Below are positions 1-64,000 of a stretch of 64,000 nt of DNA, one piece after another (the stretch's first letter is position 1; each line of letters begins with the position of its first letter). Under the pieces are notes generated by a model, which had not been told where the DNA came from, did not search any database, and saw nothing but the letters and a program-made list of their open reading frames with translations. Origin of the DNA: Candidatus Moraniibacteriota bacterium (GTDB lineage Bacteria > Patescibacteriota > Minisyncoccia > Moranbacterales > UBA1568); contig CAVZUR010000004.1 of the NCBI GenBank assembly GCA_963778555.1, positions 180,151 to 244,150 on the forward strand. Reading direction: 5' to 3'. The translations under genes were made by a program, and so were the position numbers.

Positions 1-39
1 AGTGCGATCGATCACGCCCATTCCTACTCCGAACGACTA

Positions 40-342
40 ATGGACGCGATAGCTGATGTCGTTGCGGAGGGACTGGCCGTTCCAGAATTGTTGGGCAGGG
101 ATTTCAGCCCGAACAAGGTCATGGTGAATCTTTTGAGAACCCCAGAATTCGCTTTGCATTGGCCGCCCATTTACATCTCCATCATCGCCCCGCGCTGCGA
201 TGCATCGGTCCAGAGCCAAAATGAACTGGTGAAGCACGTTATTAGAGCGCTGAGAGAACTCCGGAGAAAGGAATGGATACATCCCGACAGACGGATTGGC
301 GTCAGGATTGAGTTCAGCGACAGCTCGTACGCCATTGTGTAG
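40..342 (+). CDS. hypothetical protein (C-terminal half weakly tautomerase-like beta-alpha-beta)
   Basis: ORF-track 100-aa ORF with plausible high-GC codon usage. It converges on the metzincin gene and is followed by a weak hairpin + T8 at ~366-398. No recognisable motifs. Confidence 0.3.
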   Translation: MDAIADVVAEGLAVPELLGRDFSPNKVMVNLLRTPEFALHWPPIYISIIAPRCDASVQSQNELVKHVIRALRELRRKEWIHPDRRIGVRIEFSDSSYAIV

Positions 343-391
343 TCCACCGCACTACTTGCAAGCCGACCGCCATCGCGCGCACGGCTTTTTT

Positions 392-1384
392 TTAGTTTGA
401 AAATTGATTCGAGAGTAGGCTCCAAGCTTCGCGCGTATCGCGGAGCATGAGGTCCCAGGCCGTGACCGAACAAACGCTCGTCAGCGCCGCCCGGTCTTCC
501 TTCGAGAACTCCATCTGTTGAATATCCTGCTCTCCCATCACGGGATACATGATCGAGCGTGGATTCTCCACATGCCCCAGGCCGAGCGCATGACCGAGCT
601 CGTGGACAAGCACCATGGCGAGATGATCGCGGTCGTCGAACTGATAGATGTCGATGCTCTGTCCTGCATATACCCCCTGATCGAACGACCCCTCCGTCCC
701 GTACTGCTCGGTGAACTCCTCGACACGACTATTGTAACGCTCCACCACCTTTTCCTCCTCCTTCGCATATCGATTCACTTCCGTGACAAGTGCGTTCACT
801 CGGAGGCGCTGCGACTCGATTACTGGCTGCTCCGCTTTCAATTTTTTGGCGTCTGATCGGATCGCATCGAATTCACCGGTATCTAAACGGTCACCCTGGT
901 TCCATTCGGCGACGCGCTGATTGTAGCGGTCGAGGCGTGCTTCAAAACTGGCAATCGATGCGTCATATGCCTGCCGCGCTTTCGCCAGCTCCGTGGAAAG
1001 CACATCGAATTTCCCCTTGATGGTCGTCTGCTTGGACTGGACCGCGTCCCATTCGCGCTCGAGCTTCTGGCTTTCTTGCGTCCGGGCCTGCCGTTCATCG
1101 AAGATGAGATTCACCGGAAACAGCGCTCCCGCTTCGTACTGGAATAGGTTCCGTCCGAGCGCCGCCTCCCAGGGTGCTTCGGCCTGTGCCACCGCGATGC
1201 GGAACTCCGTTTCCGAGAGACCGAAACGCGCGTCAAACTGCCCGATCGAGTAGGTGAGGGCCTGCTGGCACGGCACGCGGGTGTATTCGAACGCATAGAG
1301 CGTCCCTAAGGTGAGACCGAGAATAGCAATCCAAGAGAATATCCGTACAACCATAAGTCTTCTTATAGTAGCATTTCCGTCCAT
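392..1384 (-). CDS. membrane-anchored zinc metalloprotease, metzincin/matrixin-like (M10-type) with coiled-coil linker
   Basis: N-terminal TM helix (IFSWIAILGLTLGTL). Long charged coiled-coil region. C-terminal 'VLVHELGHALGLGHVENPRSIMYP' is a canonical HExxHxxGxxH zinc site plus Met-turn. Confidence 0.8.
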   Translation of the reverse strand: MDGNATIRRLMVVRIFSWIAILGLTLGTLYAFEYTRVPCQQALTYSIGQFDARFGLSETEFRIAVAQAEAPWEAALGRNLFQYEAGALFPVNLIFDERQARTQESQKLEREWDAVQSKQTTIKGKFDVLSTELAKARQAYDASIASFEARLDRYNQRVAEWNQGDRLDTGEFDAIRSDAKKLKAEQPVIESQRLRVNALVTEVNRYAKEEEKVVERYNSRVEEFTEQYGTEGSFDQGVYAGQSIDIYQFDDRDHLAMVLVHELGHALGLGHVENPRSIMYPVMGEQDIQQMEFSKEDRAALTSVCSVTAWDLMLRDTREAWSLLSNQFSN

Positions 1385-1474
1385 TGGCCTTTTGACAGCG
1401 GGCAGCGCCTGTTGCTAGTATCCAGGCGACGAAATCGTCCCCTTCCTTTACAATCCACCACCATCGGAGGCTCT

Positions 1475-1753
1475 ATGCTCATGTTCCGCATCATTTCACG
1501 TCCGCCAGGAACCCAATCGTACTGGATACGTGATCTCTGGATTGGCTGCGCCTTTCGAGTCCTCGCCGACCCGAATGATACGGAGACCTATCTGGTTCCG
1601 TCTGCCGCTGCATACACCGTCCTCACTGAGAAGTATGGCGCGGGCGTAACCGCTCACTTCTCCTTCCCAACCAACGGTCACATCCGCTTCCCGAAAAGCT
1701 GCTGCCAAATCATGGGAGCGAGCTCGCCCTCTCCACTCCACCCTATCCACTAG
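1475..1753 (+). CDS. small paralog P1 of a tandem family (PPG..IR..WIG N-motif, RFPxSC C-motif)
   Basis: In-frame M inside ORF 1412..1753. Shares 'RPPGTQSYWIRDLWIG' and C-terminal 'IRFPKSCCQIM' with the three downstream ORFs. Confidence 0.4.
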   Translation: MLMFRIISRPPGTQSYWIRDLWIGCAFRVLADPNDTETYLVPSAAAYTVLTEKYGAGVTAHFSFPTNGHIRFPKSCCQIMGASSPSPLHPIH

Positions 1754-1762
1754 GAGACCGAC

Positions 1763-2338
1763 ATGCCGATGATTCAGATCACGGACGTTATTCCGCCGAG
1801 CGAACTGGCCGAGGAACTTTCTGCGCGCCACGCCCTGGTTGGGCTGAAAGTCATGGCCGATGACCGCACCGTTCAGGGTCTCCGCGCCCTGAATCCGAAT
1901 CTGCCGCATCTCCCCGATACCTATGAGGTCGCGGGGCGCGATATGTTCGACGCTCTCTGGGATGCCAACCGCTGCGAACACGCCATCTACTGGCAGGACG
2001 TCATCCGGCCGCAGCTCTTCCGTATTCCGCTCCGCTGCGCGAGCGTCATGCACCGGGTTCGTATCGCACGGACTCCCAATCTCGCCACCCATCCGCTCAC
2101 GCATCTCGTTGCCCTCCAAGGGCTAGAATTCCTGCTCGATTTCGATGAGATCGCCGCGTGTTTTGCCGGTAATCCAGACCAGGAACGACCGCCGACTTGC
2201 TTTCTCCCCGTCCCGCGTAACCGCATTGTGACGCTCTTGAGGCAGGCGTATCGCAGTCTCTCCGCCGATTACTGGCAACGGCAAGACATCGGCTACCTTC
2301 CCATCCATGAATCGTGCTGCCAGCTCTGCGATTCTTAA
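1763..2338 (+). CDS. small paralog P2 (N-terminal family domain plus a degenerate second copy ending 'SCCQLCDS')
   Basis: Aligns with P3: 'LPHLPDTYEV..MFDAL..YWQDVIRPQLFRIPLRCA' vs 'PHLKDLPEAYEV..ALEAL..YWVDYLRRIVPPRLLRFPKDCA'. A 90-aa C-terminal extension repeats the Cys-containing end motif. Confidence 0.5.
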   Translation: MPMIQITDVIPPSELAEELSARHALVGLKVMADDRTVQGLRALNPNLPHLPDTYEVAGRDMFDALWDANRCEHAIYWQDVIRPQLFRIPLRCASVMHRVRIARTPNLATHPLTHLVALQGLEFLLDFDEIAACFAGNPDQERPPTCFLPVPRNRIVTLLRQAYRSLSADYWQRQDIGYLPIHESCCQLCDS

Positions 2339-2353
2339 CCCCAGGAGCGCACC

Positions 2354-2647
2354 ATGCAAAAAATCCATGTCGTGAGAACTCCCGCCGGCGCCGGACCGGA
2401 AGACGCGCGCCGCATCTGGGTCGGTCATGTCCTTCCTCTCGCGCCACCCAAACGCCTCGCCGAATTGCATCTCGAGTTTCCGCATCTCAAGGATTTGCCG
2501 GAGGCCTACGAAGTTGAATTCCGTGCTGCTCTCGAGGCCTTGGCGCTCGGCCCGTACCGCTACTGGGTTGACTACCTGCGGCGCATCGTACCGCCGCGTC
2601 TGCTGCGCTTCCCCAAAGACTGCGCCGAACTCACTGGCCACACCTAG
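2354..2647 (+). CDS. small paralog P3 of the same family
   Basis: 97-aa ORF, 16 nt after P2. Conserved 'TPAGAGPEDARRIWVGHVLP', 'YEV', 'YRYW', 'LLRFPKDC'. Confidence 0.5.
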   Translation: MQKIHVVRTPAGAGPEDARRIWVGHVLPLAPPKRLAELHLEFPHLKDLPEAYEVEFRAALEALALGPYRYWVDYLRRIVPPRLLRFPKDCAELTGHT

Positions 2648-2656
2648 GAATCCATC

Positions 2657-2953
2657 ATGACCAAAAAACTCCGCATCACCGTTACGCCACCTGGGGTCGC
2701 CCCACTATTCATCCGCGAGCAGTGGATCGGCATCGAGATCCCGATCAACGAAGCGGCCGTAGAGCATGAGCTCGAGACGGACCCGGCCTGGAAAGACTTC
2801 TCTGTGGACGCCCCCGGCTACCATGTCATGGCCCTCGATGCCATCCAGGCACTCACCGACGCCGGACGATTCAAAGCTGCCTACTTCTGGGATGGCATGC
2901 CCGGGACGATGTATCGCTTCAACCGCAGTTGCGGCGAGATCATCGAAGTCTGA
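2657..2953 (+). CDS. small paralog P4 of the same family
   Basis: 98-aa ORF, 10 nt after P3. 'ITVTPPGVAPLFIREQWIGIEIP', 'AAYFWD', 'MYRFNRSCGEII'. Confidence 0.5.
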   Translation: MTKKLRITVTPPGVAPLFIREQWIGIEIPINEAAVEHELETDPAWKDFSVDAPGYHVMALDAIQALTDAGRFKAAYFWDGMPGTMYRFNRSCGEIIEV

Positions 2954-3047
2954 TGACTCTCCGCCCACCCCGCGCCACGCGCAAACAAAGAGACGACCCA
3001 CCCCGGGCCGTCTCGCTTTTTTTATTCTATTCACTCATCCCTCAAAC

Positions 3048-4118
3048 CTATACCCTGAAATACTCCTTATACCATTCAACAAAATTCTTGATGCCAAGTT
3101 CAATGCGGGTGGTTGGCTTCCAGCCGAGCTTGCGCAGCTTGCGAATATCCGCGACGGTCGAGGGCACATCGCCGGGCTGGATCGGCAGCAGTTTCTTTTT
3201 CGCTTTCTTTCCCACGTTTTCCTCGATGACTTCGATGAAGCGAGTGAGCTTTTCTTCCTTGTCGCCACCGATGTTCATCACTCGCGCGATTGGCGTATTC
3301 GCCCGTCCGCGTTGTGCATCCGGGTAAACATCAAGGCAGGTCAGGATGCCCGAGACAATATCGTCGATATAGGTGAAGTTCCGCGTCATCTTGCCATGGT
3401 TGTAAACCTTGATGGTCCGGCCCGCGAGAATATCCTGGGTAAAAGTGAAGAGCGCCATGTCCGGCCGGCCCCACGGACCATAGACGGTGAAGAAGCGCAG
3501 TCCGGTCGTAGGGAGTCCATGGATATGGCTGTAGACATGCGCCATGAGCTCGGTCGCTTTTTTGGTCGCGGCATAGGGTGAGATCGGCGTATCGACAGAG
3601 TCACTCTCGGCAAATGGAAGTTTTTTATTGTTGCCGTAGACAGACGATGACGAGGCGTAGAGGAAATTCTTCACCCCGTACTTCACCGCGAGATCGAGGA
3701 GGTAGGTGGTGCCCATCACGTTCACATCGGCATAGAGGGCCGGGTTGCTCAGACTGTAGCGCACCCCCGCCATCGCCGCGAGATGGATGACTTTGTCGGG
3801 CTTTTCCTTTTTGAAGACTTTCTCGAGAAACTTCACGTCGCGGATATCGCCGCGATAGAGCGTAAACCCGCCCACCGCTCGCTTTCCGCTCGCGGTACTT
3901 CGGGCAGGCCGCCCTTGGTAGTCTTTCAGAAAAATCTTGATGCGATCCTCTTTGATCCGCGGGTCATAGTAGTCATTGAAATTGTCGATGAGAATCGGGG
4001 TGTCGCCGCGTTCCATGAGCGCCCGCGCGGTCGCCGAGCCGATGAAGCCCGCGCCGCCCGTGATCAGGACTTTGATGCCTTTCTGTTTCGATTTTTTCGT
4101 CGTTTTCTTAGTGGCCAT
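3048..4118 (-). CDS. NAD-dependent epimerase/dehydratase (UDP-sugar 4-epimerase, WbpP/CapI-like)
   Basis: 'VLITGGAGFIGS' Rossmann motif, 'SPYAATKKATE' YxxxK catalytic motif. Start placed at MATKK (cat at 4116-4118). The longer ORF-track N-extension is unlikely. Confidence 0.85.
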   Translation of the reverse strand: MATKKTTKKSKQKGIKVLITGGAGFIGSATARALMERGDTPILIDNFNDYYDPRIKEDRIKIFLKDYQGRPARSTASGKRAVGGFTLYRGDIRDVKFLEKVFKKEKPDKVIHLAAMAGVRYSLSNPALYADVNVMGTTYLLDLAVKYGVKNFLYASSSSVYGNNKKLPFAESDSVDTPISPYAATKKATELMAHVYSHIHGLPTTGLRFFTVYGPWGRPDMALFTFTQDILAGRTIKVYNHGKMTRNFTYIDDIVSGILTCLDVYPDAQRGRANTPIARVMNIGGDKEEKLTRFIEVIEENVGKKAKKKLLPIQPGDVPSTVADIRKLRKLGWKPTTRIELGIKNFVEWYKEYFRV

Positions 4119-4131
4119 AGACTCGAAATGA

Positions 4132-4923
4132 TTATTGACGAATGAGCTCTCGGATTCGTTTGAAGAGACCAGCAGGCCCGCCGCGCCGCATTTCACGGTA
4201 CGCATTGCCCGCAAGCTCAGCCACTCGTCCGATGGGCGATCCGGGACGGAACAGCGACTGCTGCAGTGCTTGACGCTGGGCGTGATGCCGTTCCCACTTC
4301 AAGGCCACCCGCTCGCGCTCTTGGGTCGTGAGCGCTCCCTTCCTGAGAACCAGCGTGAAGCCGTTCCCGATTTTATCATCTGTGTCCTGGAAGTCAACGA
4401 GCTCCCAATCGAGGCCAATTCCCCGGACCAATTCCACACCATCCTCCGTCACCCAGAAATTGCAGTGACCCGTCTCTATGTCTGGCGTCACTGCCAGCGT
4501 CCCCGCATGCCGCGCCTGAAGTTCGATGAGCATCGTCGGGGTTTGGTTCCGATCAAAAGTCCGCTCACGATGCGGCACGATCATGAATACATAGCCGCCC
4601 GGCTTTACCACGCGATACCATTCGAGAAGTGCCGCAATTGGGTCGGCAAAGTGTTCGAGGACATGCGATGATACCACGAAGTCCACTGATGCGTCCGGTA
4701 CCGGCAACCGATCCCCGGGCGCAACGAAATCGATCGGCGCTACCTCGCCAGAAATATCAAGCTCGCGTTTCTTGTAGGTACTTTCATTGAATTCGTCAGC
4801 AATGTCGACGTTTTTGGTATTGAGACCGAAGGGGTTATGCGCCGAGGCGCCGATTTCGAGTCCCGTGAGGCCGTCAAGGTACTGATGGGCAAGCCGGCTT
4901 TCCGGGAAAATCCGTTTCGCCAT
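4132..4923 (-). CDS. class I SAM-dependent methyltransferase
   Basis: 'GLEIGASAHNP' (motif I-like), 'VDFVVSSHVLEHFADP', 'VVKPGGYVFMIVP' typical of the Methyltransf_11 fold. Sits in the glycan cluster. Confidence 0.75.
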   Translation of the reverse strand: MAKRIFPESRLAHQYLDGLTGLEIGASAHNPFGLNTKNVDIADEFNESTYKKRELDISGEVAPIDFVAPGDRLPVPDASVDFVVSSHVLEHFADPIAALLEWYRVVKPGGYVFMIVPHRERTFDRNQTPTMLIELQARHAGTLAVTPDIETGHCNFWVTEDGVELVRGIGLDWELVDFQDTDDKIGNGFTLVLRKGALTTQERERVALKWERHHAQRQALQQSLFRPGSPIGRVAELAGNAYREMRRGGPAGLFKRIRELIRQ

Positions 4924-4924
4924 A

Positions 4925-6109
4925 TCAAACTGGCTTCAGGACAGAACGCAGATAGTCATAGTACGCCTCGTTCGTGGCATTTGCGTTCGTGTATTTTTCC
5001 AGCGCCGATTCCTCTGCCGCCTGGCCCATCCGGACGCGGAGCTCGTGGTCGGCGATGAGCCGCTCGATCTTTTCCACCCACTCGTCCGAGTTGCCGGCGA
5101 CAAAACCATCAGTGCCATCAGCGATCGCTTCGCGGAAGGTCTGCGTCGCGGCCGCGACGGTCGGCACGCCGACGATTCCCGCTTCAAAGAACTTCAATTC
5201 GGATTTGGATTCGCAGAACGGATTGCCGATCTCCAAGGGCGCGAGATTGATGTCGAGCGAGGCGATAACGTCAAACAATTCGCGGCGCGGAACGAATGGT
5301 TGCCGCTCGATCTGGCTGGCATACGGCGCAAACCGATCCTCCAAGAGAAGTGGTCCGACGATGACGAGTCGAAGCTCAGAGTGTCGATCGAGAAGGGTGA
5401 TGAGCGCGTCGGTAATCGTCGCGAAGTCTTTGTTGTGGCTCGGCGTGCCGGAGAGGTAGCCGATGCTGAGGAAGCGTTCCCTCATCCCGATGTCTTTCTT
5501 GCCCGCGCCTCATCCGCCCAGACGACATCCTGCTGCTGAGAGCCGATTCGGGACAATGAAGACTTCTTTTCCCCTTTCCCTCAACTTGTCCGCGAGAAAA
5601 CTCGTCGTGGTGGTTGCGACGGTCACGTGTGGGTCGGCGAGAATTTCACCGCCGACGCCCTGCGCGTAGAGTTTCCGCTCGAGCGTATTCATCTGATGCC
5701 AATAATCCATGTGCACCAGGAACGCTGGATCGTAGACGAGATCGTCGGTTTCAAAAATGATGGTCTTGCCAAGCGCTTTCACTCGCGCGATGAAGCGCGC
5801 GATTTTCGGCGTCATGAGAACACGGTGGAGAATGAAAACCTGGAACTCATCCGCATACCCGAGCAAGCGAGGATTATCCTGCACGGTGACGGATGCCCCG
5901 AAACCATGCAGCCGAAGCTCTTCGGCGACATGCGTCGTCCGATAGCGCGCGCTGTCTCCCACCCCGCCCGAGATGAAGAGGATATCGCCGGGCGCCACGG
6001 GAGCGAAGAGCGCCGCAAAGGCCGTCGCGACGCGCCGTCCGCCGCGCACCAGGCCATCGCGCTGGATCACGCTCCAGGCTTTCCCGATTTTGATGAGGAG
6101 AGTTTTCAT
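4925..6109 (-). pseudogene. GT4-family glycosyltransferase interrupted by a single in-frame TGA at the inter-domain linker (or split gene)
   Basis: ORFs 5510..6109 (N-terminal Rossmann domain) and 4925..5485 (C-terminal domain with E-x7-E 'ESKSELKFFEAGIVGVPTV') are in the same frame. They are separated by one TGA plus 8 codons. Confidence 0.5.
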
Positions 6110-7324
6110 AGCGTTAAAATTTTCTGATACACCCCTTCGAGGATTTCGCCCGTCTTGTCCCAGGAGAATTTTTCCTTGGCCCGCGCCTTGTTCGCCTCGC
6201 CCTTCCGCTTGCGGAGCTCCGGATCACGGAGCAGCCTTAGCACCGCGTCCGTCAGTCCCTGGCTGGAAACTTCATGCGCGTACTCCCCGCCTTCGCCGAG
6301 ATACTCGCGATTATTCTCCGTGTCGAAACACACGACCGGCAGACCCGCCCCCATGTACTGAAGCATTTTCCCGCTCGCTTGGCCGACGCCTTCTTCCTTC
6401 GGATCGATGCCGACATCGCGAGAGCGCGAGGATCTCGCGCAGCGAAAAATACGGCAAGGGTGTGATCGGCGTCACGCGGTCCATCCAGGCTTTGTCTTTG
6501 AAATACGCCGCGACCTCGTTCCATGGAAATCCGGCGATGACGATATGCGCGCGTGGATCACCCGCGAGGATTGCCGGGACTGCCTGAATGAAATGCTGGA
6601 TGCCTTTGTTGGCAACGAGCGCGCCGGTGTACGTCACGACCAGCGTTTGCTCGGGGAGGCCGTATTTCCGACGCAGCGCCGCGCGCGGAAAATCAATACT
6701 CGCTTCTTGGTCAGTCCCGACTCCGTCCGGCACAGTGGTGGGTTCATTTTTCTTCCGCAGGACGCCAATGTCGCGAGTGTTCCGCCACGAACTGGTCACA
6801 GCTACATCGCCGAGATTATCGACGACTTGTTCCACCCACTCGAAGAGGCGGCGGAGCACTCCTGTCTGGAGATACGCATGCGAGACCATTTCTTTCGTCA
6901 GGCTGCCATGGAAATCCACCACGAGCAGCATGCGTCGCCAAAACAGCGCCTTTTGTACAATCCAGCCGATAAGTGCGCCCTCATGCAGATGCCCATGGAG
7001 AATATCCGGCCGCGTCGTCCGCGCCAAGAAAAAAACTTTGCGGATGAGCATCAGATCGAGGATTAGTTTCTGCCAGTCCGGCCCGGCTTCGAGTTTTTTA
7101 TACCAGAACAAGAGCCGGCGAATACGGCGCACTTCGACCTGTTTCGCCAAAGCGGGCGGCAACTCCTGACCGATATGGTACGTCGCGATGGTCACCTGAT
7201 GACCACGGCGGGTCAACGCGAGCGCTTCCTCCAAGATGCGGATATGCGATCCCCGATCCGAAAAAAACGGCGTCGGCGCGATCATCAGGACTTTTTTGGA
7301 TGCGTCAATCATAGCTATAGGCAT
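6106..7324 (-). pseudogene. GT4-family glycosyltransferase with frameshift at ~6414-6440
   Basis: 6311..7324 encodes the N-terminal domain up to 'LREILALS'. The frame switches into '...RDVGIDPKEEGVGQASGKMLQYMGAGLPVV...' (6106..6420). The shift site coincides with the short slipped repeat 'gcgagagcgcgagg'. Confidence 0.55.
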
Positions 7325-7444
7325 TATACCTTAGCCAGAATCCCGAAGGAAAAAGAAATGCCGGACCCATCGTTGAGGAAACCGGCGAAAATCTGAGGAG
7401 GAACTGGAGACACTCCGAATAACCGCCGCAGCGACACAGATTAT

Positions 7445-8284
7445 TTACCTGTGCCTAGTGATAAAAGCAATGGCATCCTGAATCCCAAGATCAACCAAAC
7501 GGTTCAGATTTGTGTGACCACTATCGAACTGCCATCGATTGGGCAGAGTTTGAGTGGGCGAGATCACTCGTATGCGATCGGCATGCATTCGCACTATTTG
7601 TACGGCTGTCGCGATACGCTTCTCGACAAGCCGAATATTCGGCAGCACGGCGTAAGCAGAGTAGATACTAAGAAAAGCTTTCGCTAATTTTCCGATTTCT
7701 TCCAAGGGTCGGTTGCATACAATGATCACCTCCTCGTACCCGTCAGCCAAGGCTTTTTCAAGTGGTATCGGGTCTGAAAGACCGCCGTCGACGTAGACCC
7801 TTCTCTCAATACTTACCTTCGGATGGAAAACCGGAACCGCTGCGGATGCACGAACCTGGAGAAAGAACTCTTCTTCTGACTTCGGAGAGAGGTAGTGCGG
7901 TTCACCCGTCTCCCTGTCTGTTACGACAATTTCAAATGATGTCCGTGATGCCAGCATGTCCGTGATCGACAGGCGGTAGCGCCCACTCCGAAGAACATCA
8001 TTGAGATAGAACAGGTCAAGAATGGGCCGCTTCCCTGAAAGTATTCTCGATAGGTCAACAAGGAGATTGGAATGAACGCACTCCCGAAATATTCCCTCAA
8101 TGCAATCAGGCTGCCCACTGACTGCATAGCATCCGATATAGGCCCCAGCCGAACAACCGTAAATTCTTTCGAAATATCCATGTCCAAGTGCTCGGCAGAG
8201 AGTCGAAACGACTCCCCCGCCGTAGGCACCTCGTAGCCCGCCCGGGCCAATGATAAGTGCTCGACGCATGATATCGACTCCCAC
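7445..8284 (-). CDS. patatin-like phospholipase
   Basis: 'IIGPGGLRGAYGGG' (GxGxxG), 'GCSAG' (GxSxG nucleophile elbow), 'YVDGGLSDPIP' (catalytic Asp). Confidence 0.8.
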   Translation of the reverse strand: MGVDIMRRALIIGPGGLRGAYGGGVVSTLCRALGHGYFERIYGCSAGAYIGCYAVSGQPDCIEGIFRECVHSNLLVDLSRILSGKRPILDLFYLNDVLRSGRYRLSITDMLASRTSFEIVVTDRETGEPHYLSPKSEEEFFLQVRASAAVPVFHPKVSIERRVYVDGGLSDPIPLEKALADGYEEVIIVCNRPLEEIGKLAKAFLSIYSAYAVLPNIRLVEKRIATAVQIVRMHADRIRVISPTQTLPNRWQFDSGHTNLNRLVDLGIQDAIAFITRHR

Positions 8285-8290
8285 TAATTG

Positions 8291-10824
8291 TTAAGAAACA
8301 ATGGGGTGCAGTTTATTATTATTCTCAATCATTGTCAATAAAAAAGAGACCTCGCGCCTCCAAAAGATTACTCGCCATACAAATCGTGTCTCGGTAAAGG
8401 TCACTTCAGCGCCTTCGGCGAGCGTGCCCTGGAGGAGACGCTTCACGAAGGTGTCCTCCACGACGTCACTGATATAGCGGTTGATGGAGCGCGCGCCGAA
8501 CTCGCGCTCATAGCCTTTGGCCACGACTGCTCTGACCGCTTCGGGCGTGAAAGTTGAGCTCTCACCTTCTTTTCCTTGTAGAGCTTGTCAGCAAAGAACT
8601 TGAGCTTCAGCCCCGTCACTTGCTCCATCTCTTCGGACGTCAGCGAATTGAAGAGAATAACACCATCGAAGCGGTTGAGGAATTCCGGCCGGAACGTCCC
8701 TTGCTGAATGATGGAACTCATGAGTTCTTCTTCGATGTCGACCATCGAGCGGCCCGCCCCGGTCGCTTCATGAATGAGGTCGGCGCCCGCGTTCGACGTC
8801 GCGATAACGATAGAGTTGCGGAAGTTCACTTTGTGTCCGAAACCGTCCGTGACATAGCCCTCATCGAGAATCTGGAGAAAGAGATCAAGCGCCCGCGGAT
8901 AGGCCTTCTCCAGTTCGTCGAGGAGAAGGATGGAATAGGGATGCTCTTTCATCAAGGTCGTCATCCGGCCCTGCACGTTCATCTCGGCTGAACCAATGAG
9001 TTCGTCGATCGATTGCGGTGTCTGAAATTCGCTCATGTCGAGTCGGACCATGCGCTCCTCATCGCCGAAATAGACAGCCGCGAGCGCTTTGGCTGTTTCG
9101 GTCTTGCCAACGCCCGTCGGTCCGAGGAAGAGGAAGGAACCAATCGGTTTCTTGTCGTTGCCGAGACCACTTCTGGCCTTCCGAAAGGCTTCGGACATCT
9201 GTTTGATTGCCTCCTCCTGGCCGATGACGCGCTCATGCAAGAGCGCTTCAAGATTGAGAAGTTTGGCGCGCTCCTCCTCGTTCGCGTCGCCCATCGGAAT
9301 GCCAGATTTCTCCTCGAGAAAGTCTTCTACGACAGTCCGCTCGATGAAAGCGAGATCCGGATGCTTCTCCCAGTAGATGAGCACTTCTTGGGCGAGATCA
9401 ATGGCCCGCTCTGGAAACGGCATTTCCCAGTTGTACCGTTCAGCGCCTTCAACAATCGCGTGCAGAGATTGGAGTGTGAAGACAGGGCGCCGCTGCTCAA
9501 GTGTTTTGAAAGTATCCAGGAGAATCGCGATGGTTTCCTCTTTACTCGGTTCCGGAACGACGATCGCCTCAAAATATTTCAGCGCCGGGATCTGCCGTTG
9601 ACCGAGCGTATGATACGCTTCGCCCGTCATGAGACCGATGATGCGGCAGGTCGGCAGCGAGAGATAATCATTGAACACATCGCTCATTGCCATATCGCTC
9701 TCGGCATCGAGGAAGAGATTGATATTCTCGATGACCAAAACAACATTGCCGGCATACACCGCCTGGTTGAGGAGGTCGCGCAAGAGTCCCTTGGCGTCTA
9801 CTCCCTGGGTCCGGGCGTCCGAGATGGCCTGGCTGACGTCGAAAATGACGACGCGCGCCTCATCGATGACCCGATCCATGAAGCGGTTTTCGCGGATCCG
9901 TGCGGCAAAAGCATGCACGACACTGCGTTTGCCGATGCCCGGGTCGCCGATCAAGAGCGCCGAGTTGTCGTTCGGGCGAGAGAGCGTGAGTGTGAGCATC
10001 TCCATCACCTTTTCCCGGCCGATGCATTCCTGGCGGTGATAGTTGCCGAAATCATGTTCGGACAGATCGGTGATATAGCGGTCGAGATGCGGCGTATAGG
10101 CATACGCCCAGTACTTGCCAATCCGAGTCACCCGACGCAAATGCTCCCACTCCCAAAAACGTTCGGCACGTTTTTTTTCGGCAAAGCGTTTCCCCTCGAT
10201 AGCCCAAGCCTGATCAAAGAGTTCCGGTGCAATGCGCGCTGAGGCGAGGAACGCCGCTCGCTTTTCCGGCAGCGCGATCGTTTCGGCATCAATGTCCTTC
10301 GCCGGAAGCCCGAGCCGCATGAGCGATCGGTCGCGCCACGGCGCATGTTCCGGTTCGGCGATATAATCGGTCTGACTCCGCTCATGCTCATGCCAGGCGA
10401 TAACACCGATGATCACTATCACGAATGCGGCCACGAACGAAGCAACGCCCCAGATCAGACCGAAGGCGAGACCAACTACCAAGCTCCCACCGACAAGGAG
10501 GAGCGGCGCGATCGCAGCAAACAGCGAGAGCGCAACCACTGCGATGCCCATGAGTGCAATGGCGCCGAAGCCACAGAACAGCACAACCGAGCGAACGATT
10601 GACCCGAGAAAACGGGTGATCAGATTATTCAGAAGCGATTGGAACATAAGCACCGGATGGAATCCGCGCCAGGTCTGGAAACTGATATCGCGCTTCCAAG
10701 GCGAGAGGAGGGTGCGGAAGAGCCCAGCGACATTGAAGCGATGCAAAACATAACGGACATAATTGCCCGCAATCCGTGCGATTCCAAGAATCCCGACGGT
10801 ATAATACCAAAAGAAGAAGTTCAT
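8291..10824 (-). CDS. membrane-anchored ClpA/ClpB-like double AAA+ ATPase (D1 degenerate; frameshift near 8525-8545)
   Basis: N-terminal ~150 aa with 3-4 TM helices. D1 has a 'GDPGIGKRS' P-loop and a 'VLVIENINLF' Walker-B-like segment, both non-canonical. D2 is canonical: 'FLGPTGVGKTETAKALA', 'LLDELEKAYP'. The Clp C-terminal 'GARSINRYISDV...' lies in another frame (8291..8524). No IGF/L ClpP loop was seen. Confidence 0.7.
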
Positions 10825-10925
10825 GCTGAAAGCGCTTGGTGTTTCTTTTATTTCCTTTATTGTAGCGTCTCGGTAGCCTTTCGTAAATTGAATCAGCGAG
10901 CTTTTTTGCGTATACTGAAGCCACT

Positions 10926-12665
10926 ATGCATCTCCCACCGCTTTCCTCCCGCCATCCGTGGCTCATGGCCATGTCCGGAGGCGTGCTCGCGCTCATCTTA
11001 GCGCTCACTCTCGCCCTGTTCGGCTGGTTCCAGCCAGTACTCTCGCTTCTCGCGCTGATGTTCCTCGCGGGCGGCGTTGGCCTAGCCCTCTTCACACTCT
11101 CCCAGCAGCACGATCGGACGCGCCTCATCGTCCTGGCCGCACTCACCCTCTTTGCGGCGCTTATTGTGCTCCGGGCCGAACCCTCCGTCTTCACCGGCCG
11201 CGATCAAGGCTCGATTGCGCTCGCCGCCTGGGAACTGGCGCAGGGACACGAACTCGCATTCAAGAGCCCGACTGGCGAAACATTCTTCGCGATCTATGGT
11301 CCCGGCCGGGCGCTCAATTTCCCCGGCTTTAGCTATACCGATACCGGTGCGCTCATTACTCAGTTTCCGCTTGGTTATATCGCTTACCTCGCGCTCTTCA
11401 CACAGTGGTTCGGTCTGAGCGGCCTCCTCGTCGCCAATGCCATCCTCTTCATCCTCTCGGGCTGGACGTTTTTCGAGTTACTTTCGCTTTTTGTCAGCCG
11501 GCGGAATGCCCTGCTTGGAATAACGCTCTTTGCGACTTCTTTTCTCCCGCTCTGGCTCGCTCAGCTCGCGCTCACTGAAAATCTCGCACTCCTACTGTTT
11601 CTCACCCTGACGGTCTCCCTTGTCCGTCTTGAGCAAAAGTTGGATGCCAGCGTTCTCCCTCTGCTCATCCTCTCGGGTTTCCTTCTCGCCTTGACGCGCA
11701 TCGAGGGCTTCGTCATCGCTCCGCTCGCCATCGGCTATATTCTGATCCGCCCGAAACTCCGCGCCCACCTCTTGGCGCTACCCAAACGCTGGACGATCCC
11801 CACACTCCTGTTTCTCGGCTTTCTCTTCCTCCGAGACTTCTTCATGAATCTTCCCTTTTACACGATGATTGCCAAGGCTGCGCTCAAATACTGGCAAGAA
11901 ATCGGCGTCAGCGGCAGTGGTGGCAATGAACCGAATCTCGGACCAATTTTCATCTCATACGGCCTCTTCGCGGTCTTCGTGCTTGGCATCGCCTCGATCG
12001 GTTTCGATCTCCTGAAGCGGCGCTTCGCGCTCCTCATTCCTGTGCTGCTTGCGCTCCCGACTTTCATCTACCTCTTTGACGGTCATATCTCAGATGATCA
12101 CCCATGGCTCTTGCGTCGGTATGCCTTTACGCTGTTCCCGCTTTTTCTCCTCGCTACCGTCATGCTCTGGAACACTCTTGAGGAGAAGCTGGCCGCCAAC
12201 CGAAAAGCACTCTTTGCGTTCGGCGTTTTTCTCATCCTTTTGACGCTTCAGCTGCGACCGGCCTACGAAGCGCTTTCGGTCGTCGAGTACGACACACTGT
12301 ACGACCAGGCACGCGCTTTCGGCGAGCAGTTCACCGACCGCGATCTCATCCTGATCGACCGCCAATCTTCAGGCGATCCGTATGCCCTCATGGCCGGCCC
12401 CCTCGCCGCCCTCGACGGGAAGAATGCCGTTTATTTTTTCAATCCCGAAGACTATGCTCGAATTGACCGCAACCGTTTCGAGCATGTCTATTTCCTCACG
12501 ACCGAGGACAGCCTCGGCCGGTACGCCGAAGCCTTCGGTAATGAACTGCTCCCAGTCGAGGTCGTCTCTTTCTCGCACCCAACCCTCGCGGCACCCAAGC
12601 CCTACGCTTGGCCGGGACAAGTCTTGATTGTCAGCGATGCAATCCTCTTCGAAGTAACGAAATGA
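10926..12665 (+). CDS. polytopic membrane protein, GT-C-like (ArnT/PMT-type) glycosyltransferase candidate
   Basis: 579 aa with >10 predicted TM helices and a soluble C-terminal domain. Architecture resembles GT39/GT83. No diagnostic motif was verified. Confidence 0.5.
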   Translation: MHLPPLSSRHPWLMAMSGGVLALILALTLALFGWFQPVLSLLALMFLAGGVGLALFTLSQQHDRTRLIVLAALTLFAALIVLRAEPSVFTGRDQGSIALAAWELAQGHELAFKSPTGETFFAIYGPGRALNFPGFSYTDTGALITQFPLGYIAYLALFTQWFGLSGLLVANAILFILSGWTFFELLSLFVSRRNALLGITLFATSFLPLWLAQLALTENLALLLFLTLTVSLVRLEQKLDASVLPLLILSGFLLALTRIEGFVIAPLAIGYILIRPKLRAHLLALPKRWTIPTLLFLGFLFLRDFFMNLPFYTMIAKAALKYWQEIGVSGSGGNEPNLGPIFISYGLFAVFVLGIASIGFDLLKRRFALLIPVLLALPTFIYLFDGHISDDHPWLLRRYAFTLFPLFLLATVMLWNTLEEKLAANRKALFAFGVFLILLTLQLRPAYEALSVVEYDTLYDQARAFGEQFTDRDLILIDRQSSGDPYALMAGPLAALDGKNAVYFFNPEDYARIDRNRFEHVYFLTTEDSLGRYAEAFGNELLPVEVVSFSHPTLAAPKPYAWPGQVLIVSDAILFEVTK

Positions 12666-13825
12666 CGGCTATGCGACCCCCTTTCATTCCGCTCCCCGAA
12701 CATCTCCAGCCGCTGTACACGAAGCTCCGGATCACCCTCGTGATCAGTCTCTTGGCAGTTTTCATCGGCGTCGCACACGCTTTTCTCTTTCCGACCATCG
12801 AGACCAGTTTCGATTTCCGCAATCCGAAATCCAGCCGGAATCAAATCTTCGACCCGCGCTCACCAAACGGTATGCCCCGAACCAACGGCAAGATCGAAAT
12901 AGAGGGCGAGCTCGTCGCCAATACCAGCCCGTTGGGGGATTTTTCCCGCCTCTCCGTCGCACTTGATCTTGAAAAGAAATCCGAAAATCCGAACCAGGTC
13001 GAGATAGCCGTTCGGAAGAACTACCGAGCTTTTCTCTTCCCAGTCGGAGAAAACCTCACCGGTTTTCCCGCCGCTGACCTCTATCGCATCGGTGATGTAT
13101 ACTACTCGCTCCAAGACGGGCGTCTGCACCCATTCGTGAGCGAGTCAGCGTTCCGCTCCCGGTATTCGGAAACTGCTGCGAAGATCGCAGCAGCTGAAAT
13201 GTTGGAGCGGCATCCAACCACTCCCGATTTCACCGGGTTCCGCGTCGGCAGCCTCATTTCATTTGCGGATGGTGTTTACGTCGTCGTGAGTGAGACTGAG
13301 ATCCGGCCGATCGGCAGCGCCGAAATCTTTCTTTCACTCGGGTACCATTTCGAGGATGTCATCCCGGTCAATGAAGAGGATCTCGGAATCTACAAACGCG
13401 GGCGTATCCTCCTCTTGGGTGCGTCCCATCCCGATGGCACGCTCTTTGAGGATCAGGATTCAGGCAGGCTCTACCTGATTGAAAATGGCTTGCGGCGCCC
13501 AATCGCGAATGGCGATTATCACGATTTTCTCATTTCGCAGCAGCACCCGATTCTCGCTCGTGAGCCGGGCGAGCGAGAAGTCGCTCGCTGCACCGCCACC
13601 GCCGGCGTCTTCCCGCGTGCGCTCCACTGCTCTCTGGAACTCGTCGCACTCGCCGATACGGTCGGGCCGGATTATGAAATCACGCTCTCGGGCGCCGATA
13701 CCGATATCAATATCGCAGCCTCCACGCTCGCCTTCGAGACCCGTCTTGACGCAGAGAACCTGAAAACACTCCTCGCCAAGATAAAACAGCGGCTGCTCGC
13801 ACGCTTCGGACTGACTCCGTCATAA
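12662..13825 (+). CDS. hypothetical membrane-anchored protein
   Basis: Start 'ATGA' overlaps the stop of the upstream gene. Single N-terminal TM (ITLVISLLAVFIGVAHAFLF). Translationally coupled with the GT-C-like gene. Confidence 0.5.
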   Translation: MTAMRPPFIPLPEHLQPLYTKLRITLVISLLAVFIGVAHAFLFPTIETSFDFRNPKSSRNQIFDPRSPNGMPRTNGKIEIEGELVANTSPLGDFSRLSVALDLEKKSENPNQVEIAVRKNYRAFLFPVGENLTGFPAADLYRIGDVYYSLQDGRLHPFVSESAFRSRYSETAAKIAAAEMLERHPTTPDFTGFRVGSLISFADGVYVVVSETEIRPIGSAEIFLSLGYHFEDVIPVNEEDLGIYKRGRILLLGASHPDGTLFEDQDSGRLYLIENGLRRPIANGDYHDFLISQQHPILAREPGEREVARCTATAGVFPRALHCSLELVALADTVGPDYEITLSGADTDINIAASTLAFETRLDAENLKTLLAKIKQRLLARFGLTPS

Positions 13826-14260
13826 ATGCCTATGTCTACGTGGTTCAAAACAATTCTTGAGCGGTACGAAACCAGCGGCCAGCTCGCACTCGCGGCCAAT
13901 CTCCTCTACGACGCCGTCCTCAGCGGTTGGATTGCCTTCGCGCTATTGTACTCGCTGGAAGTGCTGCTGCCCACCTTCGTCATGGCTCGGCTCTCGCTCG
14001 TGAAATTCGCGGTTGTCCTCCTGGTATTCACAAGCCTCCTCGCCTGGATTGGACAACGACTGAAGCGGCCGGTCAATGCGTCAGACACCAAAGTCAAGCG
14101 CCTCTGGATCACACTCGCTGGTATCGCCGGACTCGTCATCATCGCGCTGGCCCACTATCGCTTCCCCTGGTGGAGTATCCCGCTCTCCGTCGGCGGTTTC
14201 ACTCTAGTCATGTGGCAGTTCTGGAAACTCGGCGACAAAAATCATGATCCGAGGATATAG
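13826..14260 (+). CDS. small integral membrane protein
   Basis: 144 aa with 4 hydrophobic segments. Starts immediately after the stop of the previous gene. Confidence 0.45.
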   Translation: MPMSTWFKTILERYETSGQLALAANLLYDAVLSGWIAFALLYSLEVLLPTFVMARLSLVKFAVVLLVFTSLLAWIGQRLKRPVNASDTKVKRLWITLAGIAGLVIIALAHYRFPWWSIPLSVGGFTLVMWQFWKLGDKNHDPRI

Positions 14261-15360
14261 CGGAGCGTCGCTTCGGCTGTCCGATCCCAAGAAAAGCGCT
14301 CCAGCTCAACGCTCGCTTTCCGGCACAACGCGGTTTGAAGTGCTTCATCGTTCCAGAGTGTTCCGATTTTTTCCGCGATGTCCTCAGTATCCAGAGCATT
14401 GACATACAGCGCCCCATCGCCGGCTACTTCGCGCAGACTGGAATTGTCGGCCGTAATGACCGGCGTCCCGGAAGCGAATGCTTCGAGTAGCGGCAGCCCG
14501 AAACCTTCATAAAGCGACGGAAATACGAAGAGGCGCGCGCCTTGGTACAGCACTCGCAACTCCTCGAAACTCACTCTCCCGGTGAGGAGGATGTCATTCT
14601 GGAAGGGACTCGCTTTTCTCGCAGAGAGGATTTCATCCGAGAGCCACGCCGGTTCGCCGCAGAGTACGAGCCGCAGCTCAGGTATGGATCGTTTCACCGT
14701 CTCGAAAGCCCGGATAAGGCGGACAAGATTTTTTCTCGGCTGCAACGCGCCAACATAGAGGAGATACCTTCCCTGCCGCAGCCCGTAGCGCTCCAATGTT
14801 GGCTCCAACTCGGTCGAGGCCAGCCGCTCACCAAAAAATTTTCCATCGAAACCGTGATGAATAACCTGCACTTTGCTGGTTTCAAGAGTAGGAAAGAACT
14901 CTAACAGGTCACGTTTGGTCGACTCGGAGACGGCGATGAGCCGGTCTGCTTGTCGGATACAGGCGCTGAGCATAAAATTAAGCTTCCAGAGATGGCTTTC
15001 TGGGAATGTCTCAGGAAAGCGCCGAAAGGCAAGATCGTGAATGGTCGCCGTCACGTGCATGCCCTGAGGTAGACAGACTGGCGCAGCCTGAATCGGCAGG
15101 AAGAGCCGATCGGGCCGGGTCTGCCACATGTCCCAAGCAAAACGCGTCTGCATCCACGCATACGGAAAAGGCAACGACCGTTCGGTATAGTTCGAATACG
15201 CTGGTGGAGCGAGAACGGGATTGAAAACGCCCCGGTGATAGATGTGGAAGTCCGTTGCTGGAGAGAGCGGGCCGAAACGCAGCAGCAACTCGCGAACATA
15301 TACCCGCGTCCCGTCGATCCGGGTATGGTCGAGATCACTTGCCTGGATTGCTAGTTTCAT
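14242..15360 (-). CDS. GT4-family glycosyltransferase (intact)
   Basis: 'LLYVGALQPRKN', 'FVFPSLYEGFGLPLLEAFASGTPVI' retaining GT-B/GT4 signature. Confidence 0.8.
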   Translation of the reverse strand: MKLAIQASDLDHTRIDGTRVYVRELLLRFGPLSPATDFHIYHRGVFNPVLAPPAYSNYTERSLPFPYAWMQTRFAWDMWQTRPDRLFLPIQAAPVCLPQGMHVTATIHDLAFRRFPETFPESHLWKLNFMLSACIRQADRLIAVSESTKRDLLEFFPTLETSKVQVIHHGFDGKFFGERLASTELEPTLERYGLRQGRYLLYVGALQPRKNLVRLIRAFETVKRSIPELRLVLCGEPAWLSDEILSARKASPFQNDILLTGRVSFEELRVLYQGARLFVFPSLYEGFGLPLLEAFASGTPVITADNSSLREVAGDGALYVNALDTEDIAEKIGTLWNDEALQTALCRKASVELERFSWDRTAEATLRYILGS

Positions 15361-16316
15361 AGATGCGGCGTTCGCTCTCTGCGGGCCCGCATGAGTTCGA
15401 CCGGCTCGGCGAAGAACATCTTCTCTTCCTTTGCTACGAACCGCTCGATGCTCGCGCCCTGATCGCGGAAGAAGCCGACCACCTGCTGGATCCGATCTTC
15501 CGGCGCGCTCGCGCCGCCCGTCACGCCGATAGTCGATACGCCTGTGAACCAGGCGGGGTCGAGATCATGCACGTCATCGACCAAGTACGCCTTCGCGCCC
15601 GTGCGTTCGGCGGTCTCACGCAAACGGTTGGAATTCGATGAGGTTCGAGAGCCTACGACGATGATAAGCGGAACGACCTTGGCTAATCCCTTCACCGCCT
15701 CCTGCCGATTGGTCGTGGCATAGCAGATGTCTTCGAGCGGCGGGGCGATAATGTTCGGATATTTCTTTTGAAGCGCGGCGATGGTTTCTTTCGTCTCGTC
15801 GATTGAAAGTGTGGTCTGAGTGAGGTAGACCATTTTTTCTGTTCGGGGGAACTGGAGCGCATCGACATCCGCAACTGACTCAACCAACGGAATCGCAACG
15901 CCTGGCGCTTCGCCGAGCACGCCGAGGCCTTCGACATGGCCCGCGTGTCCGATGTAGATGATCGCGTAGCCTTCTTTGATAAATCGCAATACTTCAAGGT
16001 GCACTTTGGTCACCAAGGGGCATGTCGCATCAATCAAGTGAAGCTTGCGCCGCCGCGCCGTCTCATAATGAGCCCGGGGCGATCCGTGGGCGGAGAAGAC
16101 GACGATTGAGCCCTCCGGGACGTCCTCAAGATTTTCCACCGTAATGGCACCTTTTTTCGCGAGATCAATCACGACGTGCTTGTTGTGGACGATCTCGTGC
16201 TTCACATAGACGGGAGTGCCGAAAAAATCCAGCGTGTCCTCGACCGCTTTCACGGCGCGCGCCACTCCGGCGCAGAATCCATGCGGCTCAGCAATCAGAA
16301 CTTTCTGAACAGCCAT
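15357..16316 (-). CDS. ispH: 4-hydroxy-3-methylbut-2-enyl diphosphate reductase
   Basis: 'GFCAGV', 'SAHGSP', 'ATCPLVTKVH', 'GSRTSSNSNRL'. Matches the IspH/LytB family throughout. Confidence 0.9.
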   Translation of the reverse strand: MAVQKVLIAEPHGFCAGVARAVKAVEDTLDFFGTPVYVKHEIVHNKHVVIDLAKKGAITVENLEDVPEGSIVVFSAHGSPRAHYETARRRKLHLIDATCPLVTKVHLEVLRFIKEGYAIIYIGHAGHVEGLGVLGEAPGVAIPLVESVADVDALQFPRTEKMVYLTQTTLSIDETKETIAALQKKYPNIIAPPLEDICYATTNRQEAVKGLAKVVPLIIVVGSRTSSNSNRLRETAERTGAKAYLVDDVHDLDPAWFTGVSTIGVTGGASAPEDRIQQVVGFFRDQGASIERFVAKEEKMFFAEPVELMRARRERTPHL

Positions 16317-16318
16317 AC

Positions 16319-17041
16319 CTAGTCCTTGATGAGGGTGCCGATGAATTTCTTGCCGGCGATATAGCCAGCGACATTATCGAGGTCGCCGCCGTTCAGGATA
16401 GCGACTTCCATCCCTTCCGTTTGAGCCATGGCCGAGGCAATCGGATCGAAAGGAACGTTCATACCCGGATTCCATTTCTCACCGACGAGCTTCCGGAACG
16501 CCTTCCACACCATACGATCGAACGGTATCGCATCGCTGTGCTGATGGGGATCCTTGTCGTAGACGCGCTCGATATTCGAAAGGTTGATGATACGCTTCAC
16601 TCCTAGATATTTTCCGAGTACCACCGCGTCGAAATCCGTCGAGAAGCCCGGCCGCCAGCCGGCTGCGACGAGAATCGGCTCCGGCGCGGAATAGAAGTCC
16701 TCGAGATCATGCGGATTGGTGTTGATGCGTGGATGGGCGTATTCACGGAAGATCGTTCGAACGAGATGGGCGTTCATGCGCGTCGCATGAATTCCGAGCC
16801 AATCCTTGTCTTCGTCATTGATTTTAGTCACAGTCGCAGCTGATTCGATATACTTTCGCGCTGTCTTGCCGCCGCCGGTCACGAGGATAAAATGATATCC
16901 CTTCTTGATATGGCTGACGATGAACCGTTTGAAGTTCGCGACAAAAACATCATCAATCGACTCCGGAACGAGCAGCGATCCACCGAGCGAAATTATGATC
17001 CGCTCCGACTCCTTTTTCAACAGCTTCCTCCTAGTGATCAT
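16319..17041 (-). CDS. amino-acid-kinase family protein, UMP kinase-like (archaeal-type); isopentenyl phosphate kinase not excluded
   Basis: 'IIISLGGSLL', 'ILVTGGGKTARKY', 'ILVAAGWRPGFSTD'. Adjacent to ispH. Confidence 0.6.
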   Translation of the reverse strand: MITRRKLLKKESERIIISLGGSLLVPESIDDVFVANFKRFIVSHIKKGYHFILVTGGGKTARKYIESAATVTKINDEDKDWLGIHATRMNAHLVRTIFREYAHPRINTNPHDLEDFYSAPEPILVAAGWRPGFSTDFDAVVLGKYLGVKRIINLSNIERVYDKDPHQHSDAIPFDRMVWKAFRKLVGEKWNPGMNVPFDPIASAMAQTEGMEVAILNGGDLDNVAGYIAGKKFIGTLIKD

Positions 17042-18296
17042 TTCTTTCTTCGGCATAACGTTCATGCATATACGCACTGAGCTGATTAAACGGCACTGAC
17101 GCAATTTCTTCCCCCGAACGCTCTTTCACTTCGGCCATCCCGGACTCAAGCGACCGTCGGCCGATGATGATGCGATACGGGATGCCGAGCAGGTCCGCCT
17201 CGGCGAACTTTTCTCCAGCGTTCGCGTCGCGATCATCGTACAGCACCGCAATTCCATCCCTAGTGAGCGCCGCATAGATTTCCGCTGACTTCTCATCAGC
17301 CCCAAGCGAAAGCAAGTGGATTTGGAATGGCGCCACGGACTTCGGCCAGACGAGACCGCGTTCATCCGACAACACTTCAACGATAGTACCAAGGAGCCGG
17401 GTGGGACCGATGCCGTAGGAACCCATCACGACTGGGCGCATATTCCCCGCTTCGTCCTTATAAGTCAGCCCCAGCGCTTCGGAAAACTTCGTCCCGAGAT
17501 GGAAGATGTTTCCGACTTCAATCGATTTTTTCTCAACGAGGTCGCTTCGCGTGATGCCCAACTCAGCGAGTGATTCATCGGACAGCACTTCCTTATTCAA
17601 CGCGACTCCTTTATTCTCGTCGACGTAGATGACATCCTCGCCGGCTTCAGAAACCGTTTGAAACTCTTCAGAAAAACGGCTGAAGATACCCCCGGACGCA
17701 AATGTCACATAGGTCAGATCGCCGAGTCCAAGACGCTGAAAGACTCTTTTATAGGCCCCGCGAGCCTGCGCGTAAAAAACCTGGTGTTGTTCATCGTTTT
17801 TCGCGAATGAATACAAATCCTTCATGAGGAACTCCTTGCCACGCATGATGCCAGACTTGGCGCGCAGCTCGTTTCTGAACTTCGTCTGAAATTGGTAGAC
17901 GGCCTTCGGTAGATCGCGATAGGACGCGATATGGTTCCGCATCATATTCGTCACCGGTTCTTCGTGCGTAATACCGAGCCCCGTCGCGCCGCCGGACTTG
18001 AATTCCGTCTTGAACCAATTATCGACCTTGGCATCGTCCCAGCGATCGGTCTTCTGCCAGAGCAACTTATCCTGAAGCGCTGGCATGAGAATCTCATTGC
18101 CACCGATTCCATTCATTTCCTCACGAATGATGCCGACGATCTTCTCCAGCGTCCGAAGGCCCAGTGTCAGATAACTGTACACGCCGGCCATCTCTTTATG
18201 CACATAGCCTGCCCGGATGAGGAGCGATGCGTTTTTGCTCACCTCGTCTGCCGGAGCGGTCTTGGATGTCTTCGTAAAGAGAGCCGATTGGCGCAT
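17031..18296 (-). CDS. proS: proline--tRNA ligase
   Basis: 'MRQSALFTKTSK..LLIRAGYV' N-terminus. Class II motifs 'FRNELRAKSGIMRGKEF' and 'SYGIGPTRL'. Confidence 0.9.
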   Translation of the reverse strand: MRQSALFTKTSKTAPADEVSKNASLLIRAGYVHKEMAGVYSYLTLGLRTLEKIVGIIREEMNGIGGNEILMPALQDKLLWQKTDRWDDAKVDNWFKTEFKSGGATGLGITHEEPVTNMMRNHIASYRDLPKAVYQFQTKFRNELRAKSGIMRGKEFLMKDLYSFAKNDEQHQVFYAQARGAYKRVFQRLGLGDLTYVTFASGGIFSRFSEEFQTVSEAGEDVIYVDENKGVALNKEVLSDESLAELGITRSDLVEKKSIEVGNIFHLGTKFSEALGLTYKDEAGNMRPVVMGSYGIGPTRLLGTIVEVLSDERGLVWPKSVAPFQIHLLSLGADEKSAEIYAALTRDGIAVLYDDRDANAGEKFAEADLLGIPYRIIIGRRSLESGMAEVKERSGEEIASVPFNQLSAYMHERYAEERNDH

Positions 18297-18393
18297 AGGG
18301 GATGACGTTTTCTTTATTGTACGGAATGCTCCGGCGAGTGTCAAAGAAAAATGGCCTTCTCAAGCCTCAAATCGAAAAACTTCCGCTCCTCCA

Positions 18394-19563
18394 TCAACGG
18401 GGAAGTGAAAGCGTAATCCCATTCCCCTCCCGGAGAACAGTAAGTACAAGCGGCGCATCAGCCGCTGCTTCATAGAGCGCGACTGAGAACGGCCAATCGA
18501 GATTTATCTCCCGGCCGTTGACCGCCGTCACGATATCGCCATACCGCAGTCCAGAACGTTCGGCCAGCGAACCGTCGATAACCGCTAACCCAGGATTTTC
18601 TGAAGGCGTGAAAATCAGCGCTCCCCGATCCCGCGACACTCCGTGCAAAAGTCCCGTCTCCTTCGTCAGCGTGACATAGTAGGCTCCGAAATTCGCGTGA
18701 CCAGCCCCAGCATCAACAATTATCCGCTGCAATGATTGCCGCAACGCATTAGCAGGTAAAATGAATGCCCGTTCTCGACCATCAAGCTGTATCGTTCCAA
18801 TAAGCCCGATGAGCTCGCCATTGATCGCGACGGCCGCGGCGCCGGTGAAATCTGCGTCGAGCGGACGATCCGGAAGGAATACCCCTTCCCATTCATCCGT
18901 CGAAGCAACCGTTTTTCCAGAAAGATTGAAAGCTCGGTCACGGGCACCGATATAGCCCGATGAAAGCGTCCCCTCTTCCGGATTGGAAAGACCTGACAGG
19001 GCGATAAAACGGCGGCCCGAACGCACATCCAAAGAATTTGCGAAACTTATCGCCGGCGTGTCGGCACGCTCAGTCCGAAAATAAGCAACATTCATGACCG
19101 AATCATACGCCAAAAATTCTGCTTGCGAAGCATTGCCATCGGAAAAAAATACGGTGAAACGGCGGTTTGCGGTCAGCGGGACCTCATTCGCATACGTCGC
19201 CACGACACCATCATTCGTGACCAGGACGCCCGACATTTCATCGGTCGCCATGCGGGCCAAAGTGCGCGCAGCCTTCTCCGACGGTACAGAAACGATACTT
19301 ACAGTCGCCGATCGAGGCGACGCGATGAAACGCTCCAAGCCCTCCTCTTGAGGAAAGGCGACCGGCTCCGACCGTTCAACCGCTGTCAGATCGCTCGAAG
19401 ACGGTGGCAACGGAAGATTTTTCGTCCATGACCACGCTGGCAGCCTGGATAAGAGTGCAGCGGAAAGTGTCACACCGAACGTCCCTGAAACGATGGTCAG
19501 GACGACAAAGAGGATGCCCCAGAGGAAAAATTTCTTCACGGCAGGTAAAAATCCCATAATCAA
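18394..19563 (-). CDS. HtrA-like pseudoprotease (trypsin fold + PDZ, catalytic triad replaced)
   Basis: Aligns to the neighbouring HtrA. His is replaced ('VTNDGVV' vs 'VTNKHVV'), Asp is replaced ('MNVAY' vs 'NDVAV') and Ser is replaced ('TGAAAV' vs 'GNSGGP'). The C-terminal PDZ-like segment is retained. Confidence 0.7.
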   Translation of the reverse strand: MIMGFLPAVKKFFLWGILFVVLTIVSGTFGVTLSAALLSRLPAWSWTKNLPLPPSSSDLTAVERSEPVAFPQEEGLERFIASPRSATVSIVSVPSEKAARTLARMATDEMSGVLVTNDGVVATYANEVPLTANRRFTVFFSDGNASQAEFLAYDSVMNVAYFRTERADTPAISFANSLDVRSGRRFIALSGLSNPEEGTLSSGYIGARDRAFNLSGKTVASTDEWEGVFLPDRPLDADFTGAAAVAINGELIGLIGTIQLDGRERAFILPANALRQSLQRIIVDAGAGHANFGAYYVTLTKETGLLHGVSRDRGALIFTPSENPGLAVIDGSLAERSGLRYGDIVTAVNGREINLDWPFSVALYEAAADAPLVLTVLREGNGITLSLPR

Positions 19564-19608
19564 TCTAGACGGGTTGTACCATATCCGAATCGTCCCGGCA
19601 ATGTTCCA

Positions 19609-20364
19609 TCAAGCACGCATGCGCCAGGGAGATGTTACCAGCAAAAGGATCAGGAGTGCCAGGAGAATCAAGCTTTCGACCAATATTCTCCGAAAGGCTA
19701 TCGTCCCCCGAAGGAAATCTAATGCGGCGCGCCACAGCACATGAAAAAAAATAAGCATCGCGGCACCAATCGTAAGATAGCTGAAGGGCCAGAAATGCAC
19801 CGTCCAGACTAGCTCGCCCATGACAGTCCCGAGTGACAGTGCTATGAGCAGCACTTCGTGAGCATCATCCTTCCCAGCCCAAAAAAGTGTCTGGAACGCG
19901 ACAATCGTAGTCGCCAGAAAGAACACGAGCATGAGCAAGGAAAGCGGAACAGCATAGTTGAGATACAAACCATATGCGGCGGCGTACGCGAAGAAGAGAC
20001 TAGCGTGAGCGGCCGTGTTGAGCAGTGCGCGAGCCGTTTCATCGCTCGGGATAAGCTTCAGTCGGTAGATGCCGAGCAGCGAACCGTAAAAAAGCAAGGC
20101 TGCGACCCAGACGAAGACGTGCCGCTCGAAAGCCACATCGATAAGCGACATGAGCAGGAGCGTGCTGAACGCGACGACACTCGGAAGAAATGCAGGGTAC
20201 CATTTGTCGGTCAACTGCCGAGAAGCGGCCATCGAGAGCAGTACGAATACTCCCGTCGATAGGCTGTACCAGGTCCAGGAAGGGACGATCGGCTCACGGA
20301 TGAGAAAGGTGAGCATCCCGAAAAACAGACCCGAGTAGAGGAAGACTGTGAAGTGGAAAATCAT
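19609..20364 (-). CDS. hypothetical integral membrane protein (7-8 TM)
   Basis: 251 aa, almost entirely hydrophobic helices. Lies between the two HtrA-family genes. Confidence 0.55.
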   Translation of the reverse strand: MIFHFTVFLYSGLFFGMLTFLIREPIVPSWTWYSLSTGVFVLLSMAASRQLTDKWYPAFLPSVVAFSTLLLMSLIDVAFERHVFVWVAALLFYGSLLGIYRLKLIPSDETARALLNTAAHASLFFAYAAAYGLYLNYAVPLSLLMLVFFLATTIVAFQTLFWAGKDDAHEVLLIALSLGTVMGELVWTVHFWPFSYLTIGAAMLIFFHVLWRAALDFLRGTIAFRRILVESLILLALLILLLVTSPWRMRA

Positions 20365-20509
20365 GGGCGGTTTTTCTGCTTGATCAGTGGCTCAAAGTCG
20401 AACTTCCCTCCTCCTGCTCAATCACGCGAAATCGCGAGCCTGCTTGAATCTTACCCGTGACAACGAGAGATGCCAAGCGATTGGAAACCGGACGGAAAAG
20501 CGGCTTTTC

Positions 20510-21826
20510 TTACTCCCCTAACTTCCGCTCCTCCAGCGTGACAGTGATGTCCTTTTCTTCCCCTTTGTGGAGCACGCGGAGCTGGATGACATCGCCGACC
20601 TGATGCGATCCGATAAGATTGGCGAGCGGATGCTCACTATCTACTTTCTCTCCATCAATCTCAAGTATGATGTCATTTTCGACGAGCCCTGCTTTATCAG
20701 CGGGCGAGCCAGGAATCACAGCCAGGTCCGTAATAGTCTGCCCACGCTGAATCAATGCGCCCGATGTGACGGGGAGCCCCGCCTGCGCGGCGATTGCCTT
20801 ATCCAACAGGACATAGCGGACACCGAGGTAGGGAACTGCGATCTTGCCAGTCCGCTTCACTTCGTCCACCGCGCGCTTGATCTGATTCACCGGAATCGCG
20901 AAGCCAATATTTTCCGCGCCCTGGGCGACCGCAACATTGATTCCAATCACTTCGCTCGAGAGGTTCAGCAGCGGCCCACCGGAATTTCCCGGATTAATCG
21001 CCGCATCGGTCTGGATGATGTCGCGCAAAATCTCTTCTTGCCCGTACGAAACTCCTGCCGTGACTTGGCGTTTCAGGCCGGAAATGATGCCGCGCGAAAC
21101 GGAGTTTGCGAACTCACCAAGCGGGTTGCCGATCGCGATCGCTGTCTGCCCGACATGAATCGTCTCCGAATCACCGAGTATCAACGCCGGAAATCCCTCG
21201 CCATTCACTTTGATGACCGCGACATCGTTCACGGGATCGAGAGCGAGAACAGTGGCCGGAAATTCCTTGCCATCGCTGGTGATGACCGTATAGTCTGCTT
21301 TGGCATCCGAAACAACATGTTTATTCGTCACGATGTAGCCGTCCGCACTGACCAAAAATCCGGAACCATGACCGACTGTCTGTTTGGTCGATTCGCCCAC
21401 TGAATCTTCCGCGCTCGGAACATTGAACAACGGAAAACCAAACGGCGAGCGAAAGATATTCCGGACCTTCGGCACATCCTTGGAGATGACGATACTCACT
21501 ACGGCAGGCGATGCGCGCTCGACGACATTCACGATCGCCCGGTCCTCAAGGGGAACAGAAGAATCTGACTGAGTCTTTTGATCCGACAGACGAGACGACT
21601 CCGGCGTGAAAAGTGTCGCGATTACTGAAACCGAATCTAACCGCGCCATGTAGCCGCCCAAGAGCCCGAATACGAAGGCGAGGAGAATAATAGAAAACCA
21701 GGGAACACGCGGGCCGGAGGAAGGAATGGTCGGCGCAGACGGTGGGATGGGGTTTTCCAGAGTAGCTGTTTCTGGCGCGACGGCGCCGGACTCGGAAATC
21801 GGCGTGATCGGATTTTGGTTTTGCAT
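20510..21826 (-). CDS. htrA: serine protease HtrA/DegP (S1C) with PDZ domain
   Basis: N-terminal TM. 'IVTNKHVV' (His), 'NDVAVIKV' (Asp), 'DAAINPGNSGGPLLN' (Ser). C-terminal PDZ. Confidence 0.85.
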   Translation of the reverse strand: MQNQNPITPISESGAVAPETATLENPIPPSAPTIPSSGPRVPWFSIILLAFVFGLLGGYMARLDSVSVIATLFTPESSRLSDQKTQSDSSVPLEDRAIVNVVERASPAVVSIVISKDVPKVRNIFRSPFGFPLFNVPSAEDSVGESTKQTVGHGSGFLVSADGYIVTNKHVVSDAKADYTVITSDGKEFPATVLALDPVNDVAVIKVNGEGFPALILGDSETIHVGQTAIAIGNPLGEFANSVSRGIISGLKRQVTAGVSYGQEEILRDIIQTDAAINPGNSGGPLLNLSSEVIGINVAVAQGAENIGFAIPVNQIKRAVDEVKRTGKIAVPYLGVRYVLLDKAIAAQAGLPVTSGALIQRGQTITDLAVIPGSPADKAGLVENDIILEIDGEKVDSEHPLANLIGSHQVGDVIQLRVLHKGEEKDITVTLEERKLGE

Positions 21827-21853
21827 AGGTGCGAGGTTACTGCGTTGGTGAGA

Positions 21854-22909
21854 TTAGAAGAGGAGACTCGGATCATTTTCCGCATTTTCACGGAACTTCT
21901 TTTCGAAATCCTTCATTTCAGCGGACCGGAATTCCACCCTCGCGGCCTCTCTCTGCCATTCGTACTCCTCAGAGAAAATCCGGATCGGCAGTCCTTTCAT
22001 CTGTTCCGCGATCCAATCAGTAAAACTCACCTTCCGGGTAAAAATCTGCCGGATATGGAACAGGCGCTGCTCGTTTTCAAGCTTCGTCTCTTCCACGAGG
22101 ACAATATGATACCCGAGCGGACTTTCGATGGTTCCGGTCGGAACTTTAATTTTCGCGTTGTCTACCGGTCCCCGAAGCTCAGGCGACAAATCCTCGAGCC
22201 GGAACCAGCCGAGCTCACCGCCATCAGCGCGTGTTTCACCCTCCGAGTAGCTGCGGACAACCTCGTCAAATGTCTTTTTGCTCTTCAGCGCCTTTTCTGC
22301 CTCCGCTATCCGCTCCTCCGCTTGCGTATGATCGACTTCTTTTTCGTAGGCGCTGTACAACGCTTCTTCATACAGAGCCGGACGGACAATCTTCTCTTGA
22401 AAATCAGCGATGCTCCAATTATAGAGACGGGCGAGCATCGCCTCAACCTTGTCGACCGTCCCCAATTCCTTCATCTTGTTCGTCGTTGCTTCCACCACTT
22501 GCTGGCTCGTCACGGCGATCCCCCGGTCGCGGGCCAAGAGTTCGATCACTTTGTCCTCGAGCATTTTATTAAGAAGGTCTTTTTCCCGCAGTTTGAGACG
22601 CTTCTGGCCATCAGGCGTTGTAAAATCGACGCGCATGCCGATCTGAGAAAAGTCTTGCGACTCATAGAAGTGACGGATAGCAGTTCGATTCTCTGCCAAT
22701 CCAGTGGTCGTCACGGCCACTCCCTGGCCGATAAAGATAATCGGGAAAGGAAAACGATTTGTGAAAAGACGTCCCAGGGCGCTCTCTGGCAGTTTATATA
22801 CGAGTATCAGCACGCCCAGAGCAAGCAAGACGAACAATATGATGGCCGCCAAGACCACTTTCGGCCAATGGGGAGTGAACGGTTTTATCGGGAGTCGCAC
22901 TTCAGCCAT
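21854..22909 (-). CDS. peptidyl-prolyl cis-trans isomerase, parvulin type (PrsA/SurA-like), membrane-anchored
   Basis: N-terminal TM. C-terminal 'GGELGWFRLEDLSPEL...PTGTIESPLGYHIVLVEE' is a PpiC signature. Confidence 0.75.
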   Translation of the reverse strand: MAEVRLPIKPFTPHWPKVVLAAIILFVLLALGVLILVYKLPESALGRLFTNRFPFPIIFIGQGVAVTTTGLAENRTAIRHFYESQDFSQIGMRVDFTTPDGQKRLKLREKDLLNKMLEDKVIELLARDRGIAVTSQQVVEATTNKMKELGTVDKVEAMLARLYNWSIADFQEKIVRPALYEEALYSAYEKEVDHTQAEERIAEAEKALKSKKTFDEVVRSYSEGETRADGGELGWFRLEDLSPELRGPVDNAKIKVPTGTIESPLGYHIVLVEETKLENEQRLFHIRQIFTRKVSFTDWIAEQMKGLPIRIFSEEYEWQREAARVEFRSAEMKDFEKKFRENAENDPSLLF

Positions 22910-22931
22910 AAAGAGAAATACGTTTCATGAG

Positions 22932-23333
22932 TTAGCGTGGGCGCTCATTGAAGAACCGCGACCACCACTTGAGATAATTCGGTGTTTCCCAGGCGACTGT
23001 CCGTATGTCCGCCGTATCGGTCAGATCCGTGCTGTCTTTCTGCGAAAAGCGAGTCTCACCCTCGACGGATATCATTTCCTCTTCCTGACGCCGGAGTCCG
23101 AGCTTTTCCTTCGCTTCGCCTTCTTTGAAATTCGGTGAAGCGAAATACTGGATCTTCTCGGAAAGCGTCTCATTCTCACGTGCGACACGCTCGGCCTCGG
23201 TCCTGAGCACTGCGATTTCGTTCTCGATCCGAACGCTCCGCTCGTATTGACGCAAACTCGCCCAACCCGCTGCCGTGCCCGCTCCCAAGGCGATGACCAG
23301 CCCCAAGCGCAGCCATGGAGAACGCCAACGCAT
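22932..23333 (-). CDS. FtsB/DivIC-like septum formation initiator
   Basis: Start placed at MRWRSPW. TM 'LGLVIALGAGTAAGWA' followed by coiled coil 'ENEIAVLRTEAERVARENETLSEKIQY'. Confidence 0.45.
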   Translation of the reverse strand: MRWRSPWLRLGLVIALGAGTAAGWASLRQYERSVRIENEIAVLRTEAERVARENETLSEKIQYFASPNFKEGEAKEKLGLRRQEEEMISVEGETRFSQKDSTDLTDTADIRTVAWETPNYLKWWSRFFNERPR

Positions 23334-23490
23334 ACGGCTAATAGAGGAAAAAAGGCGCGACGAGAAAGAGCACCATGGACAGCGCAACGAAGGCCGAAAT
23401 GACGACCCAGGCAAAATAAATCTTCTTGTGCCGTGATTTGAAGCTCATAGGCTGTTCCTCGGCCAGTATATCATAGCGCAAGCCGCTGAC

Positions 23491-24513
23491 TCAACGGTCG
23501 GGGCTGAGCTCGATAAAAGTATCACAGCGGTCACTGTGTCCCGCTATGAAATTCATGAGAATTTCTCGGACCTCCCGTCCATCATGGGTCCGCATCAGTT
23601 CCGCACGCATTTCCCGTGCACCAGAGAATCCGACGACATAGGCCTGGAAATGTTTTTTCAAAAGCTCAAAGCTTTTCGTCTTGCCCCAAGTTACTTCGAA
23701 CAGCTCCGTCAAAACGATAATCGCTTCCAGCCGCTCACGGACCGTAGCACGCGTCTTCGCTTCATCGAAAAGCCAAGGGTTGCCGAAGACTCCCCGCCCG
23801 AGCATGATCCCATCACAGCCGGTCGCTTCGACTTTCTCTCTCGCGTCCCGCATATCGGTCACATCGCCATTGCCGACTATGAGTGTACCGCTCCCCTTTG
23901 CCAGTTCGACTGCCTGAACCATCCGGTCCCAGTGCGCCGGGACAAGCGACTGTTCCTTCTTGGTCCGAAGATGCAGTATGATTGCCGCCGGCTTCACCTC
24001 CAAAATTTTTGGCAGCCACGTCCCCAGCTCATCCCGATTGTATCCGAGACGCGTTTTCACCGTGACCGGTATTGGTGCTCCGCCGTTGGCGCGCACGCCC
24101 TCCATCGCCGCGCGAATGACGGCTTGCGCCATTGCCGGGTCCTGCATACACGCCGCCCCGGCTCCCTGTTTCATAACATTCCGATCCGGACATCCCATAT
24201 TGATATCCAGCCCATCAAAACCGAGTTTTTTAATGAGCTTGGCCGCTTCAAACATGTTCTCCGGATAGCCGGTAAAGAGCTGAGCCACGATCGGCCGTTC
24301 ATTCTCGCCGAAGCGCAGGTCACGGAGAAGCGCTTCTCGGCCCTTCGGGTGGCATAAGCCATCGGCTGCGACGAATTCGGTCCACAGAACATCTGGTTTC
24401 CGATACTTCACGATGAATTGGCGGAAGCTGTAATCGGTGATATTTGCCAGTGGCGCCAATATAAAAAACGGTCGAGGCAACTTCGCCCAAAATCCAAGAT
24501 GGGGTGTTTCCAT
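23491..24513 (-). CDS. dus: tRNA-dihydrouridine synthase
   Basis: 'LAPLANITD', 'GFDGLDINMGCP' (catalytic Cys), 'VTVKTRLG'. TIM-barrel Dus family. Confidence 0.85.
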   Translation of the reverse strand: METPHLGFWAKLPRPFFILAPLANITDYSFRQFIVKYRKPDVLWTEFVAADGLCHPKGREALLRDLRFGENERPIVAQLFTGYPENMFEAAKLIKKLGFDGLDINMGCPDRNVMKQGAGAACMQDPAMAQAVIRAAMEGVRANGGAPIPVTVKTRLGYNRDELGTWLPKILEVKPAAIILHLRTKKEQSLVPAHWDRMVQAVELAKGSGTLIVGNGDVTDMRDAREKVEATGCDGIMLGRGVFGNPWLFDEAKTRATVRERLEAIIVLTELFEVTWGKTKSFELLKKHFQAYVVGFSGAREMRAELMRTHDGREVREILMNFIAGHSDRCDTFIELSPDR

Positions 24514-24534
24514 AGTTTTCCTAGACTATCAAGA

Positions 24535-24563
24535 TTGACAGCTCCAATCAACATTGGTACTCT
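24535..24563 (+). promoter_or_regulatory. candidate sigma70-type promoter of the suf operon (TTGACA-17-TACTCT)
   Basis: 'ttgaca' 24535-24540, 17-nt spacer, 'tactct' 24558-24563, ~25 nt upstream of the Rrf2 ATG. Divergent from dus. Confidence 0.35.
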
Positions 24564-24588
24564 AAAGCAGACTTAATTAGTCCGCTTT

Positions 24589-24996
24589 ATGAAAGTATCA
24601 AAAAAGGCTTATTACGGGCTCCGCGCCGCCATCGCCCTCGCTCAGTCTGCTCACGGATTCTCCATCCATGCCTTGGCTGAATCCGAACATCTGCCGGAAG
24701 ACTATCTTGAAAAGATTCTCCAAGCCCTGCGCAAAGCTGGCCTCGTAGAAGCGACCAAGGGTGTCGCCGGTGGCTACACCCTGGCACGACCAGCCAAAGA
24801 TATGAGCGCCTGGGATATTCTCCGTGTCCTCGACGGACCGATCGAGATGTTTTCGCCACCCGTCACCGGTTCTCTTCCCTGCCTCCAGGTGAGCCACTGC
24901 CAATCGAACCAGGTCTGGCGAACCCTCGAAGAGAAGATCGAGCAAACGCTCTCCGAGATTTCGCTCGAGCACATTTCACAAACAATTTCCCGCTAG
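24589..24996 (+). CDS. Rrf2-family transcriptional regulator (IscR/SufR-like)
   Basis: 'KAYYGLRAAIALA' wHTH start, 'GVAGGYTLARPAKDMSAWDIL'. First gene of the suf operon. Confidence 0.8.
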   Translation: MKVSKKAYYGLRAAIALAQSAHGFSIHALAESEHLPEDYLEKILQALRKAGLVEATKGVAGGYTLARPAKDMSAWDILRVLDGPIEMFSPPVTGSLPCLQVSHCQSNQVWRTLEEKIEQTLSEISLEHISQTISR

Positions 24997-24997
24997 T

Positions 24998-25714
24998 ATG
25001 CTCTCTATTCAAAACTTGTCCGTCTCGGTTGAAGGGAAGAAGATTATCGATAACTTTACGTTCACCTTCAATCCAGGCAAAACCTACGCCCTCATGGGTC
25101 CGAACGGATCCGGCAAATCGACTCTCGCGAGCGCCATTATGGGCCATCCACACTATCGCCTTTCGAGAAATGCGAGAATACTCATTGGAAAAAAGAATCT
25201 GAAACATCTCTCGCCTGATAAGCGTGCCGGTCTCGGTGTATTCCTCTCTTTCCAGACGCCGATGGAGCTCGCTGGTGTGACGGTCTTCGAACTGCTGCGC
25301 CTCGCGCTCGAGAAAACTATCGAACCCGTGAAGCTTCACGGGCTCGTGGCACAACACGCTAAGGAACTACATATCAAAGATGATCTCCTCAAGCGTTCGC
25401 TCAACGCTGGATTCTCCGGCGGTGAAAAAAAGAAACTCGAAGCGCTCCAGGCCGTTCTCCTCGCTCCACGCTTCGCTATTTTTGATGAGATCGATACTGG
25501 CGTCGATGTCGATGCTCTGAAGACTATCTTCAAGTTCCTCGCCCGACACCTCCCAAAAGAGACAACGCTCGTATTCATTACGCATTCTCCTCGGCTTCTT
25601 AAAGCAATCCATCCGGATAAGATTCTCGTGCTCCGTGATGGACGCCTAGTGAAGACCGGCACCGCGGCGCTTGCGAAACAGATCGAAGCCAGAGGGTTTG
25701 CCACGATTGCATAA
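24998..25714 (+). CDS. sufC: Fe-S cluster assembly ATPase
   Basis: 'GPNGSGKSTL' Walker A, 'LSGGEKKK' signature, 'FDEIDTGVD' Walker B. Confidence 0.9.
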   Translation: MLSIQNLSVSVEGKKIIDNFTFTFNPGKTYALMGPNGSGKSTLASAIMGHPHYRLSRNARILIGKKNLKHLSPDKRAGLGVFLSFQTPMELAGVTVFELLRLALEKTIEPVKLHGLVAQHAKELHIKDDLLKRSLNAGFSGGEKKKLEALQAVLLAPRFAIFDEIDTGVDVDALKTIFKFLARHLPKETTLVFITHSPRLLKAIHPDKILVLRDGRLVKTGTAALAKQIEARGFATIA

Positions 25715-25719
25715 CACCC

Positions 25720-27126
25720 ATGACTCTCCCCAACAAACAATCAGTCGATCTCGGAGACTATCGGTATGGCTTTGCGATGCCCGAACGCTCCGTCCACAAA
25801 ACGAGCGCCGGTTTGGACACAGCAACCGTCGCCGAAATCTCAGGCGTCAAGAATGAGAGGAAATGGATGCGTGATTTCCGCTTGCGCAGCTATCAGACCT
25901 TTCTCGAGAAACCGATGCCCAACTGGGGCGCCGACCTCTCCGGCATTGACTTCGATAAAATCACCTATTATCTGAAGGCCACATCCGAACAGTCGCAAAC
26001 CTGGGAAGACTTGCCGAAAGAAATCCGTGAGACTTATGACAAGATCGGCGTGCCGGAAGCGGAAAAGAATTTTCTCGCCGGTGTTTCCGCCCAGTACGAG
26101 TCTGAAGTCGTCTACGAGAGCGTCCATAAGGAGCTGACTAAGCTCGGCGTCGTCTTCTGTGATATGGATACGGCCGTGAAGAAATATCCGAAAATCGTGA
26201 AGGAATATTTCGGCACGCTCATTCCGCCTCACGACAACAAATTCGCCGCACTCAATTCCGCCGTCTGGTCGGGCGGCTCATTCGTTTATGTTCCAAAGGG
26301 CGTCAAAGTGGATCTTCCTCTCCAGGCATATTTCCGCATCAATGCCGAAGCGTTCGGACAATTTGAACGCACCCTCATCATCGCCGAAGAGGGCAGCTCG
26401 GTGCACTACATCGAAGGCTGCACCGCGCCGATCTATCGCTCGAGCTCACTTCACTCAGCGGTCGTCGAGATCTTCGTGAAGAAGAATGCGCGCGTCCGCT
26501 ATACCACTGTCCAGAACTGGTCCAAGAATATCTACAACCTCGTCACCAAACGTGCCCGGGCCGAAGAGAATGCCGTCATGGAATGGATCGATTGCAATAT
26601 CGGCTCGGGTGTCACCATGAAGTACCCAGCCGTCTACCTCGCCGGGCGTGGCGCTCGGGGCGAAGTCTTATCAATCGCCTACGCGGGCCGCGACCAGCAT
26701 CAGGACGCCGGAGCGAAAATGGTCCACCTGGCGCCCGATACCACCTCGCGTGTCGTTTCGAAGTCGATTTCCAAAGATGGAGGACGAACCTCGTACCGCG
26801 GACTGGTACACATCGCCCAGGGAGCGACGAATGCCAAAGCCTCAGTCGTTTGCGATGCGCTCCTCCTCGATGAACATTCGCGCTCCGATACGTATCCCAC
26901 GATGCGCATCCATGAAGCGACGGCTTCAGTCGAACACGAGGCGACCGTCGAACGGATCGGCGAAGAAAGACTTTTCTATCTCACTTCGCGAGGGATCACA
27001 AAGGGTGATGCCGAAGGACTCCTCGTCAACGGCTTCATCGACTCGGTCGCGAAGGAAATCCCGCTAGAATACTCGATTGAGTTGAACCGATTGATTAATT
27101 TAGAAATGAAAGGGTCAATTGGATAA
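25720..27126 (+). CDS. sufB: Fe-S cluster assembly protein
   Basis: 468 aa. 'HYIEGCTAPIY' and C-terminal 'RIHEATASVEHEATV...EERLFYLTSRGI' typical of SufB. Confidence 0.9.
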   Translation: MTLPNKQSVDLGDYRYGFAMPERSVHKTSAGLDTATVAEISGVKNERKWMRDFRLRSYQTFLEKPMPNWGADLSGIDFDKITYYLKATSEQSQTWEDLPKEIRETYDKIGVPEAEKNFLAGVSAQYESEVVYESVHKELTKLGVVFCDMDTAVKKYPKIVKEYFGTLIPPHDNKFAALNSAVWSGGSFVYVPKGVKVDLPLQAYFRINAEAFGQFERTLIIAEEGSSVHYIEGCTAPIYRSSSLHSAVVEIFVKKNARVRYTTVQNWSKNIYNLVTKRARAEENAVMEWIDCNIGSGVTMKYPAVYLAGRGARGEVLSIAYAGRDQHQDAGAKMVHLAPDTTSRVVSKSISKDGGRTSYRGLVHIAQGATNAKASVVCDALLLDEHSRSDTYPTMRIHEATASVEHEATVERIGEERLFYLTSRGITKGDAEGLLVNGFIDSVAKEIPLEYSIELNRLINLEMKGSIG

Positions 27127-27128
27127 CT

Positions 27129-27719
27129 ATGCGCTCATTCGATATCTCCGCCGATCGAAAAACAACCTATCGCCTCGCAGCCAACGAGCACGTAGTGTTT
27201 TTCATGCAGAATCGGACAGGAGCGATCACGATCGAACTCACAGGTCCGGGGGCCGCGGCCCATGTCTTCGCGCTCTATACTGGTGACGGCGACTCAAAAC
27301 AATCGCTCACTCTCACGCAAAAACATCTCGCGCCCGATACTACCTCCAGTGCGCTCATTAAAACGACACTCGCCGGAAGGGCATCGTTCCATTATGATGG
27401 CGCCATCCGGATTGCCAAACAGGCTCATCGCTCGGACGCCTCCCAAGAAAGTCGATCGCTGCTTCTGTCGACCGAAGCGCGAGCGTATTCCCGCCCATCG
27501 CTTGAGATTCTTGCTCACGATATCGCCTGTCATCATGCGGCAGCAACTGGTCCACTGAATGAAGAGGCGCTCTTTTTCGCCGAATCGCGCGGTCTGTCCC
27601 GGTCCGCTGCCAAAAAGCTCCTCGTGCAGGGATTTTTCCATGAAGCCTTCGGACGGATGGAAAAGCTCGGGATCGAGACGTCGCTGTTCGAGGAAAAGTT
27701 TGAACCCGCGACGGTCTAA
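27129..27719 (+). CDS. sufD: Fe-S cluster assembly protein SufD (short form)
   Basis: 196 aa. beta-helix-like repeats and 'ACHHAAATGPLNEEALFFAESRGL' matching the SufB/D C-terminal region. Confidence 0.7.
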   Translation: MRSFDISADRKTTYRLAANEHVVFFMQNRTGAITIELTGPGAAAHVFALYTGDGDSKQSLTLTQKHLAPDTTSSALIKTTLAGRASFHYDGAIRIAKQAHRSDASQESRSLLLSTEARAYSRPSLEILAHDIACHHAAATGPLNEEALFFAESRGLSRSAAKKLLVQGFFHEAFGRMEKLGIETSLFEEKFEPATV

Positions 27720-27723
27720 ACCT

Positions 27724-28959
27724 ATGTTCGACCAAAAAACTCTGCGTCAAGATTTCCCGATCTACGAGAACCAGCCGAATCTGGTCTATCTCGACTCGGC
27801 TGCAACCGCCCTCAAGCCCAAAGTCATGGTCGACGCGATGAATCGTTATTACTTCGAATATTCGGCCAATGTTGCGCGCGGACTCTACCCTTTGGCCGAG
27901 GGCGCGACAGCGGCCCTGGAGGAAGCTCGAAGGACCGTGGCCCACTTCGTCCGGACTGAAAATATGGAGTCGGTCGTCTTCACCGCTAATGCGACTCACG
28001 GCATCAACGTTGTCGCACTTGGACTGGAACACCGTATCACTGCGCAACATAACATTGTCGTCACGGCACTCGAACACCACTCAAACCTCCTCCCCTGGAA
28101 AGAACTGGCCCGACGCACCGGGGCCGAATTCCGCAGTGCCAATTTCGATGCTTCCGGACTCATTGATATCGAGCATCTTGCTTCCCTCGTTGATTCACAC
28201 ACTGCCGTCGTGGCATTTTCTGCTGTTTCCAATGTGTTCGGCGCCGTGAATCCGGTAAAAAGTATTATTGGTCTGCTCCGTAAAAGGAGTCCCGAGACGC
28301 TCATCCTCATCGATGCCTGCCAAGCCGCCGGCCATATCGCCATCGATATTCGAGATTGGGATGCTGATTTCGTCGTTTTCTCCGGGCATAAGCTCTTCGG
28401 GCCAACTGGCATCGGCGTCCTCGCAGGAAAACAGCCGTCGCTCAACATACTCGCTCCGATGAATGTCGGCGGCGGAACGGTGCTCGATGCCTGCAGTCCG
28501 GTTGCTGAATACAAGAAACTCCCGGAAAACTTGGAAGGCGGTACGCCGAATATCGCCGGAGCGATCGGTCTGGCGGCAGCCATCGAGTATGTTGATTCGC
28601 TCGGCATCGGAGCGATCCACGCTCATGAGACAGCGCTGGTTCGCTATGCAATTGAGAAACTGATCGATACGTTCGGCAAACATATCCGCATTCTCGGAAC
28701 GACCGCTACAAGCAACCGGGTTGGCATCGTTTCTTTCTCGATCGACGGACTGCACCCGCATGATCTCGCCCACCTCCTCGGCGAAGAAGCGATCTGCGTC
28801 CGGGGCGGTGAACACTGTGCCTCCCCGCTCCACCGAGCGCTCCGCCTCTCTGCCACCACCCGCCTCAGCCTCTCCATCTACAACACCACGGCTGACATTG
28901 ATCGATTCGTTTCAGCAACGAAGAAAATCCATTCCATTTTCGCGCTCTCAAGCCTATGA
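27724..28959 (+). CDS. sufS: cysteine desulfurase
   Basis: Start at MFDQKTL. 'FSGHKLFGPTGIG' PLP-lysine, 'RGGEHCA' catalytic Cys loop. Confidence 0.9.
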   Translation: MFDQKTLRQDFPIYENQPNLVYLDSAATALKPKVMVDAMNRYYFEYSANVARGLYPLAEGATAALEEARRTVAHFVRTENMESVVFTANATHGINVVALGLEHRITAQHNIVVTALEHHSNLLPWKELARRTGAEFRSANFDASGLIDIEHLASLVDSHTAVVAFSAVSNVFGAVNPVKSIIGLLRKRSPETLILIDACQAAGHIAIDIRDWDADFVVFSGHKLFGPTGIGVLAGKQPSLNILAPMNVGGGTVLDACSPVAEYKKLPENLEGGTPNIAGAIGLAAAIEYVDSLGIGAIHAHETALVRYAIEKLIDTFGKHIRILGTTATSNRVGIVSFSIDGLHPHDLAHLLGEEAICVRGGEHCASPLHRALRLSATTRLSLSIYNTTADIDRFVSATKKIHSIFALSSL

Positions 28960-29321
28960 GCCTGTATCAAGACCGGATTCTCGACCACTATCGCAACCCC
29001 CGAAATCAGGGGGCCATGGAAGGAGCCGCCTATCGGGCCGATGCCCGAAACCCCGCCTGCGGCGACTCGCTCCACATGGACATCGCTGTGAGTCATGGTA
29101 CTATTTCTGATGTGAGGTTTAACGGATCTGGCTGCGCAATCTCTCAAGCCTCGGCATCGCTCCTAACCGAGCAGGTGAAGGGAAAACGGGTGGTTGAAGC
29201 GCTGGCCTTGGAACCGCAGAGCGTGCTCGAACTCCTTGGTGTGACGCTCTCGCCCGCGCGGCTGAAATGCGGTCTCCTCTCGCTCGAAACGTTGAAGAAG
29301 GCGCTAATACATAAGCAATAA
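28956..29321 (+). CDS. sufU: SufU/IscU-like Fe-S scaffold (sulfur acceptor)
   Basis: 'YRNPRNQG', 'NPACGDSLHMDI', 'GSGCAISQASASL' with three conserved Cys. Confidence 0.8.
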   Translation: MSLYQDRILDHYRNPRNQGAMEGAAYRADARNPACGDSLHMDIAVSHGTISDVRFNGSGCAISQASASLLTEQVKGKRVVEALALEPQSVLELLGVTLSPARLKCGLLSLETLKKALIHKQ

Positions 29322-29327
29322 ACAAGT

Positions 29328-29597
29328 ATGGCCTGGAAGAATGATGAGAAACCGGCAGGACCGGTCGCACTGACCAATGGATGGACCGTCGAGGTTGACC
29401 AGAATGTCTGCATCGGCGCTGCGCCCTGCACCGCGATGGCGCCCAACACCTTCGCGCTCGACGATAACGGCAAGGCCGCCATCCTCTCGACAGCTGATAC
29501 TGATGACCAGGAAACCATATTGAATGCCGCTCGCGGCTGCCCCGTCGGCGCCATCCGCATCCGGGATGCAGCCGGTAAGCAGATTTTCCCGGAATAA
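29328..29597 (+). CDS. small ferredoxin
   Basis: 89 aa. 'CIGAAPCTAMAP...GCPVGAI' is a Cys pattern of 7Fe/[3Fe-4S]-type ferredoxins. Confidence 0.6.
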   Translation: MAWKNDEKPAGPVALTNGWTVEVDQNVCIGAAPCTAMAPNTFALDDNGKAAILSTADTDDQETILNAARGCPVGAIRIRDAAGKQIFPE

Positions 29598-29656
29598 TTC
29601 CCGCGCGAGAACGATTGGGAATCGGGCTCCTCCCTGATTCCCTTTTTCTTCCCTCT

Positions 29657-29980
29657 ATGCCGAGAACTGCCAATAATAAATTAATCGAGGCGCAGGTACG
29701 GGAGAAGCTTCATCTCGTCCTTGATCCTGAGCTCGGCATTTCCATTGTCGAGCTGGGTTTGATTTACGGCATCACGGTCGATACCGATAAGAAATGCACC
29801 ATCACCATGACACTGACCACCATGGGCTGTCCCCTCTTCGGCCAGATCCAGAAAGAGATCGAGGATCGCGTTATGGAACTCGAAAGAGTAGAGGATGTCG
29901 AAATAACGCTTACCTTTGATCCACCCTGGACAATCGAGAAAATGACGCCCGAAGCGAAAATCCAGCTCGGCCTCGACTAG
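29657..29980 (+). CDS. SufT/DUF59 (MIP18-family) Fe-S assembly protein
   Basis: 'LDPELGISIVELGLIYGI' and conserved 'TMGCPL'. Start at MPRT. Confidence 0.7.
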   Translation: MPRTANNKLIEAQVREKLHLVLDPELGISIVELGLIYGITVDTDKKCTITMTLTTMGCPLFGQIQKEIEDRVMELERVEDVEITLTFDPPWTIEKMTPEAKIQLGLD

Positions 29981-29983
29981 CTT

Positions 29984-30214
29984 CTACGGATGGCCACTCC
30001 CCACGACCTTCCAGCGATTCCCATCGGCTACGCACATTTGAGCAGTATTAGCGTGCTGGGAACATTCTTTGAGTGTAGAGTATGCTGTGCCGAATCGAAG
30101 TCGAATTGGTTGTAAGACTTGCAGTTTGATGAGCATCAGCAGAAGGAAAAGAACGACAACTGGAACACCGATGAGAAAGAGGGCCTTGAACGGATTACTT
30201 TTTCTGCTTTCCAT
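29984..30214 (-). CDS. small hypothetical membrane protein
   Basis: 76 aa with one TM (LFLIGVPVVVLFLLLMLI). Fills the gap between sufT and korB. Confidence 0.3.
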   Translation of the reverse strand: MESRKSNPFKALFLIGVPVVVLFLLLMLIKLQVLQPIRLRFGTAYSTLKECSQHANTAQMCVADGNRWKVVGSGHP

Positions 30215-30227
30215 AGTCTAGATCTGC

Positions 30228-31085
30228 CTAGCGGTAAGAATCGATAAGCTTGGCAAGTTTCGCTGAGTCTGGCTTTTTCATATACAACGGCTCGTTCCCC
30301 TCACGGACCACCGTTTCATAGCTCGGGCGGCCGGCTTCTTGGTATAAAACGCCGAGCGCCATCCGCTCCTGGTTCAAGGCGAGGGTGAGCGCCTTCACTT
30401 TATCGCTTCGGTCATGGTCAGCACCGAGATAATAGGTGTGATCCTTGAACCATTGGAAGGTATTCTGCTTGTTGAAAACGACGCAGGGCTGGAAGACATC
30501 GACGAGCGCATAGCCTTTGTGTTGTATCGCTGCCTTCACGATCTCTTTCGCCTGCGGAATATCACCGGAAAATGCCCGGGCCACAAACGTCGCACCGGCC
30601 GCGAGAGCAATGGCCATCGGATTGAACGGCTCGAGCATGACGCCGTCCACCTGCACCGGCGTCTTCATCCCTTTTTCGGTCGTCGGTGACGCCTGGCCCT
30701 TGGTCAGCCCGTAAATCATGTTGTTATGGACGATATTGGTGATATCGGGATTGCGCCGTATGGCGTGGAGGAAATGATTACCCCCCTCACCATAGGTATC
30801 TCCATCGCCACTTTCCGCAATGACGGTCAGTTTGGGATTCGCGATTTTGATGGCCGTCGCCGGCGGCAACGCCCGCCCATGCAGTCCATTGAAATAATGA
30901 ACCCGGAGATAGTGCGGCGTCTTGGCCGCCTGACCGATGCCCGAACAGATGACGACGTCGGTCGGTCGGATATCCATCTCGGCCAAGACGCCCTTCATGA
31001 TATTCAAAATCGGGAAATTCCCACATCCTGGGCACCAGGCCATATCCGTCCCATGCGGCATGTCGTAAAGCTTCTTGTCGATCAT
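30228..31085 (-). CDS. korB: 2-oxoacid:ferredoxin oxidoreductase beta (TPP-binding) subunit
   Basis: 'WCPGCGNF', 'GDGD..GEGGNH' TPP-binding motif, '[11 protein letters not shown]'. Confidence 0.85.
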
Positions 31086-32782
31086 AGCTTGTGAAAACGT
31101 TTGGTGAGTTCTTCAACCGAAAACGGGTTACCATCATATTTCAATATCCGTTCCGAAACGGTCATGCCGTACTCGCGCTCGAGGAGATCAGCAAATTGTC
31201 CGGCGACATTGTTTTCGACAACGACAATACTCTTTGTTTTTGGAAGTAGTTTCTTGCCCTCAAGCGATAACGGATAGACTTGGGAGAAATGCACGTGGGC
31301 GAAATACTCGTCATTCAAGACATCAAGCGCTTCTTCGACGACGCCAAAATTCGAACCCCAGGTGACGATAAGTGTCTTGGCCTTCTTCAGATGAGCAGAA
31401 GCAACTGGTGGCAGAGCGTCCGACAAGATGCCATTCGCCTTCCGCAGACGCTTGCTGTGCTGCTCGAGCCTAACGAGATGGCTCTCGGTAATATGTCCCA
31501 TCACGTCATGCTCATCAGAATCAACACCGACGAGGCCCGTACCAAACCCCGGGATGCCCCGCGGCGAAACACCATTCTTCGTCACTGCATAGCGAGCATA
31601 GCCGTCTTCCGTTGCGACCACATGCGCCTCAGTCGAAGCAGTCTTCAGGTCTTGCAGCGCGACGGTCGTAACCGAATCGAGGAAATACTGGTCCGTCAGG
31701 ACAAAAACCGGAATCTGGTACTTATCGGCGATATAAAAGGCCTGGCTCATCGCGTGATACGCCTCCTCCAGCGTTCCCGGCGCAAAGATCGCGCGCGGAA
31801 ATTCGCCATGCCCGGCATACAGTACGAGATTGAGATCGGCCTGTTCCGTCCGTGTCGGCAGGCCAGTTGCCGGACCAGGACGCTGGCCGACATGCACCAC
31901 AATCGGCGTCTCGATCATGCCTGCGAGACTCACTCCCTCGCACATCAGCGCGAAGCCACCGCCCGATGTCGTCACGACGGCCCGAGCGCCGGCATACCAA
32001 GCACCCAGTCCCTGATTGATGGCTGCAATCTCATCTTCTGCCTGATCGACTACGATGCCGAATTCTTTTTTGTGTTCAGCGAGAAAGGTCAGCAGTCCTG
32101 TCCCAGGCGACATCGGATACGAGCTGATATAATCGCAGCCCGCCGCCAGCGTGCCGAGACCGATACTTTCCATCCCATCCAGCAAGAGCTCGTCGTTTCC
32201 CTTGGTCTTGCGCGGAATAGAAATTTCGACTCCTTCCAAGTAAGCGACATGCGTACCATGGAGATAGCCTTTTTTGGCGGCTTCGATATTCTTTGCCACG
32301 ACTGCCTCGCCCTTGCGCGCAAAATGTTCTCGAAGATAGTCATGGAAGATGCTCTCCTCTGCCTTCAGGAGTCCGAGAACGACGCCGACCGCAACCGTGC
32401 TCGTATAGATCGGGTGGCCGAGCTCGTTCGCAAAGCGCGTGAACGGGATATCGACAACGCGGCATTCGTCGACGCAGACTTTTTCTTTTTCGCCGATGAC
32501 GATCGTCTCCTTGGTAATCCGATGCTTGAGATGAGGAATCACGTTCTTGTCGAGCGCGAAGAGGAAATCGATCCGATCGACATAGGCGCGCCGCTTCTTA
32601 GCGGTTAGTCGGATCTCGGTCGAATTGCTGCCGCCGCGAATCCGCGACATGTACTCCTTGGACGCGAAAACATTATAGCCTTCTCGCTTGAGGACTTGAA
32701 CCAATAGCGTCTCGACAGTCTGGACCCCCTGGCCAGCCGCCCCGCCGAGCACGATGGAAATATCACCCGAAAACCGATGCAT
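31082..32782 (-). CDS. korA: 2-oxoacid:ferredoxin oxidoreductase alpha subunit with fused gamma domain
   Basis: N-terminal '[15 protein letters not shown]' (gamma domain) followed by the alpha-subunit core 'YPMSPGT'. 4-nt overlap with korB. Confidence 0.85.
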
Positions 32783-32833
32783 GATGAAAATATATCTTTG
32801 TTTTTCTTCTCTCAGTATAGCAGAGCCCAGCCA

Positions 32834-33037
32834 CTATACGCTTCCGTCGAGCTCTTTTTTCACGATTTCGAATTCATTCTCCACTTCTCGCAGTCGTTCC
32901 TTGCTGGATTTGATCAGCGCGACGCCCTCTTTCACTTTCTCGAGCGCTTTCTCCACGTCAATCTCCTCCTGTTCCTCGAACCAGGCCGTAATGGATTCGA
33001 GTTTTTTCAGTGCTTCACCCAAAGATTCTTTTTTCAT
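32834..33037 (-). CDS. xseB: exodeoxyribonuclease VII small subunit
   Basis: 67-aa helical protein 'LEEALKKLESI...LEKVKEGVALIK'. 4-nt overlap with xseA. Confidence 0.65.
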   Translation of the reverse strand: MKKESLGEALKKLESITAWFEEQEEIDVEKALEKVKEGVALIKSSKERLREVENEFEIVKKELDGSV

Positions 33038-34585
33038 ACGCCTACTGTTTCCGTTAATCCTGTCACTTCTGATTCTATACTGCCATGACCGAGTTGTATA
33101 TCGATCCGATCCCCGATGGCGAGATTATTCGTCGCGCGGACTACTTTCCCCTGCCTTCGAACCAGTGCATACCCCAGCTGGAGCGCCCGAATCGGATCTG
33201 ATTGGCGTAGTTGCACCTCGGCAGTTTTCAGCCGATCGCGAACACTGATGAGAGCGGCATCGGTTTTCGCCTGCCAAAAGGCCATATCAGTCTCGAATCG
33301 CGCAGCCACCCGTCGGCCATACTCAGGGAACAGCGCCACTGCCTCACGGAAAGCGGCCCGGGTTGTCCCCACTCGCTCGATAATCTCCCCTAACGCCCCC
33401 CGGAGTGTTTCTTCCGACGCGCGGACTCGCTCGCGGACCAGGGTGCGAAATTCCTGCATGACGCGGTACAGCGCCAGCTGAGTGCTTGCCGAGACTCGCG
33501 CGCGCTTCATCCCAGGATACCGAGAGATAGCGTGCCGTTGCTGTCGGTGTGGAAACCATATGATCAGCGGCCAGTGCCGCGAGCGACACATCGCGCTCAT
33601 GACCGATGCCCGCCAAAACAGGAATCTGCGACTTCACGATTTCATTCACCAGCGCCTCGGTATTGAATGCTTGCAGGCTTTCCATACTGCCGCCGCCGCG
33701 GACGATGACGAGCGCAGCGTAGTGTTCCGGCGTGGCGTTGAAGTAGCGGATTGCCTCGATGATTTCGAACACCGCTTTTTTTCCTTCGACCAGCGTCGGA
33801 TAAAAATCGACCTTGAATCCGGTCCGGGCCAAATTCATCGTAAAGTCACCAATGGCCGCACCTTCGCGTGAGGTGATGAGCGCGATCCGTTCCGGAAACT
33901 CCGGAATCGCCCGCTTGCGCTCTAGCGCGAATGCCCCCGCACCCTCGAGCTTTTTATACAGCGCATCGTACGCTTTCTTCAATTCACCCGCACCGGCGTA
34001 CTCGATTACGCCCACCTTGAGCGAAAGTCGGCCAGACGGTTTGTAGATGTCCGGCGCACCCTCCACGATAACCTCATCCCCGATAGCCAGCGTCACACCC
34101 GACACCTCATACTGGTAGCGGAAGATGAGACAGTTGATGATGCTTTCATCGTCTCCGTCTTTGAGTGTGAAATACACTACGCGTTCCCGGATATCCACAC
34201 TTGAGACTTCGCCCTTGAGCCGCGCCGCCATACCGGACAGCTCGATATTCAGGCTATCGAGGAACTGCGAGACCGTCAGCGGTTCTGCTGGACCGACTGG
34301 AGGCTCAGGACCAGGCAGAGTGACATTCGGAGCCTCTTGTGCGGTCTCATTTCCGTCGGGCACATATTGAGAAATGAGCGCGATCAACGTCTTTCCATAA
34401 CGCCGATACTTCGCTTCCTTAATACCCTTCACGGCGCACAAGGTATCTTTATCAGTGGGCAAAACACGGGCCAACTCTTCGAGAGCGGCATTGTTCAAGA
34501 CGCGATATCCCTCCGCGCTCTCCACTCGCGCCTGTTCATCGCGCCACGCTCGGAGCGCCGACAATAACTCGTAGTTCATACCCAT
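33034..34585 (-). CDS. xseA: exodeoxyribonuclease VII large subunit with N-terminal HRDC domain; frameshift at ~33515-33530
   Basis: HRDC-like 'LLSALRAWRDEQARVE..VLNNAALEELARVLPTDKDTL..GIKEAKYRRYG'. OB-fold 'IELSGMAARLKGEVSSVDIRERVVYFTLKDGDDESIINCLIFR'. Catalytic core 'LITSREGAAIGDF', 'VIVRGGGS'. C-terminal helical tail is in a different frame (33034..33560). Confidence 0.75.
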
Positions 34586-34606
34586 CAGTCTTCACTTAGT
34601 CAACTA

Positions 34607-34627
34607 CTTGGAAGTTCGACTTCCAAG
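34607..34627. repeat. REP palindrome copy a 'cttggaagttcgacttccaag' (8 nt downstream of RAYT stop)
   Basis: Perfect 21-nt palindrome, identical to copies c and d. Confidence 0.85.
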
Positions 34628-34805
34628 TTGGACGCTACTCTAAAAACATCGACTCATCAAGCAGGCTTCTGCGCTCCAAAGTCCCTTTAAGGGATTCCTC
34701 TGCGAAGACTATATATTCTTCAGGCCTTCGGAATTGACTCAGCACCGCACCTTTCTCGCATATTCCATTACCACTCTGATGAACAGAATATTCGATCCAG
34801 CTCGA

Positions 34806-34826
34806 CTTGGAGGTCGAACCTCCAAG
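34806..34826. repeat. REP palindrome copy b 'cttggaggtcgaacctccaag' (inside RAYT CDS; compensatory aa>gg/tt>cc)
   Basis: Two paired substitutions keep perfect hairpin complementarity. In-frame, encoding 'LGGSTSK'. Confidence 0.85.
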
Positions 34827-35087
34827 TCGGTGGACACGGTTGTTTAGATTGACATAGGCGCTTATGTGCAAAAGATATTCATTCGAGTCAATATGAATCG
34901 CCTTGAACTTCCCTTGAAAGAGCGCTCCCGTCCGATCATACTTATTGTTGAAGTACTTCGTATATCCCGTTCCCAAACGTTGCATGAATTTCTCAATCCC
35001 CTTTTCAGTCACCGGCTCCAAGATGAAGTGGTAGTGGTTCGGATTCAGACAATAGGCCACAATGTTCACCAACTTCTTATCAGTATC

Positions 35088-35108
35088 CTTGGAAGTTCGA
35101 CTTCCAAG
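35088..35108. repeat. REP palindrome copy c (inside RAYT CDS)
   Basis: Identical 21-mer. In-frame, encoding 'LGSRTSK'. Confidence 0.85.
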
Positions 35109-35303
35109 TTGGTTCTTGCGACGAAAAGAGTTTTCAAATAGACTGCCGATCGGCTCCAAGACATTAAATTCAACCATGCTCTCAATAAAGCGAGGGATGT
35201 CGTCTCGGTCCGAAAAGATGTCCCGTTTTTCGGTACCACGATTATACACGTGATAGAATTCCCCTTCCGCAAAGACTGTCTTTCTCATGTCTCCAGCATA
35301 CCA

Positions 35304-35324
35304 CTTGGAAGTTCGACTTCCAAG
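35304..35324. repeat. REP palindrome copy d (upstream of RAYT start; extended 27-nt palindrome 35301-35327)
   Basis: Identical 21-mer lying between the RAYT start and the end of the LamG giant gene. Confidence 0.85.
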
Positions 35325-35357
35325 TGGGGGAATGGGCTGGCTAACTATATATGGACG

Positions 35358-35881
35358 CTAGCGGCCCTGGGCGTAGAGGGCTTTGATCTCGGCGGCGGTG
35401 AGGATGCGGCTGTAGATGCGGACCTCGTCGATGGAACCATCGAAGAAATTCGTTCCAGTTTCCGAGCCAAAACTAAATTTCCTGGAGGCGTCAGAATCCG
35501 CTGGCAGCGTTGTGGGAGTCGTGAATACGCCGACATTCGAGCTGAGAGCGTTGACGTACAGGACGGGACATTGGAGAGGGATGAATTGTTGTAGGTCGCG
35601 CAGACATGACTCCAGACATTCAAGGGAACCGCGCCGCTCGGGGCATACCATTCCCCATCCGTCCCTGCGAAATTACGATAGAACGCCAGATGTATCCCTG
35701 TCGGTCCGATGGCATCGTCAAGATAGAGGTACCAGCCAGCGCCATCCACTCGTCTCTTTCGAAATGAGCGTTTTGAATGTACCGCCCGGCGCAGTTTCCG
35801 GATAGATCCAGGCACAGGCCGTGAGATCGACAATATCATCGAGGCTCGTCCCAGACCCTGCGCCCACTGATCATCCGTCAC
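35358..35881 (-). CDS. C-terminal LamG/concanavalin-like domain of the giant surface protein (internally frameshifted remnant)
   Basis: 'GEWYAPSGAVPLNVWSHVCATYNNSS' and terminal 'FDGSIDEVRIYSRILTAAEIKALYAQGR' match the repeat consensus but sit in two frames. Confidence 0.5.
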
Positions 35882-35935
35882 CGTCGAAATTCAGCCCCTG
35901 TCCGAGCTTCCCGGGGACTTTGAGCGGGCCATTGG

Positions 35936-38683
35936 TCAAGGTCCCCGTATTCCTCGCTCCACTGATCGGTCATACGCTGTCGTCGTGCTGTACATATCCT
36001 GGGCATTGAAGGACCAGTAGCCTTCAAGCGATGTATCGACGCCGGTGGGGGTAGTGAGGCGATAGAGGTTGGCGATCTCTTCCTGGGAGAGAGCGCGGTC
36101 ATACACCCGCGCTTCATCGAGGGAGCCAGCGAAGGGCACACCGTTGTCGGCTTCAGCGCCGAGACGGAAAGCCACCGCATTGGCCAGGGTGCCGATGTTT
36201 CCGATGGTGCCGGTATCGGTGGCGCCATTGGGAGCGCCATTGATGTAAAGCTCGGTCCCAGTCGCCGAGTCTTGATCCCAAACGAAGGCGAAGTGATTCC
36301 AACCCGCAGCGGTGAAGGTAGAGGCTGAGGTGACGGAGTACTCATCGACCGCATCCGAGACTTCGCAGATGAGGGCGTCGGCGGCGGAGATGTAGCAGAG
36401 ATAGCCGGTATCGGCGGCGGTGATGCCGTTTCGTTTGGCGATGATGGTATCGTCGGTGGTGAAGGTAGAGCGGTTGAACCAGCCGGTCAGGGTGAAGTCT
36501 TCAGTATCAGCGAAGTCAAGAGTGGCCGTATCGGCCGTGGTGGCATAGTCATCGGTGCCGTCAAAGGTGATACCTGAGCCAATCTGTCCGGTGGTCCAGG
36601 TGGGGCCATTGGTGAGGGTGAGGGAAGCGATGGCGTTGGTGGAGGAGTCAGCGGCGGCGGTACCGGTGTTCTCGTCGAGGGTGAAGTAGCCGGTGAGGCC
36701 AGAGTCGAGACGGCCGGTGCCTTGGGATTGGGAGACAGAGGAGTTCACCTTGTCGGGAGCGCTCTGGTCATACAGGGATTTGATCTCGGCAGCAGAGAGA
36801 AAACGATTGTAGACGCGGACTTCGTCGATTTCACCGTCAAAGAACTCTGCCGCGGCAGTTTCAATGGCGCCGATACGAAAGCTCGAGGAAGCATCGGCAG
36901 GCGAAGTACCGACCGGCGTACTGTGTTCCAGCACCGGTACGGAAACACCGTTAATGAAAAAGGTTGGGTCATTGGCGACGGATGAATCATTGTATTCGAC
37001 ACAGACATGCGACCAGGCATTCAGCGGGACAGCGTCATCGGGTGCAGCCCAGCGGCCGATAGTCGTCCCGAAGCCGACCCATAATTGCAGCCGATTCGGG
37101 CTGACAGTATCGCTGAATTCAAAGTCCCACCCCGTCCCAGCATCATCCTTGGACATGATATTGGCGTACGTGGCCGGTATCGAATCCGGATGAATCCAGG
37201 CACAAGCGGTCAAATTGGCGATATCGTCGAGACTCGTCCCTGAGCCAGCATTCACATAGTCTGCCGTCCCATCGAAATCAAGTGCTTGGCCGAGTCTGCC
37301 CGGTACCTTGGGCGGAGCGCTGACCAGTGTCCCCGTATTCCTCGCCCCGCTCCGATCATACGCCGTCGTCGTGCTGTACATATCCTGCGCATTGAAGGAC
37401 CAGTAGCCTTCAAGCGCTGTATCGACGCCAGTGGGGGTAGTGAGGCGATAGAGGTTGGCGATCTCTTCCTGGGAGAGAGCGCGGTCATACACCCGGGCTT
37501 CATCGAGGGAGCCAGCGAAGGGCACACCGTTGTCGGCTTCAGCGCCGAGACGGAAAGCCACCGCATTGGCCAGGGTGCCGATGTTTCCGATGGTGCCGGT
37601 ATCGGTGGCGCCATTGGGAGCGCCATTGATGTAAAGCTCGGTCCCAGTCGCCGAGTCTTGATCCCAAACGAAGGCGAAGTGATTCCAACCCGCAGCGGTG
37701 AAGGTAGAGGCTGAAGTGACGGAGTACTCATCGACCGCATCCGAGACTTCGCAGATGAGGGCGTCGGCGGCGGAGATGTAGCAGAGATAGCCGGTATCAG
37801 CGGCGGTGATACCGTTTCGTTTGGCGATGATGGTATCGTCGGTGGTGAAGGTAGAGCGGTTGAACCAGCCGGTCAGGGTGAAGTCTTCAGTATCAGCGAA
37901 GTCAAGGGTGGCCGTATCGGCCGTGGTGGCATAGTCATCGGTGCCGTCAAAGGTGATGCCTGAGCCAATCTGTCCGGTGGTCCAGGTGGGGCCATTGGTG
38001 AGGGTGAGGGAAGCGATGGCGTTGGTGGAGGAGTCAGCGGCGGCGGTACCGGTGTTCTCGTCGAGGGTGAAGTAGCCGGTGAGGCCAGAGTCGAGACGGC
38101 CGGTGCCTTGGGCTTGGGAGACAGAGGAGTTCACCTTGTCGGGAGCACTCGTGTCATACAGGGCTTTGATCTCGGCGGCGGAGAGGAGGCGATTATAAAC
38201 ACGGACTTCGTCGATGGAGCCGTCGAAGAATTCCGATATATGTGCGCCGATGACAAGATTGGCTGCAGCATCGCTTGTTGCTGTCCCTACCGGCACGTCT
38301 AGCTCCGTAAAACGAACAGAGACGCCATTGATGTACAAAACCGGGTCGTTGGCAGCTGAGGAATCATTGTAGGTCGCGCAGACATGTTGCCAGGCATTGA
38401 GTGTTATCGTACCGTTGGCCGTGAGCCAATTCGCATTATTAGTAGTAAAACTTCGAAAAAGATCCAGAGCATTCCCGCTAGCCACATTGGTAATCTGAAA
38501 TGACCAGCCCGCCGATCCTGTATACTTGGCAGCAATTTGAGCCCAGGTGATAGGAATTGACTGCGGATAGATCCAGGCGCAGACGGAAAGGTTCACTAAA
38601 TCATCTACGATAGCGGCTGATCCCGCATTCACCAAGTCCGCCGTTCCATCGAAATCAAGTGCTTGGCCAAGCTTCCCTGGCAC
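35936..38683 (-). CDS. giant surface protein, central part: two full ~460-aa tandem repeats, each with two LamG/concanavalin-like domains
   Basis: 915-aa ORF with internal near-identical 460-aa repeats ('KVNSSVSQ[AS]QGTGRLDSGLTGYFTLDENTGT...LDEARVYDRALSQEEIANLY...FDGEIDEVRVYNRFLSAAEIKSLYD'). The ORF ends where the repeat junction gains +2 nt. Confidence 0.7.
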   Translation of the reverse strand: MPGKLGQALDFDGTADLVNAGSAAIVDDLVNLSVCAWIYPQSIPITWAQIAAKYTGSAGWSFQITNVASGNALDLFRSFTTNNANWLTANGTITLNAWQHVCATYNDSSAANDPVLYINGVSVRFTELDVPVGTATSDAAANLVIGAHISEFFDGSIDEVRVYNRLLSAAEIKALYDTSAPDKVNSSVSQAQGTGRLDSGLTGYFTLDENTGTAAADSSTNAIASLTLTNGPTWTTGQIGSGITFDGTDDYATTADTATLDFADTEDFTLTGWFNRSTFTTDDTIIAKRNGITAADTGYLCYISAADALICEVSDAVDEYSVTSASTFTAAGWNHFAFVWDQDSATGTELYINGAPNGATDTGTIGNIGTLANAVAFRLGAEADNGVPFAGSLDEARVYDRALSQEEIANLYRLTTPTGVDTALEGYWSFNAQDMYSTTTAYDRSGARNTGTLVSAPPKVPGRLGQALDFDGTADYVNAGSGTSLDDIANLTACAWIHPDSIPATYANIMSKDDAGTGWDFEFSDTVSPNRLQLWVGFGTTIGRWAAPDDAVPLNAWSHVCVEYNDSSVANDPTFFINGVSVPVLEHSTPVGTSPADASSSFRIGAIETAAAEFFDGEIDEVRVYNRFLSAAEIKSLYDQSAPDKVNSSVSQSQGTGRLDSGLTGYFTLDENTGTAAADSSTNAIASLTLTNGPTWTTGQIGSGITFDGTDDYATTADTATLDFADTEDFTLTGWFNRSTFTTDDTIIAKRNGITAADTGYLCYISAADALICEVSDAVDEYSVTSASTFTAAGWNHFAFVWDQDSATGTELYINGAPNGATDTGTIGNIGTLANAVAFRLGAEADNGVPFAGSLDEARVYDRALSQEEIANLYRLTTPTGVDTSLEGYWSFNAQDMYSTTTAYDRSVERGIRGP

Positions 38684-39520
38684 CTTGGGAGGCGCGCTCG
38701 TGAGCGTCCCCGTATTCCGCGCACCGTTCTGTCATACGCTGTCGTCGTGCTGTACATATCCTGGGCATTGAAGGACCAATAGCCTTTCAGTCCCGTATCG
38801 ACGCCGGTGGGGGTAGTGAGGCGATAGAGGTTGGCGATCTCTTCTCCTGAGAGAGCGCGGTCATACACCCGGGCTTCATCGAGGGAGCCAGCGAAGGGCA
38901 CACCGTTGTCGGCTTCAGCGCCGAGACGGAAAGCCACCGCATTGGCCAGGGTGCCGATGTTTCCGATGGTGCCGGTATCGGTGGCGCCATTGGGAGCGCC
39001 ATTGATGTAAAGCTCGGTCCCAGTCGCCGAGTCTTGATCCCAAACGAAGGCGAAGTGATTCCAACCCGCAGCGGTGAAGGTAGAGGCGGAGGTGACGGAG
39101 TACTCATCGACCGCATCCGAGACTTCGCAGATGAGGGCGTCGGCGGCGGAGATGTAGCAGAGATAGCCGGTATCAGCGGCGGTGATACCGTTTCGTTTGG
39201 CGATGATGGTATCGTCGGTGGTGAAGGTAGAGCGATTGAACCAGCCGGTCAGGGTGAAGTCTTCAGTATCAGCGAAGTCAAGAGTGGCCGTATCGGCCGT
39301 GGTGGCATAGTCATCGGTGCCGTCAAAGGTGATGCCTGAGCCAATCTGTCCGGTGGTCCAGGTGGGGCCATTGGTGAGGGTGAGGGAAGCGATGGCGTTG
39401 GTGGAGGAGTCAGCGGCGGCGGTACCGGTGTTCTCGTCGAGGGTGAAGTAGCCGGTGAGGCCAGAGTCGAGGCGGCCGGTGCCTTGGGGTGTGGCAATGG
39501 ACGTATTGGTTTGCTGTCCG
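35940..39520. repeat. tandem ~1.38-kb nucleotide repeats (about 2.6 copies) underlying the LamG protein
   Basis: Marker 'tcatacgc[ct]gtcgtcgtgctgtacatatcc' recurs at 35969, 37355 and 38733. Copies are >97% identical over >1 kb. Confidence 0.85.
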
Positions 39521-39615
39521 GCCCGGGCGGAGAAATACCAATAGCCAGCCCCCAACCCTAGGAGAATGGCGATAATCCCTAGCCACTGCCATGTACGGCC
39601 GCTAGTATATGTCAT
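38629..39615 (-). CDS. giant surface protein, N-terminal part (TM anchor + first LamG repeat)
   Basis: Start at MTYTSGR immediately after the GIY-YIG stop. TM 'WQWLGIIAILLGLGAGYWYF'. Then the same repeat sequence. The frame is lost at a -1 nt repeat junction (~38715). Confidence 0.65.
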   Translation of the reverse strand: MTYTSGRTWQWLGIIAILLGLGAGYWYFSARAGQQTNTSIATPQGTGRLDSGLTGYFTLDENTGTAAADSSTNAIASLTLTNGPTWTTGQIGSGITFDGTDDYATTADTATLDFADTEDFTLTGWFNRSTFTTDDTIIAKRNGITAADTGYLCYISAADALICEVSDAVDEYSVTSASTFTAAGWNHFAFVWDQDSATGTELYINGAPNGATDTGTIGNIGTLANAVAFRLGAEADNGVPFAGSLDEARVYDRALSGEEIANLYRLTTPTGVDTGLKGYWSFNAQDMYSTTTAYDRTVRGIRGRSRARLPRCQGSLAKHLISMERRTW

Positions 39616-39881
39616 AGAGCTAGACCCGTTAGAGACAGGAAGCGTTTCAATCGATTCTTTAGGTAGCGTTTTCCCATACCAGTCTTTAGGTACTTTTCTC
39701 GAGTGAAAGCATCGTGCACATCGATACAAGCTTCATAATAAATGATAGCAAATGGACCTCGGCCGTTGGTAGATGATACTTTTCCAGCAGCATGCTCATT
39801 GAAACGCTTCCGCATGTCTTCGGTACAGCCGGTATACCATTTTCCATCCTTTTTGCTTTTGAGCACGTAGGTGTAAAACAT
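39612..39881 (-). CDS. small GIY-YIG nuclease family protein
   Basis: 'FYTYVLKSKKDGKWYTGCTEDMRKRFNEH' is a GIY...YIG motif with conserved R and E. 89 aa from MFYTY. Confidence 0.6.
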   Translation of the reverse strand: MFYTYVLKSKKDGKWYTGCTEDMRKRFNEHAAGKVSSTNGRGPFAIIYYEACIDVHDAFTREKYLKTGMGKRYLKNRLKRFLSLTGLAL

Positions 39882-40059
39882 AGCTGTCTCTAACGGGGCG
39901 AGGCGATGGCGAGGGCGCCTAAGATGAGGCCGATGTATTGGTAGGTACGATACCGAGTGAGGGACATGTGAGGTGAGGGATGAGAGACTAGGGGTGGAGA
40001 ACAAGAGAAACAGGTTCCCAAGCGAGGGAGTGTGTTGGTTCTAGTTTATCATTTTTTGG

Positions 40060-40460
40060 CTAAACGTGTATTCTCTGCTTCGCAAAAAGTAAGAGAGAAG
40101 CAAGTGCTATGCCCAGGCCATCGATCGCCACATCAGTCAGCCTCGATCCGCGGCCGAAAATAAACAATTGGTGGACCTCATCGAGAACGCCATAGGTGAA
40201 GGCGAAGAGCGCTCCGACGAAGAGGACACGGATGAAAGATTCGCGCGGGTACAGTGCGGAAAACAACCGGTAGACGAGCCAGGTCAGGACTCGCATACTC
40301 GAACACATGCGCGGATTTGCGCTCCAGCACATACCAGAGCGGCGGATCAGAGGGCACGCCGCTCCCCGGCATCTGGGAAAAACCAAAAATCACGGCGCAC
40401 CACGAAAGAAGGAGCGCCAGCCGCAGAGAGACGGTCCGATCCGGCGGATGACGTTTCATA
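40060..40460 (-). pseudogene. VanZ-like family protein, frameshifted (~40295)
   Basis: N-terminal half 'LRLALLLSWCAVIFGFSQMPGSG' is in ORF 40178..40477. C-terminal half 'FTYGVLDEVHQLFIFGRGSRLTDVAIDGLGIALA' is in ORF 40060..40386. Confidence 0.5.
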
Positions 40461-40662
40461 CGCCTATTTTCTCCCATGCGTTAGCCAAGCGCTGAATTCT
40501 TTCGTGAGCGTATGGAGCGCATAGAACGGTAGCCAGAGCCAAAGCGTCTTTTTGAGAAAATTGTCGAGCGCGCTATTCAGGTTGAACATTCGGGTAGGGG
40601 TTAGTAGAATGAGGGGTTAGGGAATAGGGAAATGAGAAGGACTCTAACTATTCTATACTTAT

Positions 40663-41031
40663 CTAAGGCTTTACTTTTCTGATGAGGGTATTCAACATCC
40701 GCATCACTTCATCGAGCGTGCTCAGGACTGCTTCATACTCTCCTGATTTCAGTCTACCCAATTCGCGAGCAATCTCAAACTGAGTTTCAAGTTCTGCCCC
40801 AGACCCATAGGCAACATGGAGAAAATAATGGGACTCTTTCTTCGTTCCACGGCCATGTCCTTCAGCAATATTGGAAGCAACAGAAACCGCCGCTCTTCGC
40901 ATCTGCGACGTGAGTCCATACAAGTCTTCTTGAGGAAAGTCTTGAGTTAATGTATAGACAAGTACTGCAACATTCTTGGCTTTCTGCCAAACTATTAAGT
41001 CCCTATAAGAGCTGATATTCTCCTTATGCAT
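40663..41031 (-). CDS. four-helix-bundle protein of the 23S rRNA intervening-sequence / Avd-like family
   Basis: 122 aa. 'SYRDLIVWQKA', 'RRAAVSVASNIAEG', 'HYFLHVAYGSGAELETQ' typical of PF05635-type proteins. Confidence 0.75.
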   Translation of the reverse strand: MHKENISSYRDLIVWQKAKNVAVLVYTLTQDFPQEDLYGLTSQMRRAAVSVASNIAEGHGRGTKKESHYFLHVAYGSGAELETQFEIARELGRLKSGEYEAVLSTLDEVMRMLNTLIRKVKP

Positions 41032-41052
41032 ATTCCCTCAAGTATCTCAGTA

Positions 41053-41796
41053 TCATCGTCTCTTTGCTCTAGCACCTAAAACCTCACCCCTCCCCATCTC
41101 ATAAATCACATCTTTTTTCTCCACCACGATGCGCCAGCCTTCTTTGTCGGCCAGTGCCTTCAGGTTCTGGTTCGGATTGAACGCAATCGGATGTGTGACC
41201 ATGCGGAGAAAGCTCGCATCTGACTCTGTGTCTCCGACGCCATAGGAATCGTCGAGCGTCAAGTCATGCTCATAGACATACTGCTGCAGCACCTCGCCTT
41301 TATTCCGAGACGGCTCGAACTCAGCAACCCCCGTATACTTTCCTTCGGCATCCTGCGTATAGATGCTCCCGAAGACTCGGTCGAAATGGAGATAGTGGCG
41401 GTTGTACTCCTCGACAATCTCGATCGGCGAGCCCGAAATGGCAAGCAGGTGATAATTCTTGGCGCGAAGATCATCGATCAGCGCCTCGGAGAACAGATAG
41501 GTACGTTTCGCATGGAACGGAACGACGATCCGTGCCGCCTCGCGGACGGCTGTCTCGGTGACACCGGCGATACGCTCCGAATAAATACGGACGATAGCCT
41601 TGCGATAATCCTCATAGGTCCCTTCATGTGCCAGCCAGCCGCTGTACACCTCGGTCAATTCCCGTCGGACAGCGCTCGGAAATATCTTCAGCCAGGCGAG
41701 CTCATTAATGAGTTCGAAATGAAGATTTTTCCGAAAAATCGTCCCATCGATATCAAGGATCGCGATCTTCTGCTGAGTTTTGATTTCTTTTTTCAT
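41053..41796 (-). CDS. HAD-superfamily hydrolase (HAD-IB, phosphoserine-phosphatase-like)
   Basis: 'IAILDIDGTIF' motif I, 'LLAISGSP' motif II, 'GVGDTESD' motif IV. Confidence 0.8.
   Translation of the reverse strand: MKKEIKTQQKIAILDIDGTIFRKNLHFELINELAWLKIFPSAVRRELTEVYSGWLAHEGTYEDYRKAIVRIYSERIAGVTETAVREAARIVVPFHAKRTYLFSEALIDDLRAKNYHLLAISGSPIEIVEEYNRHYLHFDRVFGSIYTQDAEGKYTGVAEFEPSRNKGEVLQQYVYEHDLTLDDSYGVGDTESDASFLRMVTHPIAFNPNQNLKALADKEGWRIVVEKKDVIYEMGRGEVLGARAKRR
41063..41100. repeat. direct repeat copy 1 'ctctagcacct..cccatct' at 3' end of HAD gene (contains 15-nt insertion)
   Basis: Shares 'ctctagcacct' + 'cccatct' with 41862-41880. Both copies encode the C-terminal GAR of their host genes. 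Confidence 0.6.
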
Positions 41797-41859
41797 ATTG
41801 CAGAAGGTTTTAGGAGGTAGGTTTTAGGGATTAGTTTCCTCTTCCCTCACCACTAACAA

Positions 41860-42369
41860 CTAATCTCTAGCACCTCGCCCATCTATTGTAGCCGACAGGT
41901 GGTACACGGCAATACCGCCGGCAACCGCGACATTGAGGGAATGTTTTCTGCCGCGCATCGGAAGCCGGATAACCGTATCGGCACGGGCGAGAGTCTGGAT
42001 CGACAGTCCAGTCACTTCATTGCCCACGATGAGGGCTGGGCGCTTCTTTGATTGTGGCTGCCAATCGCGATAGTCGACACTTTTCACTCCGACACCCTCT
42101 TCCAGCGCGACGATCTCATAGCCTTCTTTTTTGAGGCGCCGAAGAAGCGGGGCTAATGTTTTCACGCTTGTCCAGGAAACGGCCAGCTCCGCACCGAGAG
42201 CGGTCTTTTGGAGGGCTTTCTCAGCGAGCGTCAGCGCGAGTCGGCCGGGTTTCGGCGGCTGCGGCGTAATACCGACGAGATATATGTGCTCAACGCCCGC
42301 ACCATCCGCCGTCCGAAACAGCGCTCCGACATTATGCGCGCTCCGAAGATTGTCGAGAATCAGATGCAT
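41860..42369 (-). CDS. SpoU-family (TrmH/TrmL-like) RNA 2'-O-methyltransferase
   Basis: 'LILDNLRSAHNVGALFRTADGAGV', 'ALIVGNEVTGLS', 'VIRLPMRGRKHSLNVAVAGGIAVY' are SPOUT motifs. Confidence 0.8.
   Translation of the reverse strand: MHLILDNLRSAHNVGALFRTADGAGVEHIYLVGITPQPPKPGRLALTLAEKALQKTALGAELAVSWTSVKTLAPLLRRLKKEGYEIVALEEGVGVKSVDYRDWQPQSKKRPALIVGNEVTGLSIQTLARADTVIRLPMRGRKHSLNVAVAGGIAVYHLSATIDGRGARD
41862..41880. repeat. direct repeat copy 2 'ctctagcacctcgcccatct' at 3' end of SpoU gene
   Basis: See copy 1. The two copies bracket the ~0.8-kb HAD gene unit. Confidence 0.6.
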
Positions 42370-42381
42370 CGCAGCAGCCGA

Positions 42382-43422
42382 TTACGGAAATTGACGAAAT
42401 AACTCCTTCCCCTTCTCCCACACCGCTGGTGAATCTTTCTGTACCTTGAGCCAATACCACCATTCGCCGCCCCAAAGATAAATATCCTCGAAACCGACCC
42501 GCCGCGCATAGGTGACATTCTCCTCAAGGAGCTGTTCGTTCATCGTGATGAACTGCTCCTCGAGCGAGACGTTCGCGACCCAGCCAGCGGCCCACGGCTC
42601 GGCCTGCAGCTCGATAACGGAGAAGTGTACTTGATCCGTGAGCAGCCGGACGAATTGCTCTTTCGCCCGGAAGAAATTCGGACCGATGGGATAGGTCAGA
42701 TAGCCCCAGCCGCCTTTGTAGATCTTGCGATACATGGTCGTACCGAAGTAATCGCCCCGTTTCGCGGCCCGGTACCAGATAGACAATTCGCCGCTATCCG
42801 TCAGGAGGACGGGACGGGATGGATCCAGACGCTTGACCAGCGCAACTTCAGCTTCAAGGAAATCGACATCCAGCGGCGGGCACTCGCCGAAAAATACAAG
42901 GAAGGGCTCGTTCTCCACTTGCCAGGTTGTAATAACTTTTCGGTCCTTGTAGCGCTGGACGGTCCCCTGCATGAATTTTTTCAAAGCCGACTGGCGGTCG
43001 CCTGCAGCCGCATGCTTGGCCCACTCCGGAATATGGCATTCCGGCCAACGCGGCACGCGCTGACCGATTGACAGGATAACCGTCGCGCCGACGCGCTCCG
43101 CTTCCGCGAGCTGCCAATCGACATCGGCGTAGTCGAGCATTCCCGGTTCACGCTCAACGAGATCCCAGTAGACCGGCAGACGGAGTTTTTTCACGCCCAC
43201 ATCATCCAAGAGCGCCAGATACGTTTCCCGCCAATCGAGACCGAGATCCGTCGCATACCGCGAGGAAAAAGTCATGCCCAGATGAACGTCTTCACGCGGG
43301 GCTGGGCCCGGCAGATTGAAGTAGCCGAACAGGAGAAGCGTGACAAGCAGAATCGCGCCCAAGGTATAACTGATAATTTTTACGACGCCGCGCCAACGCG
43401 AATGGCTCGCTTGAACTTCCAT
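42382..43422 (-). CDS. membrane-anchored glycoside hydrolase, GH-A clan (GH5-like)
   Basis: N-terminal TM. 'WQVENEP' (NEP acid/base motif). TIM-barrel-like composition. Second catalytic Glu not pinpointed. Confidence 0.55.
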   Translation of the reverse strand: MEVQASHSRWRGVVKIISYTLGAILLVTLLLFGYFNLPGPAPREDVHLGMTFSSRYATDLGLDWRETYLALLDDVGVKKLRLPVYWDLVEREPGMLDYADVDWQLAEAERVGATVILSIGQRVPRWPECHIPEWAKHAAAGDRQSALKKFMQGTVQRYKDRKVITTWQVENEPFLVFFGECPPLDVDFLEAEVALVKRLDPSRPVLLTDSGELSIWYRAAKRGDYFGTTMYRKIYKGGWGYLTYPIGPNFFRAKEQFVRLLTDQVHFSVIELQAEPWAAGWVANVSLEEQFITMNEQLLEENVTYARRVGFEDIYLWGGEWWYWLKVQKDSPAVWEKGKELFRQFP

Positions 43423-43425
43423 ATT

Positions 43426-44364
43426 CTAGAGGAACAAGAAATCAACCCCCTGCGTGACGGCCAGCCACATCCCCAGACCGATGAGAATGACCGCGATGCC
43501 TTTCTGAAACCAATCCCAGAAATACAGTTTTTCTTCAAAGATGTTCGGGAAGCGCAGCGCGAGCGGGACAGTCAAGATGAGGACAAAGGCGTACTGGACG
43601 CCGTTCAGCGCTTGGATAAAGGTAACCGGGCCGAGAAACGCTGCGTAGGTTAGGAAAAACGTCGCAATCGCGCCAAAAATCTTGTTCAGGATGAAAAGGA
43701 TGCCCGTCGTGACATGGTGCTTGTTTGACGATGAAAGTCCGCGGGTATTTTCAAGAATGGCCCGACGATACTCCGGAATGATGAAGAGGCTGAACCCGCC
43801 CAGAATAAAACCAAGGCGTGACCAAAGAAGCCCGTTGATGAAATCTGCGTGGCGATACCCAGTCTTCAGAAAGAGGAGCGACAGCGCCATCAAAGCCCCG
43901 GCAAGCAGGGTCGACTTCATCAACGCATCATTCTTTTTGAGCGGCAGATCAAACGCGATGAGAAAAGCGCCCGCCAAAAGAAGCAAGAGGGAGAGAAAAT
44001 GCCCGGGCGAGAAGGAGTAGTTGGCCGCCGGGCCAAACGCGAGTGACGCGACTCCAGCAATAATGGCGATTGAGATCCCGACCAAAGGAGCGACGCGCGA
44101 AATCTCGCTCCGCTTCACCGCGTTATAGAAAGCGACCAGACCATAGAGAAAAAGCACGCCTGAAATGACAAACACGATCGCCGTCTGCCACGGAATCGAT
44201 TGATACCCGAACGGGACGAGCACGACCGCGAAGAGCGAGAGGACGGAGACGAAAAAAGCGTAGACTACCGGCTCTTTAATCCGGCCTGAAAGCAGGAATT
44301 TGTCGAACAGGGCCGTGACCGCATTGAAGAAATAGCCCGCGAGCGCGAAAGTCAGCCAGTGCAT
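43426..44364 (-). CDS. DMT-superfamily (EamA-like) transporter
   Basis: 312 aa with 10 TM helices in two 5-TM halves. Confidence 0.6.
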   Translation of the reverse strand: MHWLTFALAGYFFNAVTALFDKFLLSGRIKEPVVYAFFVSVLSLFAVVLVPFGYQSIPWQTAIVFVISGVLFLYGLVAFYNAVKRSEISRVAPLVGISIAIIAGVASLAFGPAANYSFSPGHFLSLLLLLAGAFLIAFDLPLKKNDALMKSTLLAGALMALSLLFLKTGYRHADFINGLLWSRLGFILGGFSLFIIPEYRRAILENTRGLSSSNKHHVTTGILFILNKIFGAIATFFLTYAAFLGPVTFIQALNGVQYAFVLILTVPLALRFPNIFEEKLYFWDWFQKGIAVILIGLGMWLAVTQGVDFLFL

Positions 44365-44418
44365 GGAGTTTCTTTTCCTCCATTATACCCTGACTCATCC
44401 AAAGAGAGGAGGGAATCG

Positions 44419-45066
44419 CTACTTCCGAGCGATGGCACGAAAGTACACATCGACATCCGAGACCCACTTCCGCACGCTCTCCGGCGAATGCGTCGCGCAT
44501 GAAGAGCCACATTTCCAAATGGTCAGCTGTGCCGGTTCGCTTGAGCGCTCACGCGTGACCAGCTCCTGTAATCGGTTCCCGATCGCGTGCACAGCTTCAG
44601 CTTCATCGGAGAAACAGCCATGCCCCATCGCCACACCACGCGTGCCGGGACCCTTATAGCCCCAGTAATTGAAACAGTCAGCCCCATCACTGGTACGCGG
44701 CACTCGCTTCCCCCAATTGCTTTCTTTCTTCCCGATACCGATGATAAGTCCGGCGATATCCTGGTCATACTCAGCGATGAAAGGTATCATCGCCTCGATC
44801 GGATAGCCAGCGACAATTTTCCGAAGCTCGCTCTCGAATGGAGAAGGTTCTGCGCCGACCGCCTCACTCACCTCGTTTCGCGAAGTGTGAACTGGCCTGG
44901 CCAAAAAGACCTGATCGCAAGACAGAGTTTCAGCTCGCTTGTGGCCAGCCGCCGACGTAAAAAAACTGTAGTCCTGCTGCCATTCACACAAACTCACGAC
45001 CACCCGAGAACGTTCAGCTGCTCCATCAGTCGATGCACCCAGCGCGGCGAAAGGAACGGAAATCAC
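44419..45066 (-). CDS. secreted protein with conserved C-terminal Cys-containing domain (paralog A)
   Basis: C-terminal 'GYPIEAMIPFIAEYDQDIAGLIIGIGKKESNWGKRVP...DCFNYWGY...IWKCGSSCATHSPESVRKW' is shared with 45381..46136. Confidence 0.5.
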   Translation of the reverse strand: MISVPFAALGASTDGAAERSRVVVSLCEWQQDYSFFTSAAGHKRAETLSCDQVFLARPVHTSRNEVSEAVGAEPSPFESELRKIVAGYPIEAMIPFIAEYDQDIAGLIIGIGKKESNWGKRVPRTSDGADCFNYWGYKGPGTRGVAMGHGCFSDEAEAVHAIGNRLQELVTRERSSEPAQLTIWKCGSSCATHSPESVRKWVSDVDVYFRAIARK

Positions 45067-45380
45067 GCCAGAGACAGGCGATTCCCAGAAGGACCGGCAG
45101 ACTGATACATTGTCCTAACCGACGACTCAACGAATGTCCTGCAATACCTGATAGAAACATGAAACGTGGCCAATGATTAGGCATCCTGATTGTGGATACC
45201 GCCAAAAGACGCAAATCTGAGAATAGCATCTTCGAAGCGGCAGTCAACAGCTGTTTCCTATATAATTTTGATATTGCGGCTCTCTCAAGCAAAAAACCGT
45301 CCAATGAGACGGTATTTATCAGAACACGAAAAATAATAATGTCAAGTATGAGATTAGGGGGAGATCAGCCGTGCCGGTAA

Positions 45381-46136
45381 TTATTCCCCGCCCCCTTCTT
45401 GCTCGTTCAGCTCCTTGAAATACATGTCGACATCGGCAATCCACTTCCGGACGCTCTCACGGGAGTGACCATCGCAGCTGTAGCCGCATTTCCAAATGAT
45501 CATCTTGGCTGGCGTATCGATCTTGGATGAATTGATCAGTGTCTCGATACGGAGCGCCACCGTATCGACAGCGTCCTTGCGGCTATTGAAACAGGTATGT
45601 CCGCCGGTTCCCATCAGCCGCCGAATACCCCGGTAGCCCCAATAGTTGAAGCAGTCTTGGCCATCCAGTACCGGCACTCGCTTCCCCCAATTGCTTTCTT
45701 TCTTCCCGATACCAATAAGGAAGGCCGCCACGATGCGGTCTTTTTCCAATATATACGGGAGCATCGCTTCAATCGGATAGCCCTTTACCAGCTCTTCAAT
45801 CTGCTGGCTGTATTCTTCTTTTTCCGCCTCGCTAAAGAATTGAAGGAAGAGGTCATCATTCGGATCATACTTCTTCTCCCCCGAAAGTTCGCGGGCGATT
45901 TTCTCTTCTTCTCCATCAGCCTCCGCTACTACCGCCGCTGATTCAGCCGACTGTGCGCTCGCATCGTCGCCTTTCAAATCCTGAATGACTGACATCGAAA
46001 CCACTCCGAAGCTAACGCCCGCAAAGAGCGAAGCATAGAGGGCTTTTTTCGGCGACAAATTTCCCGCCTCAGGAAGAAGACGGCCGAATTTTCGACTGGC
46101 ATGCCGAAAAAAGATGAAGAGCCGGCGGACCAGCAT
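45381..46136 (-). CDS. secreted protein with conserved C-terminal Cys-containing domain (paralog B)
   Basis: Signal/TM 'KKALYASLFAGVSFGVVSMSV'. Acidic linker. C-terminal 'GYPIEAMLPYILEKD...LIGIGKKESNWGKRVP...DCFNYWGY...IWKCGYSCDGHSRESVRKW'. Start codon uncertain. Confidence 0.45.
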   Translation of the reverse strand: MLVRRLFIFFRHASRKFGRLLPEAGNLSPKKALYASLFAGVSFGVVSMSVIQDLKGDDASAQSAESAAVVAEADGEEEKIARELSGEKKYDPNDDLFLQFFSEAEKEEYSQQIEELVKGYPIEAMLPYILEKDRIVAAFLIGIGKKESNWGKRVPVLDGQDCFNYWGYRGIRRLMGTGGHTCFNSRKDAVDTVALRIETLINSSKIDTPAKMIIWKCGYSCDGHSRESVRKWIADVDMYFKELNEQEGGGE

Positions 46137-46368
46137 GAGCTTGCGCCATTCATGCCGAAACGACGCAACGGAGCTCGTCTTGGTCCGCTCCCGGAGCAAA
46201 ACCGCATCCAGCTGTCGCCGAGCCCGGAGCATCGAAGGAGAGACGATGGGGCGCGGTGCCAGACTCGGCCGCGGCGAGCGGTATTCACTCCCGCGCGCAA
46301 TGCCATCAAAGAGCATCTTAGAGCGCGAAATCGATTGGGGCTTGGGTGGGGCGACTTCTCGCATGGGT

Positions 46369-46746
46369 TCAGATTCCGGCTTTTTGTTTGAAGAATTCGA
46401 TCACTTTCGGCGTCCCAATCAGGCACTTTCCATCGGAAAAAACAAACGGGACGGCGACTTCCTCGGCTTTCAGGGCGCAGATTCCGGCCGCCTCGCGCAT
46501 GAGTGCAGCATTCGCCCGGTCATGCCACACTTCGCGCTTCACAAAGCTGAATTTTTCTTCGATCTTATTCTCATCGAGAAAAGCTCGGACATCACGACAA
46601 TGAGGGCACTCTTCGCCATAAAAATACGTCGTGACGGTTGCGTCGAACGCTTCTTTGGCACCCTCACTTTGGAGGCCCCACCAGACAAGTCCACCGATGA
46701 GGAATACGATTCCGAGCGCCAGGCCGATCAATGGTCGTTTTTCCAT
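46369..46746 (-). CDS. membrane-anchored glutaredoxin/thioredoxin-fold protein (CPHC active site)
   Basis: N-terminal TM. 'YFYGEECPHCRDVRAFL' CxxC motif in thioredoxin-fold context. Confidence 0.65.
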   Translation of the reverse strand: MEKRPLIGLALGIVFLIGGLVWWGLQSEGAKEAFDATVTTYFYGEECPHCRDVRAFLDENKIEEKFSFVKREVWHDRANAALMREAAGICALKAEEVAVPFVFSDGKCLIGTPKVIEFFKQKAGI

Positions 46747-46756
46747 AGCTTTTATC

Positions 46757-47584
46757 CTAGTATACCACGCGTTTCCGGGAAAGAATGAGCACGATGAGCG
46801 CCATGAACGCCATCATGATAGAAAAGGTTTGTCCGAGAGTGAAGAAATTCAGCACCAGTCCAGCGGAGGCGGCTGGCTCACGATAGCCTTCCGCCACAAA
46901 GCGGAGGCCCGCATACGCGAACAGAAAAAGCGCCGTCATGCGTCCCGGCGTTGAAATACGCTTCTCCCCCGCCACTCTCAGTACCAAAAAAAGGACAATG
47001 CCCTCGAGCACAGCTTCATACAGCGTTACCGGATGCAGCAGACTTTCGGGCGCCGCCGGGAAACGCATTCCCCACGTCACGCTCGTTACGCGACCCATGA
47101 TCTCCTGATTGAGAAAATTTCCGATCCGACCGAAGAAGAGCGCCACCGGTACTGCCTGCACGAGCGCATCGGAGAACCGGAAGAATTCCCGCTTTGCTTC
47201 ACGTGTGAATATCCAGAGTCCGATCATACCGCCAATCAGTCCCCCATGAAAACTCATGCCGCGAATGCCAATCCAAACCCCCTGTGTGAAATCATACGGG
47301 GAAACGATACGCCATGGTTCCCGAAAATAGTCGCCGCCGCCATAGAAAACCACATAACCAATCCGAGCACCAATCAGCACGCCCCACAATAGGGTAATGA
47401 TGAGCTCGATCGAAACCGAAGCATCGCTCAGGAGTCCACGTCGCCGGACGAGGCGAATAAAATAGAGCGACGTGAGTACGGCGCCGGCCATGTACATGAG
47501 GGCGTACCATGTCACCGACAGACTGCCGATGGACACAGCAACCGGGTCGAGTGCAAGCGGGAGCGACTGCCACGACTGGAGCAT
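46757..47584 (-). CDS. lgt: prolipoprotein diacylglyceryl transferase
   Basis: 'SFHGGLIGGMIG', 'FGRIGNFLNQE' Lgt signature. 7 TM. Confidence 0.85.
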   Translation of the reverse strand: MLQSWQSLPLALDPVAVSIGSLSVTWYALMYMAGAVLTSLYFIRLVRRRGLLSDASVSIELIITLLWGVLIGARIGYVVFYGGGDYFREPWRIVSPYDFTQGVWIGIRGMSFHGGLIGGMIGLWIFTREAKREFFRFSDALVQAVPVALFFGRIGNFLNQEIMGRVTSVTWGMRFPAAPESLLHPVTLYEAVLEGIVLFLVLRVAGEKRISTPGRMTALFLFAYAGLRFVAEGYREPAASAGLVLNFFTLGQTFSIMMAFMALIVLILSRKRVVY

Positions 47585-47587
47585 ACG

Positions 47588-48682
47588 TCAGTTTTCACTG
47601 TAACTCTCAAGCTGACTCTTGAACTCCATGGAATAGATCTCGCCCAGCGCGAGGAAGAGCGACACAATGATAGGCCCGATGATGAATCCCGGGAGACCGA
47701 AGAGTGCGATGCCGCCCAAAGTTGCGAAGAAAACCATCAGCGGGTGCATCTGGGTATCTTTCCCGACGAGCTTCGGTCGCAAGATATTATCAATCAGCGA
47801 GATCACCCCGAACCCCACGATCAGGATGAAGACACCCTGCCAAATCTGGCCCAACAGGAGAAGAATGATACCGACTGGCAGCCACACCAGGCCGGATCCG
47901 ACGAATGGGATGATCGAGAGCAGAATCATAAGAAGTCCCCAGATTGCGGGCGAAGGCACTCCGACGATCCAAAAAGCCAGCCCGCCGAGCAATCCCTGGA
48001 TGGCGCCGACAACCAGCGTGCCCTTCAGTGTCGCCCGGCTGATCGAGATGAATTTCGTCGCCAGAAGCGTTTCATGTTCGGTCTTGAGCGGTGAGAGCTT
48101 GATGAGATGACCGAACGCCTTCTGCCCATCGATGAGAAAATAGAAAAGGGTAAAGAACATGACAAACACCCAGAAGATGAAGTGTGTCACGCTCTGGTAG
48201 GCGGCCTGGAGCAGCCCGAGGGCGTTCTGGCTAAATTGCCGGATATCTTCCATCACGCTTTCTGTCGTGAACGCTGCATCCTTGAAAACAATCTGACCAA
48301 AAGCGGTCTGGTGGATCGTATTGACCGTGGTTTCGACAACACCGGCAAATGAGCGCTCTTCGCCGATGCTATGGTACAAATGATTCGCTTCGGCCACCGC
48401 CAAAGAAAGGACGGAGAGGATCGGGGTGACAATAATGAGTGCCACCAACAGGCACGTCACCAGGGAAGCGCTCGTCTCTCTATCGCCAAATATCCGTTTC
48501 AGCGATTCATAGACCGGCCGGAACAGGACCGAAAGAATCGCCGCCGCGACAATGGCCGTGAGAAAAGGCTGGAAAATGAAGAATACCGTGCCGCCCACGA
48601 TAAACATGATGAGGAAGAAGAAATAGATGTTGAGATTGCGTACCTGCATACCAGAAAACGAGCTGATTTTATCACGTATCAA
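47588..48682 (-). CDS. AI-2E family transporter (PerM/UPF0118)
   Basis: 8 TM with conserved 'IPFVGSGLVWLPVGIILLL' and 'LRPKLVGK'. Confidence 0.8.
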   Translation of the reverse strand: MIRDKISSFSGMQVRNLNIYFFFLIMFIVGGTVFFIFQPFLTAIVAAAILSVLFRPVYESLKRIFGDRETSASLVTCLLVALIIVTPILSVLSLAVAEANHLYHSIGEERSFAGVVETTVNTIHQTAFGQIVFKDAAFTTESVMEDIRQFSQNALGLLQAAYQSVTHFIFWVFVMFFTLFYFLIDGQKAFGHLIKLSPLKTEHETLLATKFISISRATLKGTLVVGAIQGLLGGLAFWIVGVPSPAIWGLLMILLSIIPFVGSGLVWLPVGIILLLLGQIWQGVFILIVGFGVISLIDNILRPKLVGKDTQMHPLMVFFATLGGIALFGLPGFIIGPIIVSLFLALGEIYSMEFKSQLESYSEN

Positions 48683-49657
48683 TACCCCGATTATAGCCGG
48701 AAATAGCCGATTTGGGAAAAACCTGGAAATTCGGCTTCCCGAGAAGTATCTGAGCGTTCACAGAGAGCGTCAATTTTCCCCGAATCAGCTGCTTGGCATG
48801 TGGCGGTCGGACAGACAGAGTCAATCCGTAGTGTCTTTCGAAATAGGCTTTGATACCAGTGCGCGTAGCATAGCCTTTCGGTAGGAGAAAGGGTTGATAT
48901 TTTTTTTGGTTCGAAGAATAGTACTGTCGGTGTTTCTCGTGAAGAATGACGATAGCCCGGGCTTCGGTCCAATCCTGTCGCCCGGTGAGTCTCATCGTTT
49001 TCTTTTTCTCCTCCTGTTTTCCACGCTCACGATAATACACGCACCGGAAACGAAGCGGGCAGGCCTCGCATTTCGGCTGGGCGACACAGAGCGCGCTGCC
49101 GAAATCCATGAGGGCCGCGTTCAGGGATTTTCTTGGCGTCATAAACTTGGCCTCAAAGGAACCTTCGTCGATCAGAGCTTGCCGTGTCCCAAAGAAAAAA
49201 CGGCCGATGACTCGCTTCAGATTCGTATCCCAGGCCAAGTGATTGTCCCGAAAGGCGAAACTCAGAATAGCCGCCGCTGTATACGGTCCGATACCGGGAA
49301 TTTTCTCAAGGAGTTTTTTTCACGCGGGAATTTTCCAGCATACTTGTTCGCGATAATCTGAGCCGCCAGGAGCATATTGCGTCCCCGCGCATAGTAGCCC
49401 AGCCCGGCATAATACGGGAGAAATTCCTCCCAGCTAACCCGTGCCAACATCTCGACCGTTGGAAACTTTTTGAGAAAACGCGTGTAGTACCCGATCACCC
49501 GCGACACCTGCGTCTGCTGCAACATAATCTCCGATACCCACACTTCGTACGCTGTAATCCCCCTCTTCCGCCAGGGCAATTCCGTCCTGCCCGCTTTGCG
49601 GAAAAAATCCATCAGGTACCGCTCAAAAAATACAATTTTGTCTTTCCGAATTGACAT
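48672..49657 (-). CDS. mutY: A/G-specific adenine DNA glycosylase; frameshift at a T7 homopolymer (~49315-49321)
   Basis: N-terminal HhH-GPD 'YEVWVSEIMLQQTQV...AGLGYYARGRNM' is in ORF 49262..49657. '[4Fe-4S] CVAQPKCEACPLRFRCVYY' plus the NUDIX-like MutY C-terminal domain is in ORF 48672..49238. Confidence 0.7.
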
Positions 49658-49670
49658 AGACATCATTCTT

Positions 49671-50747
49671 TCAATCCTGGATGACTCCCCCACCCAGACA
49701 GTACTCACCGCTGTAAAACACGGCGTATTGACCCGACGCAATCCCAGTGTCGGTTTCTTTTTGAAGCACGACTTCGAGCGTATTTTCGTCTTGCCACTGA
49801 ACTTGGCAGCCATATTCCTTTGGTCCATGGCGCAGCTTCACCGAAAGCCCCATACCATCTTCCGGCTTTTCATTAAACCAATTCAGATTTGTCACGGTGA
49901 AGGAGTTCCGGGCTCGTTCCGCCCGATGCTCCGCATGTGAAATCGAGATGGTATTCGTCACTCTGTCCTTTGCCACCACATACCACGGTCCGCCCGACAA
50001 GCCGATACCCTCCCGCTGACCGATAGTGAAATACCAAAAGCCCTGGTGTTCACCGAGTACCTTCCCGGTCTCGGATTCTACGAGCGGGCCTTTTTTTACT
50101 CCGAGGTGGTGTTTGAGAAACGCATCGAAGGGAATCTTGCCAAGAAAACAAATACCCTGGCTATCTTTGCGTTTCGCGTTCGGGAGTTGGAACCTCTCAG
50201 CTAACGCCCGGACTTCTGGCTTCGTATACTGGCCGATGGGAAAGAGCGCCCGGGACAGCTGCGCCTTCGAAAGCTGAGATAGAAAATAAGTCTGGTCCTT
50301 CACTTCATCGAGCGTCTTCTTCAGATATATGTTCCCTCCTCGTTTCTCTCCCTGTGCATAGTGCCCAGTCGCAACCTTCGCATAGCCGTCCCCAATCGCA
50401 TCGGAAAATGCACCGAACTTGATCCGCGCATTGCAGAGCATATCGGGATTCGGTGTCCGGCAGGCCTTCACTTCGCTGATCGCCTCCGCCACCACGCGCT
50501 CCCAATACTCTTTCTGAAGCGGTATGATTTCAAGCGGCACGCCGAGCTGGTCCGTCACGGCCCGAACAAATTGCAAGTCCTCTTCCCAGGGACAGTCGCC
50601 CAAAAATGCCAGCTCATCCTCCAGCCAGATTTTTATATAGAACGCGGTCACATCGAAACCTGCCACTTTGAGAAGGGCGAGGGCGACCGAGCTATCAACG
50701 CCGCCCGAAACCAGAACGGCGATTTTTTCATTTTTTTCGGCAGTCAT
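49671..50747 (-). CDS. mnmA: tRNA-specific 2-thiouridylase
   Basis: 'IAVLVSGGVDSSVA' PP-loop, catalytic Cys 'CNARIKFG' and 'GICFLG'. Confidence 0.9.
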   Translation of the reverse strand: MTAEKNEKIAVLVSGGVDSSVALALLKVAGFDVTAFYIKIWLEDELAFLGDCPWEEDLQFVRAVTDQLGVPLEIIPLQKEYWERVVAEAISEVKACRTPNPDMLCNARIKFGAFSDAIGDGYAKVATGHYAQGEKRGGNIYLKKTLDEVKDQTYFLSQLSKAQLSRALFPIGQYTKPEVRALAERFQLPNAKRKDSQGICFLGKIPFDAFLKHHLGVKKGPLVESETGKVLGEHQGFWYFTIGQREGIGLSGGPWYVVAKDRVTNTISISHAEHRAERARNSFTVTNLNWFNEKPEDGMGLSVKLRHGPKEYGCQVQWQDENTLEVVLQKETDTGIASGQYAVFYSGEYCLGGGVIQD

Positions 50748-50762
50748 ACTCTGTACTGTAAC

Positions 50763-50794
50763 AAAAAAAGCAAGGCGCTGTGCGAGGCGCCTTG
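50763..50794 (-). terminator. Rho-independent terminator (hairpin caaggcgc/gcgccttg + U-run)
   Basis: 8-bp GC-rich stem (50771-78 / 50787-94) with an 8-nt loop. Followed on the minus strand by U7. Downstream of gene 50817..51227. Confidence 0.65.
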
Positions 50795-50816
50795 TTCACA
50801 ACCGTTCCGCGAGGGC

Positions 50817-51227
50817 TTATGGGGACTGATACCGTTCAGTCTCCCGGACCCGCTGTCGGAACTTCCGTAAGAATTCCACGAGTTGTTCCCGGTGTCCGTA
50901 CTGGCCGCTCGACTTCGTCGTTGCCAAAACGGAAAGTTGGTCTTTCACCCATTTAATGCTGCAATCGGCATCGCTGGCGGCATTGGTGATGTCGTTGAAA
51001 ATCTCAAGCGGGTAATCCGCGAATGTGGGACGACTGTGCAGGCCGTCACTGATCACTCGGCGCACGAGATTGAGCGCGCCCATCTCCTGATACGCCTGAC
51101 CTAGTCCGCCATTGGCGGGACGAAAGAAATAGCGCCTGCTCGAAAGCGTCTGAATAACGATATCAGTAGACGACAACAAGTCAGTCAACGCCGGAAAGGG
51201 CGGACGGGACGAATTTCTCTTGGCCAT
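50817..51227 (-). CDS. hypothetical protein
   Basis: 136-aa ORF with a dedicated terminator. No recognisable motifs. Confidence 0.4.
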   Translation of the reverse strand: MAKRNSSRPPFPALTDLLSSTDIVIQTLSSRRYFFRPANGGLGQAYQEMGALNLVRRVISDGLHSRPTFADYPLEIFNDITNAASDADCSIKWVKDQLSVLATTKSSGQYGHREQLVEFLRKFRQRVRETERYQSP

Positions 51228-51308
51228 GCAGCACTCCTTGTAGTAGTGGGGTTGGGAAAGAATCAGCTAAAGAACGAGGCACTACTCTATCCCCGTTCAG
51301 CGAGCATG

Positions 51309-53321
51309 TCAAGATTCATTCTCCTTTTCCTGGCGAGCGCCATCAATGAGCGCCCGGACCGCACTAACGTTGATATCTGGCTTTCGGCGCAGCGCCTTAA
51401 ACTTCTTGGGTTCAATATGCTGGGTCTGAGAGAGTTTCATCGGAACTTCGGTAGAGGCATAGGCACGATGCTCGGTCGAACGGCGGTGCCCCTCCTCCGG
51501 TTTCCGGTCGACGGTCCGCGTCTCCGCGGCTGGCCTGGATTTTTCCAGCTGCGCTTGGCGCTCTCGCGCTACCGCTCGCTGATAATCACGCAGACAATCC
51601 TTGCAGAATGTCGGCCGCGAGGCATCCGGCTCAAATGGCACCTCGATATCAATGCCGCATGTCGCGCAGACCGCCGGATAGAGGATTTTTTCCGGGACGG
51701 TTTCGGGCAGCGTTTCATCAGCCGTGCGCTCTGTTTCTTCTAGCGTGAATGTTGGAGGGACGATGATCGGCTTCGCCAAAACGGGCGACACTTTCTTTTC
51801 AACCTTTTTCGCCTCTGAAGAAAGTGGCACTGGCGTTTCCTCCAGCAGCGGTATTTCAGCCGTGGCGAAGGAGTGAGCAGCCGCGGGTGCGACCGACTGT
51901 TGCACCGACTTCACGACCGGCTTGGAGACGGGTCTCGGTAGCGGTTTCGGAATCGGTTTCGGCCGCGGGGTAATCGGGGCTGGCGCAGGCGTCGCTGCCG
52001 GTGCGGGTCGCAGCGCCGCTTTCTCTTCATCCGTGAGCATGCCGGTCCAGCGACGAATCTTGTCCTCAACCTCTTGCTGCGACGAAGCATAGCGTTCGCG
52101 AGAACCAGCGATAACTTTATCGTTGATGCCCGGCGTTTCAATCAGAATCGGCGGTAAGGTCGTCGCCGAAAACGCGTCACCAGCGATGCCGTCGATCATG
52201 AGTTTCAGATAAATCTGGTATTTCGGTAGATTGATCAGGTCATTCATCATGAAGACCGGCTCGAATTCTTTTTCGAGGAGCTCCGCGTCGGGCGCGCCGA
52301 CCCGGAAAGCGACCAGCGTCCCGCAGTTGCCGAAAACCGCATCACTCACTTTTTCCTCAAGCTGCGTGATGTATTGGTTGGCGAGAATGAGCGACAGACG
52401 GTATTTACGCGCCTCGGAAAGAATGTTGGCGAACGAATCCGTCGCGAAATTCTGGAATTCGTCGACGTAGAGGTAGAAGTCCTTGCGTTCTTCCTCTGGG
52501 ATATCAGCCCGGCCCATCGCGGCAAGCTGGATTTTGGTGATCATCATCGCGCCCAGGAGCGCGCTCGAATCCTCGCCGATCTTGCCCTTGGCCAAGTTCA
52601 TGATGAGGATCTTCTTGTTATCCATGATTTCGCGCACATCGAACGCGCTCGTCGGCTGGCCGATGATGTTGCGGATGAGACTGTTCGATGTGAACTGCCC
52701 GACCTTGTTCTGAATCGGCGAAATAACTTCTTGCAGTACGCGCTCATTCCAACCGGCGAACTCGACGGTCCAGAACTGCTTCACCACTGGATCAGTGACT
52801 TTCTCCATCACACGTTCTCGGTAGCTTTTGTCGACAAGAATACGCATGACGCCCAACAGGCTCGCGCCCGGGTATTCAAGGAGAGCGAGGATAGCATTCC
52901 GCAGGATATATTCGAGCCGCGGCCCCCAAGAATCGGCCCAGATTTTCTTGAAAACACCGACCAAGCCCGACGCGACAAGCGACCGCTGGTCAGGTCCGAC
53001 CTGTTCGAGTACATTAAACGCGATCGGGAACGCCTGATCGGCCGGATCGAAATAGATGACATCGTTGATACGCTCCGGCGGGATGGCTTTGATGAGCTTT
53101 AACGCGACATCACCGTGCGGATCGATAAAGCAAATACCATGACCCTGCTGGATATCTTGGATAGCGAGGTTCTCGAGCAGATTGGTCTTGCCCATACCCG
53201 TCTTGCCCAAGAGGTACATGTGCCGCCGGCGGTCATCGGCTTTGATGCCGAACACGCGTTCCTGATTGCGGAAATTAGTCTTGGCGAAGACTGTGATTGG
53301 ATTGTCAGTGGGCTCAGGCAT
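51309..53321 (-). CDS. soluble VirD4/TraD-family (type IV coupling protein-like) P-loop ATPase with Pro-rich linker and C-terminal C4 zinc ribbon
   Basis: 'YLLGKTGMGKTNLL' Walker A, 'FYLYVDEFQNF' Walker B, 'ILANQ'. No N-terminal TM. 'PAPAATPAPAPITPRPKPIPKPLPRP' linker. 'CATCGIDIEV...PTFCKDC'. Confidence 0.7.
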   Translation of the reverse strand: MPEPTDNPITVFAKTNFRNQERVFGIKADDRRRHMYLLGKTGMGKTNLLENLAIQDIQQGHGICFIDPHGDVALKLIKAIPPERINDVIYFDPADQAFPIAFNVLEQVGPDQRSLVASGLVGVFKKIWADSWGPRLEYILRNAILALLEYPGASLLGVMRILVDKSYRERVMEKVTDPVVKQFWTVEFAGWNERVLQEVISPIQNKVGQFTSNSLIRNIIGQPTSAFDVREIMDNKKILIMNLAKGKIGEDSSALLGAMMITKIQLAAMGRADIPEEERKDFYLYVDEFQNFATDSFANILSEARKYRLSLILANQYITQLEEKVSDAVFGNCGTLVAFRVGAPDAELLEKEFEPVFMMNDLINLPKYQIYLKLMIDGIAGDAFSATTLPPILIETPGINDKVIAGSRERYASSQQEVEDKIRRWTGMLTDEEKAALRPAPAATPAPAPITPRPKPIPKPLPRPVSKPVVKSVQQSVAPAAAHSFATAEIPLLEETPVPLSSEAKKVEKKVSPVLAKPIIVPPTFTLEETERTADETLPETVPEKILYPAVCATCGIDIEVPFEPDASRPTFCKDCLRDYQRAVARERQAQLEKSRPAAETRTVDRKPEEGHRRSTEHRAYASTEVPMKLSQTQHIEPKKFKALRRKPDINVSAVRALIDGARQEKENES

Positions 53322-53381
53322 AAGATGCGTTGATCTTTAGGTAGACAGAGAAGACGGTCCCGAACGAGACTGGAGTGCTCA

Positions 53382-54659
53382 TCATTGTACTGGCAAATTG
53401 CCGGGTGCGCCACCGCGCTTGGAAGTGACGCGGGTGAGGGCAGGCGCCAGCACCTGCATGTCCGGCAAATGAAACACCGTTGCTAGCTCTTCGGACGAGA
53501 ACAAGAAGCGGTTTTCCACCGGATCGGAGTCTCGGGTAATGTAACGTCGGAAAATCCGGCGCTGGCGGTAACGCAGCCGCTGTTCCACCATGAGGTAGCC
53601 AGCGTATGTCTTTGTCAGATCATCCGGCACCATGCTGTTGAGCGTCAGGTCATTGAACTGCTTGATGCCACCGATGAAGGCCGACACGCCGGTCGCCTTG
53701 GAGAAATGCTCCCGCTTGCCAAGATAGATATGGCGCATCTTGGTCTGGAACATCGGTTTGCTGATATTGCTCTCGAGCGCCTTCAGGGTATCCTTCTGCC
53801 CCGGTGTCAGACGGAACTCGACCGGCTGTTCTTCAGCGGCCGCCTTTTCCTCAAGACTCGTCCACGTCAATTCATTACCCAAAAGACCGGAGAACAAGTT
53901 ACGAAACACATCCGACAAATCGTGCCAAACCCGCGCGAAAATGCCCATCCCCTTGACTTCTTCATGCCCGAGGAATTCTTCGATCGTCGCCTGGCCTTTT
54001 TTCGGTCCCCAGTCTTCTTTGATTGGCGTAATCAGAAATTGCAGCCACAAATGCTGGTCCGGACCGATCTTGCCCATCGTCTCGATCAGGCCAGCCAAGG
54101 GATCGATCATCTTCCCAGTCACCGACTCCTCGAAAAATTTATAGGTCCGGATCGGGTACAGGTCTGGTTTGAATAGCTTAAATTCAGTTCCCCAGAGGTC
54201 CCAGTCTTTGTTCGGGATGGTGCGTGGTACAGCTTTGGTGTAATCTTCCGCTTCGACGATTTCGACATTCGGATACTGGCCGTAAAAATGCGCCTCCACC
54301 AAGTTGCGAAACTGTTTCTGCGTGCGAATATACATGTGGACTTGGCCCTCGGTACTCACGAGTTCTAAGCAAAACTTCGCCGGAAACTCACCCAGGACGT
54401 ATTCTTCGAAAACGTTCGAGCTCTTGATGACACCGGCAAACCCAGAATAGATGAGCTCCATCGGGTGAGGGCTTTTTTCAAGCTCCTTGGGTGAAATGAT
54501 CTCGAGCAGCACCCACTCGATTTTACTCGAGAACTTCTCGTTTCGGCTGTCGAGCCACAGCAGCATGAAAATCGGGTATGCGAAAAACGGTACGACGACG
54601 TACCAGACGTCGCTCGCGACCGAGGCGATGACGGCGATATTGTGAAAAAATTCGGCCAT
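53382..54659 (-). CDS. hypothetical membrane-anchored protein (partner of the T4CP-like ATPase)
   Basis: 425 aa. N-terminal TM 'IAVIASVASDVWYVVVPFFAYPIFMLLWL'. No known motifs. 60-nt gap to the ATPase gene. Confidence 0.5.
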   Translation of the reverse strand: MAEFFHNIAVIASVASDVWYVVVPFFAYPIFMLLWLDSRNEKFSSKIEWVLLEIISPKELEKSPHPMELIYSGFAGVIKSSNVFEEYVLGEFPAKFCLELVSTEGQVHMYIRTQKQFRNLVEAHFYGQYPNVEIVEAEDYTKAVPRTIPNKDWDLWGTEFKLFKPDLYPIRTYKFFEESVTGKMIDPLAGLIETMGKIGPDQHLWLQFLITPIKEDWGPKKGQATIEEFLGHEEVKGMGIFARVWHDLSDVFRNLFSGLLGNELTWTSLEEKAAAEEQPVEFRLTPGQKDTLKALESNISKPMFQTKMRHIYLGKREHFSKATGVSAFIGGIKQFNDLTLNSMVPDDLTKTYAGYLMVEQRLRYRQRRIFRRYITRDSDPVENRFLFSSEELATVFHLPDMQVLAPALTRVTSKRGGAPGNLPVQ

Positions 54660-54764
54660 GCCACTGAAGTCACTCGTGAGTTAGAGAGCGTTGTCTCACT
54701 CCACTATGCAGTATAGAGGCTTGCGCCCCGCGCGAAAACCCCTCGTCGGAAAAGGGCTAGCGAC

Positions 54765-55850
54765 TTACTTCTTTTTCTCTGTGATCGAATAGATGTTCTT
54801 CCCCACTTTTGTGAAAAAACTGTTGAGATTGATGATGACCGTCGAACGCTTCACTTGGCGGACTTTCATAACTGCTTTCAGGAGCTCTTCGCGCGACATC
54901 GGTGCTTCTTTCTCCTTCAAGATAGATGAAAGCACCTCGCGCACCGTTCCTGGACGATAGCCCCAGTCCGACAAAGCGTATGTGCCCCGACCGACGAGAA
55001 CGAATCGGATATCTTTGATGAGTTCATTATGGACCGTCTGAGGATGAGTCTGCTTGCCATTCTTATACAGCCCGTGCTCGTCGATGAGGCGAGCAATCTC
55101 ACGGAAATGCAGTGGCTTCTTCATCACTTGAAGGATGAGGTGAGCACGTTCACGAGTACCACGCGGGCGCACGGCGCTCCAGTGTGACAAACCGTAGCGG
55201 CCGAAGACGTTCTTCTCGATTTCCGTCGATGGCGCGAGAAAATAATCAAAGGCTTCCTTTTCCATAGTCTGATCGCCGCTCTGCTTCACGTACAGCGCAT
55301 AGAGCTCCTCAAGCGACAGAACAGCGTCAGTCTCTTCGAGCAAATGTACAACAGTGGCAATCACCTTCTCCCAAGAAACCATGGAGAAGCCATCGATGGT
55401 GACAACGCTCTTTCGCTTGGCTGTCTCTTTGCTGATAGACATGCCCGGAAATGAAGACAGAAGCGCAAAGAACGCTTTTTTCTCTGAAACATCTCGGTCG
55501 CTCAATGTTTCCAAAAGGTCGTCAACCGCCACAATGCCGCCTCGCCTCTTAATGGCATCGGTGACACGGTGGATAAGTGAATGTTCCCGCTCACGCGAAA
55601 CAATCTCCTTGATACGAGTCATGATGACGTCGACGATCTGGCGCACACGCTCACGCGTGATGCCATGCACTTGTCCGATCTCCTCGAGAGTCTTCTCTCG
55701 CCCATCCGTGATGCCAAAACGCTCGCGGACGATTACGCCGGAACGATCCGGAAAAGACGCGAGCAGCACGTCCAACAGCTCCCGCATCGAACGAGCGCTT
55801 GACAGGCTGATAGAATCTATAGCTTTCCGTCTCTCGGCCATAAAAAACAC
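54765..55850 (-). CDS. sigma-70 region-4-like HTH DNA-binding protein with winged-helix C-terminal domain
   Basis: 'RERFGITDGREKTLEEIGQVHGITRERVRQI' (region 4.2-type HTH) at the N-terminus. Sigma regions 2 and 3 are absent. Confidence 0.55.
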   Translation of the reverse strand: MFFMAERRKAIDSISLSSARSMRELLDVLLASFPDRSGVIVRERFGITDGREKTLEEIGQVHGITRERVRQIVDVIMTRIKEIVSREREHSLIHRVTDAIKRRGGIVAVDDLLETLSDRDVSEKKAFFALLSSFPGMSISKETAKRKSVVTIDGFSMVSWEKVIATVVHLLEETDAVLSLEELYALYVKQSGDQTMEKEAFDYFLAPSTEIEKNVFGRYGLSHWSAVRPRGTRERAHLILQVMKKPLHFREIARLIDEHGLYKNGKQTHPQTVHNELIKDIRFVLVGRGTYALSDWGYRPGTVREVLSSILKEKEAPMSREELLKAVMKVRQVKRSTVIINLNSFFTKVGKNIYSITEKKK

Positions 55851-55965
55851 CGGGAATTAAGGTTTTTGAGAACGCCTCATATTAACGCATATTACGATAT
55901 TTTGTCAAGAGTCTGGACATAATTTACATCATTTTACTTTCCTTTATCCGAGCCCTTGTTTGCCA

Positions 55966-55988
55966 TTGACAATTCTGTTGTGTATAAT
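55966..55988 (+). promoter_or_regulatory. candidate promoter (TTGACA ... TGTG-TATAAT, short 11-nt spacer)
   Basis: 'ttgaca' 55966-71 and 'tgtgtataat' 55979-88 lie in a 200-bp AT-rich intergenic region upstream of ORF 56048. Confidence 0.3.
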
Positions 55989-56047
55989 TTTAATAGGCAT
56001 CATGAAAAGAAAAGTGAGCCGAAAAATACATATCGAAATACATATCT

Positions 56048-56803
56048 ATGCCCGACGTTTCTACCGAACCGAATTCACAGCCAGTTGCCGACCAGAGTAA
56101 CAAGATTCAGGCCCTCCGAGAAATGGTCTTGAATGCGGAGCGTACTATTCAGGGCGCCAAGGCGATGCTCCTACAGCTGGAGGGCAAGAAAAAAACCGGC
56201 CGGCCCAAGAAGACTGACGATGACGGTCTCGGCACGGTTATCGAGGGTGCTTTTGACGGTCAGATTATGTTCGGCACGGATGGGAAGCAGTATCCGGTTC
56301 CAGCGAACTACGCCTCCAAGTCGAAACTCGTGGAGGGCGATATGTTGAAGCTCACGATCACGCCCGACGGTTCTTTCATTTACAAGCAAATCGGACCGGT
56401 GGATCGGCGTCACGCGATCGGCATCGTCAGCCAGGATGAAAATGGTAACTACCATATCGTCGTTGAAGGTGAGCCATTCCGGGTCCTCCTCGCCTCAATT
56501 ACTTATTTCCGTGCGGAACCCGGTGACGAGGTGGCGGTAATGCTGCCTCGGGACCTCTCGGCCTCCTGGGTGGCAATTGAAAACATCCTCCAGAAAGGGG
56601 CCTTGGGCACACCCGCGCCAGCCGTCAAGAAGCCCAGCGAGCGCCATCTTAGTGCCGACTGGAAGAAAGACCTGGTGACCGAGAAACCCGCAGCAGCGGA
56701 TGGGGTGACGCCAGAGGAAAAATCAGACACTACGGTCTCCCCACTCGATGCGTGGGTTAAAGATATGGAAGCCATAGAAAAGGAAATCGCCGAGGGACGC
56801 TAA
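56048..56803 (+). CDS. hypothetical protein
   Basis: 251-aa ORF after an AT-rich promoter-like region. N-terminal coiled-coil-like segment. No SD. No known motifs. Confidence 0.5.
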   Translation: MPDVSTEPNSQPVADQSNKIQALREMVLNAERTIQGAKAMLLQLEGKKKTGRPKKTDDDGLGTVIEGAFDGQIMFGTDGKQYPVPANYASKSKLVEGDMLKLTITPDGSFIYKQIGPVDRRHAIGIVSQDENGNYHIVVEGEPFRVLLASITYFRAEPGDEVAVMLPRDLSASWVAIENILQKGALGTPAPAVKKPSERHLSADWKKDLVTEKPAAADGVTPEEKSDTTVSPLDAWVKDMEAIEKEIAEGR

Positions 56804-56837
56804 CCGCATTGAAATAATCTCATTAATTTTTACCGCC

Positions 56838-57317
56838 ATGGAAGCAGCTGTTGTGCCGGGTCAAGCGGAACCATTGTTGTCAAGAGACCGGATTGCTCGA
56901 CTCGTGAAGCAGTTCTCGAAATTCGTCATCGTTGGCGGCGTGAACACTGGTATCGATTTCGCTGTTCTCTACGCCCTGGTCACCGTGACTGGCATCACGA
57001 GCGGCATCGAGCTCTTCGTCCTCAATGCCATGTCCTTCTCTGTTGCGGTGGTCAACAGCTACTTCATGAACAAGTTCTGGACTTTCGAAGACAAGACGAA
57101 AACACAACAAGAGCCCTTTAAATTCTCCCAGTTCCTTATTATCAGCGTAATCGGTATCGGCATCAACGGCGGAGTGCTCACGCTCATCACCGGCAGCATC
57201 GCTCCGATGTTCGGCCTCAGTGAGAAGCTGTGGGTTCTCTGCGCTAAACTCTTTGCGACAGGATTCTCGCTCGTCTGGAACTTCATTGGTTACAAGCTTT
57301 TCGTCTTCAAAAAATAA
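56838..57317 (+). CDS. GtrA-family membrane protein (polysaccharide synthesis)
   Basis: 'FSKFVIVGGVNTGIDFAVLYAL' and 'NSYFMNKFWTF' are characteristic GtrA motifs. 4 TM. Confidence 0.65.
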   Translation: MEAAVVPGQAEPLLSRDRIARLVKQFSKFVIVGGVNTGIDFAVLYALVTVTGITSGIELFVLNAMSFSVAVVNSYFMNKFWTFEDKTKTQQEPFKFSQFLIISVIGIGINGGVLTLITGSIAPMFGLSEKLWVLCAKLFATGFSLVWNFIGYKLFVFKK

Positions 57318-57421
57318 TCCGAGCGCTCTGCTCGCCCCGCCCTTCTGGCGGGTTTTTGTTTCGATTTAAGGGAGACGGTATACTAGAAGGCACTATCCTC
57401 CATTCTCTCCATCCCGTCACT

Positions 57422-59041
57422 ATGTCTGAAACCTTCTACCGTAAATACCGCCCCCTCCAATTCAAGGACGTCATCGGCCAAAAGACGGCCGTGACGGTCC
57501 TCACGCAGAGCCTGGTAACCGGGAAACTCGCCCACGCCTACCTCTTTACCGGTCCCCGCGGCACCGGCAAGACGACCCTTGCACGGCTGTTTGCCAAAGC
57601 ACTCAACTGCTCGAATCGAAAAGGTTTCGAACCCTGCGGGCAATGCGTTCACTGCACCGCTATGGCCGAAGGTCGCTCGCTGGATATCATCGAGATCGAT
57701 GCCGCCTCGCACACCGGCGTCGACAATATCCGGGAACTGCGCGAGACGGTGACGTCGGCGCCCGTCCTCGGCAGCCATAAAGTCTATATCATTGACGAGG
57801 CCCATATGCTCTCGATCGGCGCCTGGAACGCGCTCTTGAAGACCATCGAGGAGCCGCCGGCACACGTCGTCTTCATCCTCGCCACGACGAACGCGGCCAA
57901 GGTGCCCGAAACCATTCTCTCCCGGACGCTCCGTCTTGATCTCCGGCGCTTCCCGGTCGAAATGATCGTGTCCAAGCTCGAAAAAATCGCACGAGCCGAA
58001 AAGCTCACTATCGACAAAGATGCGCTCACCCTCATCGCTCGGACTGCTCAAGGTGGGATGCGCGATGCCGAAATACTATTCACGCAGATCGCGACCCTTG
58101 AAGTCTCGCCCATCGATGCTGAGCGCGTCGCGCTCCTCCTCGGGACAACGACCTTGGCTGCCAATCACGCGCTCATTTCCGCCATCGCCGCCCAGGATCT
58201 GCCCGTCGCATTCGAGACTGTCAGCCGACTCCGCGATGCCGGCGCCAACCTCTCGCATTTCACACTATCACTCCTTGAATACTTACGCCGGCTTCTCTTC
58301 GCTGCAGTCGATAAAGCAGCAGCTGAAAAGCTTATCGCTGACCTGACCCAGGAAGAAAAAACTGAACTCCTCGTTCTCGCTGCCAAGCTCGGTGCCGACC
58401 GTATCGTCGAATGCCTTGAGCGTTTCCAGGAAGCCGATCGGCTGATAAAAGTCTCGCCCTTACCCGAACTTCCAATTGAGATTGCGCTCGTAAAGCTCAT
58501 CACGACGGAGACACCAAAGCCCATGGAGAAAACAAAAAGCGATGGTAGCAACAAAGAGACCACCGCCGCACCCAATGCCGCACCGCCTCAGCCGAAAGCT
58601 GCTTTCACCGCGAAGCAATCGGTCGCTACCGGGACGGCGCCAGCTGTCTCGCCTGACGAAGTAAATCTGGTTGCCGAAAAGACCGGCGCGCCAGTCGACC
58701 TGAGCCTAGCGATACGGCAATGGCAGGCCATCATGACGCATGCGCTCCGGCTCAACGCCTCGCTCGGTGTCGCCCTCTCAACCGCCGTCCCCGTCATCAA
58801 GGGCGACAAGCTCACGCTCCAAGTGAAGTACCCGTTCCACAAGGAGCGCCTTGAGCAGAACACGAACCGATTGACTCTCGACCAGGCCTTTGTTACGATT
58901 TTGGGGTTTCGTGCACCTTGGAGCGTCATAACAGAAAAAGACGCTGCCCGAGATACAGACGCCACACCAACCAAGCGTCCCGCCATCATCAATGAAGCGA
59001 TTCAGATGCTCGGCGGCGAGCTCGTTCAGGAGAGTTCCTAG
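57422..59041 (+). CDS. dnaX: DNA polymerase III subunit gamma/tau
   Basis: 'YRKYRPLQFKDVIGQ', 'GPRGTGKTT', zinc module 'CSNRKGFEPCGQCVHC', 'YIIDEAHML', 'SRT'. Confidence 0.85.
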   Translation: MSETFYRKYRPLQFKDVIGQKTAVTVLTQSLVTGKLAHAYLFTGPRGTGKTTLARLFAKALNCSNRKGFEPCGQCVHCTAMAEGRSLDIIEIDAASHTGVDNIRELRETVTSAPVLGSHKVYIIDEAHMLSIGAWNALLKTIEEPPAHVVFILATTNAAKVPETILSRTLRLDLRRFPVEMIVSKLEKIARAEKLTIDKDALTLIARTAQGGMRDAEILFTQIATLEVSPIDAERVALLLGTTTLAANHALISAIAAQDLPVAFETVSRLRDAGANLSHFTLSLLEYLRRLLFAAVDKAAAEKLIADLTQEEKTELLVLAAKLGADRIVECLERFQEADRLIKVSPLPELPIEIALVKLITTETPKPMEKTKSDGSNKETTAAPNAAPPQPKAAFTAKQSVATGTAPAVSPDEVNLVAEKTGAPVDLSLAIRQWQAIMTHALRLNASLGVALSTAVPVIKGDKLTLQVKYPFHKERLEQNTNRLTLDQAFVTILGFRAPWSVITEKDAARDTDATPTKRPAIINEAIQMLGGELVQESS

Positions 59042-59138
59042 TGTGGTTTAGTTGTTAGGGTTTAGTTCGAAAAGGCGGGGTATCTCACTTGGTTCTTCCC
59101 TCTAAGAACTATCTTCTAATCCCGAGTGACCGCATTTA

Positions 59139-59210
59139 TTGGGGAGTAGCCAAGCGGTAAGGCAGGGGCCTTTGAAGCCTCCATGCGATGGTTCGATCCC
59201 ATCCTCCCCA
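59139..59210 (+). tRNA. tRNA-Gln: tRNA-Gln (anticodon UUG)
   Basis: 'TGGGGAGTAGCCAAGCGGTAAGGCAGGGGCCTTTGAAGCCTCC...GGTTCGATCCCATCCTCCCCAG'. U1:A72 acceptor pair. D-arm 'GCCAAGCGGTAAGGC'. Anticodon loop 'CUUUGAA'. T-arm 'GATGG TTCGATC CCATC'. CCA not encoded. Confidence 0.8.
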
Positions 59211-59286
59211 GCTTTCATAAGAAAAATACCCCTTGTGGGTGTTTTTGCTTATGCTAGGATTGGTTGAAGCATTATCAGGCCTCCGC

Positions 59287-60189
59287 ATGAAACACATCAT
59301 CGAGTCGCAGCAATTTGATCAAAAAATAATCAACCAGATTTTCACTCTCGCAGATAAGTTGAAGAAAAGAAAGGATACTTCGCTCAAGGGTAAAATCATG
59401 GCAACCCTGTTCTATGAACCGAGTACCCGGACTCGGTTTTCTTTCGAGTCAGCGATGCTCCGGCTCGGCGGCAGCGTCATCACCACGGAAAACGCCAAAG
59501 AATTCTCGTCTGTTTCCAAAGGCGAGACGTTGGAAGACTCCATCCGGGTCATCAGCCAGTATGTCGATGTCATCGTCTTGCGCCATGACGAAGCCGGGGC
59601 CTCGAAGCGAGCGGCGCTCGTCTCGGATGTTCCGGTCATCAATGCGGGCGATGGCGCCGGCCAACATCCCACGCAGGCCCTGCTGGACTTGTATACGATA
59701 CAAAAGGAGCTCGGGAGAATAGATGACCTGCACGTCGCTTTCGTCGGCGATTTATTGCATGGCCGGACTATCCGCTCACTCGCCTACCTCCTCGGGAAAT
59801 ATTCGAACATTCGAATCAACTTCGTCTCGCCGAAAGCGCTCAGAGTCGGCGCAGACATAAAAAACTATCTCAAAAGGCATGCCGTCACTTTTTCTGAGAC
59901 CGAAGACCTCGATTCAGTCATCGGAAGCGTCGATGTTCTCTATCAAACCCGGATTCAAAAGGAGCGCTTTATAAGTCTGAAGGAATACAACCGCTTCAAA
60001 GGCTGCTATCAAATCGATAATCGATTGGTAAAGAAAATGAAGGCAGAAGCGATCATCATGCATCCCCTGCCACGTGTTGATGAAATTTTACCCGAAGTTG
60101 ACGCATCACCCAAAGCCGTGTATTTCAAGCAAGCCCGCTACGGACTCCTCATCCGTATGGCCCTCTTGAAATACATTTTTGGCGTCTAA
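59287..60189 (+). CDS. pyrB: aspartate carbamoyltransferase catalytic subunit
   Basis: 'FYEPSTRTR', 'HPTQAL', 'HPLPR' are ATCase signatures. Start at MKHII. Confidence 0.9.
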   Translation: MKHIIESQQFDQKIINQIFTLADKLKKRKDTSLKGKIMATLFYEPSTRTRFSFESAMLRLGGSVITTENAKEFSSVSKGETLEDSIRVISQYVDVIVLRHDEAGASKRAALVSDVPVINAGDGAGQHPTQALLDLYTIQKELGRIDDLHVAFVGDLLHGRTIRSLAYLLGKYSNIRINFVSPKALRVGADIKNYLKRHAVTFSETEDLDSVIGSVDVLYQTRIQKERFISLKEYNRFKGCYQIDNRLVKKMKAEAIIMHPLPRVDEILPEVDASPKAVYFKQARYGLLIRMALLKYIFGV

Positions 60190-60193
60190 ATCT

Positions 60194-60511
60194 ATGCCAA
60201 CCTTCAGCGAACGAGTGGTGAAACTAGCACTGTCGATACCGGCCGGACGGGTGACGACGTATGGCCGAATCGCTCGCGCGGCGGGCGGCGGTAATATGGC
60301 ATCCCAGAGCATCACCGCCATCCTGTCTAAAGCCTGGGATAATGGCGCGAAGACTATCCCTTTCCACCGTATCGTCTATGCCGATGGACACATCTGGATC
60401 GATGCCCGCCACCGTGCGGCTCGGATGAAACTCTATAAGAAAGAAGGTATCACGCTGGACACAAGAGATCGCATCACAAATTTCTGCGCTCTACTCTTCG
60501 AATTCAAATAG
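60194..60511 (+). CDS. alkyltransferase-like (ATL) protein: MGMT DNA-binding domain lacking the acceptor cysteine
   Basis: 'VTTYGRIARAAG' HTH and 'IPFHRIV' where MGMT has PCHRV (Cys to Phe). Confidence 0.6.
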   Translation: MPTFSERVVKLALSIPAGRVTTYGRIARAAGGGNMASQSITAILSKAWDNGAKTIPFHRIVYADGHIWIDARHRAARMKLYKKEGITLDTRDRITNFCALLFEFK

Positions 60512-60533
60512 CCCAAAAAGGAATCCAAAGAAA

Positions 60534-60554
60534 AACACCCTCTTTCGGGGTGTT
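60534..60554. terminator. candidate bidirectional terminator between convergent genes
   Basis: Hairpin 'aacaccc tctttcg gggtgtt' with T/A-rich flanks on both strands. Confidence 0.45.
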
Positions 60555-60576
60555 TTCTTGATTCGCAAAATAAGGC

Positions 60577-61401
60577 TTAGTCCTCGTCCTGGTTATTGTG
60601 CTCTGTATCCTGGCTGTTTTCATGATCATCATGTCGGTCATTCTCGTCTTCATCATTGTCGTCATGACGATCCCCCCGTTCGCCATCATGTTCGTCACGG
60701 TCGTCATCGTGGCGGTCATTTCGGTCACCGTCGTTATCATGGTTTCGGTCACCGTCGTGGTCGTCATCGTGTCCCCGGCCACGCTTGTTATGCTCCTTGT
60801 CGCCGTGCTCATCTGAGTCAGCATCGGAATCTTCTGAAATTTCGTCATTCTCCGATTCACACTCTTCCTCGATGTCACTCTCATTTTCAGAGTTCGATTC
60901 ATCTTCATCTACATCCTCAGTCTGATCATCATTGGTCGTCTCTTCATCTTGGCCATCCCCACCATTTCCGGAATTTTCATCCACTGGCTCATTAGCCGGT
61001 TCTTCAGGAGCGACGATTGGATCGGTCACAGCGATTTCCGAACCGTCGACGCCTGACTCATCATCACCATCTTCATCGGGATTGTTCGACGACGCACGAT
61101 GCTCCCGAGTCCCACCGCGCTTCTCTTTCTTGTCATCCGAGTCTGTTCCACCTGAAATGAAAGCCAGAGGAAAGTTTTCGCTATCAAACGCTCCTTCAGC
61201 CGACTGGTCATCATCAGGGAGTGTCCCACCGATAAAGTCATCCCCAGAAACAGTTTCCTCCGCAGCGCCGGGATTCTGGTCCTGATTGCCACCCATGACG
61301 GCATAGGCCAAGAGTAAGGCCAACAAGAGCAATAGGGCCACAAACCACTTTCGCTTATCCTCTTTCTTCATCCCATTCCACTGCTCGGTGACGCTTGCCA
61401 T
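60577..61401 (-). CDS. membrane-anchored, extremely acidic D/E/H/N-rich low-complexity protein
   Basis: TM 'WFVALLLLLALLLAYAVM'. Then ~240 aa dominated by D/E, with C-terminal 'HDDDHDGDRNHDNDGDRNDRHDDDRDEHDGERGDRHDD' repeats. Confidence 0.5.
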   Translation of the reverse strand: MASVTEQWNGMKKEDKRKWFVALLLLLALLLAYAVMGGNQDQNPGAAEETVSGDDFIGGTLPDDDQSAEGAFDSENFPLAFISGGTDSDDKKEKRGGTREHRASSNNPDEDGDDESGVDGSEIAVTDPIVAPEEPANEPVDENSGNGGDGQDEETTNDDQTEDVDEDESNSENESDIEEECESENDEISEDSDADSDEHGDKEHNKRGRGHDDDHDGDRNHDNDGDRNDRHDDDRDEHDGERGDRHDDNDEDENDRHDDHENSQDTEHNNQDED

Positions 61402-61445
61402 AAAGTTGCTGGTTACGGCTTATTCGAAGTGAAGAGGCACACTAG

Positions 61446-61474
61446 GAAAAAACGGGGGGTTTGTCAAGCCCCGT
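61446..61474 (-). terminator. Rho-independent terminator on minus strand (acgggg-loop-ccccgt + U6)
   Basis: Minus-strand reading is 'acggggcttgacaaaccccccgtttttt'. Confidence 0.6.
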
Positions 61475-62040
61475 CCGCTGATTTCTGAATGGAGGCAAAA
61501 AAAAGCCGCGTCAATCGACACGACAACCTGTTTTTGGACTGATGCCTAGACGCCGAGCCAAGTCCCGAAAGGTTGGATGCTCAGTACGATTCCAATGGCC
61601 ACTCTTGTACTCTATCTTGAGTTCCGCCAGAAATTTTACCTTCAAAGCGACGGCTACTTCCCAAACCCGCATCTCTCGATGGAGACTTCGAACACTGAGC
61701 GAGCGCTGGACCGAGCGCCGACCATACGAGACGAGGTGGACTTGGCAATCGCGCCAGCTTACTCCGGCATCGACAACGTGTTTTACCACCCAAAGCTGAT
61801 CAGTGGCTCGCTCCACCCAGACTTGTTTGGGTATGGGAAACACTTCTTTTCTTTGACTCACGTCAGTTTCCGAGTGACCTTTAGGTCGCTCCCCTTTGAG
61901 CCGCCATAAGCGATACGGCGACGATTTCCCAGGCTTACTTTTCATGGATTCACCTCGGTTGGTAAGTGACAGTGTTCACGTTATACCGTCAATCATCCAC
62001 TTCGTCAATCGAAGCACGACACTGTGCTATCCTGAAATAT

Positions 62041-62709
62041 ATGGAGAAAAAAGCCATCATCTTCGATCTCGACGGCACGCTCGTCGATGTTCTTCCGCTC
62101 TTCATCCAGATCTTCAACCGCTTAGCGGCCGATTTCAATTACGCGCCCATTGGACCCGAGGAGGTGCCGGCGATACGGAAAATCAACCTGAAGAAGTTCC
62201 TCTTTTCGAAGCTCGGACTCCGGTTCTGGCGCTACGGCGAATTCCTCCGGAAAAGCCAAGCGGATTATCTCGAACATGTCGCAGAGATCGAGTTCTTTCC
62301 CGGCATGCCCGCACTCTTCCGTACCCTGAAAGACTTGGGCTATGCTGTCGGCGTCATTTCCTCCAATACCGAACCGGCTATCACCGCGCTCCTCGCGAAA
62401 CATGCGCTCGTCGCCGACTTCATCGCCTCCACCACGCTCCTCGGCAAAGCCCGGACGATAAAAAAAACGCTGGCCCAGGTGGGCCTGAATCATGAGTTCA
62501 CCCTGTACGTCGGTGATGAGCTCCGCGATATCGTGGCCTGCCAGAAAGCCGGTATCCCAATCATCGCCGTCGGTTGGGGTTTGAATGACCGCACCGCACT
62601 CGCCGCGACCGGCGTTCCTGTAGTCGATACGCCCGCCGAGCTTGAGGCAAAGCTCCTTGAACACCTGCCGCTAGCTGTCCCCGCGCCCCCCGGCCGCCTG
62701 AAGACATGA
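62041..62709 (+). CDS. HAD-superfamily hydrolase (phosphoglycolate phosphatase-like, subfamily IA)
   Basis: 'AIIFDLDGTLVD' motif I, 'VISSNT' motif II, 'YVGDELRD' motif IV. Start at MEKKAII. Confidence 0.75.
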   Translation: MEKKAIIFDLDGTLVDVLPLFIQIFNRLAADFNYAPIGPEEVPAIRKINLKKFLFSKLGLRFWRYGEFLRKSQADYLEHVAEIEFFPGMPALFRTLKDLGYAVGVISSNTEPAITALLAKHALVADFIASTTLLGKARTIKKTLAQVGLNHEFTLYVGDELRDIVACQKAGIPIIAVGWGLNDRTALAATGVPVVDTPAELEAKLLEHLPLAVPAPPGRLKT

Positions 62710-62890
62710 GAAGTCGTCTGGCGATCAAAGAGTAAAGAGGCATCGGCCTAGCTTTTGGAGACAGGGCTCATTCCGGTAATATTGGAGGGGTGTACTTTCC
62801 CTAGAAGACGTGCTATACTAGTTTCATAGAATAACGAGGAACGTAGTCGAATTCCGGTGTTCTAGGCTAATGAACCATAGAAGCAGCATC

Positions 62891-63088
62891 ATGACTGGTA
62901 CAATCAAGACGCTCACCGATCGGGGTTTCGGCTTCATCTCGCGCGAAGGCGAGACGAAGGACCTGTTCTTCCACTCGAAGGACCTCTCCGGCGTGACGTA
63001 TGATGAGCTCAAAGTTGGCGACACTGTCAGCTTTGAAGTCGTCGAGGGCGAAAAAGGCCCAGCGGCGGTCAATGTGACCCGCGTCTAA
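62891..63088 (+). CDS. csp: cold-shock protein (CspA family)
   Basis: 'GTIKTLTDRGFGFISREGETKDLFFH' is an RNP1-like motif (CSD signature). 66 aa. Confidence 0.85.
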   Translation: MTGTIKTLTDRGFGFISREGETKDLFFHSKDLSGVTYDELKVGDTVSFEVVEGEKGPAAVNVTRV

Positions 63089-63107
63089 TACACGCTCCGC
63101 AAAACAA

Positions 63108-63130
63108 AACCGCCCTTTACGGGGCGGTTT
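63108..63130 (+). terminator. Rho-independent terminator after csp
   Basis: 'aaaccgccc tttac ggggcggttttgtt' is a GC stem followed by a T-run. Confidence 0.7.
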
Positions 63131-63239
63131 TGTTATCTGCTTTTCGACATATTTTCCTACTGCAGCGAGAAAATTCACTTTCTAAAAAAGATGCGACGCT
63201 GTCATTGAGACGCGCGTCGCGGGGCCAAATGGATGGCCA

Positions 63240-63503
63240 CTAGCAGAGCAAAGGCTTCGAAAATAACTGCTGCTGATCCCAGCAGAACGTGAACCAGGCC
63301 AAGGCATAGTCACGCACGACGTCTTCAGCCAAACGAAACGTTGCTTCGGCTGGACTGAAAAAGTAGCCCTCAAAGACCGGCATGGGCAGGAACAGCTGCA
63401 GAATGGGTGCTTTCGGCAGCATCCAATCAGCCGTCACCAGCTCGAATCGCTGCCGCAGCCTCTCTGGACGGCGTGCTTCATGTATGGAATGTACAGTGCC
63501 CAT
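63240..63503 (-). CDS. hypothetical protein
   Basis: 87-aa ORF downstream of the NuoD-like gene. No motifs. Confidence 0.3.
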   Translation of the reverse strand: MGTVHSIHEARRPERLRQRFELVTADWMLPKAPILQLFLPMPVFEGYFFSPAEATFRLAEDVVRDYALAWFTFCWDQQQLFSKPLLC

Positions 63504-63588
63504 GGCGATACCCTCCTTTCAGGGTGGTGCAGGCACTTCCAGTCTAGCGCTTTTCAGTACGAACGGAAGGATACTTGTCAAATATCCA

Positions 63589-64000
63589 TCAGAGGTCATT
63601 CCCCGAATACGAAAGATTGAGGCTTTTGTTAATCAGTGGGAAATCCGGCACCATATCGTTCGTTACCAGGTAGGGGAAAATCGACCAATTGAGAAACGAT
63701 GGGTCGCGAACTTTGACTCGTGCTATCGCCCCTTGCTCGTCCGTCACGATGAAATAGACAATATCGCCACGCCAACCTTCGGCAATGGCCACGGCGTGAG
63801 CGTGCGGCGTGAGACGATTGATCCCGATCGCAATCGGTCCCGCATTCGAGACGACATGATCGATTGCCTGATGGAGGATCTTGAACGCCTGATGCACTTC
63901 TCGCTCGCGGACCTGGTAACGGGCATAAACATCCCCGCCCAGCTCGGTCGGAACAGAAAAGTGCAGCATCTCGTATGCCGCGTACGGAAAATCCACTCGT
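63589..64000 (-). CDS. NuoD / [NiFe]-hydrogenase large-subunit family protein, C-terminal part (gene continues beyond window end)
   Basis: 'GDVYARYQVREREVHQAFKILHQAI' and 'EGWRGDIVYFIVTDEQGAIARVKVRDPSFLNW' match the NuoD/HycE C-terminal region. The terminal DPCxxC Ni-Fe ligands are absent ('NLSYSGNDL'). Confidence 0.6.
   Translation of the reverse strand, partial: RVDFPYAAYEMLHFSVPTELGGDVYARYQVREREVHQAFKILHQAIDHVVSNAGPIAIGINRLTPHAHAVAIAEGWRGDIVYFIVTDEQGAIARVKVRDPSFLNWSIFPYLVTNDMVPDFPLINKSLNLSYSGNDL

Follow-up and report, generated by a model that had tools for sequence, protein, structure and literature searches.

The window analysed here, the whole stretch of 64 kb, carries an array of four small plus-strand genes, P1 to P4, that together encode five copies of one domain of about 95 residues (Table 1). 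A first-pass annotation of this DNA had described four consecutive same-strand small ORFs separated by 10-16 nt. The genes lie where it placed them and are indeed closely set, although the range was slightly off, the actual spacers being 9, 15 and 9 nt. A Shine-Dalgarno-like AGGA/GGAGG precedes each of the four. The array is flanked on one side by a divergent metzincin gene and on the other by a convergent gene for a sugar epimerase, whose true start is probably an ATG near 4085. Other genes of the window, among them those for SufB, SufS, ProRS, DnaX and HtrA, are those of an ordinary chromosome.

Table 1. Positions of the genes, domains and predicted signals in and around the array, numbered from the first nucleotide of the window.
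Feature	Coordinates	Strand	Description
Metzincin, M10 matrixin	392..1384	-	Pfam PF00413, E 9e-13, 48.8 bits against a gathering cut-off of 24, residues 42-303
Promoter-like site	1392..1421	+	TTGACA, 18-nt spacer, TAGTAT, TG before the -10; 10 of 12 consensus positions matched
P1	1475..1753	+	92 aa, paralog class B; family HMM E 2e-10
P2	1763..2338	+	191 aa, class C; two domain copies in tandem, HMM E 1e-11 and 4e-7
P2 domain a	~1763..2050	+	HMM E 1e-11
P2 domain b	~2048..2335	+	HMM E 4e-7
P3	2354..2647	+	97 aa, class D; HMM E 9e-19
P4	2657..2953	+	98 aa, class E; HMM E 7e-26
Terminator hairpin and T-run	2990..3022	.	11-bp stem with 7 G-C pairs, 3' of P4
Epimerase, NAD-dependent sugar	3048..4214	-	Pfam Epimerase, E 1e-54; other conserved border of the islet

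Pairwise BLASTP among P1-P4 gave 25-30% identity with E-values of 1e-4 to 1e-8, and the N-terminal half of P2 matched its C-terminal half at E 4e-4; the paralogy among the four proteins appears weak but real. We also used an independent profile, built from unrelated family members only, from which the window sequences and the closest relative of P4 (74% identical) had been left out. The window has 939 six-frame ORFs, and this profile matched exactly five domains in them (P1, P2a, P2b, P3 and P4); there was no sixth family domain, and the next-best match had an E-value above 1. The “SCCQ[IL]” motif that the first-pass annotation reported does terminate both P1 and the extension of P2. The copy nearest the canonical family sequence (PPGxAPxxIRxxWIG) is P4, and a protein found elsewhere, P0006, is 74% identical to it. 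Hydrophobicity of transmembrane strength was absent from P1-P4, as the earlier reading of these proteins as lacking a signal peptide or transmembrane helix implied: the maximum Kyte-Doolittle value over 19 residues was 1.23, versus 1.85 at the N terminus of the metzincin. All four are predicted to be soluble, cytoplasmic proteins.

The closest relative of the window, the JGI contig L001, is 82% identical to it in nucleotide sequence over a segment that runs from inside the metzincin gene to about 40 nt into P3 (near position 2394). Substitutions between the two were concentrated at third codon positions, and dN/dS by the Nei-Gojobori method was 0.22 for P1, 0.16 for P2, 0.11 for the C-terminal domain of P2 and 0.12 for the metzincin. 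The third-position bias and the low dN/dS values therefore indicate that P1, P2 and the metzincin are real genes under purifying selection. That the ORFs might be non-coding, or due to chance, had been raised as a caution at the outset; we rejected this on the codon-position bias, the dN/dS of P1 and P2 and the homologues found. The extra copy in P2 had been called degenerate, a description that did not survive the comparison, the two-domain form being kept in at least four genomes and the C-terminal half having the low dN/dS just given.

The array and the metzincin gene diverge from a 90-bp intergenic region (1385..1474), exactly as long as first estimated, and the promoter-like site falls within it. 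When this intergenic region was aligned across seven genomes, both hexamers and a downstream GGAGG were conserved. At the distal end, the segment 2950..3040 folds as RNA at -22.5 kcal/mol (z -4.4), and a run of seven U residues follows the hairpin. This terminator also faces the convergent epimerase gene, and the segment is 91% identical to that of L001 despite the different genes that precede it there. Judging from these signals, 1475..2953 appears to be one operon, equipped with ribosome-binding sites, a terminator and a strong, conserved promoter of the sigma-70 type.

The zinc motif HExxHxxGxxH is present in the metzincin translation as HELGHALGLGH, and residues ~96-230 gave coiled-coil matches of the SMC/JetC type. 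The N-terminal hydrophobic segment, in which the value of 1.85 was reached, is preceded by positive residues, and only about 10 residues are left in the cytoplasm in the topology read from the sequence. Together these data indicate an M10 matrixin with a predicted membrane anchor, in which a coiled-coil insert of ~130 residues interrupts the catalytic domain, and the first description of the divergent neighbour as a membrane-anchored, coiled-coil metzincin holds. Because of the N-terminal anchor and the positive residues before it, the catalytic domain is predicted to lie outside. The 605 homologues of the protein at E<=1e-10 were, where named, mostly annotated as [quoted passage not shown] or as proteins of Patescibacteria, which makes an origin of the window in this group most likely. 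Our search of the literature on matrixins of Moranbacteria or Patescibacteria found nothing relevant.

We then sorted the small proteins of related genomes by all-against-all comparison into paralog classes, labelled A to E here. The classes are orthologous across these genomes, and their order is retained. While the window carries B (P1), a two-domain C (P2), D (P3) and E (P4), L001 has B, a two-domain C and D. The other related loci carry B and a two-domain C plus an unrelated 125-aa gene (L003); A, B, a two-domain C and D (L132); A, B, C and D plus a YaaC-like gene (L130); B, C and D plus two unrelated genes (L128); and B and E plus two unrelated genes (L134). In L004 there are C and D, and the matrixin is absent; in L135, where the matrixin is 44% identical, there are no family domains and the epimerase directly abuts the matrixin. 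The YaaC-like protein of L130 was the sole match when the other islet genes were scanned against Pfam.

Orthologues of P1 are L001_g1 (77% identity), L003_g1, L128_g1, L130_g2, L132_g2 and the 122-aa gene of L134, and this class, B, is the copy that always stands beside the metzincin. P2 has two-domain orthologues in L001, L003 and L132 (57-86% identity) and single-domain ones in L004, L128 and L130. For P3 (class D) orthologues were found in L001, L004, L128, L130 and L132 at 35-53% identity, and P4 (class E) has a relative in L134 that is 32% identical. Overall, the small proteins were 21-69% identical between genomes with matrixins that were 60-70% identical.

Around matrixin orthologues (59-67% identity) the layout consists of an epimerase, a methyltransferase and glycosyltransferases, then small ORFs of the family, then the divergent matrixin and further glycosyltransferases. 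The block of epimerase, methyltransferase and glycosyltransferase genes flanks the arrays in L004, L128, L130, L132 and L134. Head-to-head pairing of array and matrixin recurs in L001, L003, L128/129, L130/131, L132/133 and L134, with a conserved intergenic region of ~90-120 bp in seven related genomes. Since class contents differ between genomes, the array is the content of a variable islet; the epimerase borders it on one side and the membrane matrixin on the other, both of them conserved envelope genes. As far as the genomes compared indicate, tandem arrays occur only in a Moraniibacteriota-like subclade of the Patescibacteria, with 2 to 5 domains per genome, and in this subclade the family seems to have been duplicated long ago into the divergent classes A-E.

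The array had been described as rapidly diversifying, and this proved correct for one end of it. P3 is only 44% identical in amino acid sequence to its L001 counterpart and P4 is absent from L001; the P3/P4 end appears to have undergone a cassette-like exchange between the two loci, with identity returning (91%) at the terminator. The description did not fit P1 and P2, which are old, orthologous between genomes and have dN/dS of 0.1-0.2.

When 1.84 billion cluster representatives were searched exhaustively with a profile, 309 proteins matched at E<=1e-3, of which 21 reached E<=1e-10; the majority have a single domain and a length of 90-105 residues. Only an exhaustive search could show this, as word-indexed searches with the five-domain and 87-sequence profiles returned almost only the query sequences themselves and close relatives. 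The consensus of the 87-sequence alignment reads IRIxxxPPGxAPxxIRxxWVGxxIPL ... GYxV ... AxxALxxAG ... AAxxW ... LxFxxxCCE, with R20, W23 and G25 near-invariant. Of 82 members, 79 have a cysteine in the last hairpin, and in 31 of those it is doubled (CC); P2a, P3 and P4 each keep one cysteine only. Members are biased towards acidic residues (median pI 5.4). Some relatives are membrane-tethered, with a signal peptide and a transmembrane helix before the domain, an order that places the domain inside the cell.

The first-pass annotation had recognized no named domain in these proteins, and the searches agree. P1-P4 and their relatives from isolates had no above-threshold match in Pfam, NCBIfam, PADLOC or PHROGs, and none of the 87 family members matched a Pfam family; the Pfam families searched include the Imm and SUKH families. 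All source names found for members were “hypothetical protein”. A Pfam scan of the longer members revealed no informative fusions. One candidate, P0142 (746 aa, five weak matches), was discarded as a false positive, its sequence being repetitive and histone-H1-like by eye. The family profile matched nothing among PDB sequences, the best E-value being 0.21 for the RNase P protein Rpp29.

For a survey of taxa, a hand-made degenerate DNA motif for PPGxAPxx[IV]RxxW[VI]G was searched in a collection of species genomes. It was found at at least 120 genome loci, and 118 of the 120 listed were confirmed by HMM. The hosts include Planctomycetota, Verrucomicrobiota, Bradyrhizobium and other Proteobacteria, Acidobacteriota, Cyanobacteria and several Patescibacteria, and among archaea a Methanobacterium MAG and a Methanosarcinales MAG. 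In all 118 loci listed the family gene is single; in four, the one copy is split over two frames. These results show a genuine, uncatalogued family that is normally a lone orphan gene, spread over many bacterial phyla and two archaeal MAGs.

We also surveyed the neighbourhoods of these 118 loci outside the clade (flanks of up to 8 kb, crude gene calling), clustering 586 neighbouring ORFs. No neighbour of the family gene was recurrent in the 118 loci within these flanks; the largest cluster covered 8 loci and could reflect shared ancestry rather than function. Orientation relative to neighbours was near random, and most gaps were longer than 50 bp. No long toxin-like ORF was found upstream in any of the 118 loci, where same-strand genes were short and unrelated, and no close-set partner gene recurred among them. 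An ORF with the HExxHxxGxxH motif was near the family gene in 0 of the 118. With neither a recurrent neighbour nor such an ORF, the family as a whole is therefore without a toxin or protease partner.

The structure of P4 was predicted by AlphaFold2 from the 87-sequence alignment with high confidence (pLDDT 93.9, pTM 0.85) and consists of five strands together with four to five helices. For P2, modelled from six aligned sequences, confidence was lower (pLDDT 82.6, pTM 0.64), and the P4 order of secondary structure occurs twice in succession. Since no more than two of the five P2 models were confident, the packing between the halves is not established. A Foldseek comparison of models had been suggested in the first-pass annotation for P1-P4; carried out for P4, it gave no significant match, with nothing at E<=1 in the PDB and nothing at E<=0.001 in BFVD. 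In the highest-ranking structural matches, ~50 of the 98 residues of the P4 model were aligned, namely the five strands. The model predicts a small barrel of five strands, into which helices are inserted and which is only faintly SH3-like. Among SH3-like small barrels (SH3, PsaE, PetP, KOW/Spt5 and Rpp29) it is the five strands of the model that align, and the profile match to Rpp29 noted above is weak.

What might such an array do? The reading that we favour, with a probability of roughly 0.35, is that the copies would be parallel intracellular protein-binding modules of diversified specificity, organised like a homogeneous polyimmunity locus. By this analogy P1-P4 would act in parallel as diversified intracellular binders and would not be subunits of one obligatory complex, P2 would be a “poly-domain” protein within a polyimmunity-like logic, and the adjacency of the matrixin would be clade-level synteny around the shared divergent promoter region. 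In its favour are a class composition that varies, the cassette-like exchange at the distal P3/P4 end, the fusion of two domains in P2, the occurrence of the family as a lone gene elsewhere and its acidic bias. Against it stand, first, the 118 loci, in which a toxin-like neighbour was looked for and not found, and further the orthology and fixed order of classes B, C and D, even though the matrixins of the same genomes are only 60-70% identical, and the low dN/dS of P1 and P2. Polyimmunity loci are usually less stable than this, and a complex would fit such stability as well. The array is flanked by the matrixin, epimerase, methyltransferase and glycosyltransferases and has no recombinase beside it. 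The near-universal C-terminal cysteine could moreover point to chemistry rather than binding. We rank parallel binders first, a complex second, a tie to the matrixin third and cysteine chemistry next.

The paralogs could instead build a hetero-oligomer in the cytoplasm, with a structural or a regulatory role, in which each class has a position of its own and P2 is a pair joined covalently. We regard this as possible, though doubtful. The gene order B, C, D is the same in six genomes, with short or overlapping junctions; all genes stand under one promoter; selection is purifying; and the two-domain fusion is conserved at the 57-86% identity given above, with both halves folded in the P2 model. 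Against this, composition varies, with only B and E in L134, only C and D in L004, and classes A and E in two genomes each. Other phyla have the family gene singly and on its own, and the P2 models, two of five being confident, do not establish how the halves pack. A cysteine-dependent catalytic, redox or metal-binding function, of which the array would provide isoforms, seems unlikely to us. It would account for the conservation of the last-hairpin cysteine and its frequent doubling, as well as for the near-invariant R20, W23 and G25; yet neither fold nor profile resembles a known enzyme, thioredoxin-like protein or metallochaperone, P2a, P3 and P4 are left with a single cysteine each, and the conserved residues belong mostly to the hydrophobic core.

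The neighbouring protease invites a third explanation, a functional link between the divergent matrixin and the whole array or, at the least, P1 (class B). The small proteins would then inhibit the matrixin, help it to fold or to insert, or be regulated together with it. The first-pass annotation had named a lack of conservation of the pairing in related genomes as a point against its reading; the head-to-head arrangement and its intergenic region are conserved in the seven related genomes, while the pairing is broken in L004 and L135 and absent from the 118 loci elsewhere. Mainly because class B is always beside the matrixin, and is missing from L004, where the matrixin is missing too, we placed this reading third, ahead of cysteine chemistry, while thinking it improbable. 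A single deletion of adjacent DNA can explain that joint loss. P1-P4 have no signal peptide or transmembrane segment, whereas the catalytic domain is predicted to be outside, with only a short N-terminal tail of the matrixin in the cytoplasm; L004 has an array without a matrixin, L135 a matrixin without an array, and none of the 118 family loci elsewhere has the metzincin motif nearby. The proposal of a protease/inhibitor system fails on the same three points, namely compartment (as read from topology), L004 and L135, and the wider family. It is thus improbable that the array proteins inhibit the metzincin beside them, and the account built on this protease does not hold. Least probable by far is that the genes derive from phages or other mobile elements, for instance as anti-defence small proteins. 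The patchy taxonomic spread, the frameshifted copies and an upstream ORF in L112 that looks Gam-like by eye would suit such an origin, which had been entertained at the start. However, P1-P4 matched no PHROG, a typical family member, searched by tblastn, matched none of 50,697 phage records and none of 72,556 plasmids, and the degenerate motif gave zero matches in 2.9 million viral contigs (IMG/VR), versus at least 120 loci in genomes; the array itself lies in a chromosomal block of envelope-biosynthesis genes beside housekeeping genes.

What is new here is a domain family that had not been described, with a confidently predicted fold that has no solved homologue; the arrangement itself, in which small diverged paralogs form a tandem operon within a variable islet, is of a kind already known. 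The family comprises several hundred sequence clusters in many phyla and is covered by no curated resource. Its clade-specific expansion into an operon has taken place in Patescibacteria, ultra-small bacteria in which the majority of small proteins lack an explanation. The farthest-reaching version of our reading, which we hold only tentatively and give clearly less weight than parallel binding as such, is that this is a new fold-level family of intracellular neutraliser or binder proteins and the first polyimmunity-type locus of diversified specificity described from the CPR, directed against toxins of hosts or competitors, or else a set of isoforms of a small cysteine-based effector that serve envelope biogenesis from its cytoplasmic face. 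Should the copies prove to be diversified binders, the locus would offer access to conflict or host interaction in episymbionts that are uncultured; should they prove to form a complex, it would encode a new conserved cytoplasmic assembly. Either way, the family merits a database entry and a structure.

Two kinds of known system resemble this locus. Inhibitors of the serralysin/AprA-Inh/AprI type are likewise small proteins encoded adjoining a metzincin gene. They are exported to meet their protease, whereas P1-P4 have no signal peptide, are unrelated in sequence to any Pfam family and keep the pairing within one clade only. Homogeneous polyimmunity loci (Zhang et al. 2012, PMC3482391) are made of distant paralogs in the same orientation with short spacers, differ between strains, include multi-domain fusions and have in several cases, though not obligatorily, an adjacent recombinase. 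An immunity family is defined there by some members lying immediately beside toxin-domain genes, or by known Imm/SUKH membership (PMC3482391). By comparison, the present family matches no Pfam family and has no toxin-adjacent member within 8 kb in the 118 loci; the core classes of the array are stably orthologous and under purifying selection, with no adjacent recombinase; and Patescibacteria are outside the lineages listed for extended polyimmunity loci (PMC3482391). Of the original suggestion of an immunity-type array, then, toxin adjacency was looked for in those loci and not found, and the polyimmunity-like organisation stands. The array shares with these loci its tandem genes in one orientation, very short spacers and one-transcript layout, its distant paralogs of one small domain (25-30% identity) with a two-domain protein, P2, among them, and its differences in gene content between close genomes in a locus that itself holds no toxin gene.

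Comparison with the closest related locus, L001, revealed an abrupt discontinuity at the P3/P4 end of the array of small-protein genes. The alignment between the two loci, which were 82% identical elsewhere, broke sharply at this segment, and identity resumed at the terminator, where it was 91%. In place of P3, L001 carried a gene of the same paralog class (class D) that was 44% identical, and P4 was missing from this relative. Together, the sharp break and the return of identity at the terminator suggest, at the level of sequence comparison, a cassette-like recombination at this end of the array.

The islet between the conserved epimerase gene and the matrixin gene was also occupied by unrelated variable genes in four related loci (L128, L130, L134 and L003), in each case between the epimerase gene and the array. 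These were genes for a YaaC-like protein, a 125-aa family common to L003 and L128, proteins of 180 and 305 aa, and a 223-aa hydrophobic protein that is probably a membrane protein. When these genes were scanned against Pfam, only YaaC matched and the rest had no match. Outside the islet, between the methyltransferase and epimerase genes, L134 harbored a gene for a four-helix-bundle protein resembling 23S-rRNA-IVP/bAvd, an insertion found in this one relative.

Coordinates of features in the window and in related loci.
Location	Position	Strand	Feature
Window	40..342	+	100-aa ORF, convergent with the metzincin gene
Window	392..1384	-	M10 matrixin (metzincin); N-terminal membrane anchor; ~130-residue coiled-coil insert within catalytic domain
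Window	~2394..2970		Break in alignment with L001
L001	1892..2157		Counterpart of the break
Window	4925..6109	-	Group-1 glycosyltransferase, 395-codon reading frame
Window	5510..5512	-	In-frame TGA, glycosyltransferase codon 200
Window	35936..38683	-	915-aa protein; four TafC-type fimbrial matches, all under family cut-off
Window	51309..53321	-	670-aa protein; TraD-like coupling-protein N-terminal matches, under family cut-offs
L128	2672..3802		Unrelated islet genes
L130	2426..3577		Unrelated islet genes
L134	2508..4039		Unrelated islet genes
L003	3026..3403		Unrelated islet genes
L134	1031..1402		23S-rRNA-IVP/bAvd-like gene

The matrixin had 605 homologues at E<=1e-10; most of those listed had a similar length, and Patescibacteria accounted for most of the named ones. 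The ORF convergent with it matched no family in Pfam, NCBIfam, PADLOC or PHROGs and resembled none of the islet genes in the relatives.

Farther along the window, the 670-aa protein also contained a CxxC-x17-CxxC domain, the sole match in this protein and the 915-aa protein that was not under the family cut-off. The glycosyltransferase reading frame was interrupted by a single TGA, and the aligned position held ordinary residues in the L128 and L132 orthologues. This codon could stem from a nonsense mutation or from misassembly, or the gene could be split.

Members of the small-domain family from other organisms varied in form. At four loci (L019, L020, L037 and L109) the gene was broken over two reading frames and probably either is a pseudogene or contains a frameshift introduced by sequencing. 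In a proteobacterial subfamily of ~120 aa (L008, L012, L025, L047 and L071), a hydrophobic insert interrupted the domain midway. Two proteins found by profile search, P0069 and P0148, had a signal peptide followed by a TM helix, both N-terminal to the domain, while a third, P0111, had a TM helix at its C-terminal end; judged by these predicted segments, all three are membrane-tethered variants of the family.

Follow-up and report, generated by a model that had tools for sequence, protein, structure and literature searches.

A probable Patescibacteria version of the REP-RAYT module whose hairpin repeats tolerate translation

The Y1 transposase-like gene and its four hairpins

The window, by which we mean the whole 64-kb stretch of DNA that was analysed, carries on its minus strand a Y1 (HUH) tyrosine-transposase-like, RAYT-like gene (34635..35288) that encodes a protein of 217 aa. 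Four perfect hairpins accompany this gene, one on each side and two within the reading frame. A preliminary description of the locus had placed a palindrome at 34607, 35088 and 35304, and a variant of it at 34806. A scan of the whole window found exact matches to CTTGGAAGTTCGACTTCCAAG at 34607, 35088 and 35304 and to CTTGGAGGTCGAACCTCCAAG at 34806, the latter differing by two compensated stem changes and an inverted loop; the true stems were longer than had been stated. No further match with up to 3 mismatches was detected in the whole 64 kb (chance expectation, 0.01).

All four hairpins have a loop of 3 nt and a perfect stem of 9-12 bp, and as palindromes they are assigned to no strand. The downstream palindrome (copy a, 34606..34628) has a 10-bp stem and lies 7 nt past the stop codon. 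The upstream palindrome (copy d, 35301..35327) has a 12-bp stem, reads CCACTTGGAAGT-CGA-ACTTCCAAGTGG on the coding strand and lies 15 nt from the ATG. The same palindrome is carried on both sides of the gene, and the two distances are those given before as 8 and 16 nt, counted differently. Internal site 1 (copy c, 35088..35108) has a 9-bp stem and encodes LGSRTSK (residues 62-68). Internal site 2 (copy b, 34803..34829) has a 12-bp stem with the loop TCG on the coding strand and encodes LGGSTSK (residues 155-161). Both peptides were read directly from the gene, so the internal copies are indeed in frame with 7 codons each. Copies a, c and d carry the derived GGAAGT allele, and copy b carries the ancestral GGAGGT allele, as discussed below. 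The predicted energies were -8.2 to -13.6 kcal/mol for the single-stranded DNA hairpins (z -4.6 to -6.7 versus shuffled sequence) and -11.7 to -21 kcal/mol for the RNA hairpins.

The Pfam profile Y1_Tnp (PF01797) matched the protein with 36.9 bits (cut-off 23; E 4.6e-9). The NCBIfam equivalog REP_Tyr_transpos (NF047646) reached 28.8 bits, far under its cut-off of 80. Because a PDB sequence search with the family profile gave no match at E<=1, a fold search was needed. Foldseek was run on an AF2 model (pLDDT 71.9), and the top match was the E. coli RAYT-REP complex (4ER8_A, probability 1.0), followed by the TnpA proteins of IS608 and ISDra2. The HUH histidines H85 and H87 (NHYH) and the tyrosines Y138 and Y145 are invariant in 26 homologs. 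Both tyrosines are located on a long helix after the HUH motif, and the peptide of internal site 2 lies just past this helix. The pLDDT fell below 50 only at residues 49-67 and 156-158, which coincide with the palindrome-encoded residues. The protein also has a C-terminal extension of about 50 aa. With 4ER8 as the best structure match and cognate palindromes on both sides of the gene, the RAYT identity proposed earlier was upheld, in the sense of a Y1/RAYT-like protein.

No second copy of the Y1 gene was found in the 64-kb window. Relatives of the protein number in the thousands, mostly labelled Moranbacteria, Giovannonibacteria or unclassified, and form 269 clusters at 50% identity and E<=1e-30. 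The nearest ones are labelled Moraniibacteriota, and the G+C content of the window is 54.7%, which is probably high for Patescibacteria.

Just downstream of the RAYT gene, xseA (33034-34585, minus strand) is split between two frames. One ORF (33344..34585) contains HRDC, an OB fold and profile positions 2-151 of Exonuc_VII_L, and an overlapping ORF (33034..33600) contains profile positions 186-314. The frameshift near 33500-33600 means either that xseA is a pseudogene or that the assembly is in error here. An HRDC domain fused to the N-terminus is also unusual for XseA. At higher coordinates, the LamG ORF (35936..38683) is a 915-aa stretch that Laminin_G_3 matches four times, in agreement with the LamG neighbour named previously. 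One more LamG unit, distributed over at least two frames on the minus strand (35345-35940; ORFs 35345..35881 and 35358..35651), adjoins the upstream palindrome. This broken unit looks like a degenerate terminal repeat or the product of sequencing errors, and the analysis gave no link between it and the palindromes. Nor was the LamG gene shown to be rearranged through REPs, which the preliminary description had listed as a check.

Hairpin sites and alleles in related loci

The DNA of 95 homologous loci was gathered, and the 87 complete loci were used for occupancy counts. Measured from the start codon, perfect hairpins are found repeatedly at the same four places, namely about -40, +175, +450 and just past the stop. 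Among the 87 complete loci, the upstream place was occupied in 73, site 1 in 50, site 2 in 40 and the downstream place in 62, and at least three of the four places were filled in 59. The locus had been described as unusually arranged. Our results did not agree with this, since the same four-site layout is found in a large CPR clade and is the ancestral layout of that clade. The internal copies have a patchy distribution on the tree, and their frequency falls in clusters that are more distant. No neighbouring gene was conserved across 96 loci, and the adjacent xseA was found beside the RAYT gene in the window only.

The base of the stem (ACTTGG/CCAAGT) is common to the clade, and the top four base pairs and the loop vary by locus, giving 43 distinct stem sequences. 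Stems were identical in 204 of 242 pairs within a locus, compared with 3.5% of pairs between loci. The same pattern was seen in the encoded peptides. Palindrome-compatible peptides occupied both internal sites in 93 of the 120 nearest proteins, against a background rate of 1.1% for palindrome-compatible 7-mers. The same stem-coded residues were present at both sites in 61 of these 93 proteins (11.6% between proteins), and across homologs both internal sites conserve the outer residues L, G, S and K.

Covariation was tested at site 2, which was located in 74 loci by a protein anchor rather than by a hairpin search, so that circularity was avoided. At this site 79.7% of cells were paired versus 62.5% in shuffles, and double-sided changes numbered 151 versus 59. 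All 12 pairs covaried, and none of 500 shuffles reached the observed value (0.419; the maximum of slid-register controls was 0.128). These results support selection on the hairpin as a structure, and this part of the earlier claim about compensatory changes stands.

The other part of that claim, that the copy at 34806 is the variant, has to be turned round. The four closest relatives (protein identity 74-78%) have GGAGGT at every site, and two of them (L201 and L202) have kept the LamG neighbour. Site 2 of the window is identical to site 2 of L200 and L203. One compensated G>A/C>T pair is common to the other three copies of the window, whose neighbouring codons are unchanged, and site 1 additionally has a flipped loop. 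It is implausible that three double mutations arose independently, and the three identical copies are therefore a newer allele that was copied onto three of the four sites. Judged from this sequence comparison, the copy at 34806 represents the ancestral allele GGAGGT-TCG, and the GGAAGT-CGA copies are derived. Between the sites of one locus, the loop orientation was the same in 112 pairs, inverted in 93 and different in 4. Loop orientation is thus random, which implies either frequent loop flips or orientation-blind replacement.

The preliminary description had also suggested that the 7-aa segments could be insertions, to be recognized by comparison with homologs. The corresponding linkers overlapped in length between homologs with and without the palindrome (26 versus 24 aa, and 36 versus 34.5 aa), so simple insertion of 7 codons does not describe the internal segments.

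In 54 of 73 loci the upstream core is followed by a -10-like hexamer, which stands at exactly +2 in 41 of them and precedes the ATG by a median of 8 nt (mode 6). Such a hexamer was found after only 8% of the downstream copies and after 9% and 0% of the internal copies. The window reads TTGGAA-17-TATGCT-6-ATG. Its -35-like hexamer TTGGAA (35318..35323, minus strand), as read from the sequence, is formed by the conserved base of the upstream palindrome's left arm, where the family logo has TTGGAg. Its -10-like hexamer TATGCT (35295..35300, minus strand) lies between the palindrome core, 2 nt away, and the ATG, 6 nt away. In a generic promoter scan nothing rose above background, and TATGCT was unflagged with a score of 8 of 12. 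We infer that a promoter may be built over the upstream hairpin and may produce a near-leaderless mRNA; consensus hexamers may not apply to CPR sigma factors. In the two closest syntenic relatives (L201:3940-4000 and L202:1120-1180), partial right-arm repeats (ACCTCCAAG-CCTCCAAGT) lie between the upstream hairpin and the -10-like hexamer. Such repeats may have been left by slippage or by cutting and rejoining at the base of the stem.

Dispersed copies in Patescibacteria

GTDB representative genomes were scanned for CTTGGARGT-NNN-ACYTCCAAG, with counts per genome taken as lower bounds. At least 119 dispersed loci were found, nearly all of them in Patescibacteria, and about 35 chance matches to the pattern are expected over the whole GTDB collection. 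Among the matches listed, 28 were at RAYT homologs and 119 elsewhere, and the source genome of the window was absent. The palindrome had been proposed to be a dispersed REP. It is dispersed in related genomes but unique to its locus within the 64-kb window, so REP status is shown for the related genomes only. The flanks of the homologs contained 11 copies in 443 kb, or about 1 per 40 kb. At this density about 1.5 copies would be expected in the window, and the absence of extra copies there is therefore uninformative.

Of the dispersed copies among the matches listed, 117 were classed, 50 as intergenic and 67 as lying in ORFs of at least 90 aa. Among these matches the intergenic copies lay between genes of every orientation, and the in-ORF copies used the three frames in the ratio 36 (LGGxTSK) : 25 (LEVxPPS) : 6. 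Ten host proteins were tested, and nine exceeded curated NCBIfam cut-offs: PheT, LigA, TsaD (four genomes), MurC (two genomes, at the same site) and UvrC. The tenth is a NifS/IscS-like cysteine desulfurase, named from sub-threshold matches only. In-frame hosts occur at L033, L075, L014, L102, L115, L118, L072, L077, L045, L059 and L048. The LigA copy lies in the zinc-finger loop, and a further host, named from sequence motifs only, is an Obg/YchF-like GTPase. In TsaD of three genomes and in MurC of two, the palindrome occupies the same position with different alleles.

The copies of one genome resemble each other. Among the matches listed, 68 of 101 pairs from different loci of one genome shared both stem variant and loop, versus 12.7% between genomes, and the allele at the RAYT locus equalled the dispersed allele in four genomes. 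In 120 TsaD orthologs (75-85% identical), about one third had a palindrome-type peptide in one loop. These peptides have many different inner triplets, nearly all of which obey the reverse-complement codon rule. The orthologs without a palindrome have an unrelated loop of nearly the same length. No clean pair of an empty and a filled site was found. Because the loops of TsaD and RAYT with and without palindrome are near-equal in length, insertion is not demonstrated.

Two simpler descriptions were rejected. A 21-nt insertion as the general description was ruled out by the linker lengths and the TsaD loops, and DNA uptake sequences were ruled out because the copies are so sparse (about 1 per 40 kb) and so closely tied to the Y1 gene.

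A few close inverted doublets resembling REPINs, with complementary loops, were observed among L060 (3185/3222), L100 (6308/6334), L113 (3108/3139), L073, L092 and L109. Others of this group have a truncated and a full copy abutting, with two frames in one ORF (EVEPP-LGGSTSK).

In logos built from 63 upstream copies, 50 downstream copies and 103 dispersed ones, no GTAG or CGTC tag stood beside the hairpins. Stems were perfect, and nothing in the flanks was conserved past the A...T pair. The flanks were nevertheless often complementary to each other, in a sequence that is itself unconserved. At least 2 extra pairs beyond the 23-nt core were present in 41% of copies versus about 6% expected, and at least 4 in 19% versus 0.4%. 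Intergenic copies at L005, L050, L061, L082 and L107 have locus-specific complementary flanks with stems of up to 19-23 bp. In some RAYTs (L066 site 2) the palindrome extends to about 39 nt and encodes HQ-LGxxxSK-LV(RS), in which the extra residues are a mirror of the codons upstream. It seems that the palindromes either expand outward or lie within hairpins that were already present. Both the loop flips and the outward growth of stems could come from replication template switching alone, without the enzyme.

Proposed module, alternatives and meaning

Most descriptions of REP-RAYT systems come from Proteobacteria, Cyanobacteria and a small number of other phyla, and the repeats in these are extragenic and tagged. 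Their pattern is that of flanking REPs, genome-specific repeat variants and a Y1 enzyme (PMC3116915, PMC5581495, PMC3479197), and the GTAG or related tag that stands beside an imperfect stem-loop is defined in PMC3733652. The present locus is similar to REP-RAYT and REPIN-RAYT systems, such as E. coli TnpA-REP and the REPINs of Pseudomonas, in its Y1 HUH protein (best structure 4ER8), in a gene bracketed by a hairpin that is also dispersed in related genomes, and in genome-specific variants of this hairpin. In the lineage of the window the gene may be single-copy and locally syntenic, with one copy in the window and the LamG neighbour shared with L201 and L202. The differences are also clear. 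The hairpins of the locus are perfect, 21-27 nt long and without the GTAG tag. The copies are sparse (about 1 per 40 kb) and mostly stand alone, with few doublets (at L060, L100 and L113), and about half of them are intragenic (67/117, among the matches listed). Two cognate copies lie inside the reading frame of the enzyme itself, which scores under the NCBIfam RAYT cut-off and has the C-terminal extension of about 50 aa. The cited RAYT papers make no mention of cognate repeats in the RAYT frame, of untagged perfect hairpins of 21-27 nt or of CPR representatives. In the open-access literature searched, nothing relevant joined CPR or Patescibacteria with RAYT, REP, IS200 or palindromes.

The gene A of phiX174 and repC of pT181 encode HUH initiators with the nick site inside their own gene. 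Our locus is similar in that the recognition hairpin, here a putative one, lies within the coding sequence of the HUH enzyme. Those two, in contrast, are single plasmid or phage replication origins, not multi-copy genomic repeats, and are not known to have alleles. Translated palindromes are known as well: GTAG/CGTC REPs occur inside ligase, excision-repair and tRNA synthetase genes of other phyla, and Rickettsia palindromic elements (RPEs) insert in frame (PMC3733652; PMC10969869). The palindromes described here are likewise translated in frame in housekeeping genes (LigA, UvrC, PheT), presumably in loops. RPEs are about 100-150 bp long and the CGTC repeats have no dedicated transposase (PMC3733652; PMC10969869), whereas the unit here measures 21-27 nt, lacks a tag, is linked to a Y1 gene, has species-specific alleles at orthologous sites and has copies in the transposase itself.

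Taken together, we think that the locus is probably a Patescibacteria (CPR) version of the REP-RAYT module, with repeats that tolerate translation. The 217-aa Y1 HUH enzyme would have as its cognate DNA hairpin a 23-nt core, ACTTGG-NNNN-loop3-NNNN-CCAAGT, of which the base is common to the clade and the top four base pairs and loop are genome-specific. One copy stands on each side of the gene and two more at loop-coding positions inside it. The core is the same on both strands, and two of its three frames give the small flexible peptides LGxxxSK or LEVxPPS. Because of this, copies can live in protein surface loops, those of the enzyme included. The enzyme presumably binds extruded hairpins in single-stranded DNA, and its nick-and-rejoin chemistry may spread or replace them. 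At the DNA level, copying or overwriting (concerted evolution) would keep the copies of a genome alike, and in the window GGAAGT-CGA has displaced the older GGAGGT-TCG at three of the four sites. Because the upstream copy lies exactly between the -35-like and -10-like hexamers, its occupancy or extrusion would throttle the near-leaderless transcription of the enzyme. IS200, in which a hairpin at the 5' end controls expression, provides a precedent. The two internal copies may be tolerated passengers or extra binding sites.

A bolder proposal, which we regard as unlikely, is that the hairpins are rewritable cassettes in a hairpin-directed, site-specific conversion system. The Y1 enzyme would time and again overwrite the hairpin top with the current allele of the genome at fixed sites, namely its own promoter, two of its own loops and loops of TsaD, MurC, LigA and others. 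If this were true, the enzyme and its target could switch specificity in one step, because its own target sequence also encodes these two loops of the enzyme, and the system would be a CPR-wide generator of loop diversity in essential proteins.

It also seems unlikely that the palindromes are immobile binding sites (operators or roadblocks) of a domesticated Y1 protein or another factor, with roles in gene regulation or chromosome biology and with a homogeneity that comes from co-evolution and short-tract gene conversion. The precise position of the upstream copy over the promoter-like hexamer pair, the palindrome position shared by many species in TsaD and by two in MurC, and the similar lengths of loops with and without the palindrome would suit fixed sites. 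However, about half of the dispersed copies (among the matches listed) are in unrelated housekeeping ORFs, with a frame bias that resembles tolerance rather than function. The presence of copies is patchy among close orthologs, and genome-specific alleles would need many sites to change together.

That the locus is an autonomous insertion sequence of the IS200/IS605 type is, in our view, quite unlikely. In that case the flanking hairpins would be ends recognised by TnpA, the whole unit would move, and the internal and solo hairpins would be by-products. The Y1 fold, with the TnpA proteins of IS608 and ISDra2 among the structural matches, the single-strand hairpin ends that adjoin the gene at fixed distances on both sides, and the lack of a conserved neighbour gene over 96 loci are what such a mobile unit would show. 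The two ends, however, are the same perfect palindrome in random relative orientation (upstream versus downstream: 28 same, 23 inverted), rather than two different and imperfect hairpins, LE and RE. Nothing points to multiple copies of the whole element, of which the window holds a single one, and solo palindromes far outnumber gene-linked ones (119 versus 28, among the matches listed). L201 and L202 have kept the LamG neighbour, which suggests that close relatives inherited the locus vertically.

A function of the hairpins in RNA (mRNA stability, translation pausing or termination), with DNA palindromy being secondary, is very unlikely. REPs located 3' of genes are known to stabilise mRNA, and here the predicted RNA hairpins are stable and the downstream copy directly follows the stop codon. 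Against this, the copies are perfect in Watson-Crick pairing, and the imperfect ones showed no G.U bias, A.C mismatches being as common as G.U (14 versus 10). No Rfam family matched in 34000-36000. The missing G.U bias, the missing Rfam match and the missing GTAG-like tag suggest that DNA rather than RNA is under selection. The gene-flanking copies in the window have no T-tract after them, and the sole hit of a terminator scan was internal copy c on the plus strand, antisense to the gene. The upstream copy would lie outside the transcript if the promoter is read correctly, and the position of intergenic copies between genes of every orientation also fits an RNA role poorly.

The idea that LGxxxSK is a conserved protein motif whose coding DNA is palindromic by accident, which the conserved outer residues at both sites would favour, is effectively refuted by the occurrence of the same sequence in non-coding flanks and by covariation, and is further opposed by inner residues that follow the reverse-complement codon rule and are alike at both sites of a protein, by the 1.1% background of compatible 7-mers and by the location of the peptides in low-confidence loops.

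The locus indicates a large and apparently undescribed CPR clade of 269 clusters (50% identity, E<=1e-30). Its repeat is a minimal perfect hairpin that tolerates translation and is found inside essential genes, in two conserved loops of the enzyme presumed to handle it and in the putative promoter region of that enzyme. Annotators should be aware that LGxxxSK and LEVxPPS segments in CPR proteins are repeat-derived. A 217-aa protein together with 23-nt oligonucleotides would make a simple experimental system for HUH hairpin recognition, specificity switching and self-regulation. Finally, the window shows one allele displacing another at three of four sites, which gives a handle on how short repeats may be kept uniform in tiny genomes.

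Follow-up and report, generated by a model that had tools for sequence, protein, structure and literature searches.

Long repeats that are identical at the DNA level are known within genes for Gram-positive surface proteins, namely alpha C/Rib, Esp and the SasG-type 'periscope' proteins, in which whole units can be gained or lost by recombination and the identity of the units is kept by concerted evolution. The concanavalin A-like lectin-glucanase superfamily (PF13385) has the clostridial neurotoxin Hc-N domain, the trans-sialidase lectin domain, laminin LG4-5 and the pentraxins as structural neighbours. The usual but untested assumption for LamG proteins of CPR bacteria is that they act at the surface like adhesins (PMC11310336).

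Here we describe a LamG gene in the window, the whole 64,000-nucleotide stretch of DNA that was analysed. It is an ordinary member of a large Moranbacteria-type CPR family of six-domain LamG surface proteins. The best explanation of the locus, to which as a whole we give a probability of about 0.6, is a putatively exported six-domain protein of 1420 aa whose A domains were recently homogenised and whose frame-breaking indels are consensus errors or very fresh mutations.

Results

One minus-strand gene runs from 39615 to 35358 and encodes a protein with a hydrophobic segment at its N-terminus and then six jelly-roll domains of the Laminin_G_3 type, ordered A-B-A-B-A-B (Table 1); with the indels taken out it has 1420 codons. 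An earlier note on this DNA had recognised a real feature, with the right limits and two Laminin_G_3 domains in each unit, as Pfam bears out. Its word giant was too strong, 1420 aa being the usual size in the family (P0001, 1424 aa; P0002, 1410 aa; P0005, 1420 aa; all with the same architecture as here), while the richness in T, G, S, A and D was borne out (52% of residues). As for the N-terminal TM anchor that it proposed, the hydrophobic segment WQWLGIIAILLGLGAGYWYF is present and anchoring itself is unproven; the segment could be a signal anchor or a cleavable Sec signal peptide, the latter being possible because it ends in SARA-G (family consensus VRAG). No LPXTG or other C-terminal wall anchor was found, and the protein ends right after the last LamG domain with the family-typical ...EIKALYAQGR.

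Table 1. Coordinates of the LamG gene, its domains, its frame lesions and adjoining elements in the window (FS, frameshift).
Feature	Position	Strand	Evidence or detail
Whole LamG gene	35358-39615	-	ATG 39615-39613, stop 35360-35358; length and architecture as in homologues
N-terminal hydrophobic segment WQWLGIIAILLGLGAGYWYF, then SARAG	39532-39591	-	Kept in homologues, consensus QWxGILLxLxxxAxxYWYFxVRAGVK
A1 tract: A-type Laminin_G_3, linker LTTPTGVDT, first B strand	38732-39483	-	Alignment, Pfam
B1: B-type Laminin_G_3 and inter-unit linker SAPDKVNSSVSQAQ	38108-38731	-	Frame differs from that of A1
A2 tract	37356-38107	-	Alignment; 98.7% identical to A3
B2: B-type domain, same frame as A2	36722-37355	-	Sole intact junction, AYDRSGARNTGTL, agrees with family consensus
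A3 tract	35970-36721	-	Alignment
B3: terminal B-type domain with TGA and two more frameshifts	35358-35969	-	Repaired score equals B1/B2 level
FS1: one base missing, A1-to-B1 junction GCGTATGACAG^AACGGTGCG	38720-38739	-	Upstream ORF ends 366/328 aa in
FS2: 2-nt insertion (TC), A3-to-B3 junction	35964-35965	-	P0312 reads MTEVERG, i.e. same sequence minus TC
In-frame TGA in B3: FDG-D-G-stop-SV; family FDGxDDYV	35871-35873	-	Family consensus
FS3 in B3 (+1), between ISKE... and VDGAGWYLYL	35740-35759	-	
FS4 in B3 (-1), between SSLSNVP and VLYVNA	35556-35572	-	
GIY-YIG nuclease gene	39612-39884	-	TGA overlaps LamG ATG (ATGA); relative L001 likewise
IS200/RAYT-like element with Y1 transposase gene (34635-35288)	34604-35327	-	Hairpin CCACTTGGAAGTTCGACTTCCAAGTGG on both sides

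The LamG or concanavalin-like assignment was upheld by full-length PF13385 matches and a predicted jelly-roll beta-sandwich in both domain types. PF13385 was matched at E values of 6e-27 (one domain) and 1.7e-102 (four domains); A1 scored 95.1 bits over profile positions 1-151 of 151 (gathering score 27.6 bits), B1-A2-B2-A3 scored 340 bits in four stretches, and the broken B3 fragment alone gave 22.4 bits. In an AlphaFold (AF2) model of one repeat, unit 2 formed two all-beta domains (beta-sandwiches; pLDDT 88.1, pTM 0.85). Foldseek returned 384 PDB matches at E<=1e-3, with lectin-type jelly rolls at E of about 1e-12 and with clostridial-toxin Hc-N (TeNT/BoNT Hc), the trans-sialidase lectin domain and laminin LG4-5 in the lead; the solved structures share only 9-14% sequence identity with the LamG domains here. 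Judged by fold and family, the protein would bind carbohydrate or a surface ligand outside the cell, i.e. serve in attachment.

The database search gave 921 homologues at E<=1e-10 (8000 candidates scored), many of them named LamG proteins of Ca. Moranbacteria; these names and those of the housekeeping neighbours (Ca. Moranbacteria / Moraniibacteriota) agree with the CPR origin proposed in the earlier note. More than 900 homologues are intact, with five or six domains and 1150-1450 aa; among the 120 listed, five domains occur in 67, six in 43 and four in 10. The N-terminus, the linkers and the C-terminal end (...ALYxxGR) are conserved across the family, as seen in the consensus and in a domain-by-domain identity matrix. 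With the Moranbacteria proteins (e.g. P0007, P0027 and P0105; P0001 and P0002 are closest among the matches listed, with 57% identity to the closest) the gene shares the N-terminal segment, the alternating A and B domains, a periodicity of ~1.38-1.40 kb, the linkers, the C-terminal end, the length class and the neighbourhood. Those homologues are intact, whereas the gene here is frame-broken, and the relatives' loci hold two or three tandem LamG paralogues where the window has one and an IS200-like element, which begins 30 nt past the LamG stop and is absent from the relatives. Synteny with the loci L001 and L005 follows the order SpoU-HAD-VanZ-(GIY-YIG)-LamG...xseA-xseB-POR; LamG lies downstream of SpoU-HAD-VanZ and upstream of xseA-xseB-POR. 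A second LamG paralogue in L001 has a duplicated remnant of the GIY-YIG 3' end upstream of it, and in L005 the LamG genes stand in tandem without GIY-YIG.

Three direct copies are present as previously reported, with start-to-start spacings of 1386 and 1376 nt, and the marker positions given for them (35969, 37355 and 38733) fall where the conserved tract ends (column 752 of the alignment, at 35969, 37355 and 38731). The identity of >97% claimed for whole copies holds for the first ~752 nt of each ~1.38-kb unit, which comprise the A domain, the linker and the first B strand, but not for the remaining ~630 nt, the B halves being 54-62% identical. Over the 752 nt the identities are 97.6% (A1-A2), 97.6% (A1-A3) and 98.7% (A2-A3), and a repeat of this length at 98% identity, found three times, is far beyond chance. 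Tandem Repeats Finder reported no repeat at the locus because its longest period is 500. The protein sequences of the three A domains are 99.5-100% identical, whereas internal domains of the Moranbacteria homologues are only about 30-57% identical mutually. The best intra-protein domain identity has a median of 51% in the 120 homologues listed and exceeds 74% in only one, and repeats within the relatives' loci reach only 60-80% nucleotide identity. Compared with the domains of homologues, the A domain here is closest to d1 (69%), then d3 (58%), then d5 (40%).

Elsewhere on the same 402,909-nt contig lies a second near-identical, differently broken partial LamG copy (P0312, P0241). From the C-terminus of B2, across A and into the first ~25 codons of B3, its amino acid sequence is about 100% identical to that of the gene, and beyond this point about 52%; its A copy, the fourth (P0312), has one amino acid difference. 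At this second locus the A3-to-B3 junction is in frame, and other indels of homopolymer length are found (T3 to T4, C3 to C2).

At least five breaks interrupt the LamG frame: two at A-to-B junctions and, in the last domain, a TGA and two shifts. Junction lengths of 23, 24 and 26 nt had been noted, and the segments do differ by -1, 0 and +2 nt; the frame is indeed broken at two of three junctions (units 1 and 3, with unit 2 intact), but at the A-to-B boundary within the unit and not between units. The earlier lesion tally was short by three, all in B3 (the TGA, FS3 and FS4). The TGA is probably the product of two indels, +1 and -1, some 10 nt from each other, and every LamG lesion is a small indel. 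Most lie outside homopolymers (contexts GACAGAACGG, GACCGATCAGTGG, GAGACGAGTGG and GTCCCGTCC), and no simple-sequence tract was found at the lesion sites by Tandem Repeats Finder or by inspection of these contexts. The 0.6-kb B3 holds three or four lesions, and the 2.25 kb of A sequence hold none.

Single indels also occur in five other conserved genes of the window, namely xseA (33475), VanZ (40291), nth (A7 run) and two GT4 genes, and at least 7 of 11 lesions lie within 33.4-40.4 kb (P = 4e-5). This lesion-rich stretch adjoins a strain-divergent segment at 30.7-33.1 kb, where an independent assembly (Logan, run ERR11593397) differs by 1.2%, compared with 0.03% at 15-27 kb. Across the whole Logan overlap with the window (14.7 kb in two contigs), 34 substitutions and zero indels were counted.

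Purifying selection is evident in the A sequence. A2 and A3, both downstream of FS1, differ by 9 synonymous changes and 1 non-synonymous change (dN/dS about 0.04, binomial P = 3e-5), and in the first 636 nt of the three-copy alignment 10/10 variable sites are third-position and synonymous. With the B-type HMM, repaired B3 scored 224.6 bits, compared with 222.9 for B1, 233.6 for B2 and a family median of 221. Relaxed selection as in a decaying pseudogene (dN/dS near 1, loss of conserved residues) was not found in A2 versus A3 or in repaired B3.

Discussion

The locus resembles the Gram-positive identical-repeat proteins in carrying long DNA-identical repeats within a surface-protein gene. Unlike alpha C/Rib, Esp and SasG, it has only alternate domains identical and lacks an LPXTG or C-terminal wall anchor, and its domains are lectin-like, not Ig-like stalk modules. 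A target of a diversity-generating retroelement was considered and rejected: no RT was present among the ORFs scanned, and the B domains diverge generally, with no A-specific pattern. The four-helix-bundle protein was identified as TIGR02436 (Avd score 27.8, cut-off 80).

The 1.38-kb periodicity is old family architecture, with A and B as two ancient subtypes. What sets this gene apart is the ~750-nt tract, which has recently been homogenised, the B domains remaining divergent; we propose that d1-type sequence replaced positions 3 and 5 by gene conversion, both intragenic and ectopic.

The five or six small frame-breaking indels are most likely errors in the consensus of a metagenome-assembled contig, within a stretch that varies between strains and is rich in repeats, or at most extremely recent mutations, and neither phase variation nor long-standing decay. 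On balance we favour this account, and the broken frame is probably a data-quality issue: the second near-identical partial copy together with the regional clustering of indels points to a problem of consensus quality. Counting against consensus error are the position of most lesions outside homopolymers and the Logan overlap, which is free of indels, so that the contig is not generally indel-prone. The indel-free overlap also favours a genuine recent pseudogene, which we hold to be possible though doubtful. Here FS2 would have removed the sixth domain, leaving a family-typical five-domain protein, after which B3 gained lesions and FS1 later truncated the protein after its first domain; more widely, the 33-40 kb neighbourhood (xseA, VanZ) would be eroding around the IS200-like insertion. 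The lesions, concentrated in B3 and uneven for random error, would suit the decay, after FS2, of a sixth domain that can be dispensed with, five-domain proteins being the commoner, majority class among the homologues listed. Lesion density agrees (five or six in 4.3 kb, about five in the other 60 kb; binomial P = 2.5e-4), both LamG loci of the contig are broken, and the IS200-like element beside a single LamG gene, in a locus contracted relative to L001 and L005, makes genuine erosion plausible. Yet A2 and A3 show their low dN/dS although both would be untranslated after FS1, and repaired B3 keeps the full family signal despite three or four indels, where real decay should bring many substitutions. 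The lesions are all indels with no clear nonsense substitution, and the unrelated flanking xseA and VanZ are also hit, each 65-79% identical to intact orthologues on either side of its single indel.

The earlier note had preferred mis-assembly or collapse, with a true copy number that might be higher. Such an error in the order or number of A-B units, by collapse or by a chimera of strains or of the two LamG loci, with the junction indels as path joins, seems unlikely to us. In its favour, the 750-nt repeats are longer than short reads, both junction frameshifts lie no more than about 10 nt from the point where the 752-nt tract ends, strain heterogeneity occurs nearby, and a near-identical B2-A-B3' segment exists elsewhere on the contig. 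However, three units with six domains and 1420 aa are the family norm, so that a higher copy number is not needed as an explanation; the N-terminus, alternation, linkers and C-terminal stop stand in family order; and lesions also occur in unique sequence (B3, xseA, VanZ). The three copies carry private synonymous differences and therefore are not one collapsed node. Very improbable in our view is cassette-based surface variation, in which an expression site would receive segments, by gene conversion, from LamG copies that are partial or broken and lie at two or more loci; the GIY-YIG nuclease, whose gene is translationally coupled to LamG, might start the process. If true, such shuffling would vary or homogenise the episymbiont's attachment protein and would give CPR bacteria a counterpart to the cassette-based surface variation of pathogens. 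The mosaic tracts between the two loci, the homogenisation of only part of each unit, the conserved ATGA overlap of GIY-YIG and LamG and the GIY-YIG remnant before the second L001 paralogue are in keeping with it, but the supposed expression site is itself broken, L005 has its tandem LamG genes without GIY-YIG, and small GIY-YIG genes are ubiquitous in CPR genomes. Phase variation, another suggestion of the earlier note, is not supported because the lesion sites lack any short tandem repeat or homopolymer. Contingency genes typically include those for surface adhesins, and the frame changes at two of three junctions, but switching on and off by junction slippage would need five or more independent switches to restore the protein, and housekeeping neighbours carry the same type of lesion; we consider it barely credible.

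The preferred reading, an ordinary family member with unreliable or freshly broken frame, adds little on host attachment, being one more LamG family member; CPR bacteria have few candidates for host-attachment factors, and multi-LamG proteins, none of them experimentally tested, belong to these. Because single-base indels cluster in conserved genes here, pseudogene or phase-variation calls from this stretch of the contig should be regarded as unreliable. The locus is a clear case of partial concerted evolution, affecting alternate domains only and with tracts common to two loci, and the LamG family therefore recombines actively.

Fold and architecture of the LamG protein

The LamG gene is a single minus-strand gene encoding six domains in the order A1-B1-A2-B2-A3-B3, and one A plus one B domain form a unit of ~1.38 kb. 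Its ATG overlaps the TGA of the GIY-YIG gene lying 5' of it, as ATGA. With the frames joined, the protein runs from MTYTSGRT through a hydrophobic stretch, WQWLGIIAILLGLGAGYWYF, and SARAG into the six domains; the repaired protein (indels removed) has 1420 aa. All six domains were assigned to PF13385 (Laminin_G_3) by Pfam, the first with E 5.9e-27 over the whole profile (1-151), and the 915-aa middle ORF with E 1.7e-102 in four stretches. Structure prediction of one repeat, which the earlier note had asked for, was performed with AlphaFold2 using an alignment of 41 rows, and gave two all-beta domains for the 462-aa unit (mean pLDDT 88.1, pTM 0.85). The model was compared with the PDB using Foldseek, giving 384 matches at E ≤ 1e-3, with tetanus/botulinum Hc, the trypanosomal trans-sialidase lectin domain and laminin LG4-5 at the top. 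Because Pfam, AlphaFold2 and Foldseek agree, the LamG/jelly-roll call of the earlier note is secure. The N-terminal segment is conserved and may act either as a signal anchor or as a signal peptide removed by cleavage, with a candidate cleavage site following it (ARA|G; the family consensus has VRAG). At its C-terminus the protein has no anchor.

Coordinates of genes, elements and lesions in the window
Feature	Position	Strand	Description
GT4 glycosyltransferase gene	4925-6109	minus	in-frame TGA, 5510-5512
GT4 glycosyltransferase gene	6100-7324	minus	frameshift near 6410-6424; C-terminal GT1 motif in other frame
xseA (exonuclease VII large subunit)	33034-34585	minus	split by one extra G (GCTGGCG) at 33475
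IS200/RAYT-like element	34604-35327		compact; intact Y1 transposase gene, 217 aa
LamG gene	39615 (ATG) to 35358-35360 (stop)	minus	single gene
FS4	near 35556-35572	minus	frameshift within B3
FS3	near 35740-35759	minus	frameshift within B3
TGA	35871-35873	minus	in-frame stop within B3
FS2	35964-35965	minus	2 extra bases (TC), A3-to-B3 boundary
Unit 2 junction			in frame; AYDRSGARNTGTL, as in the family consensus
FS1	within 38720-38739	minus	1 base missing, A1-to-B1 boundary
GIY-YIG nuclease gene	39612-39884	minus	ATGA overlap with LamG start, also in the relative's locus L001 (4808-5077)
VanZ-like gene	40072-40423	minus	directly upstream of GIY-YIG/LamG; frameshift at 40291
Four-helix-bundle protein gene (23S rRNA IVS protein, TIGR02436)	40663-41031	minus	weak Avd-like similarity
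HhH-GPD (nth/mutY-like) repair gene	48672-49828	minus	split at A7 homopolymer, 49314-49320

Family and synteny

Among 8000 candidates scored with the 915-aa ORF as query, 921 proteins matched at E ≤ 1e-10, and the homologues listed were intact, with 836-1453 aa; several of them are annotated as LamG domain-containing proteins of Ca. Moranbacteria. HMM-based domain splitting of 120 homologues gave five domains in 67, six in 43 and four in 10. The closest among those listed, P0001 (1424 aa) and P0002 (1410 aa), resemble the window protein in the N-terminus, the A/B alternation, the linkers and the C-terminal ...ALYxxGR, and the genomic surroundings of their genes are the same as well. Gene order is SpoU-HAD-VanZ-LamG-LamG in one relative's locus (L005), and LamG-GIY-YIG-LamG-LamG, a 1229-aa gene and xseA-xseB-POR in another (L001). 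Orthologues of the flanking genes were 55-91% identical to those of the window; ProRS and SufB likewise assign the genome to Moranbacteria. The relatives' loci have the same repeat spacing at 60-80% nucleotide identity, and from these domain counts and spacings three units with six domains are normal for the family, and the periodicity of 1.38 kb is ancient. In L001 the GIY-YIG 3' end and LamG 5' end are duplicated before the next paralogue (4902-5126 versus 9430-9763, 87-90% identity), which suggests duplication of GIY-YIG-LamG as one cassette.

Homogenisation of the A domains

The units start at 39483, 38107 and 36721, with lengths of 1376, 1386 and 1382 nt. Tandem Repeats Finder reported no repeat, the period being above its 500-nt limit. 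The earlier note had described 1.38-kb repeats more than 97% identical; this holds for the initial ~752 nt of every unit (pairwise 97.6, 97.6 and 98.7%) and fails for the remaining B-domain part (~630 nt), which is 54-62% identical. The near-identical tract spans the A domain, the LTTPTGVDT linker and the opening strand of the following domain to ...YSTTTAYD, and between units 2 and 3 identity reaches ~40 nt farther upstream, into the linker that separates the units. As proteins, the three A domains are 99.5-100% identical and the B domains 53-63%. The best domain pair within one homologue had a median identity of 51% across the 120 homologues split by HMM, and the only one above 74% was P0094 (1130 aa), at 97%; domain homogenisation is thus an occasional recurrence in the family.

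The window A sequence was ~69% identical to first, ~58% to third and ~40% to fifth homologue domains. Sequence of the first-position (d1) type would have been copied onto positions 3 and 5 via gene conversion, leaving the B domains untouched, and such conversion would be the simplest account of the pattern. Selection was ruled out as the cause because synonymous sites are homogenised as well. No donor copy of the A tract was found elsewhere within the window. The A-domain pattern is a neat, unsurprising case of partial concerted evolution.

Lesions in the LamG frame and in other genes

The in-frame TGA of B3 lies in the context FDG-D-G-*-SV, where the family has FDGxDDYV, and is most simply explained by a +1/-1 indel pair ~10 nt apart. 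UGA recoding was rejected for this codon, since other genes read normally in code 11. Homopolymers or short repeats of a length that permits slippage were absent from every LamG lesion site, and the phase variation considered in the earlier note is therefore not borne out. The 9-mer GATCAGTGG occurs on the minus strand at the TGA site (35864-35872) and the FS2 site (35959-35967), 95 nt apart, with 4 occurrences in the window against 0.42 expected. An explanation by a methylation motif (GATC) was unsupported, GATC being common window-wide and, if anything, under-represented.

Several other genes are broken. In L001 the xseA orthologue is unbroken (507 aa), and its alignment with the window gene covers both sides of the lesion, at 79% and 65% identity. 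In the VanZ-like gene, comparison with the L005 orthologue shows a single additional A, GAGTATGCG-A-GTCCTG, and in the nth/mutY-like gene the helix-hairpin-helix motif IPGIGPYTAAAIL resumes in the next frame. The stop in the GT4 gene at 4925-6109 looks like a compensating indel pair ~50 nt apart (near 5510-5560). On the plus strand, 10926-14260 holds three ORFs in a row (579, 405 and 144 aa), none of which matches a Pfam or NCBIfam family; two overlap in different frames, and two are parted by just a same-frame stop codon. GC skew is strongly negative there, and the ORFs may be one large disrupted gene.

Neighbouring elements

In the IS200/RAYT-like element the transposase gene is flanked by the hairpin CCACTTGGAAGTTCGACTTCCAAGTGG, perfect at 35301-35327, with a 2-mismatch copy at 34604-34630; a third copy of the stem sits inside the transposase ORF (35088-35108). 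The element is absent from the corresponding site in relatives. A search for a reverse transcriptase near the four-helix-bundle gene found none and its Avd-like score was under the cut-off, so a DGR was rejected. Farther away, 51309-53321 (minus) encodes a 670-aa TrwB/TraG-type coupling-protein-like ATPase with a treble-clef zinc finger, adjoined by a gene for a 425-aa protein without family match.

Origin of the broken frame

We consider a consensus error or very recent mutation the best account of the broken frame (probability about 0.6), a data problem being more likely than biology. A2 and A3 differ by 9 synonymous and 1 non-synonymous changes (dN/dS ~0.04, binomial P = 3e-5), and all 10 variable sites within the initial 636 nt of the alignment of the three copies are synonymous third positions. 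FS1 would leave both A2 and A3 untranslated, yet their dN/dS is low, which points to an artefact or extreme recency and speaks against genuine recent pseudogenisation, in our view the less likely reading. The latter is also disfavoured by repaired B3, which scores 224.6 bits against an HMM built from 129 B-type domains (B1 222.9, B2 233.6, family median 221) and carries no substitution load beside its three or four indels. Unrelated conserved genes nearby, namely xseA, VanZ, the nth/mutY-like gene and both GT4 genes, carry the same lesion type, and at least 7 of 11 lesions lie inside 33.4-40.4 kb (P = 4e-5), adjoining a segment that differs from an independent assembly. Real decay does gain from the position of most lesions outside homopolymers and from their concentration in B3, with 0 in 2.25 kb of A, a distribution expected if FS2 was followed by decay of a dispensable sixth domain; moreover, the locus is contracted relative to relatives and abuts the IS200-like element.

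The independent assembly consists of two Logan contigs from run ERR11593397. L034 matched 30657-33108, next to the LamG locus, at 98.8% identity without gaps (30 mismatches in 2452 nt, 1.2%), whereas L033 matched 15053-27283 at 99.97% without gaps (0.03% differing); this difference places the LamG locus in a strain-variable region, and the comparison points to strains that co-exist and to a variable island. The zero indels across 14.7 kb count in favour of pseudogenisation, for contigs that both end before the lesions, the nearer ~370 nt short of the xseA frameshift. Scans of genome and metagenome contigs with unit 2 gave nothing closer than distant relatives (≤46% identity), and a second assembly of the species was not among the matches.

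A second LamG locus lies outside the window on the same 402,909-nt contig. There P0312 (417 aa) has a C-terminal B2 part 100% identical in protein to the window, then a linker and an A domain with 1 aa difference; its tail MTEVERG... agrees exactly with the window A3-to-B3 junction minus the TC insertion, and P0312 is itself offset from the window by T3-to-T4 and C3-to-C2 changes. P0241 (159 aa), a terminal B-type fragment free of interruptions, ends in RLYSRILTAAEIKALYAQGR and probably continues this locus. Read from these proteins, the second locus and the window share a B2-A segment that is nearly identical, together with ~25 codons at the start of B3; in the second locus the A-to-B junction is in frame, the terminal domain is uninterrupted and the 1-nt homopolymer-length changes are different. 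Copy-number collapse is not needed as an explanation of the LamG gene, but with a second near-identical locus the repeat assembly here deserves checking.

Concanavalin/LamG proteins of CPR/DPANN are regarded as attachment factors (PMC11310336), and this view together with the lectin-type jelly rolls supports extracellular binding as the predicted role of the protein. The LamG gene is genuine and belongs, as an ordinary member, to an already known family of CPR surface proteins.

Follow-up and report, generated by a model that had tools for sequence, protein, structure and literature searches.

How a VirD4/TraD-like ATPase that lacks a membrane anchor of its own could reach the membrane, and whether its two neighbouring genes belong to the same unit, is the question raised by a locus on a Moranbacteria (Patescibacteria) chromosome. 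Within the analysed stretch of 64,000 nucleotides (the window), three genes lie in tandem on the minus strand, in the order sigma-70-region-4/HARE-HTH protein, DUF8128 protein and ATPase. All three open reading frames that a sequence-only reading had proposed at 51309..55850 were present at these positions (Table 1). The flanks of the module comprise MnmA, a 136-aa ORF, a 251-aa ORF, a GtrA-like gene and DnaX. Comparison of the neighbourhoods of related loci showed that the three-gene order recurs across Patescibacteria, and the arrangement is not due to chance. The module is chromosomal and set among housekeeping genes, and viral contigs almost never carry it. Apart from the ATPase, Walker-A proteins in the window were limited to a Clp-type AAA protein, SufC and DnaX, and a Pfam scan of 20 further large ORFs yielded housekeeping families only; VirB4, VirB6 and relaxase, which had been described as absent from the window, were not found among these proteins.

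Table 1. Features of the three-gene module, with positions counted from the first nucleotide of the window
Feature	Position	Strand	Basis
Gene of DNA-binding protein with sigma-70 region 4 and HARE-HTH (and further winged-helix)	54765..55850	-	Pfam
DUF8128 (PF26449) protein, 425 aa, N-terminal TM and large conserved domain	53382..54659	-	Precomputed PF26449 tag
TM-helix segment of DUF8128, about aa 8-46	54522..54638	-	Hydropathy and model helix
C-terminal signature motif of DUF8128, EELATVFHLPDM, aa 390-401	53457..53492	-	Invariant residues
Soluble TrwB/VirD4-like P-loop ATPase, 670 aa	51309..53321	-	Pfam PF10412, PF12696, PF02534; hhalign to TrwB
ATPase core, aa 1-430	52032..53321	-	
Walker A, GKTGMGKT, aa 39-46	53184..53207	-	Read from sequence
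Walker B, YLYVDEF, aa 283-289	52455..52475	-	Read from sequence; aligns with Walker B region of TrwB
Pro-rich, low-complexity linker of variable length, about aa 437-545	51687..52013	-	Gappy, unconserved alignment columns
C4 treble-clef zinc ribbon, CxxC-x17-CxxC, aa 547-578	51588..51683	-	Pfam, NCBIfam
Conserved basic C-terminal tail, aa 621-660	51342..51461	-	Pattern Y.S...P..LSQ...I.PKKFKAL...VRALI
Promoter-like site, TTGACA-18-TAATAT	55879..55908	-	Consensus scan, 10/12 matches; upstream of first gene

Profile comparison places the ATPase among T4SS coupling proteins and not with VirB4, FtsK or HerA. Pfam matches were obtained to TrwB_AAD_bind (1e-9, aa 29-341) and TraG-D_C (1e-7), and the PF10412 score of 38.2 bits lay above the gathering cut-off of 20.5. 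In hhalign, the ATPase profile matched TrwB with a probability of 95.9% (E 5.4e-9) over 268 columns (aa 22-323 against 111-393), the alignment running from Walker A to Walker B and including the region of the all-alpha domain. The best PDB matches were TrwB and DotL, in agreement with the VirD4/TraD-like character that had been proposed. A VirB4-type ATPase was rejected, as hhalign against TrwK gave only 4% and covered the P-loop alone; PF12846 (AAA_10) had no Pfam match on the ATPase and TIGR00929 reached only 18 bits. HerA was also rejected, with a DUF87/HerA match confined to the P-loop (aa 32-71, 8.9e-5) and a marginal PDB match (3.8e-3, aa 294-369 only) that was gone in the profile search, and FtsK_SpoIIIE gave no Pfam match. 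A grouping with FtsK or HerA, named beforehand as the result that would refute the assignment, was not observed, since TrwB matched from Walker A to Walker B, VirB4 only at the P-loop and HerA marginally.

Type IV coupling proteins (T4CPs) usually carry a two-helix N-terminal TM anchor. No segment of the 670-aa ATPase reached the hydropathy threshold for a TM helix, and the single TM helix of the locus sits on the separate DUF8128 protein. The best scores against curated NCBIfam T4CP profiles remained far below the cut-offs (SXT_TraD 59.4 bits against 366; TOL TraD 41 against 648). Linkage to a relaxase or a VirB4-containing T4SS cluster was not found in the window, and none of 80 related loci held a VirB4-like ORF within 10 kb of the module. 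The nucleotide-binding domain is homologous to that of TrwB (R388), VirD4, TraD and DotL. The ATPase differs from these proteins in having a separate 425-aa partner instead of a built-in anchor, in its C-terminal zinc ribbon and in its lack of linkage to relaxase or T4SS genes; it also resides on the chromosome, is inherited vertically and shows far stronger conservation.

The residues G39, G42, G44 and K45 of Walker A and D287, E288 and F289 of Walker B were invariant in 67 CPR sequences. Identity of the ATPase across Patescibacteria ranged from 56 to 80%, with 112 of the 430 core positions conserved at 97% or more, and across lineages the ATPase core was 64% identical, compared with 38% for MnmA of the same loci. 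Coupling proteins of mobile elements are not usually conserved to this degree. The zinc ribbon was recognized by Pfam zf_Tbcl_2 (5.6e-11, aa 547-578) and NCBIfam TIGR04272 (1.4e-12); its cysteines C552, C555, C573 and C576 were all invariant in the ATPase alignment, and 47 of 66 complete CPR orthologues carried the ribbon. Zinc binding by this CxxC-x17-CxxC domain type has been shown experimentally (PMC12704099). In the C-terminal tail, Y621, P627, P638, K639, K640, F641 and K642 were invariant in the alignment, and a PKKFK-like motif occurred in only six of the 66 orthologues, all from Moranbacteria; the tail is thus lineage-restricted. The T4CP P-loop core, the missing TM anchor, the Pro-rich spacer and the C4 ribbon noted by the sequence-only reading were each recovered by Pfam/NCBIfam, hydropathy or alignment.

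The gene directly upstream had been read as a 425-aa protein with one N-terminal TM and no recognisable domains. Length and TM stood; the latter part is outdated, because a newer Pfam release tags the protein with PF26449, which makes it a catalogued domain of unknown function (DUF8128). A Pfam release lacking PF26449 gave no match, nor did NCBIfam. The tag, which is precomputed, is carried by the identical protein and by all listed homologues, and the family comprises 1,667 clusters at 50% identity. A hydropathy peak covered aa 8-26, and the model showed an unbroken helix over aa 2-46. Across 142 family members, Lys and Arg residues averaged 0.47 ahead of the TM, compared with 3.26 within the 20 residues that follow, pointing to an N-out, C-in orientation, and the large globular domain is therefore predicted to be cytoplasmic. 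The residues A393, H397 and P399 of the C-terminal signature motif were invariant in the 142 sequences, and this motif served as scan pattern for loci. It aligns with 'EEMAAIMRLPSE' of a fused Bacillus protein, upstream of the ATPase domain of that protein, and precedes the junction to the ATPase domain in fused homologues.

Co-occurrence was counted starting from DUF8128, on the 80 loci with the highest similarity to the query, taken from at least 577 species-level genomes. In 68 of 75 Patescibacteria loci the ATPase gene followed immediately downstream in the same orientation, so that the co-conservation of membrane protein and ATPase, which had been set as a check, holds. The distance from the DUF8128 stop to the ATPase start had a median of 15 bp, and overlaps were frequent. 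No adjacent ATPase was found for seven of the 75 DUF8128 genes (about 9%), mostly longer variants.

Fused forms of the two proteins were also found. The 'DUF87 domain-containing protein' WP_128472464.1 (885 aa) of a Bacillus licheniformis plasmid (NZ_CP035190.1) contains the same two modules in the same order, a DUF8128-like part (aa 41-311) followed by an ATPase (aa 345-774). Its N-terminal domain matched DUF8128 with an hhalign probability of 98.5% (E 2.9e-15; HMM 2e-20), and its ATPase domain belongs to the same ATPase clade (HMM E 2.6e-48). The same fusion was observed in Haladaptatus (haloarchaeal plasmid), weakly in Embleya (actinomycete) and as a CPR paralogue in one CPR locus, while Natrinema has a split form with the N-terminal-domain gene directly upstream of the ATPase (E 6.5e-18). 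Further genes of the Bacillaceae plasmid code for a Replic_Relax relaxase, an AAA_10 VirB4, and VirB6-like and CwlT-like proteins; no T4CP other than the fused protein was found on it. The fused protein occupies the coupling-protein position beside the relaxase, and its architecture is the nearest one with an interpretable context. It differs from the Patescibacteria pair in being a single polypeptide without TM helix or zinc ribbon, borne on a plasmid with a complete Gram-positive conjugation gene set, and it shares only about 22-32% identity with the CPR proteins.

Among solved structures, the AF2 model of DUF8128 (pLDDT 92.2) resembled VirB4/TrwK only. The top 14 Foldseek matches in the PDB were all TrwK/VirB4, with probabilities of 0.97-1.00 and TM-scores of 0.33-0.38, and no similarity was found between the DUF8128 profile and TrwK or the N-terminus of a Gram-positive VirB4. 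Judged from the model, the resemblance to VirB4 would be one of fold only. VirB4/TrwK proteins likewise combine a non-catalytic N-terminal domain with a RecA-like motor and associate with the membrane via a small TM partner; in the present pair, however, the motor is VirD4-like, DUF8128 shows no sequence-level likeness, and the module lies outside a T4SS cluster. Stand-alone proteins resembling the VirB4 N-terminal domain (TrsD) are known in Patescibacteria (PMC12102498). TrsD homologues mostly adjoin virB4, whereas DUF8128 adjoins a T4CP-like gene.

On the profile evidence, the large conserved domain of DUF8128 and the N-terminal domain of the fused relatives are homologues. Together with the T4CP grouping, the adjacency in 68 loci, the fusions, the VirB4/TrwK-like model and the predicted cytoplasmic domain, this indicates that DUF8128 is very probably the detached, TM-tethered N-terminal domain of the ATPase, the pair being a split coupling-type ATPase. 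The proposal that the upstream protein supplies the missing membrane anchor is thereby well supported by co-conservation, fusions and predicted topology, although DUF8128 is more than an anchor: only its TM helix is the CPR-specific anchor, since the fused relatives lack any TM and the helix is absent from non-CPR homologues. That the three genes are mere neighbours in a conserved housekeeping order, DUF8128 being an unrelated membrane protein, is scarcely credible: Patescibacteria genomes do keep long syntenic blocks, secD-secF replaces the sigma-like gene before DUF8128 in at least 10 loci and the ATPase is missing beside the seven DUF8128 genes mentioned, but for DUF8128 and the ATPase this reading is contradicted by the independent fusions in Bacillota, a haloarchaeon, an actinomycete and a CPR genome, which, with the Natrinema pair, are hard to explain without a direct functional link, an argument that is weaker for the third gene.

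The third gene showed Sigma70_r4 (aa 30-81, 4.9e-10) and HARE-HTH (aa 234-296, 5.1e-14) in Pfam, in line with the sigma-70 region-4 HTH plus winged-helix that had been described. The longest ORF has 361 aa and starts with GTG at 55850, while the public gene call starts with ATG at 55841 (358 aa), which is likely the true start. The nearest PDB match to region 4 was that of SigA (3.9e-13). A sigma-70 factor was rejected, as only region 4 and no region 2 was detected, and NCBIfam sigma matches covered C-terminal profile parts only, far under the cut-off. The RNA polymerase delta subunit (RpoE) was rejected as well: TIGR04567 reached 40.4 bits against a cut-off of 42 and matched aa 234-296 only, and the HARE-HTH domain is internal, with no acidic tail after it. 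The protein may bind DNA or RNA polymerase. In 55-57 of 74-75 loci (about 75%), its gene preceded that of DUF8128 on the upstream side.

The same gene order and domain content are found in Southlakia epibionticum (SEML1_0294/SEML1_0293; Wang et al. 2023, PMC10633639). SEML1_0294 (349 aa) has sigma70_r4 and HARE-HTH and lies directly upstream of SEML1_0293, a T4CP-like ATPase that matches the same three Pfam families. SEML1_0293 differs in its length of 921 aa; as about 360 residues precede the P-loop domain, the ATPase starting at about aa 361-402, its N-terminal domain is apparently fused. Both families are flagged as core and Patescibacteria-enriched. In Tn-seq of Southlakia, SEML1_0294 was essential and SEML1_0293 non-essential (PMC10633639). 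Of the suggestion that the three genes form a functional unit, the frequent neighbourhood therefore stood; since in Southlakia the first gene is essential and the ATPase dispensable, the three are not one obligate unit and the sigma-r4/HARE-HTH protein is not a dedicated partner. By analogy with Southlakia, its gene has an essential role of its own.

The two central genes, by contrast, very probably encode one machine in two pieces, a DUF8128 N-terminal domain and a TrwB/VirD4-type motor. The motor would be the ATPase, whose Walker A and Walker B motifs are intact; like related proteins, it presumably assembles into a hexamer. The TM helix of DUF8128 would hold the conserved globular domain at the cytoplasmic side of the membrane, and both proteins would form a membrane-tethered assembly with the architecture of the single-chain Bacillaceae relatives. 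DUF8128 would recruit and organize the ATPase ring at the membrane, and ATP hydrolysis might then feed DNA, or unfolded or DNA-bound protein, into a membrane channel encoded elsewhere, with the Pro-rich linker, zinc ribbon and C-terminal tail as a putative substrate- or partner-recognition arm. Such a split pair would explain how an 'orphan' motor reaches the membrane. The most plausible channel would be the Patescibacteria T4SS. A T4SS-coupling role is, however, weakened by the lack of VirB4 near the module in the 80 loci, by the finding that, of 5,713 T4CP homologues in Patescibacteria, only 148 are located near virB4 (PMC12102498), and by Southlakia, where the T4SS is essential and SEML1_0293 is not. 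The earlier statement that orphan T4CP-like ATPases are widespread but unexplained agrees with the literature, where exaptation of these homologues has been suggested (PMC12102498); orphan T4CPs in Patescibacteria have thus been reported before, and the link to DUF8128 appears to be new.

It is conceivable, though not likely, that the module is instead a T4SS-independent chromosomal DNA translocase, serving uptake via a competence channel, segregation or export, in which the sigma-r4/HARE-HTH protein and the zinc ribbon recognise DNA. The absence of T4SS genes near the module, the position of most Patescibacteria T4CP homologues far from virB4, an ATPase conservation exceeding that of housekeeping neighbours and the frequently adjoining gene for a DNA-binding protein are consistent with it. 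The Southlakia orthologue is also dispensable in co-culture, as is comEC, which would fit a competence-type function that is not selected in the laboratory. Against this, the loci examined showed no competence genes linked to the module, the fused form has its closest characterised context in conjugation, beside a relaxase, the unequal essentiality in Southlakia speaks against an obligate pair, and SEML1_0142, a second, FtsK-like and essential paralogue in that organism, could cover segregation.

An anti-phage or conflict system, combining a Mad8-type T4CP-like ATPase with a HARE-HTH sensor of modified or foreign DNA, is highly improbable. Mad8 of the MADS system (PADLOC PDLC04140) was the top-scoring single profile for the ATPase core (1.7e-17, 62 bits, aa 12-371, nearly full length), so a defence system, too, has recruited this ATPase subfamily; the profile itself has 314 positions and neither N-terminal domain nor zinc ribbon. 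The sigma-r4 domain also matched MzaA, HARE-HTH is common in restriction-type proteins (Pfam description), and CHAT, TPR or TIR genes lie beside some non-CPR homologues. The module is, however, near-universal, keeps its synteny and is conserved by vertical descent; the ATPase retains 56-80% identity across classes, the pattern of a core gene, while defence systems are patchy and fast-evolving. No methyltransferase or other gene of the eight-gene mad operon accompanies it, DUF8128 had no PADLOC match, and the sigma-r4/HARE-HTH gene is essential in Southlakia.

For the split coupling-type ATPase, a wider origin can be put forward as a rather doubtful possibility. DUF8128 and the ATPase might represent a distinct, ancient branch of T4SS ATPases, with a VirB4-like N-terminal domain and a VirD4-like motor, a surviving intermediate between the two paralogues, and domesticated in Patescibacteria as a chromosomal, TM-tethered translocase without a conjugative T4SS. 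Such a translocase could, for example, move DNA or nucleoprotein together with the essential sigma-r4/HARE-HTH protein and, if the reading is true, would be a lineage-defining machine of the epibiotic lifestyle.

The sigma-r4/HARE-HTH gene is probably co-transcribed with the pair. The total count of promoter-like sites in the region was only slightly above the shuffled expectation, and the site upstream of this gene is a tentative candidate for the start of the transcription unit, to which its consensus match weakly points.

Three co-oriented open reading frames, proposed in the sequence-only reading, were confirmed on the minus strand of a Candidatus Moranbacteria (Patescibacteria) chromosome; they form a module of a TrwB/VirD4-like ATPase gene, a DUF8128 gene and a sigma-region-4/HARE-HTH gene.

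Features of the three-gene module (window positions, or residues of the encoded protein)
Feature	Position	Strand	Description
ATPase	51309..53321	-	670 aa; Pfam TrwB_AAD_bind (aa 29-341), TraG-D_C, T4SS-DNA_transf
Treble-clef zinc ribbon of ATPase C-terminus	aa 547-578	-	zf_Tbcl_2 / CxxC-x17-CxxC (Pfam, NCBIfam)
DUF8128 protein	53382..54659	-	425 aa; single N-terminal TM helix; precomputed tag PF26449
Sigma-r4/HARE-HTH gene	54765..55850	-	361 aa; sigma-70 region 4 aa 30-81, HARE-HTH aa 234-296

Hydropathy analysis revealed no hydrophobic segment in the ATPase, and Pfam, NCBIfam and PDB searches revealed no sigma region other than region 4 in the sigma-like protein, which probably starts at the ATG at 55841 and would then comprise 358 aa. 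The remaining genes of the window were housekeeping genes (a Clp-type AAA protein, two HtrA-like proteases, an aminoacyl-tRNA synthetase, SufS/SufC, XseA, MnmA and DnaX), and no VirB4, VirB6 or relaxase was found across the 64 kb, in agreement with the first inspection. A phage or mobile origin of the module was ruled out by a single partial match in 2.9 million viral contigs and by a base composition that was even along the window. All named close homologues of the two central proteins were from Moranbacteria. Two flanking ORFs were set aside. The downstream 136-aa ORF (50817..51227, minus strand), located between the ATPase gene and mnmA, showed no family match and had a homologue in 0/80 related loci, so that beyond close relatives it does not accompany the module. 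There is a promoter-like site overlapping the stop codon of the ATPase gene and, after the ORF, a strong terminator-like hairpin (50771..50794); the ORF may not be a genuine gene. The divergent 251-aa ORF (56048..56803, plus strand), also without a family match, was kept beside the module only in the Moranbacteria-like loci L002-L006 (61-74% identity), and the 197-bp region separating it from the sigma-like gene contained promoter-like sites on both strands.

Comparison of the ATPase profile with TrwB of R388 by hhalign gave 95.9% probability (E 5.4e-9, 268 columns), the alignment running from Walker A through the inter-motif region to Walker B, whereas with VirB4/TrwK the P-loop alone aligned (4%). 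The best PDB matches were TrwB and DotL; HerA was marginal and FtsK was absent from the matches. Because of these results, together with the Pfam comparison, membership in FtsK/HerA was ruled out, and the original assignment to the type IV coupling proteins (T4CPs) was upheld. Judged by sequence, the ATPase is a T4CP homologue, though not a canonical T4CP, since it lacks a TM anchor, scores far under every curated TraD/VirD4 cut-off of NCBIfam and is much nearer to plasmid-borne ATPases than to TrwB (28-43% identity over about 90% of the core, 348 plasmids). The hosts of these plasmid-borne relatives were Bacillota, Actinomycetota, haloarchaea and some Proteobacteria. The top single profile was PADLOC Mad8, with 62 bits. 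Across loci of Patescibacteria (CPR), the ATPase cores were 56-80% identical to the window protein, conservation reached at least 97% at 112 of 430 positions and the Walker motifs were invariant; identity within the same loci was 64% for the ATPase core, 38% for MnmA and 33% for DUF8128. The zinc ribbon was present in 47 of 66 orthologues, and domains of this type bind zinc experimentally (PMC12704099).

The single N-terminal TM helix noted at first inspection of the 425-aa protein was confirmed; the absence of recognisable domains was not, as a newer Pfam family, DUF8128, covers it. Scans of the Pfam and NCBIfam libraries across 22 family members yielded nothing, even at E values up to 10. 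The family comprises at least 1,667 clusters at 50% identity and occurs in at least 577 species-level genomes, of which all informatively named ones were Patescibacteria. Neighbourhoods were compared in 80 loci, the best matches to the query among these genomes, covering many CPR lineages. Counted from the DUF8128 side, 75 loci offered sufficient sequence, and in 68 of them the ATPase gene came next downstream in the same orientation, which bears out the predicted co-conservation of membrane protein and ATPase; the distance from the DUF8128 stop to the ATPase start had a median of 15 bp, and overlap was frequent. The seven loci without an adjacent ATPase mostly contained longer DUF8128 variants in a different gene context, often after secDF. 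Such variants, of 484-504 aa with an extended C-terminus (L043:5994-7448, L044:9854-11353, L055:9845-11302 and L079:1032-2546), lacked a T4CP-like ATPase in the 10 kb downstream, and may represent a paralogous subfamily with another partner. Several MAGs with a CPR-type module were titled 'uncultured Gammaproteobacteria', 'Bdellovibrionales' or 'Binatia' (L003, L006, L012, L024, L027, L041, L045, L046, L055, L058 and L080); these are probably mislabelled CPR bins, since their gene content and synteny are CPR-like.

In some lineages outside the CPR, the two modules occur in one protein. A Bacillus licheniformis plasmid of 27.7 kb encodes an 885-aa protein in which aa 345-774 form the homologous ATPase domain and aa 41-311 share homology with DUF8128 (hhalign 98.5%, E 2.9e-15; HMM E 2e-20). 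After the fused gene come a Replic_Relax relaxase gene and a complete set of Gram-positive transfer genes, among them those for an AAA_10 VirB4, a VirB6-like protein and a CwlT-like hydrolase, and no second coupling protein is annotated on the plasmid. The fusion was detected in 18 Bacillaceae plasmids; pLS20 was ruled out as a home of the fused protein, as it has a canonical two-TM VirD4. Fused forms also occurred in Haladaptatus and, with a weak match, in Embleya, while in Natrinema the modules are split into adjacent genes (E 6.5e-18). A Patescibacteria UBA2196 contig (L029) carries both a split pair (9893-13270) and, about 6 kb apart, a fused paralogue (1479-4049) of 856 aa, with a DUF8128-like region at aa 23-416 and the ATPase at aa 418-842. 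No TM helix was found in any non-CPR form; the helix is therefore the CPR-specific tether, and what remains of DUF8128 corresponds by homology to the N-terminal domain conserved in this clade of ATPases. ATPase homologues on Natrinema pNATPE01 (L087:2554-9191) and Bradyrhizobium p131_1 (L086:3059-9170) lie beside genes for TIR-domain, CHAT-domain and TPR proteins; because of these neighbours and the Mad8 match, the subfamily seems to have been recruited into conflict systems as well as conjugation.

An AlphaFold2 model of DUF8128 from a 19-sequence alignment was unusable (pLDDT 56) and was replaced by a 142-sequence run (pLDDT 92.2, pTM 0.87), in which a long N-terminal helix leads into an alpha/beta domain. 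The best 14 Foldseek matches in the PDB were all TrwK/VirB4 of R388 (E 2e-5 to 6e-3), and none of the 50 matches listed was a CTD-only VirB4 structure, TrwB, FtsK or HerA. From these matches, DUF8128 was tentatively read as similar to the N-terminal domain of VirB4. Alignment of the DUF8128 profile to TrwK and to the N-terminus of Bacillus VirB4 by hhalign was negative, and a PDB sequence-profile search gave chance matches only. Family-wide, lysine and arginine rose from 0.47 before the TM helix to 3.26 just after it; by the positive-inside rule, the globular domain is predicted to lie in the cytoplasm, on the same side as the ATPase.

In 55-57 of 74-75 loci the sigma-like gene stood directly upstream of DUF8128, and in loci without it secD-secF usually took that position. 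In at least 10 loci (including L040, L043, L055, L058, L059, L061, L064, L066 and L072), secD (about 690 aa) and secF (about 300 aa) lay directly before DUF8128 in its place, and L018:399-3740 showed the order secF, sigma-r4/HARE-HTH, DUF8128; this adjacency may be a recurrent Sec-accessory link or mere lineage synteny. Southlakia epibionticum shows the same order (PMC10633639, Tables S1, S2): SEML1_0293 is immediately preceded by SEML1_0294 (349 aa; PF04545 at aa 27-72, PF05066 at aa 225-283). SEML1_0293 has 921 aa and shares its three Pfam domains with the window ATPase (PMC10633639); its N-terminal domain is apparently fused, since the P-loop domain begins at about aa 361. Both genes are flagged as core and Patescibacteria-enriched, and by Tn-seq SEML1_0294 is essential while SEML1_0293 was called non-essential (PMC10633639). 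Normalised reads for SEML1_0293 fell about 4-fold, from 5,817 to 2,940 and 1,372, over passages while neighbours stayed flat (PMC10633639), which was read as a mild fitness cost of its loss. Like L029, Southlakia has two ATPase paralogues; the second, SEML1_0142, FtsK-like by ECOD, is essential (PMC10633639), SEML1_0293 is not. Because SEML1_0294 and SEML1_0293 differ in essentiality, the sigma-like protein must serve an essential function independent of the ATPase and cannot act solely as its accessory; of the three-gene unit suggested earlier, the frequent neighbourhood stands, but not a single obligate functional unit.

The module combines a motor homologous to T4CPs, with intact catalytic motifs, and a co-inherited DUF8128 partner related to it by splitting or fusion, and has no linked T4SS genes. 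DUF8128 would attach the ATPase ring to the membrane, and recognition of a substrate or partner would fall to the linker, zinc ribbon and C-terminal tail; the whole assembly would feed a macromolecule to a channel. By analogy, the most natural channel would be a Patescibacteria T4SS encoded elsewhere, since the fused relatives stand in a conjugative context. A T4SS-independent role as DNA translocase is kept alive because the module lacks linkage to T4SS genes, only 148 of 5,713 T4CP homologues are near virB4 (PMC12102498), and the Southlakia T4SS is essential whereas SEML1_0293 is not. A defence function, suggested by the PADLOC mad8 and MzaA profile matches, is unlikely because the module is universally and vertically distributed and highly conserved.

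Orphan VirD4-like genes of Patescibacteria and the idea of their exaptation have been published (PMC12102498); thousands are reported there with their role openly unresolved, which agrees with the initial description of such ATPases as widespread and unexplained. No paper was found on DUF8128 or PF26449, a catalogued yet unannotated family, or on HARE-HTH proteins in Patescibacteria, and no description of the upstream partner, the zinc ribbon or the sigma-like neighbour was found in the T4SS papers that were read. What appears to be new is therefore the split, TM-tethered, zinc-ribbon coupling-type ATPase as a core chromosomal feature of this phylum, a mostly uncultured group to which a large part of bacterial diversity belongs. 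The partner would be the ATPase's own detached N-terminal domain, dedicated and co-inherited, TM-anchored in the phylum and fused in conjugative plasmids. DUF8128 thereby gains a first functional context, and the pairing would explain how a coupling protein lacking a TM helix arrives at the membrane. The pair also bears on the divergence of VirB4 and VirD4 ATPases, and the candidate complex is testable in Southlakia, the sole genetically tractable relative (SEML1_0293/0294).

Two further loci were observed in the window. An HhH-GPD (MutY/Nth-like) base-excision repair gene (48672..49828, minus strand) is apparently split into two adjacent 188-aa ORFs, one (49262..49828) matching the HhH-GPD profile in truncated form, over 81 of its 108 positions, and the other (48672..49238) with the Cys-rich segment 'CEACPLRFRC'; a frameshift, pseudogene or assembly error may account for the split. 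Two adjoining large ORFs (35936..39729, minus strand; 915 and 366 aa) consist of Laminin_G_3/concanavalin-like lectin repeats (E 1.7e-102) and coincide with the sole positive GC-skew stretch of the window (36-40 kb; +0.16 versus about -0.07 elsewhere); they may encode a surface adhesin and could have been acquired or inverted.
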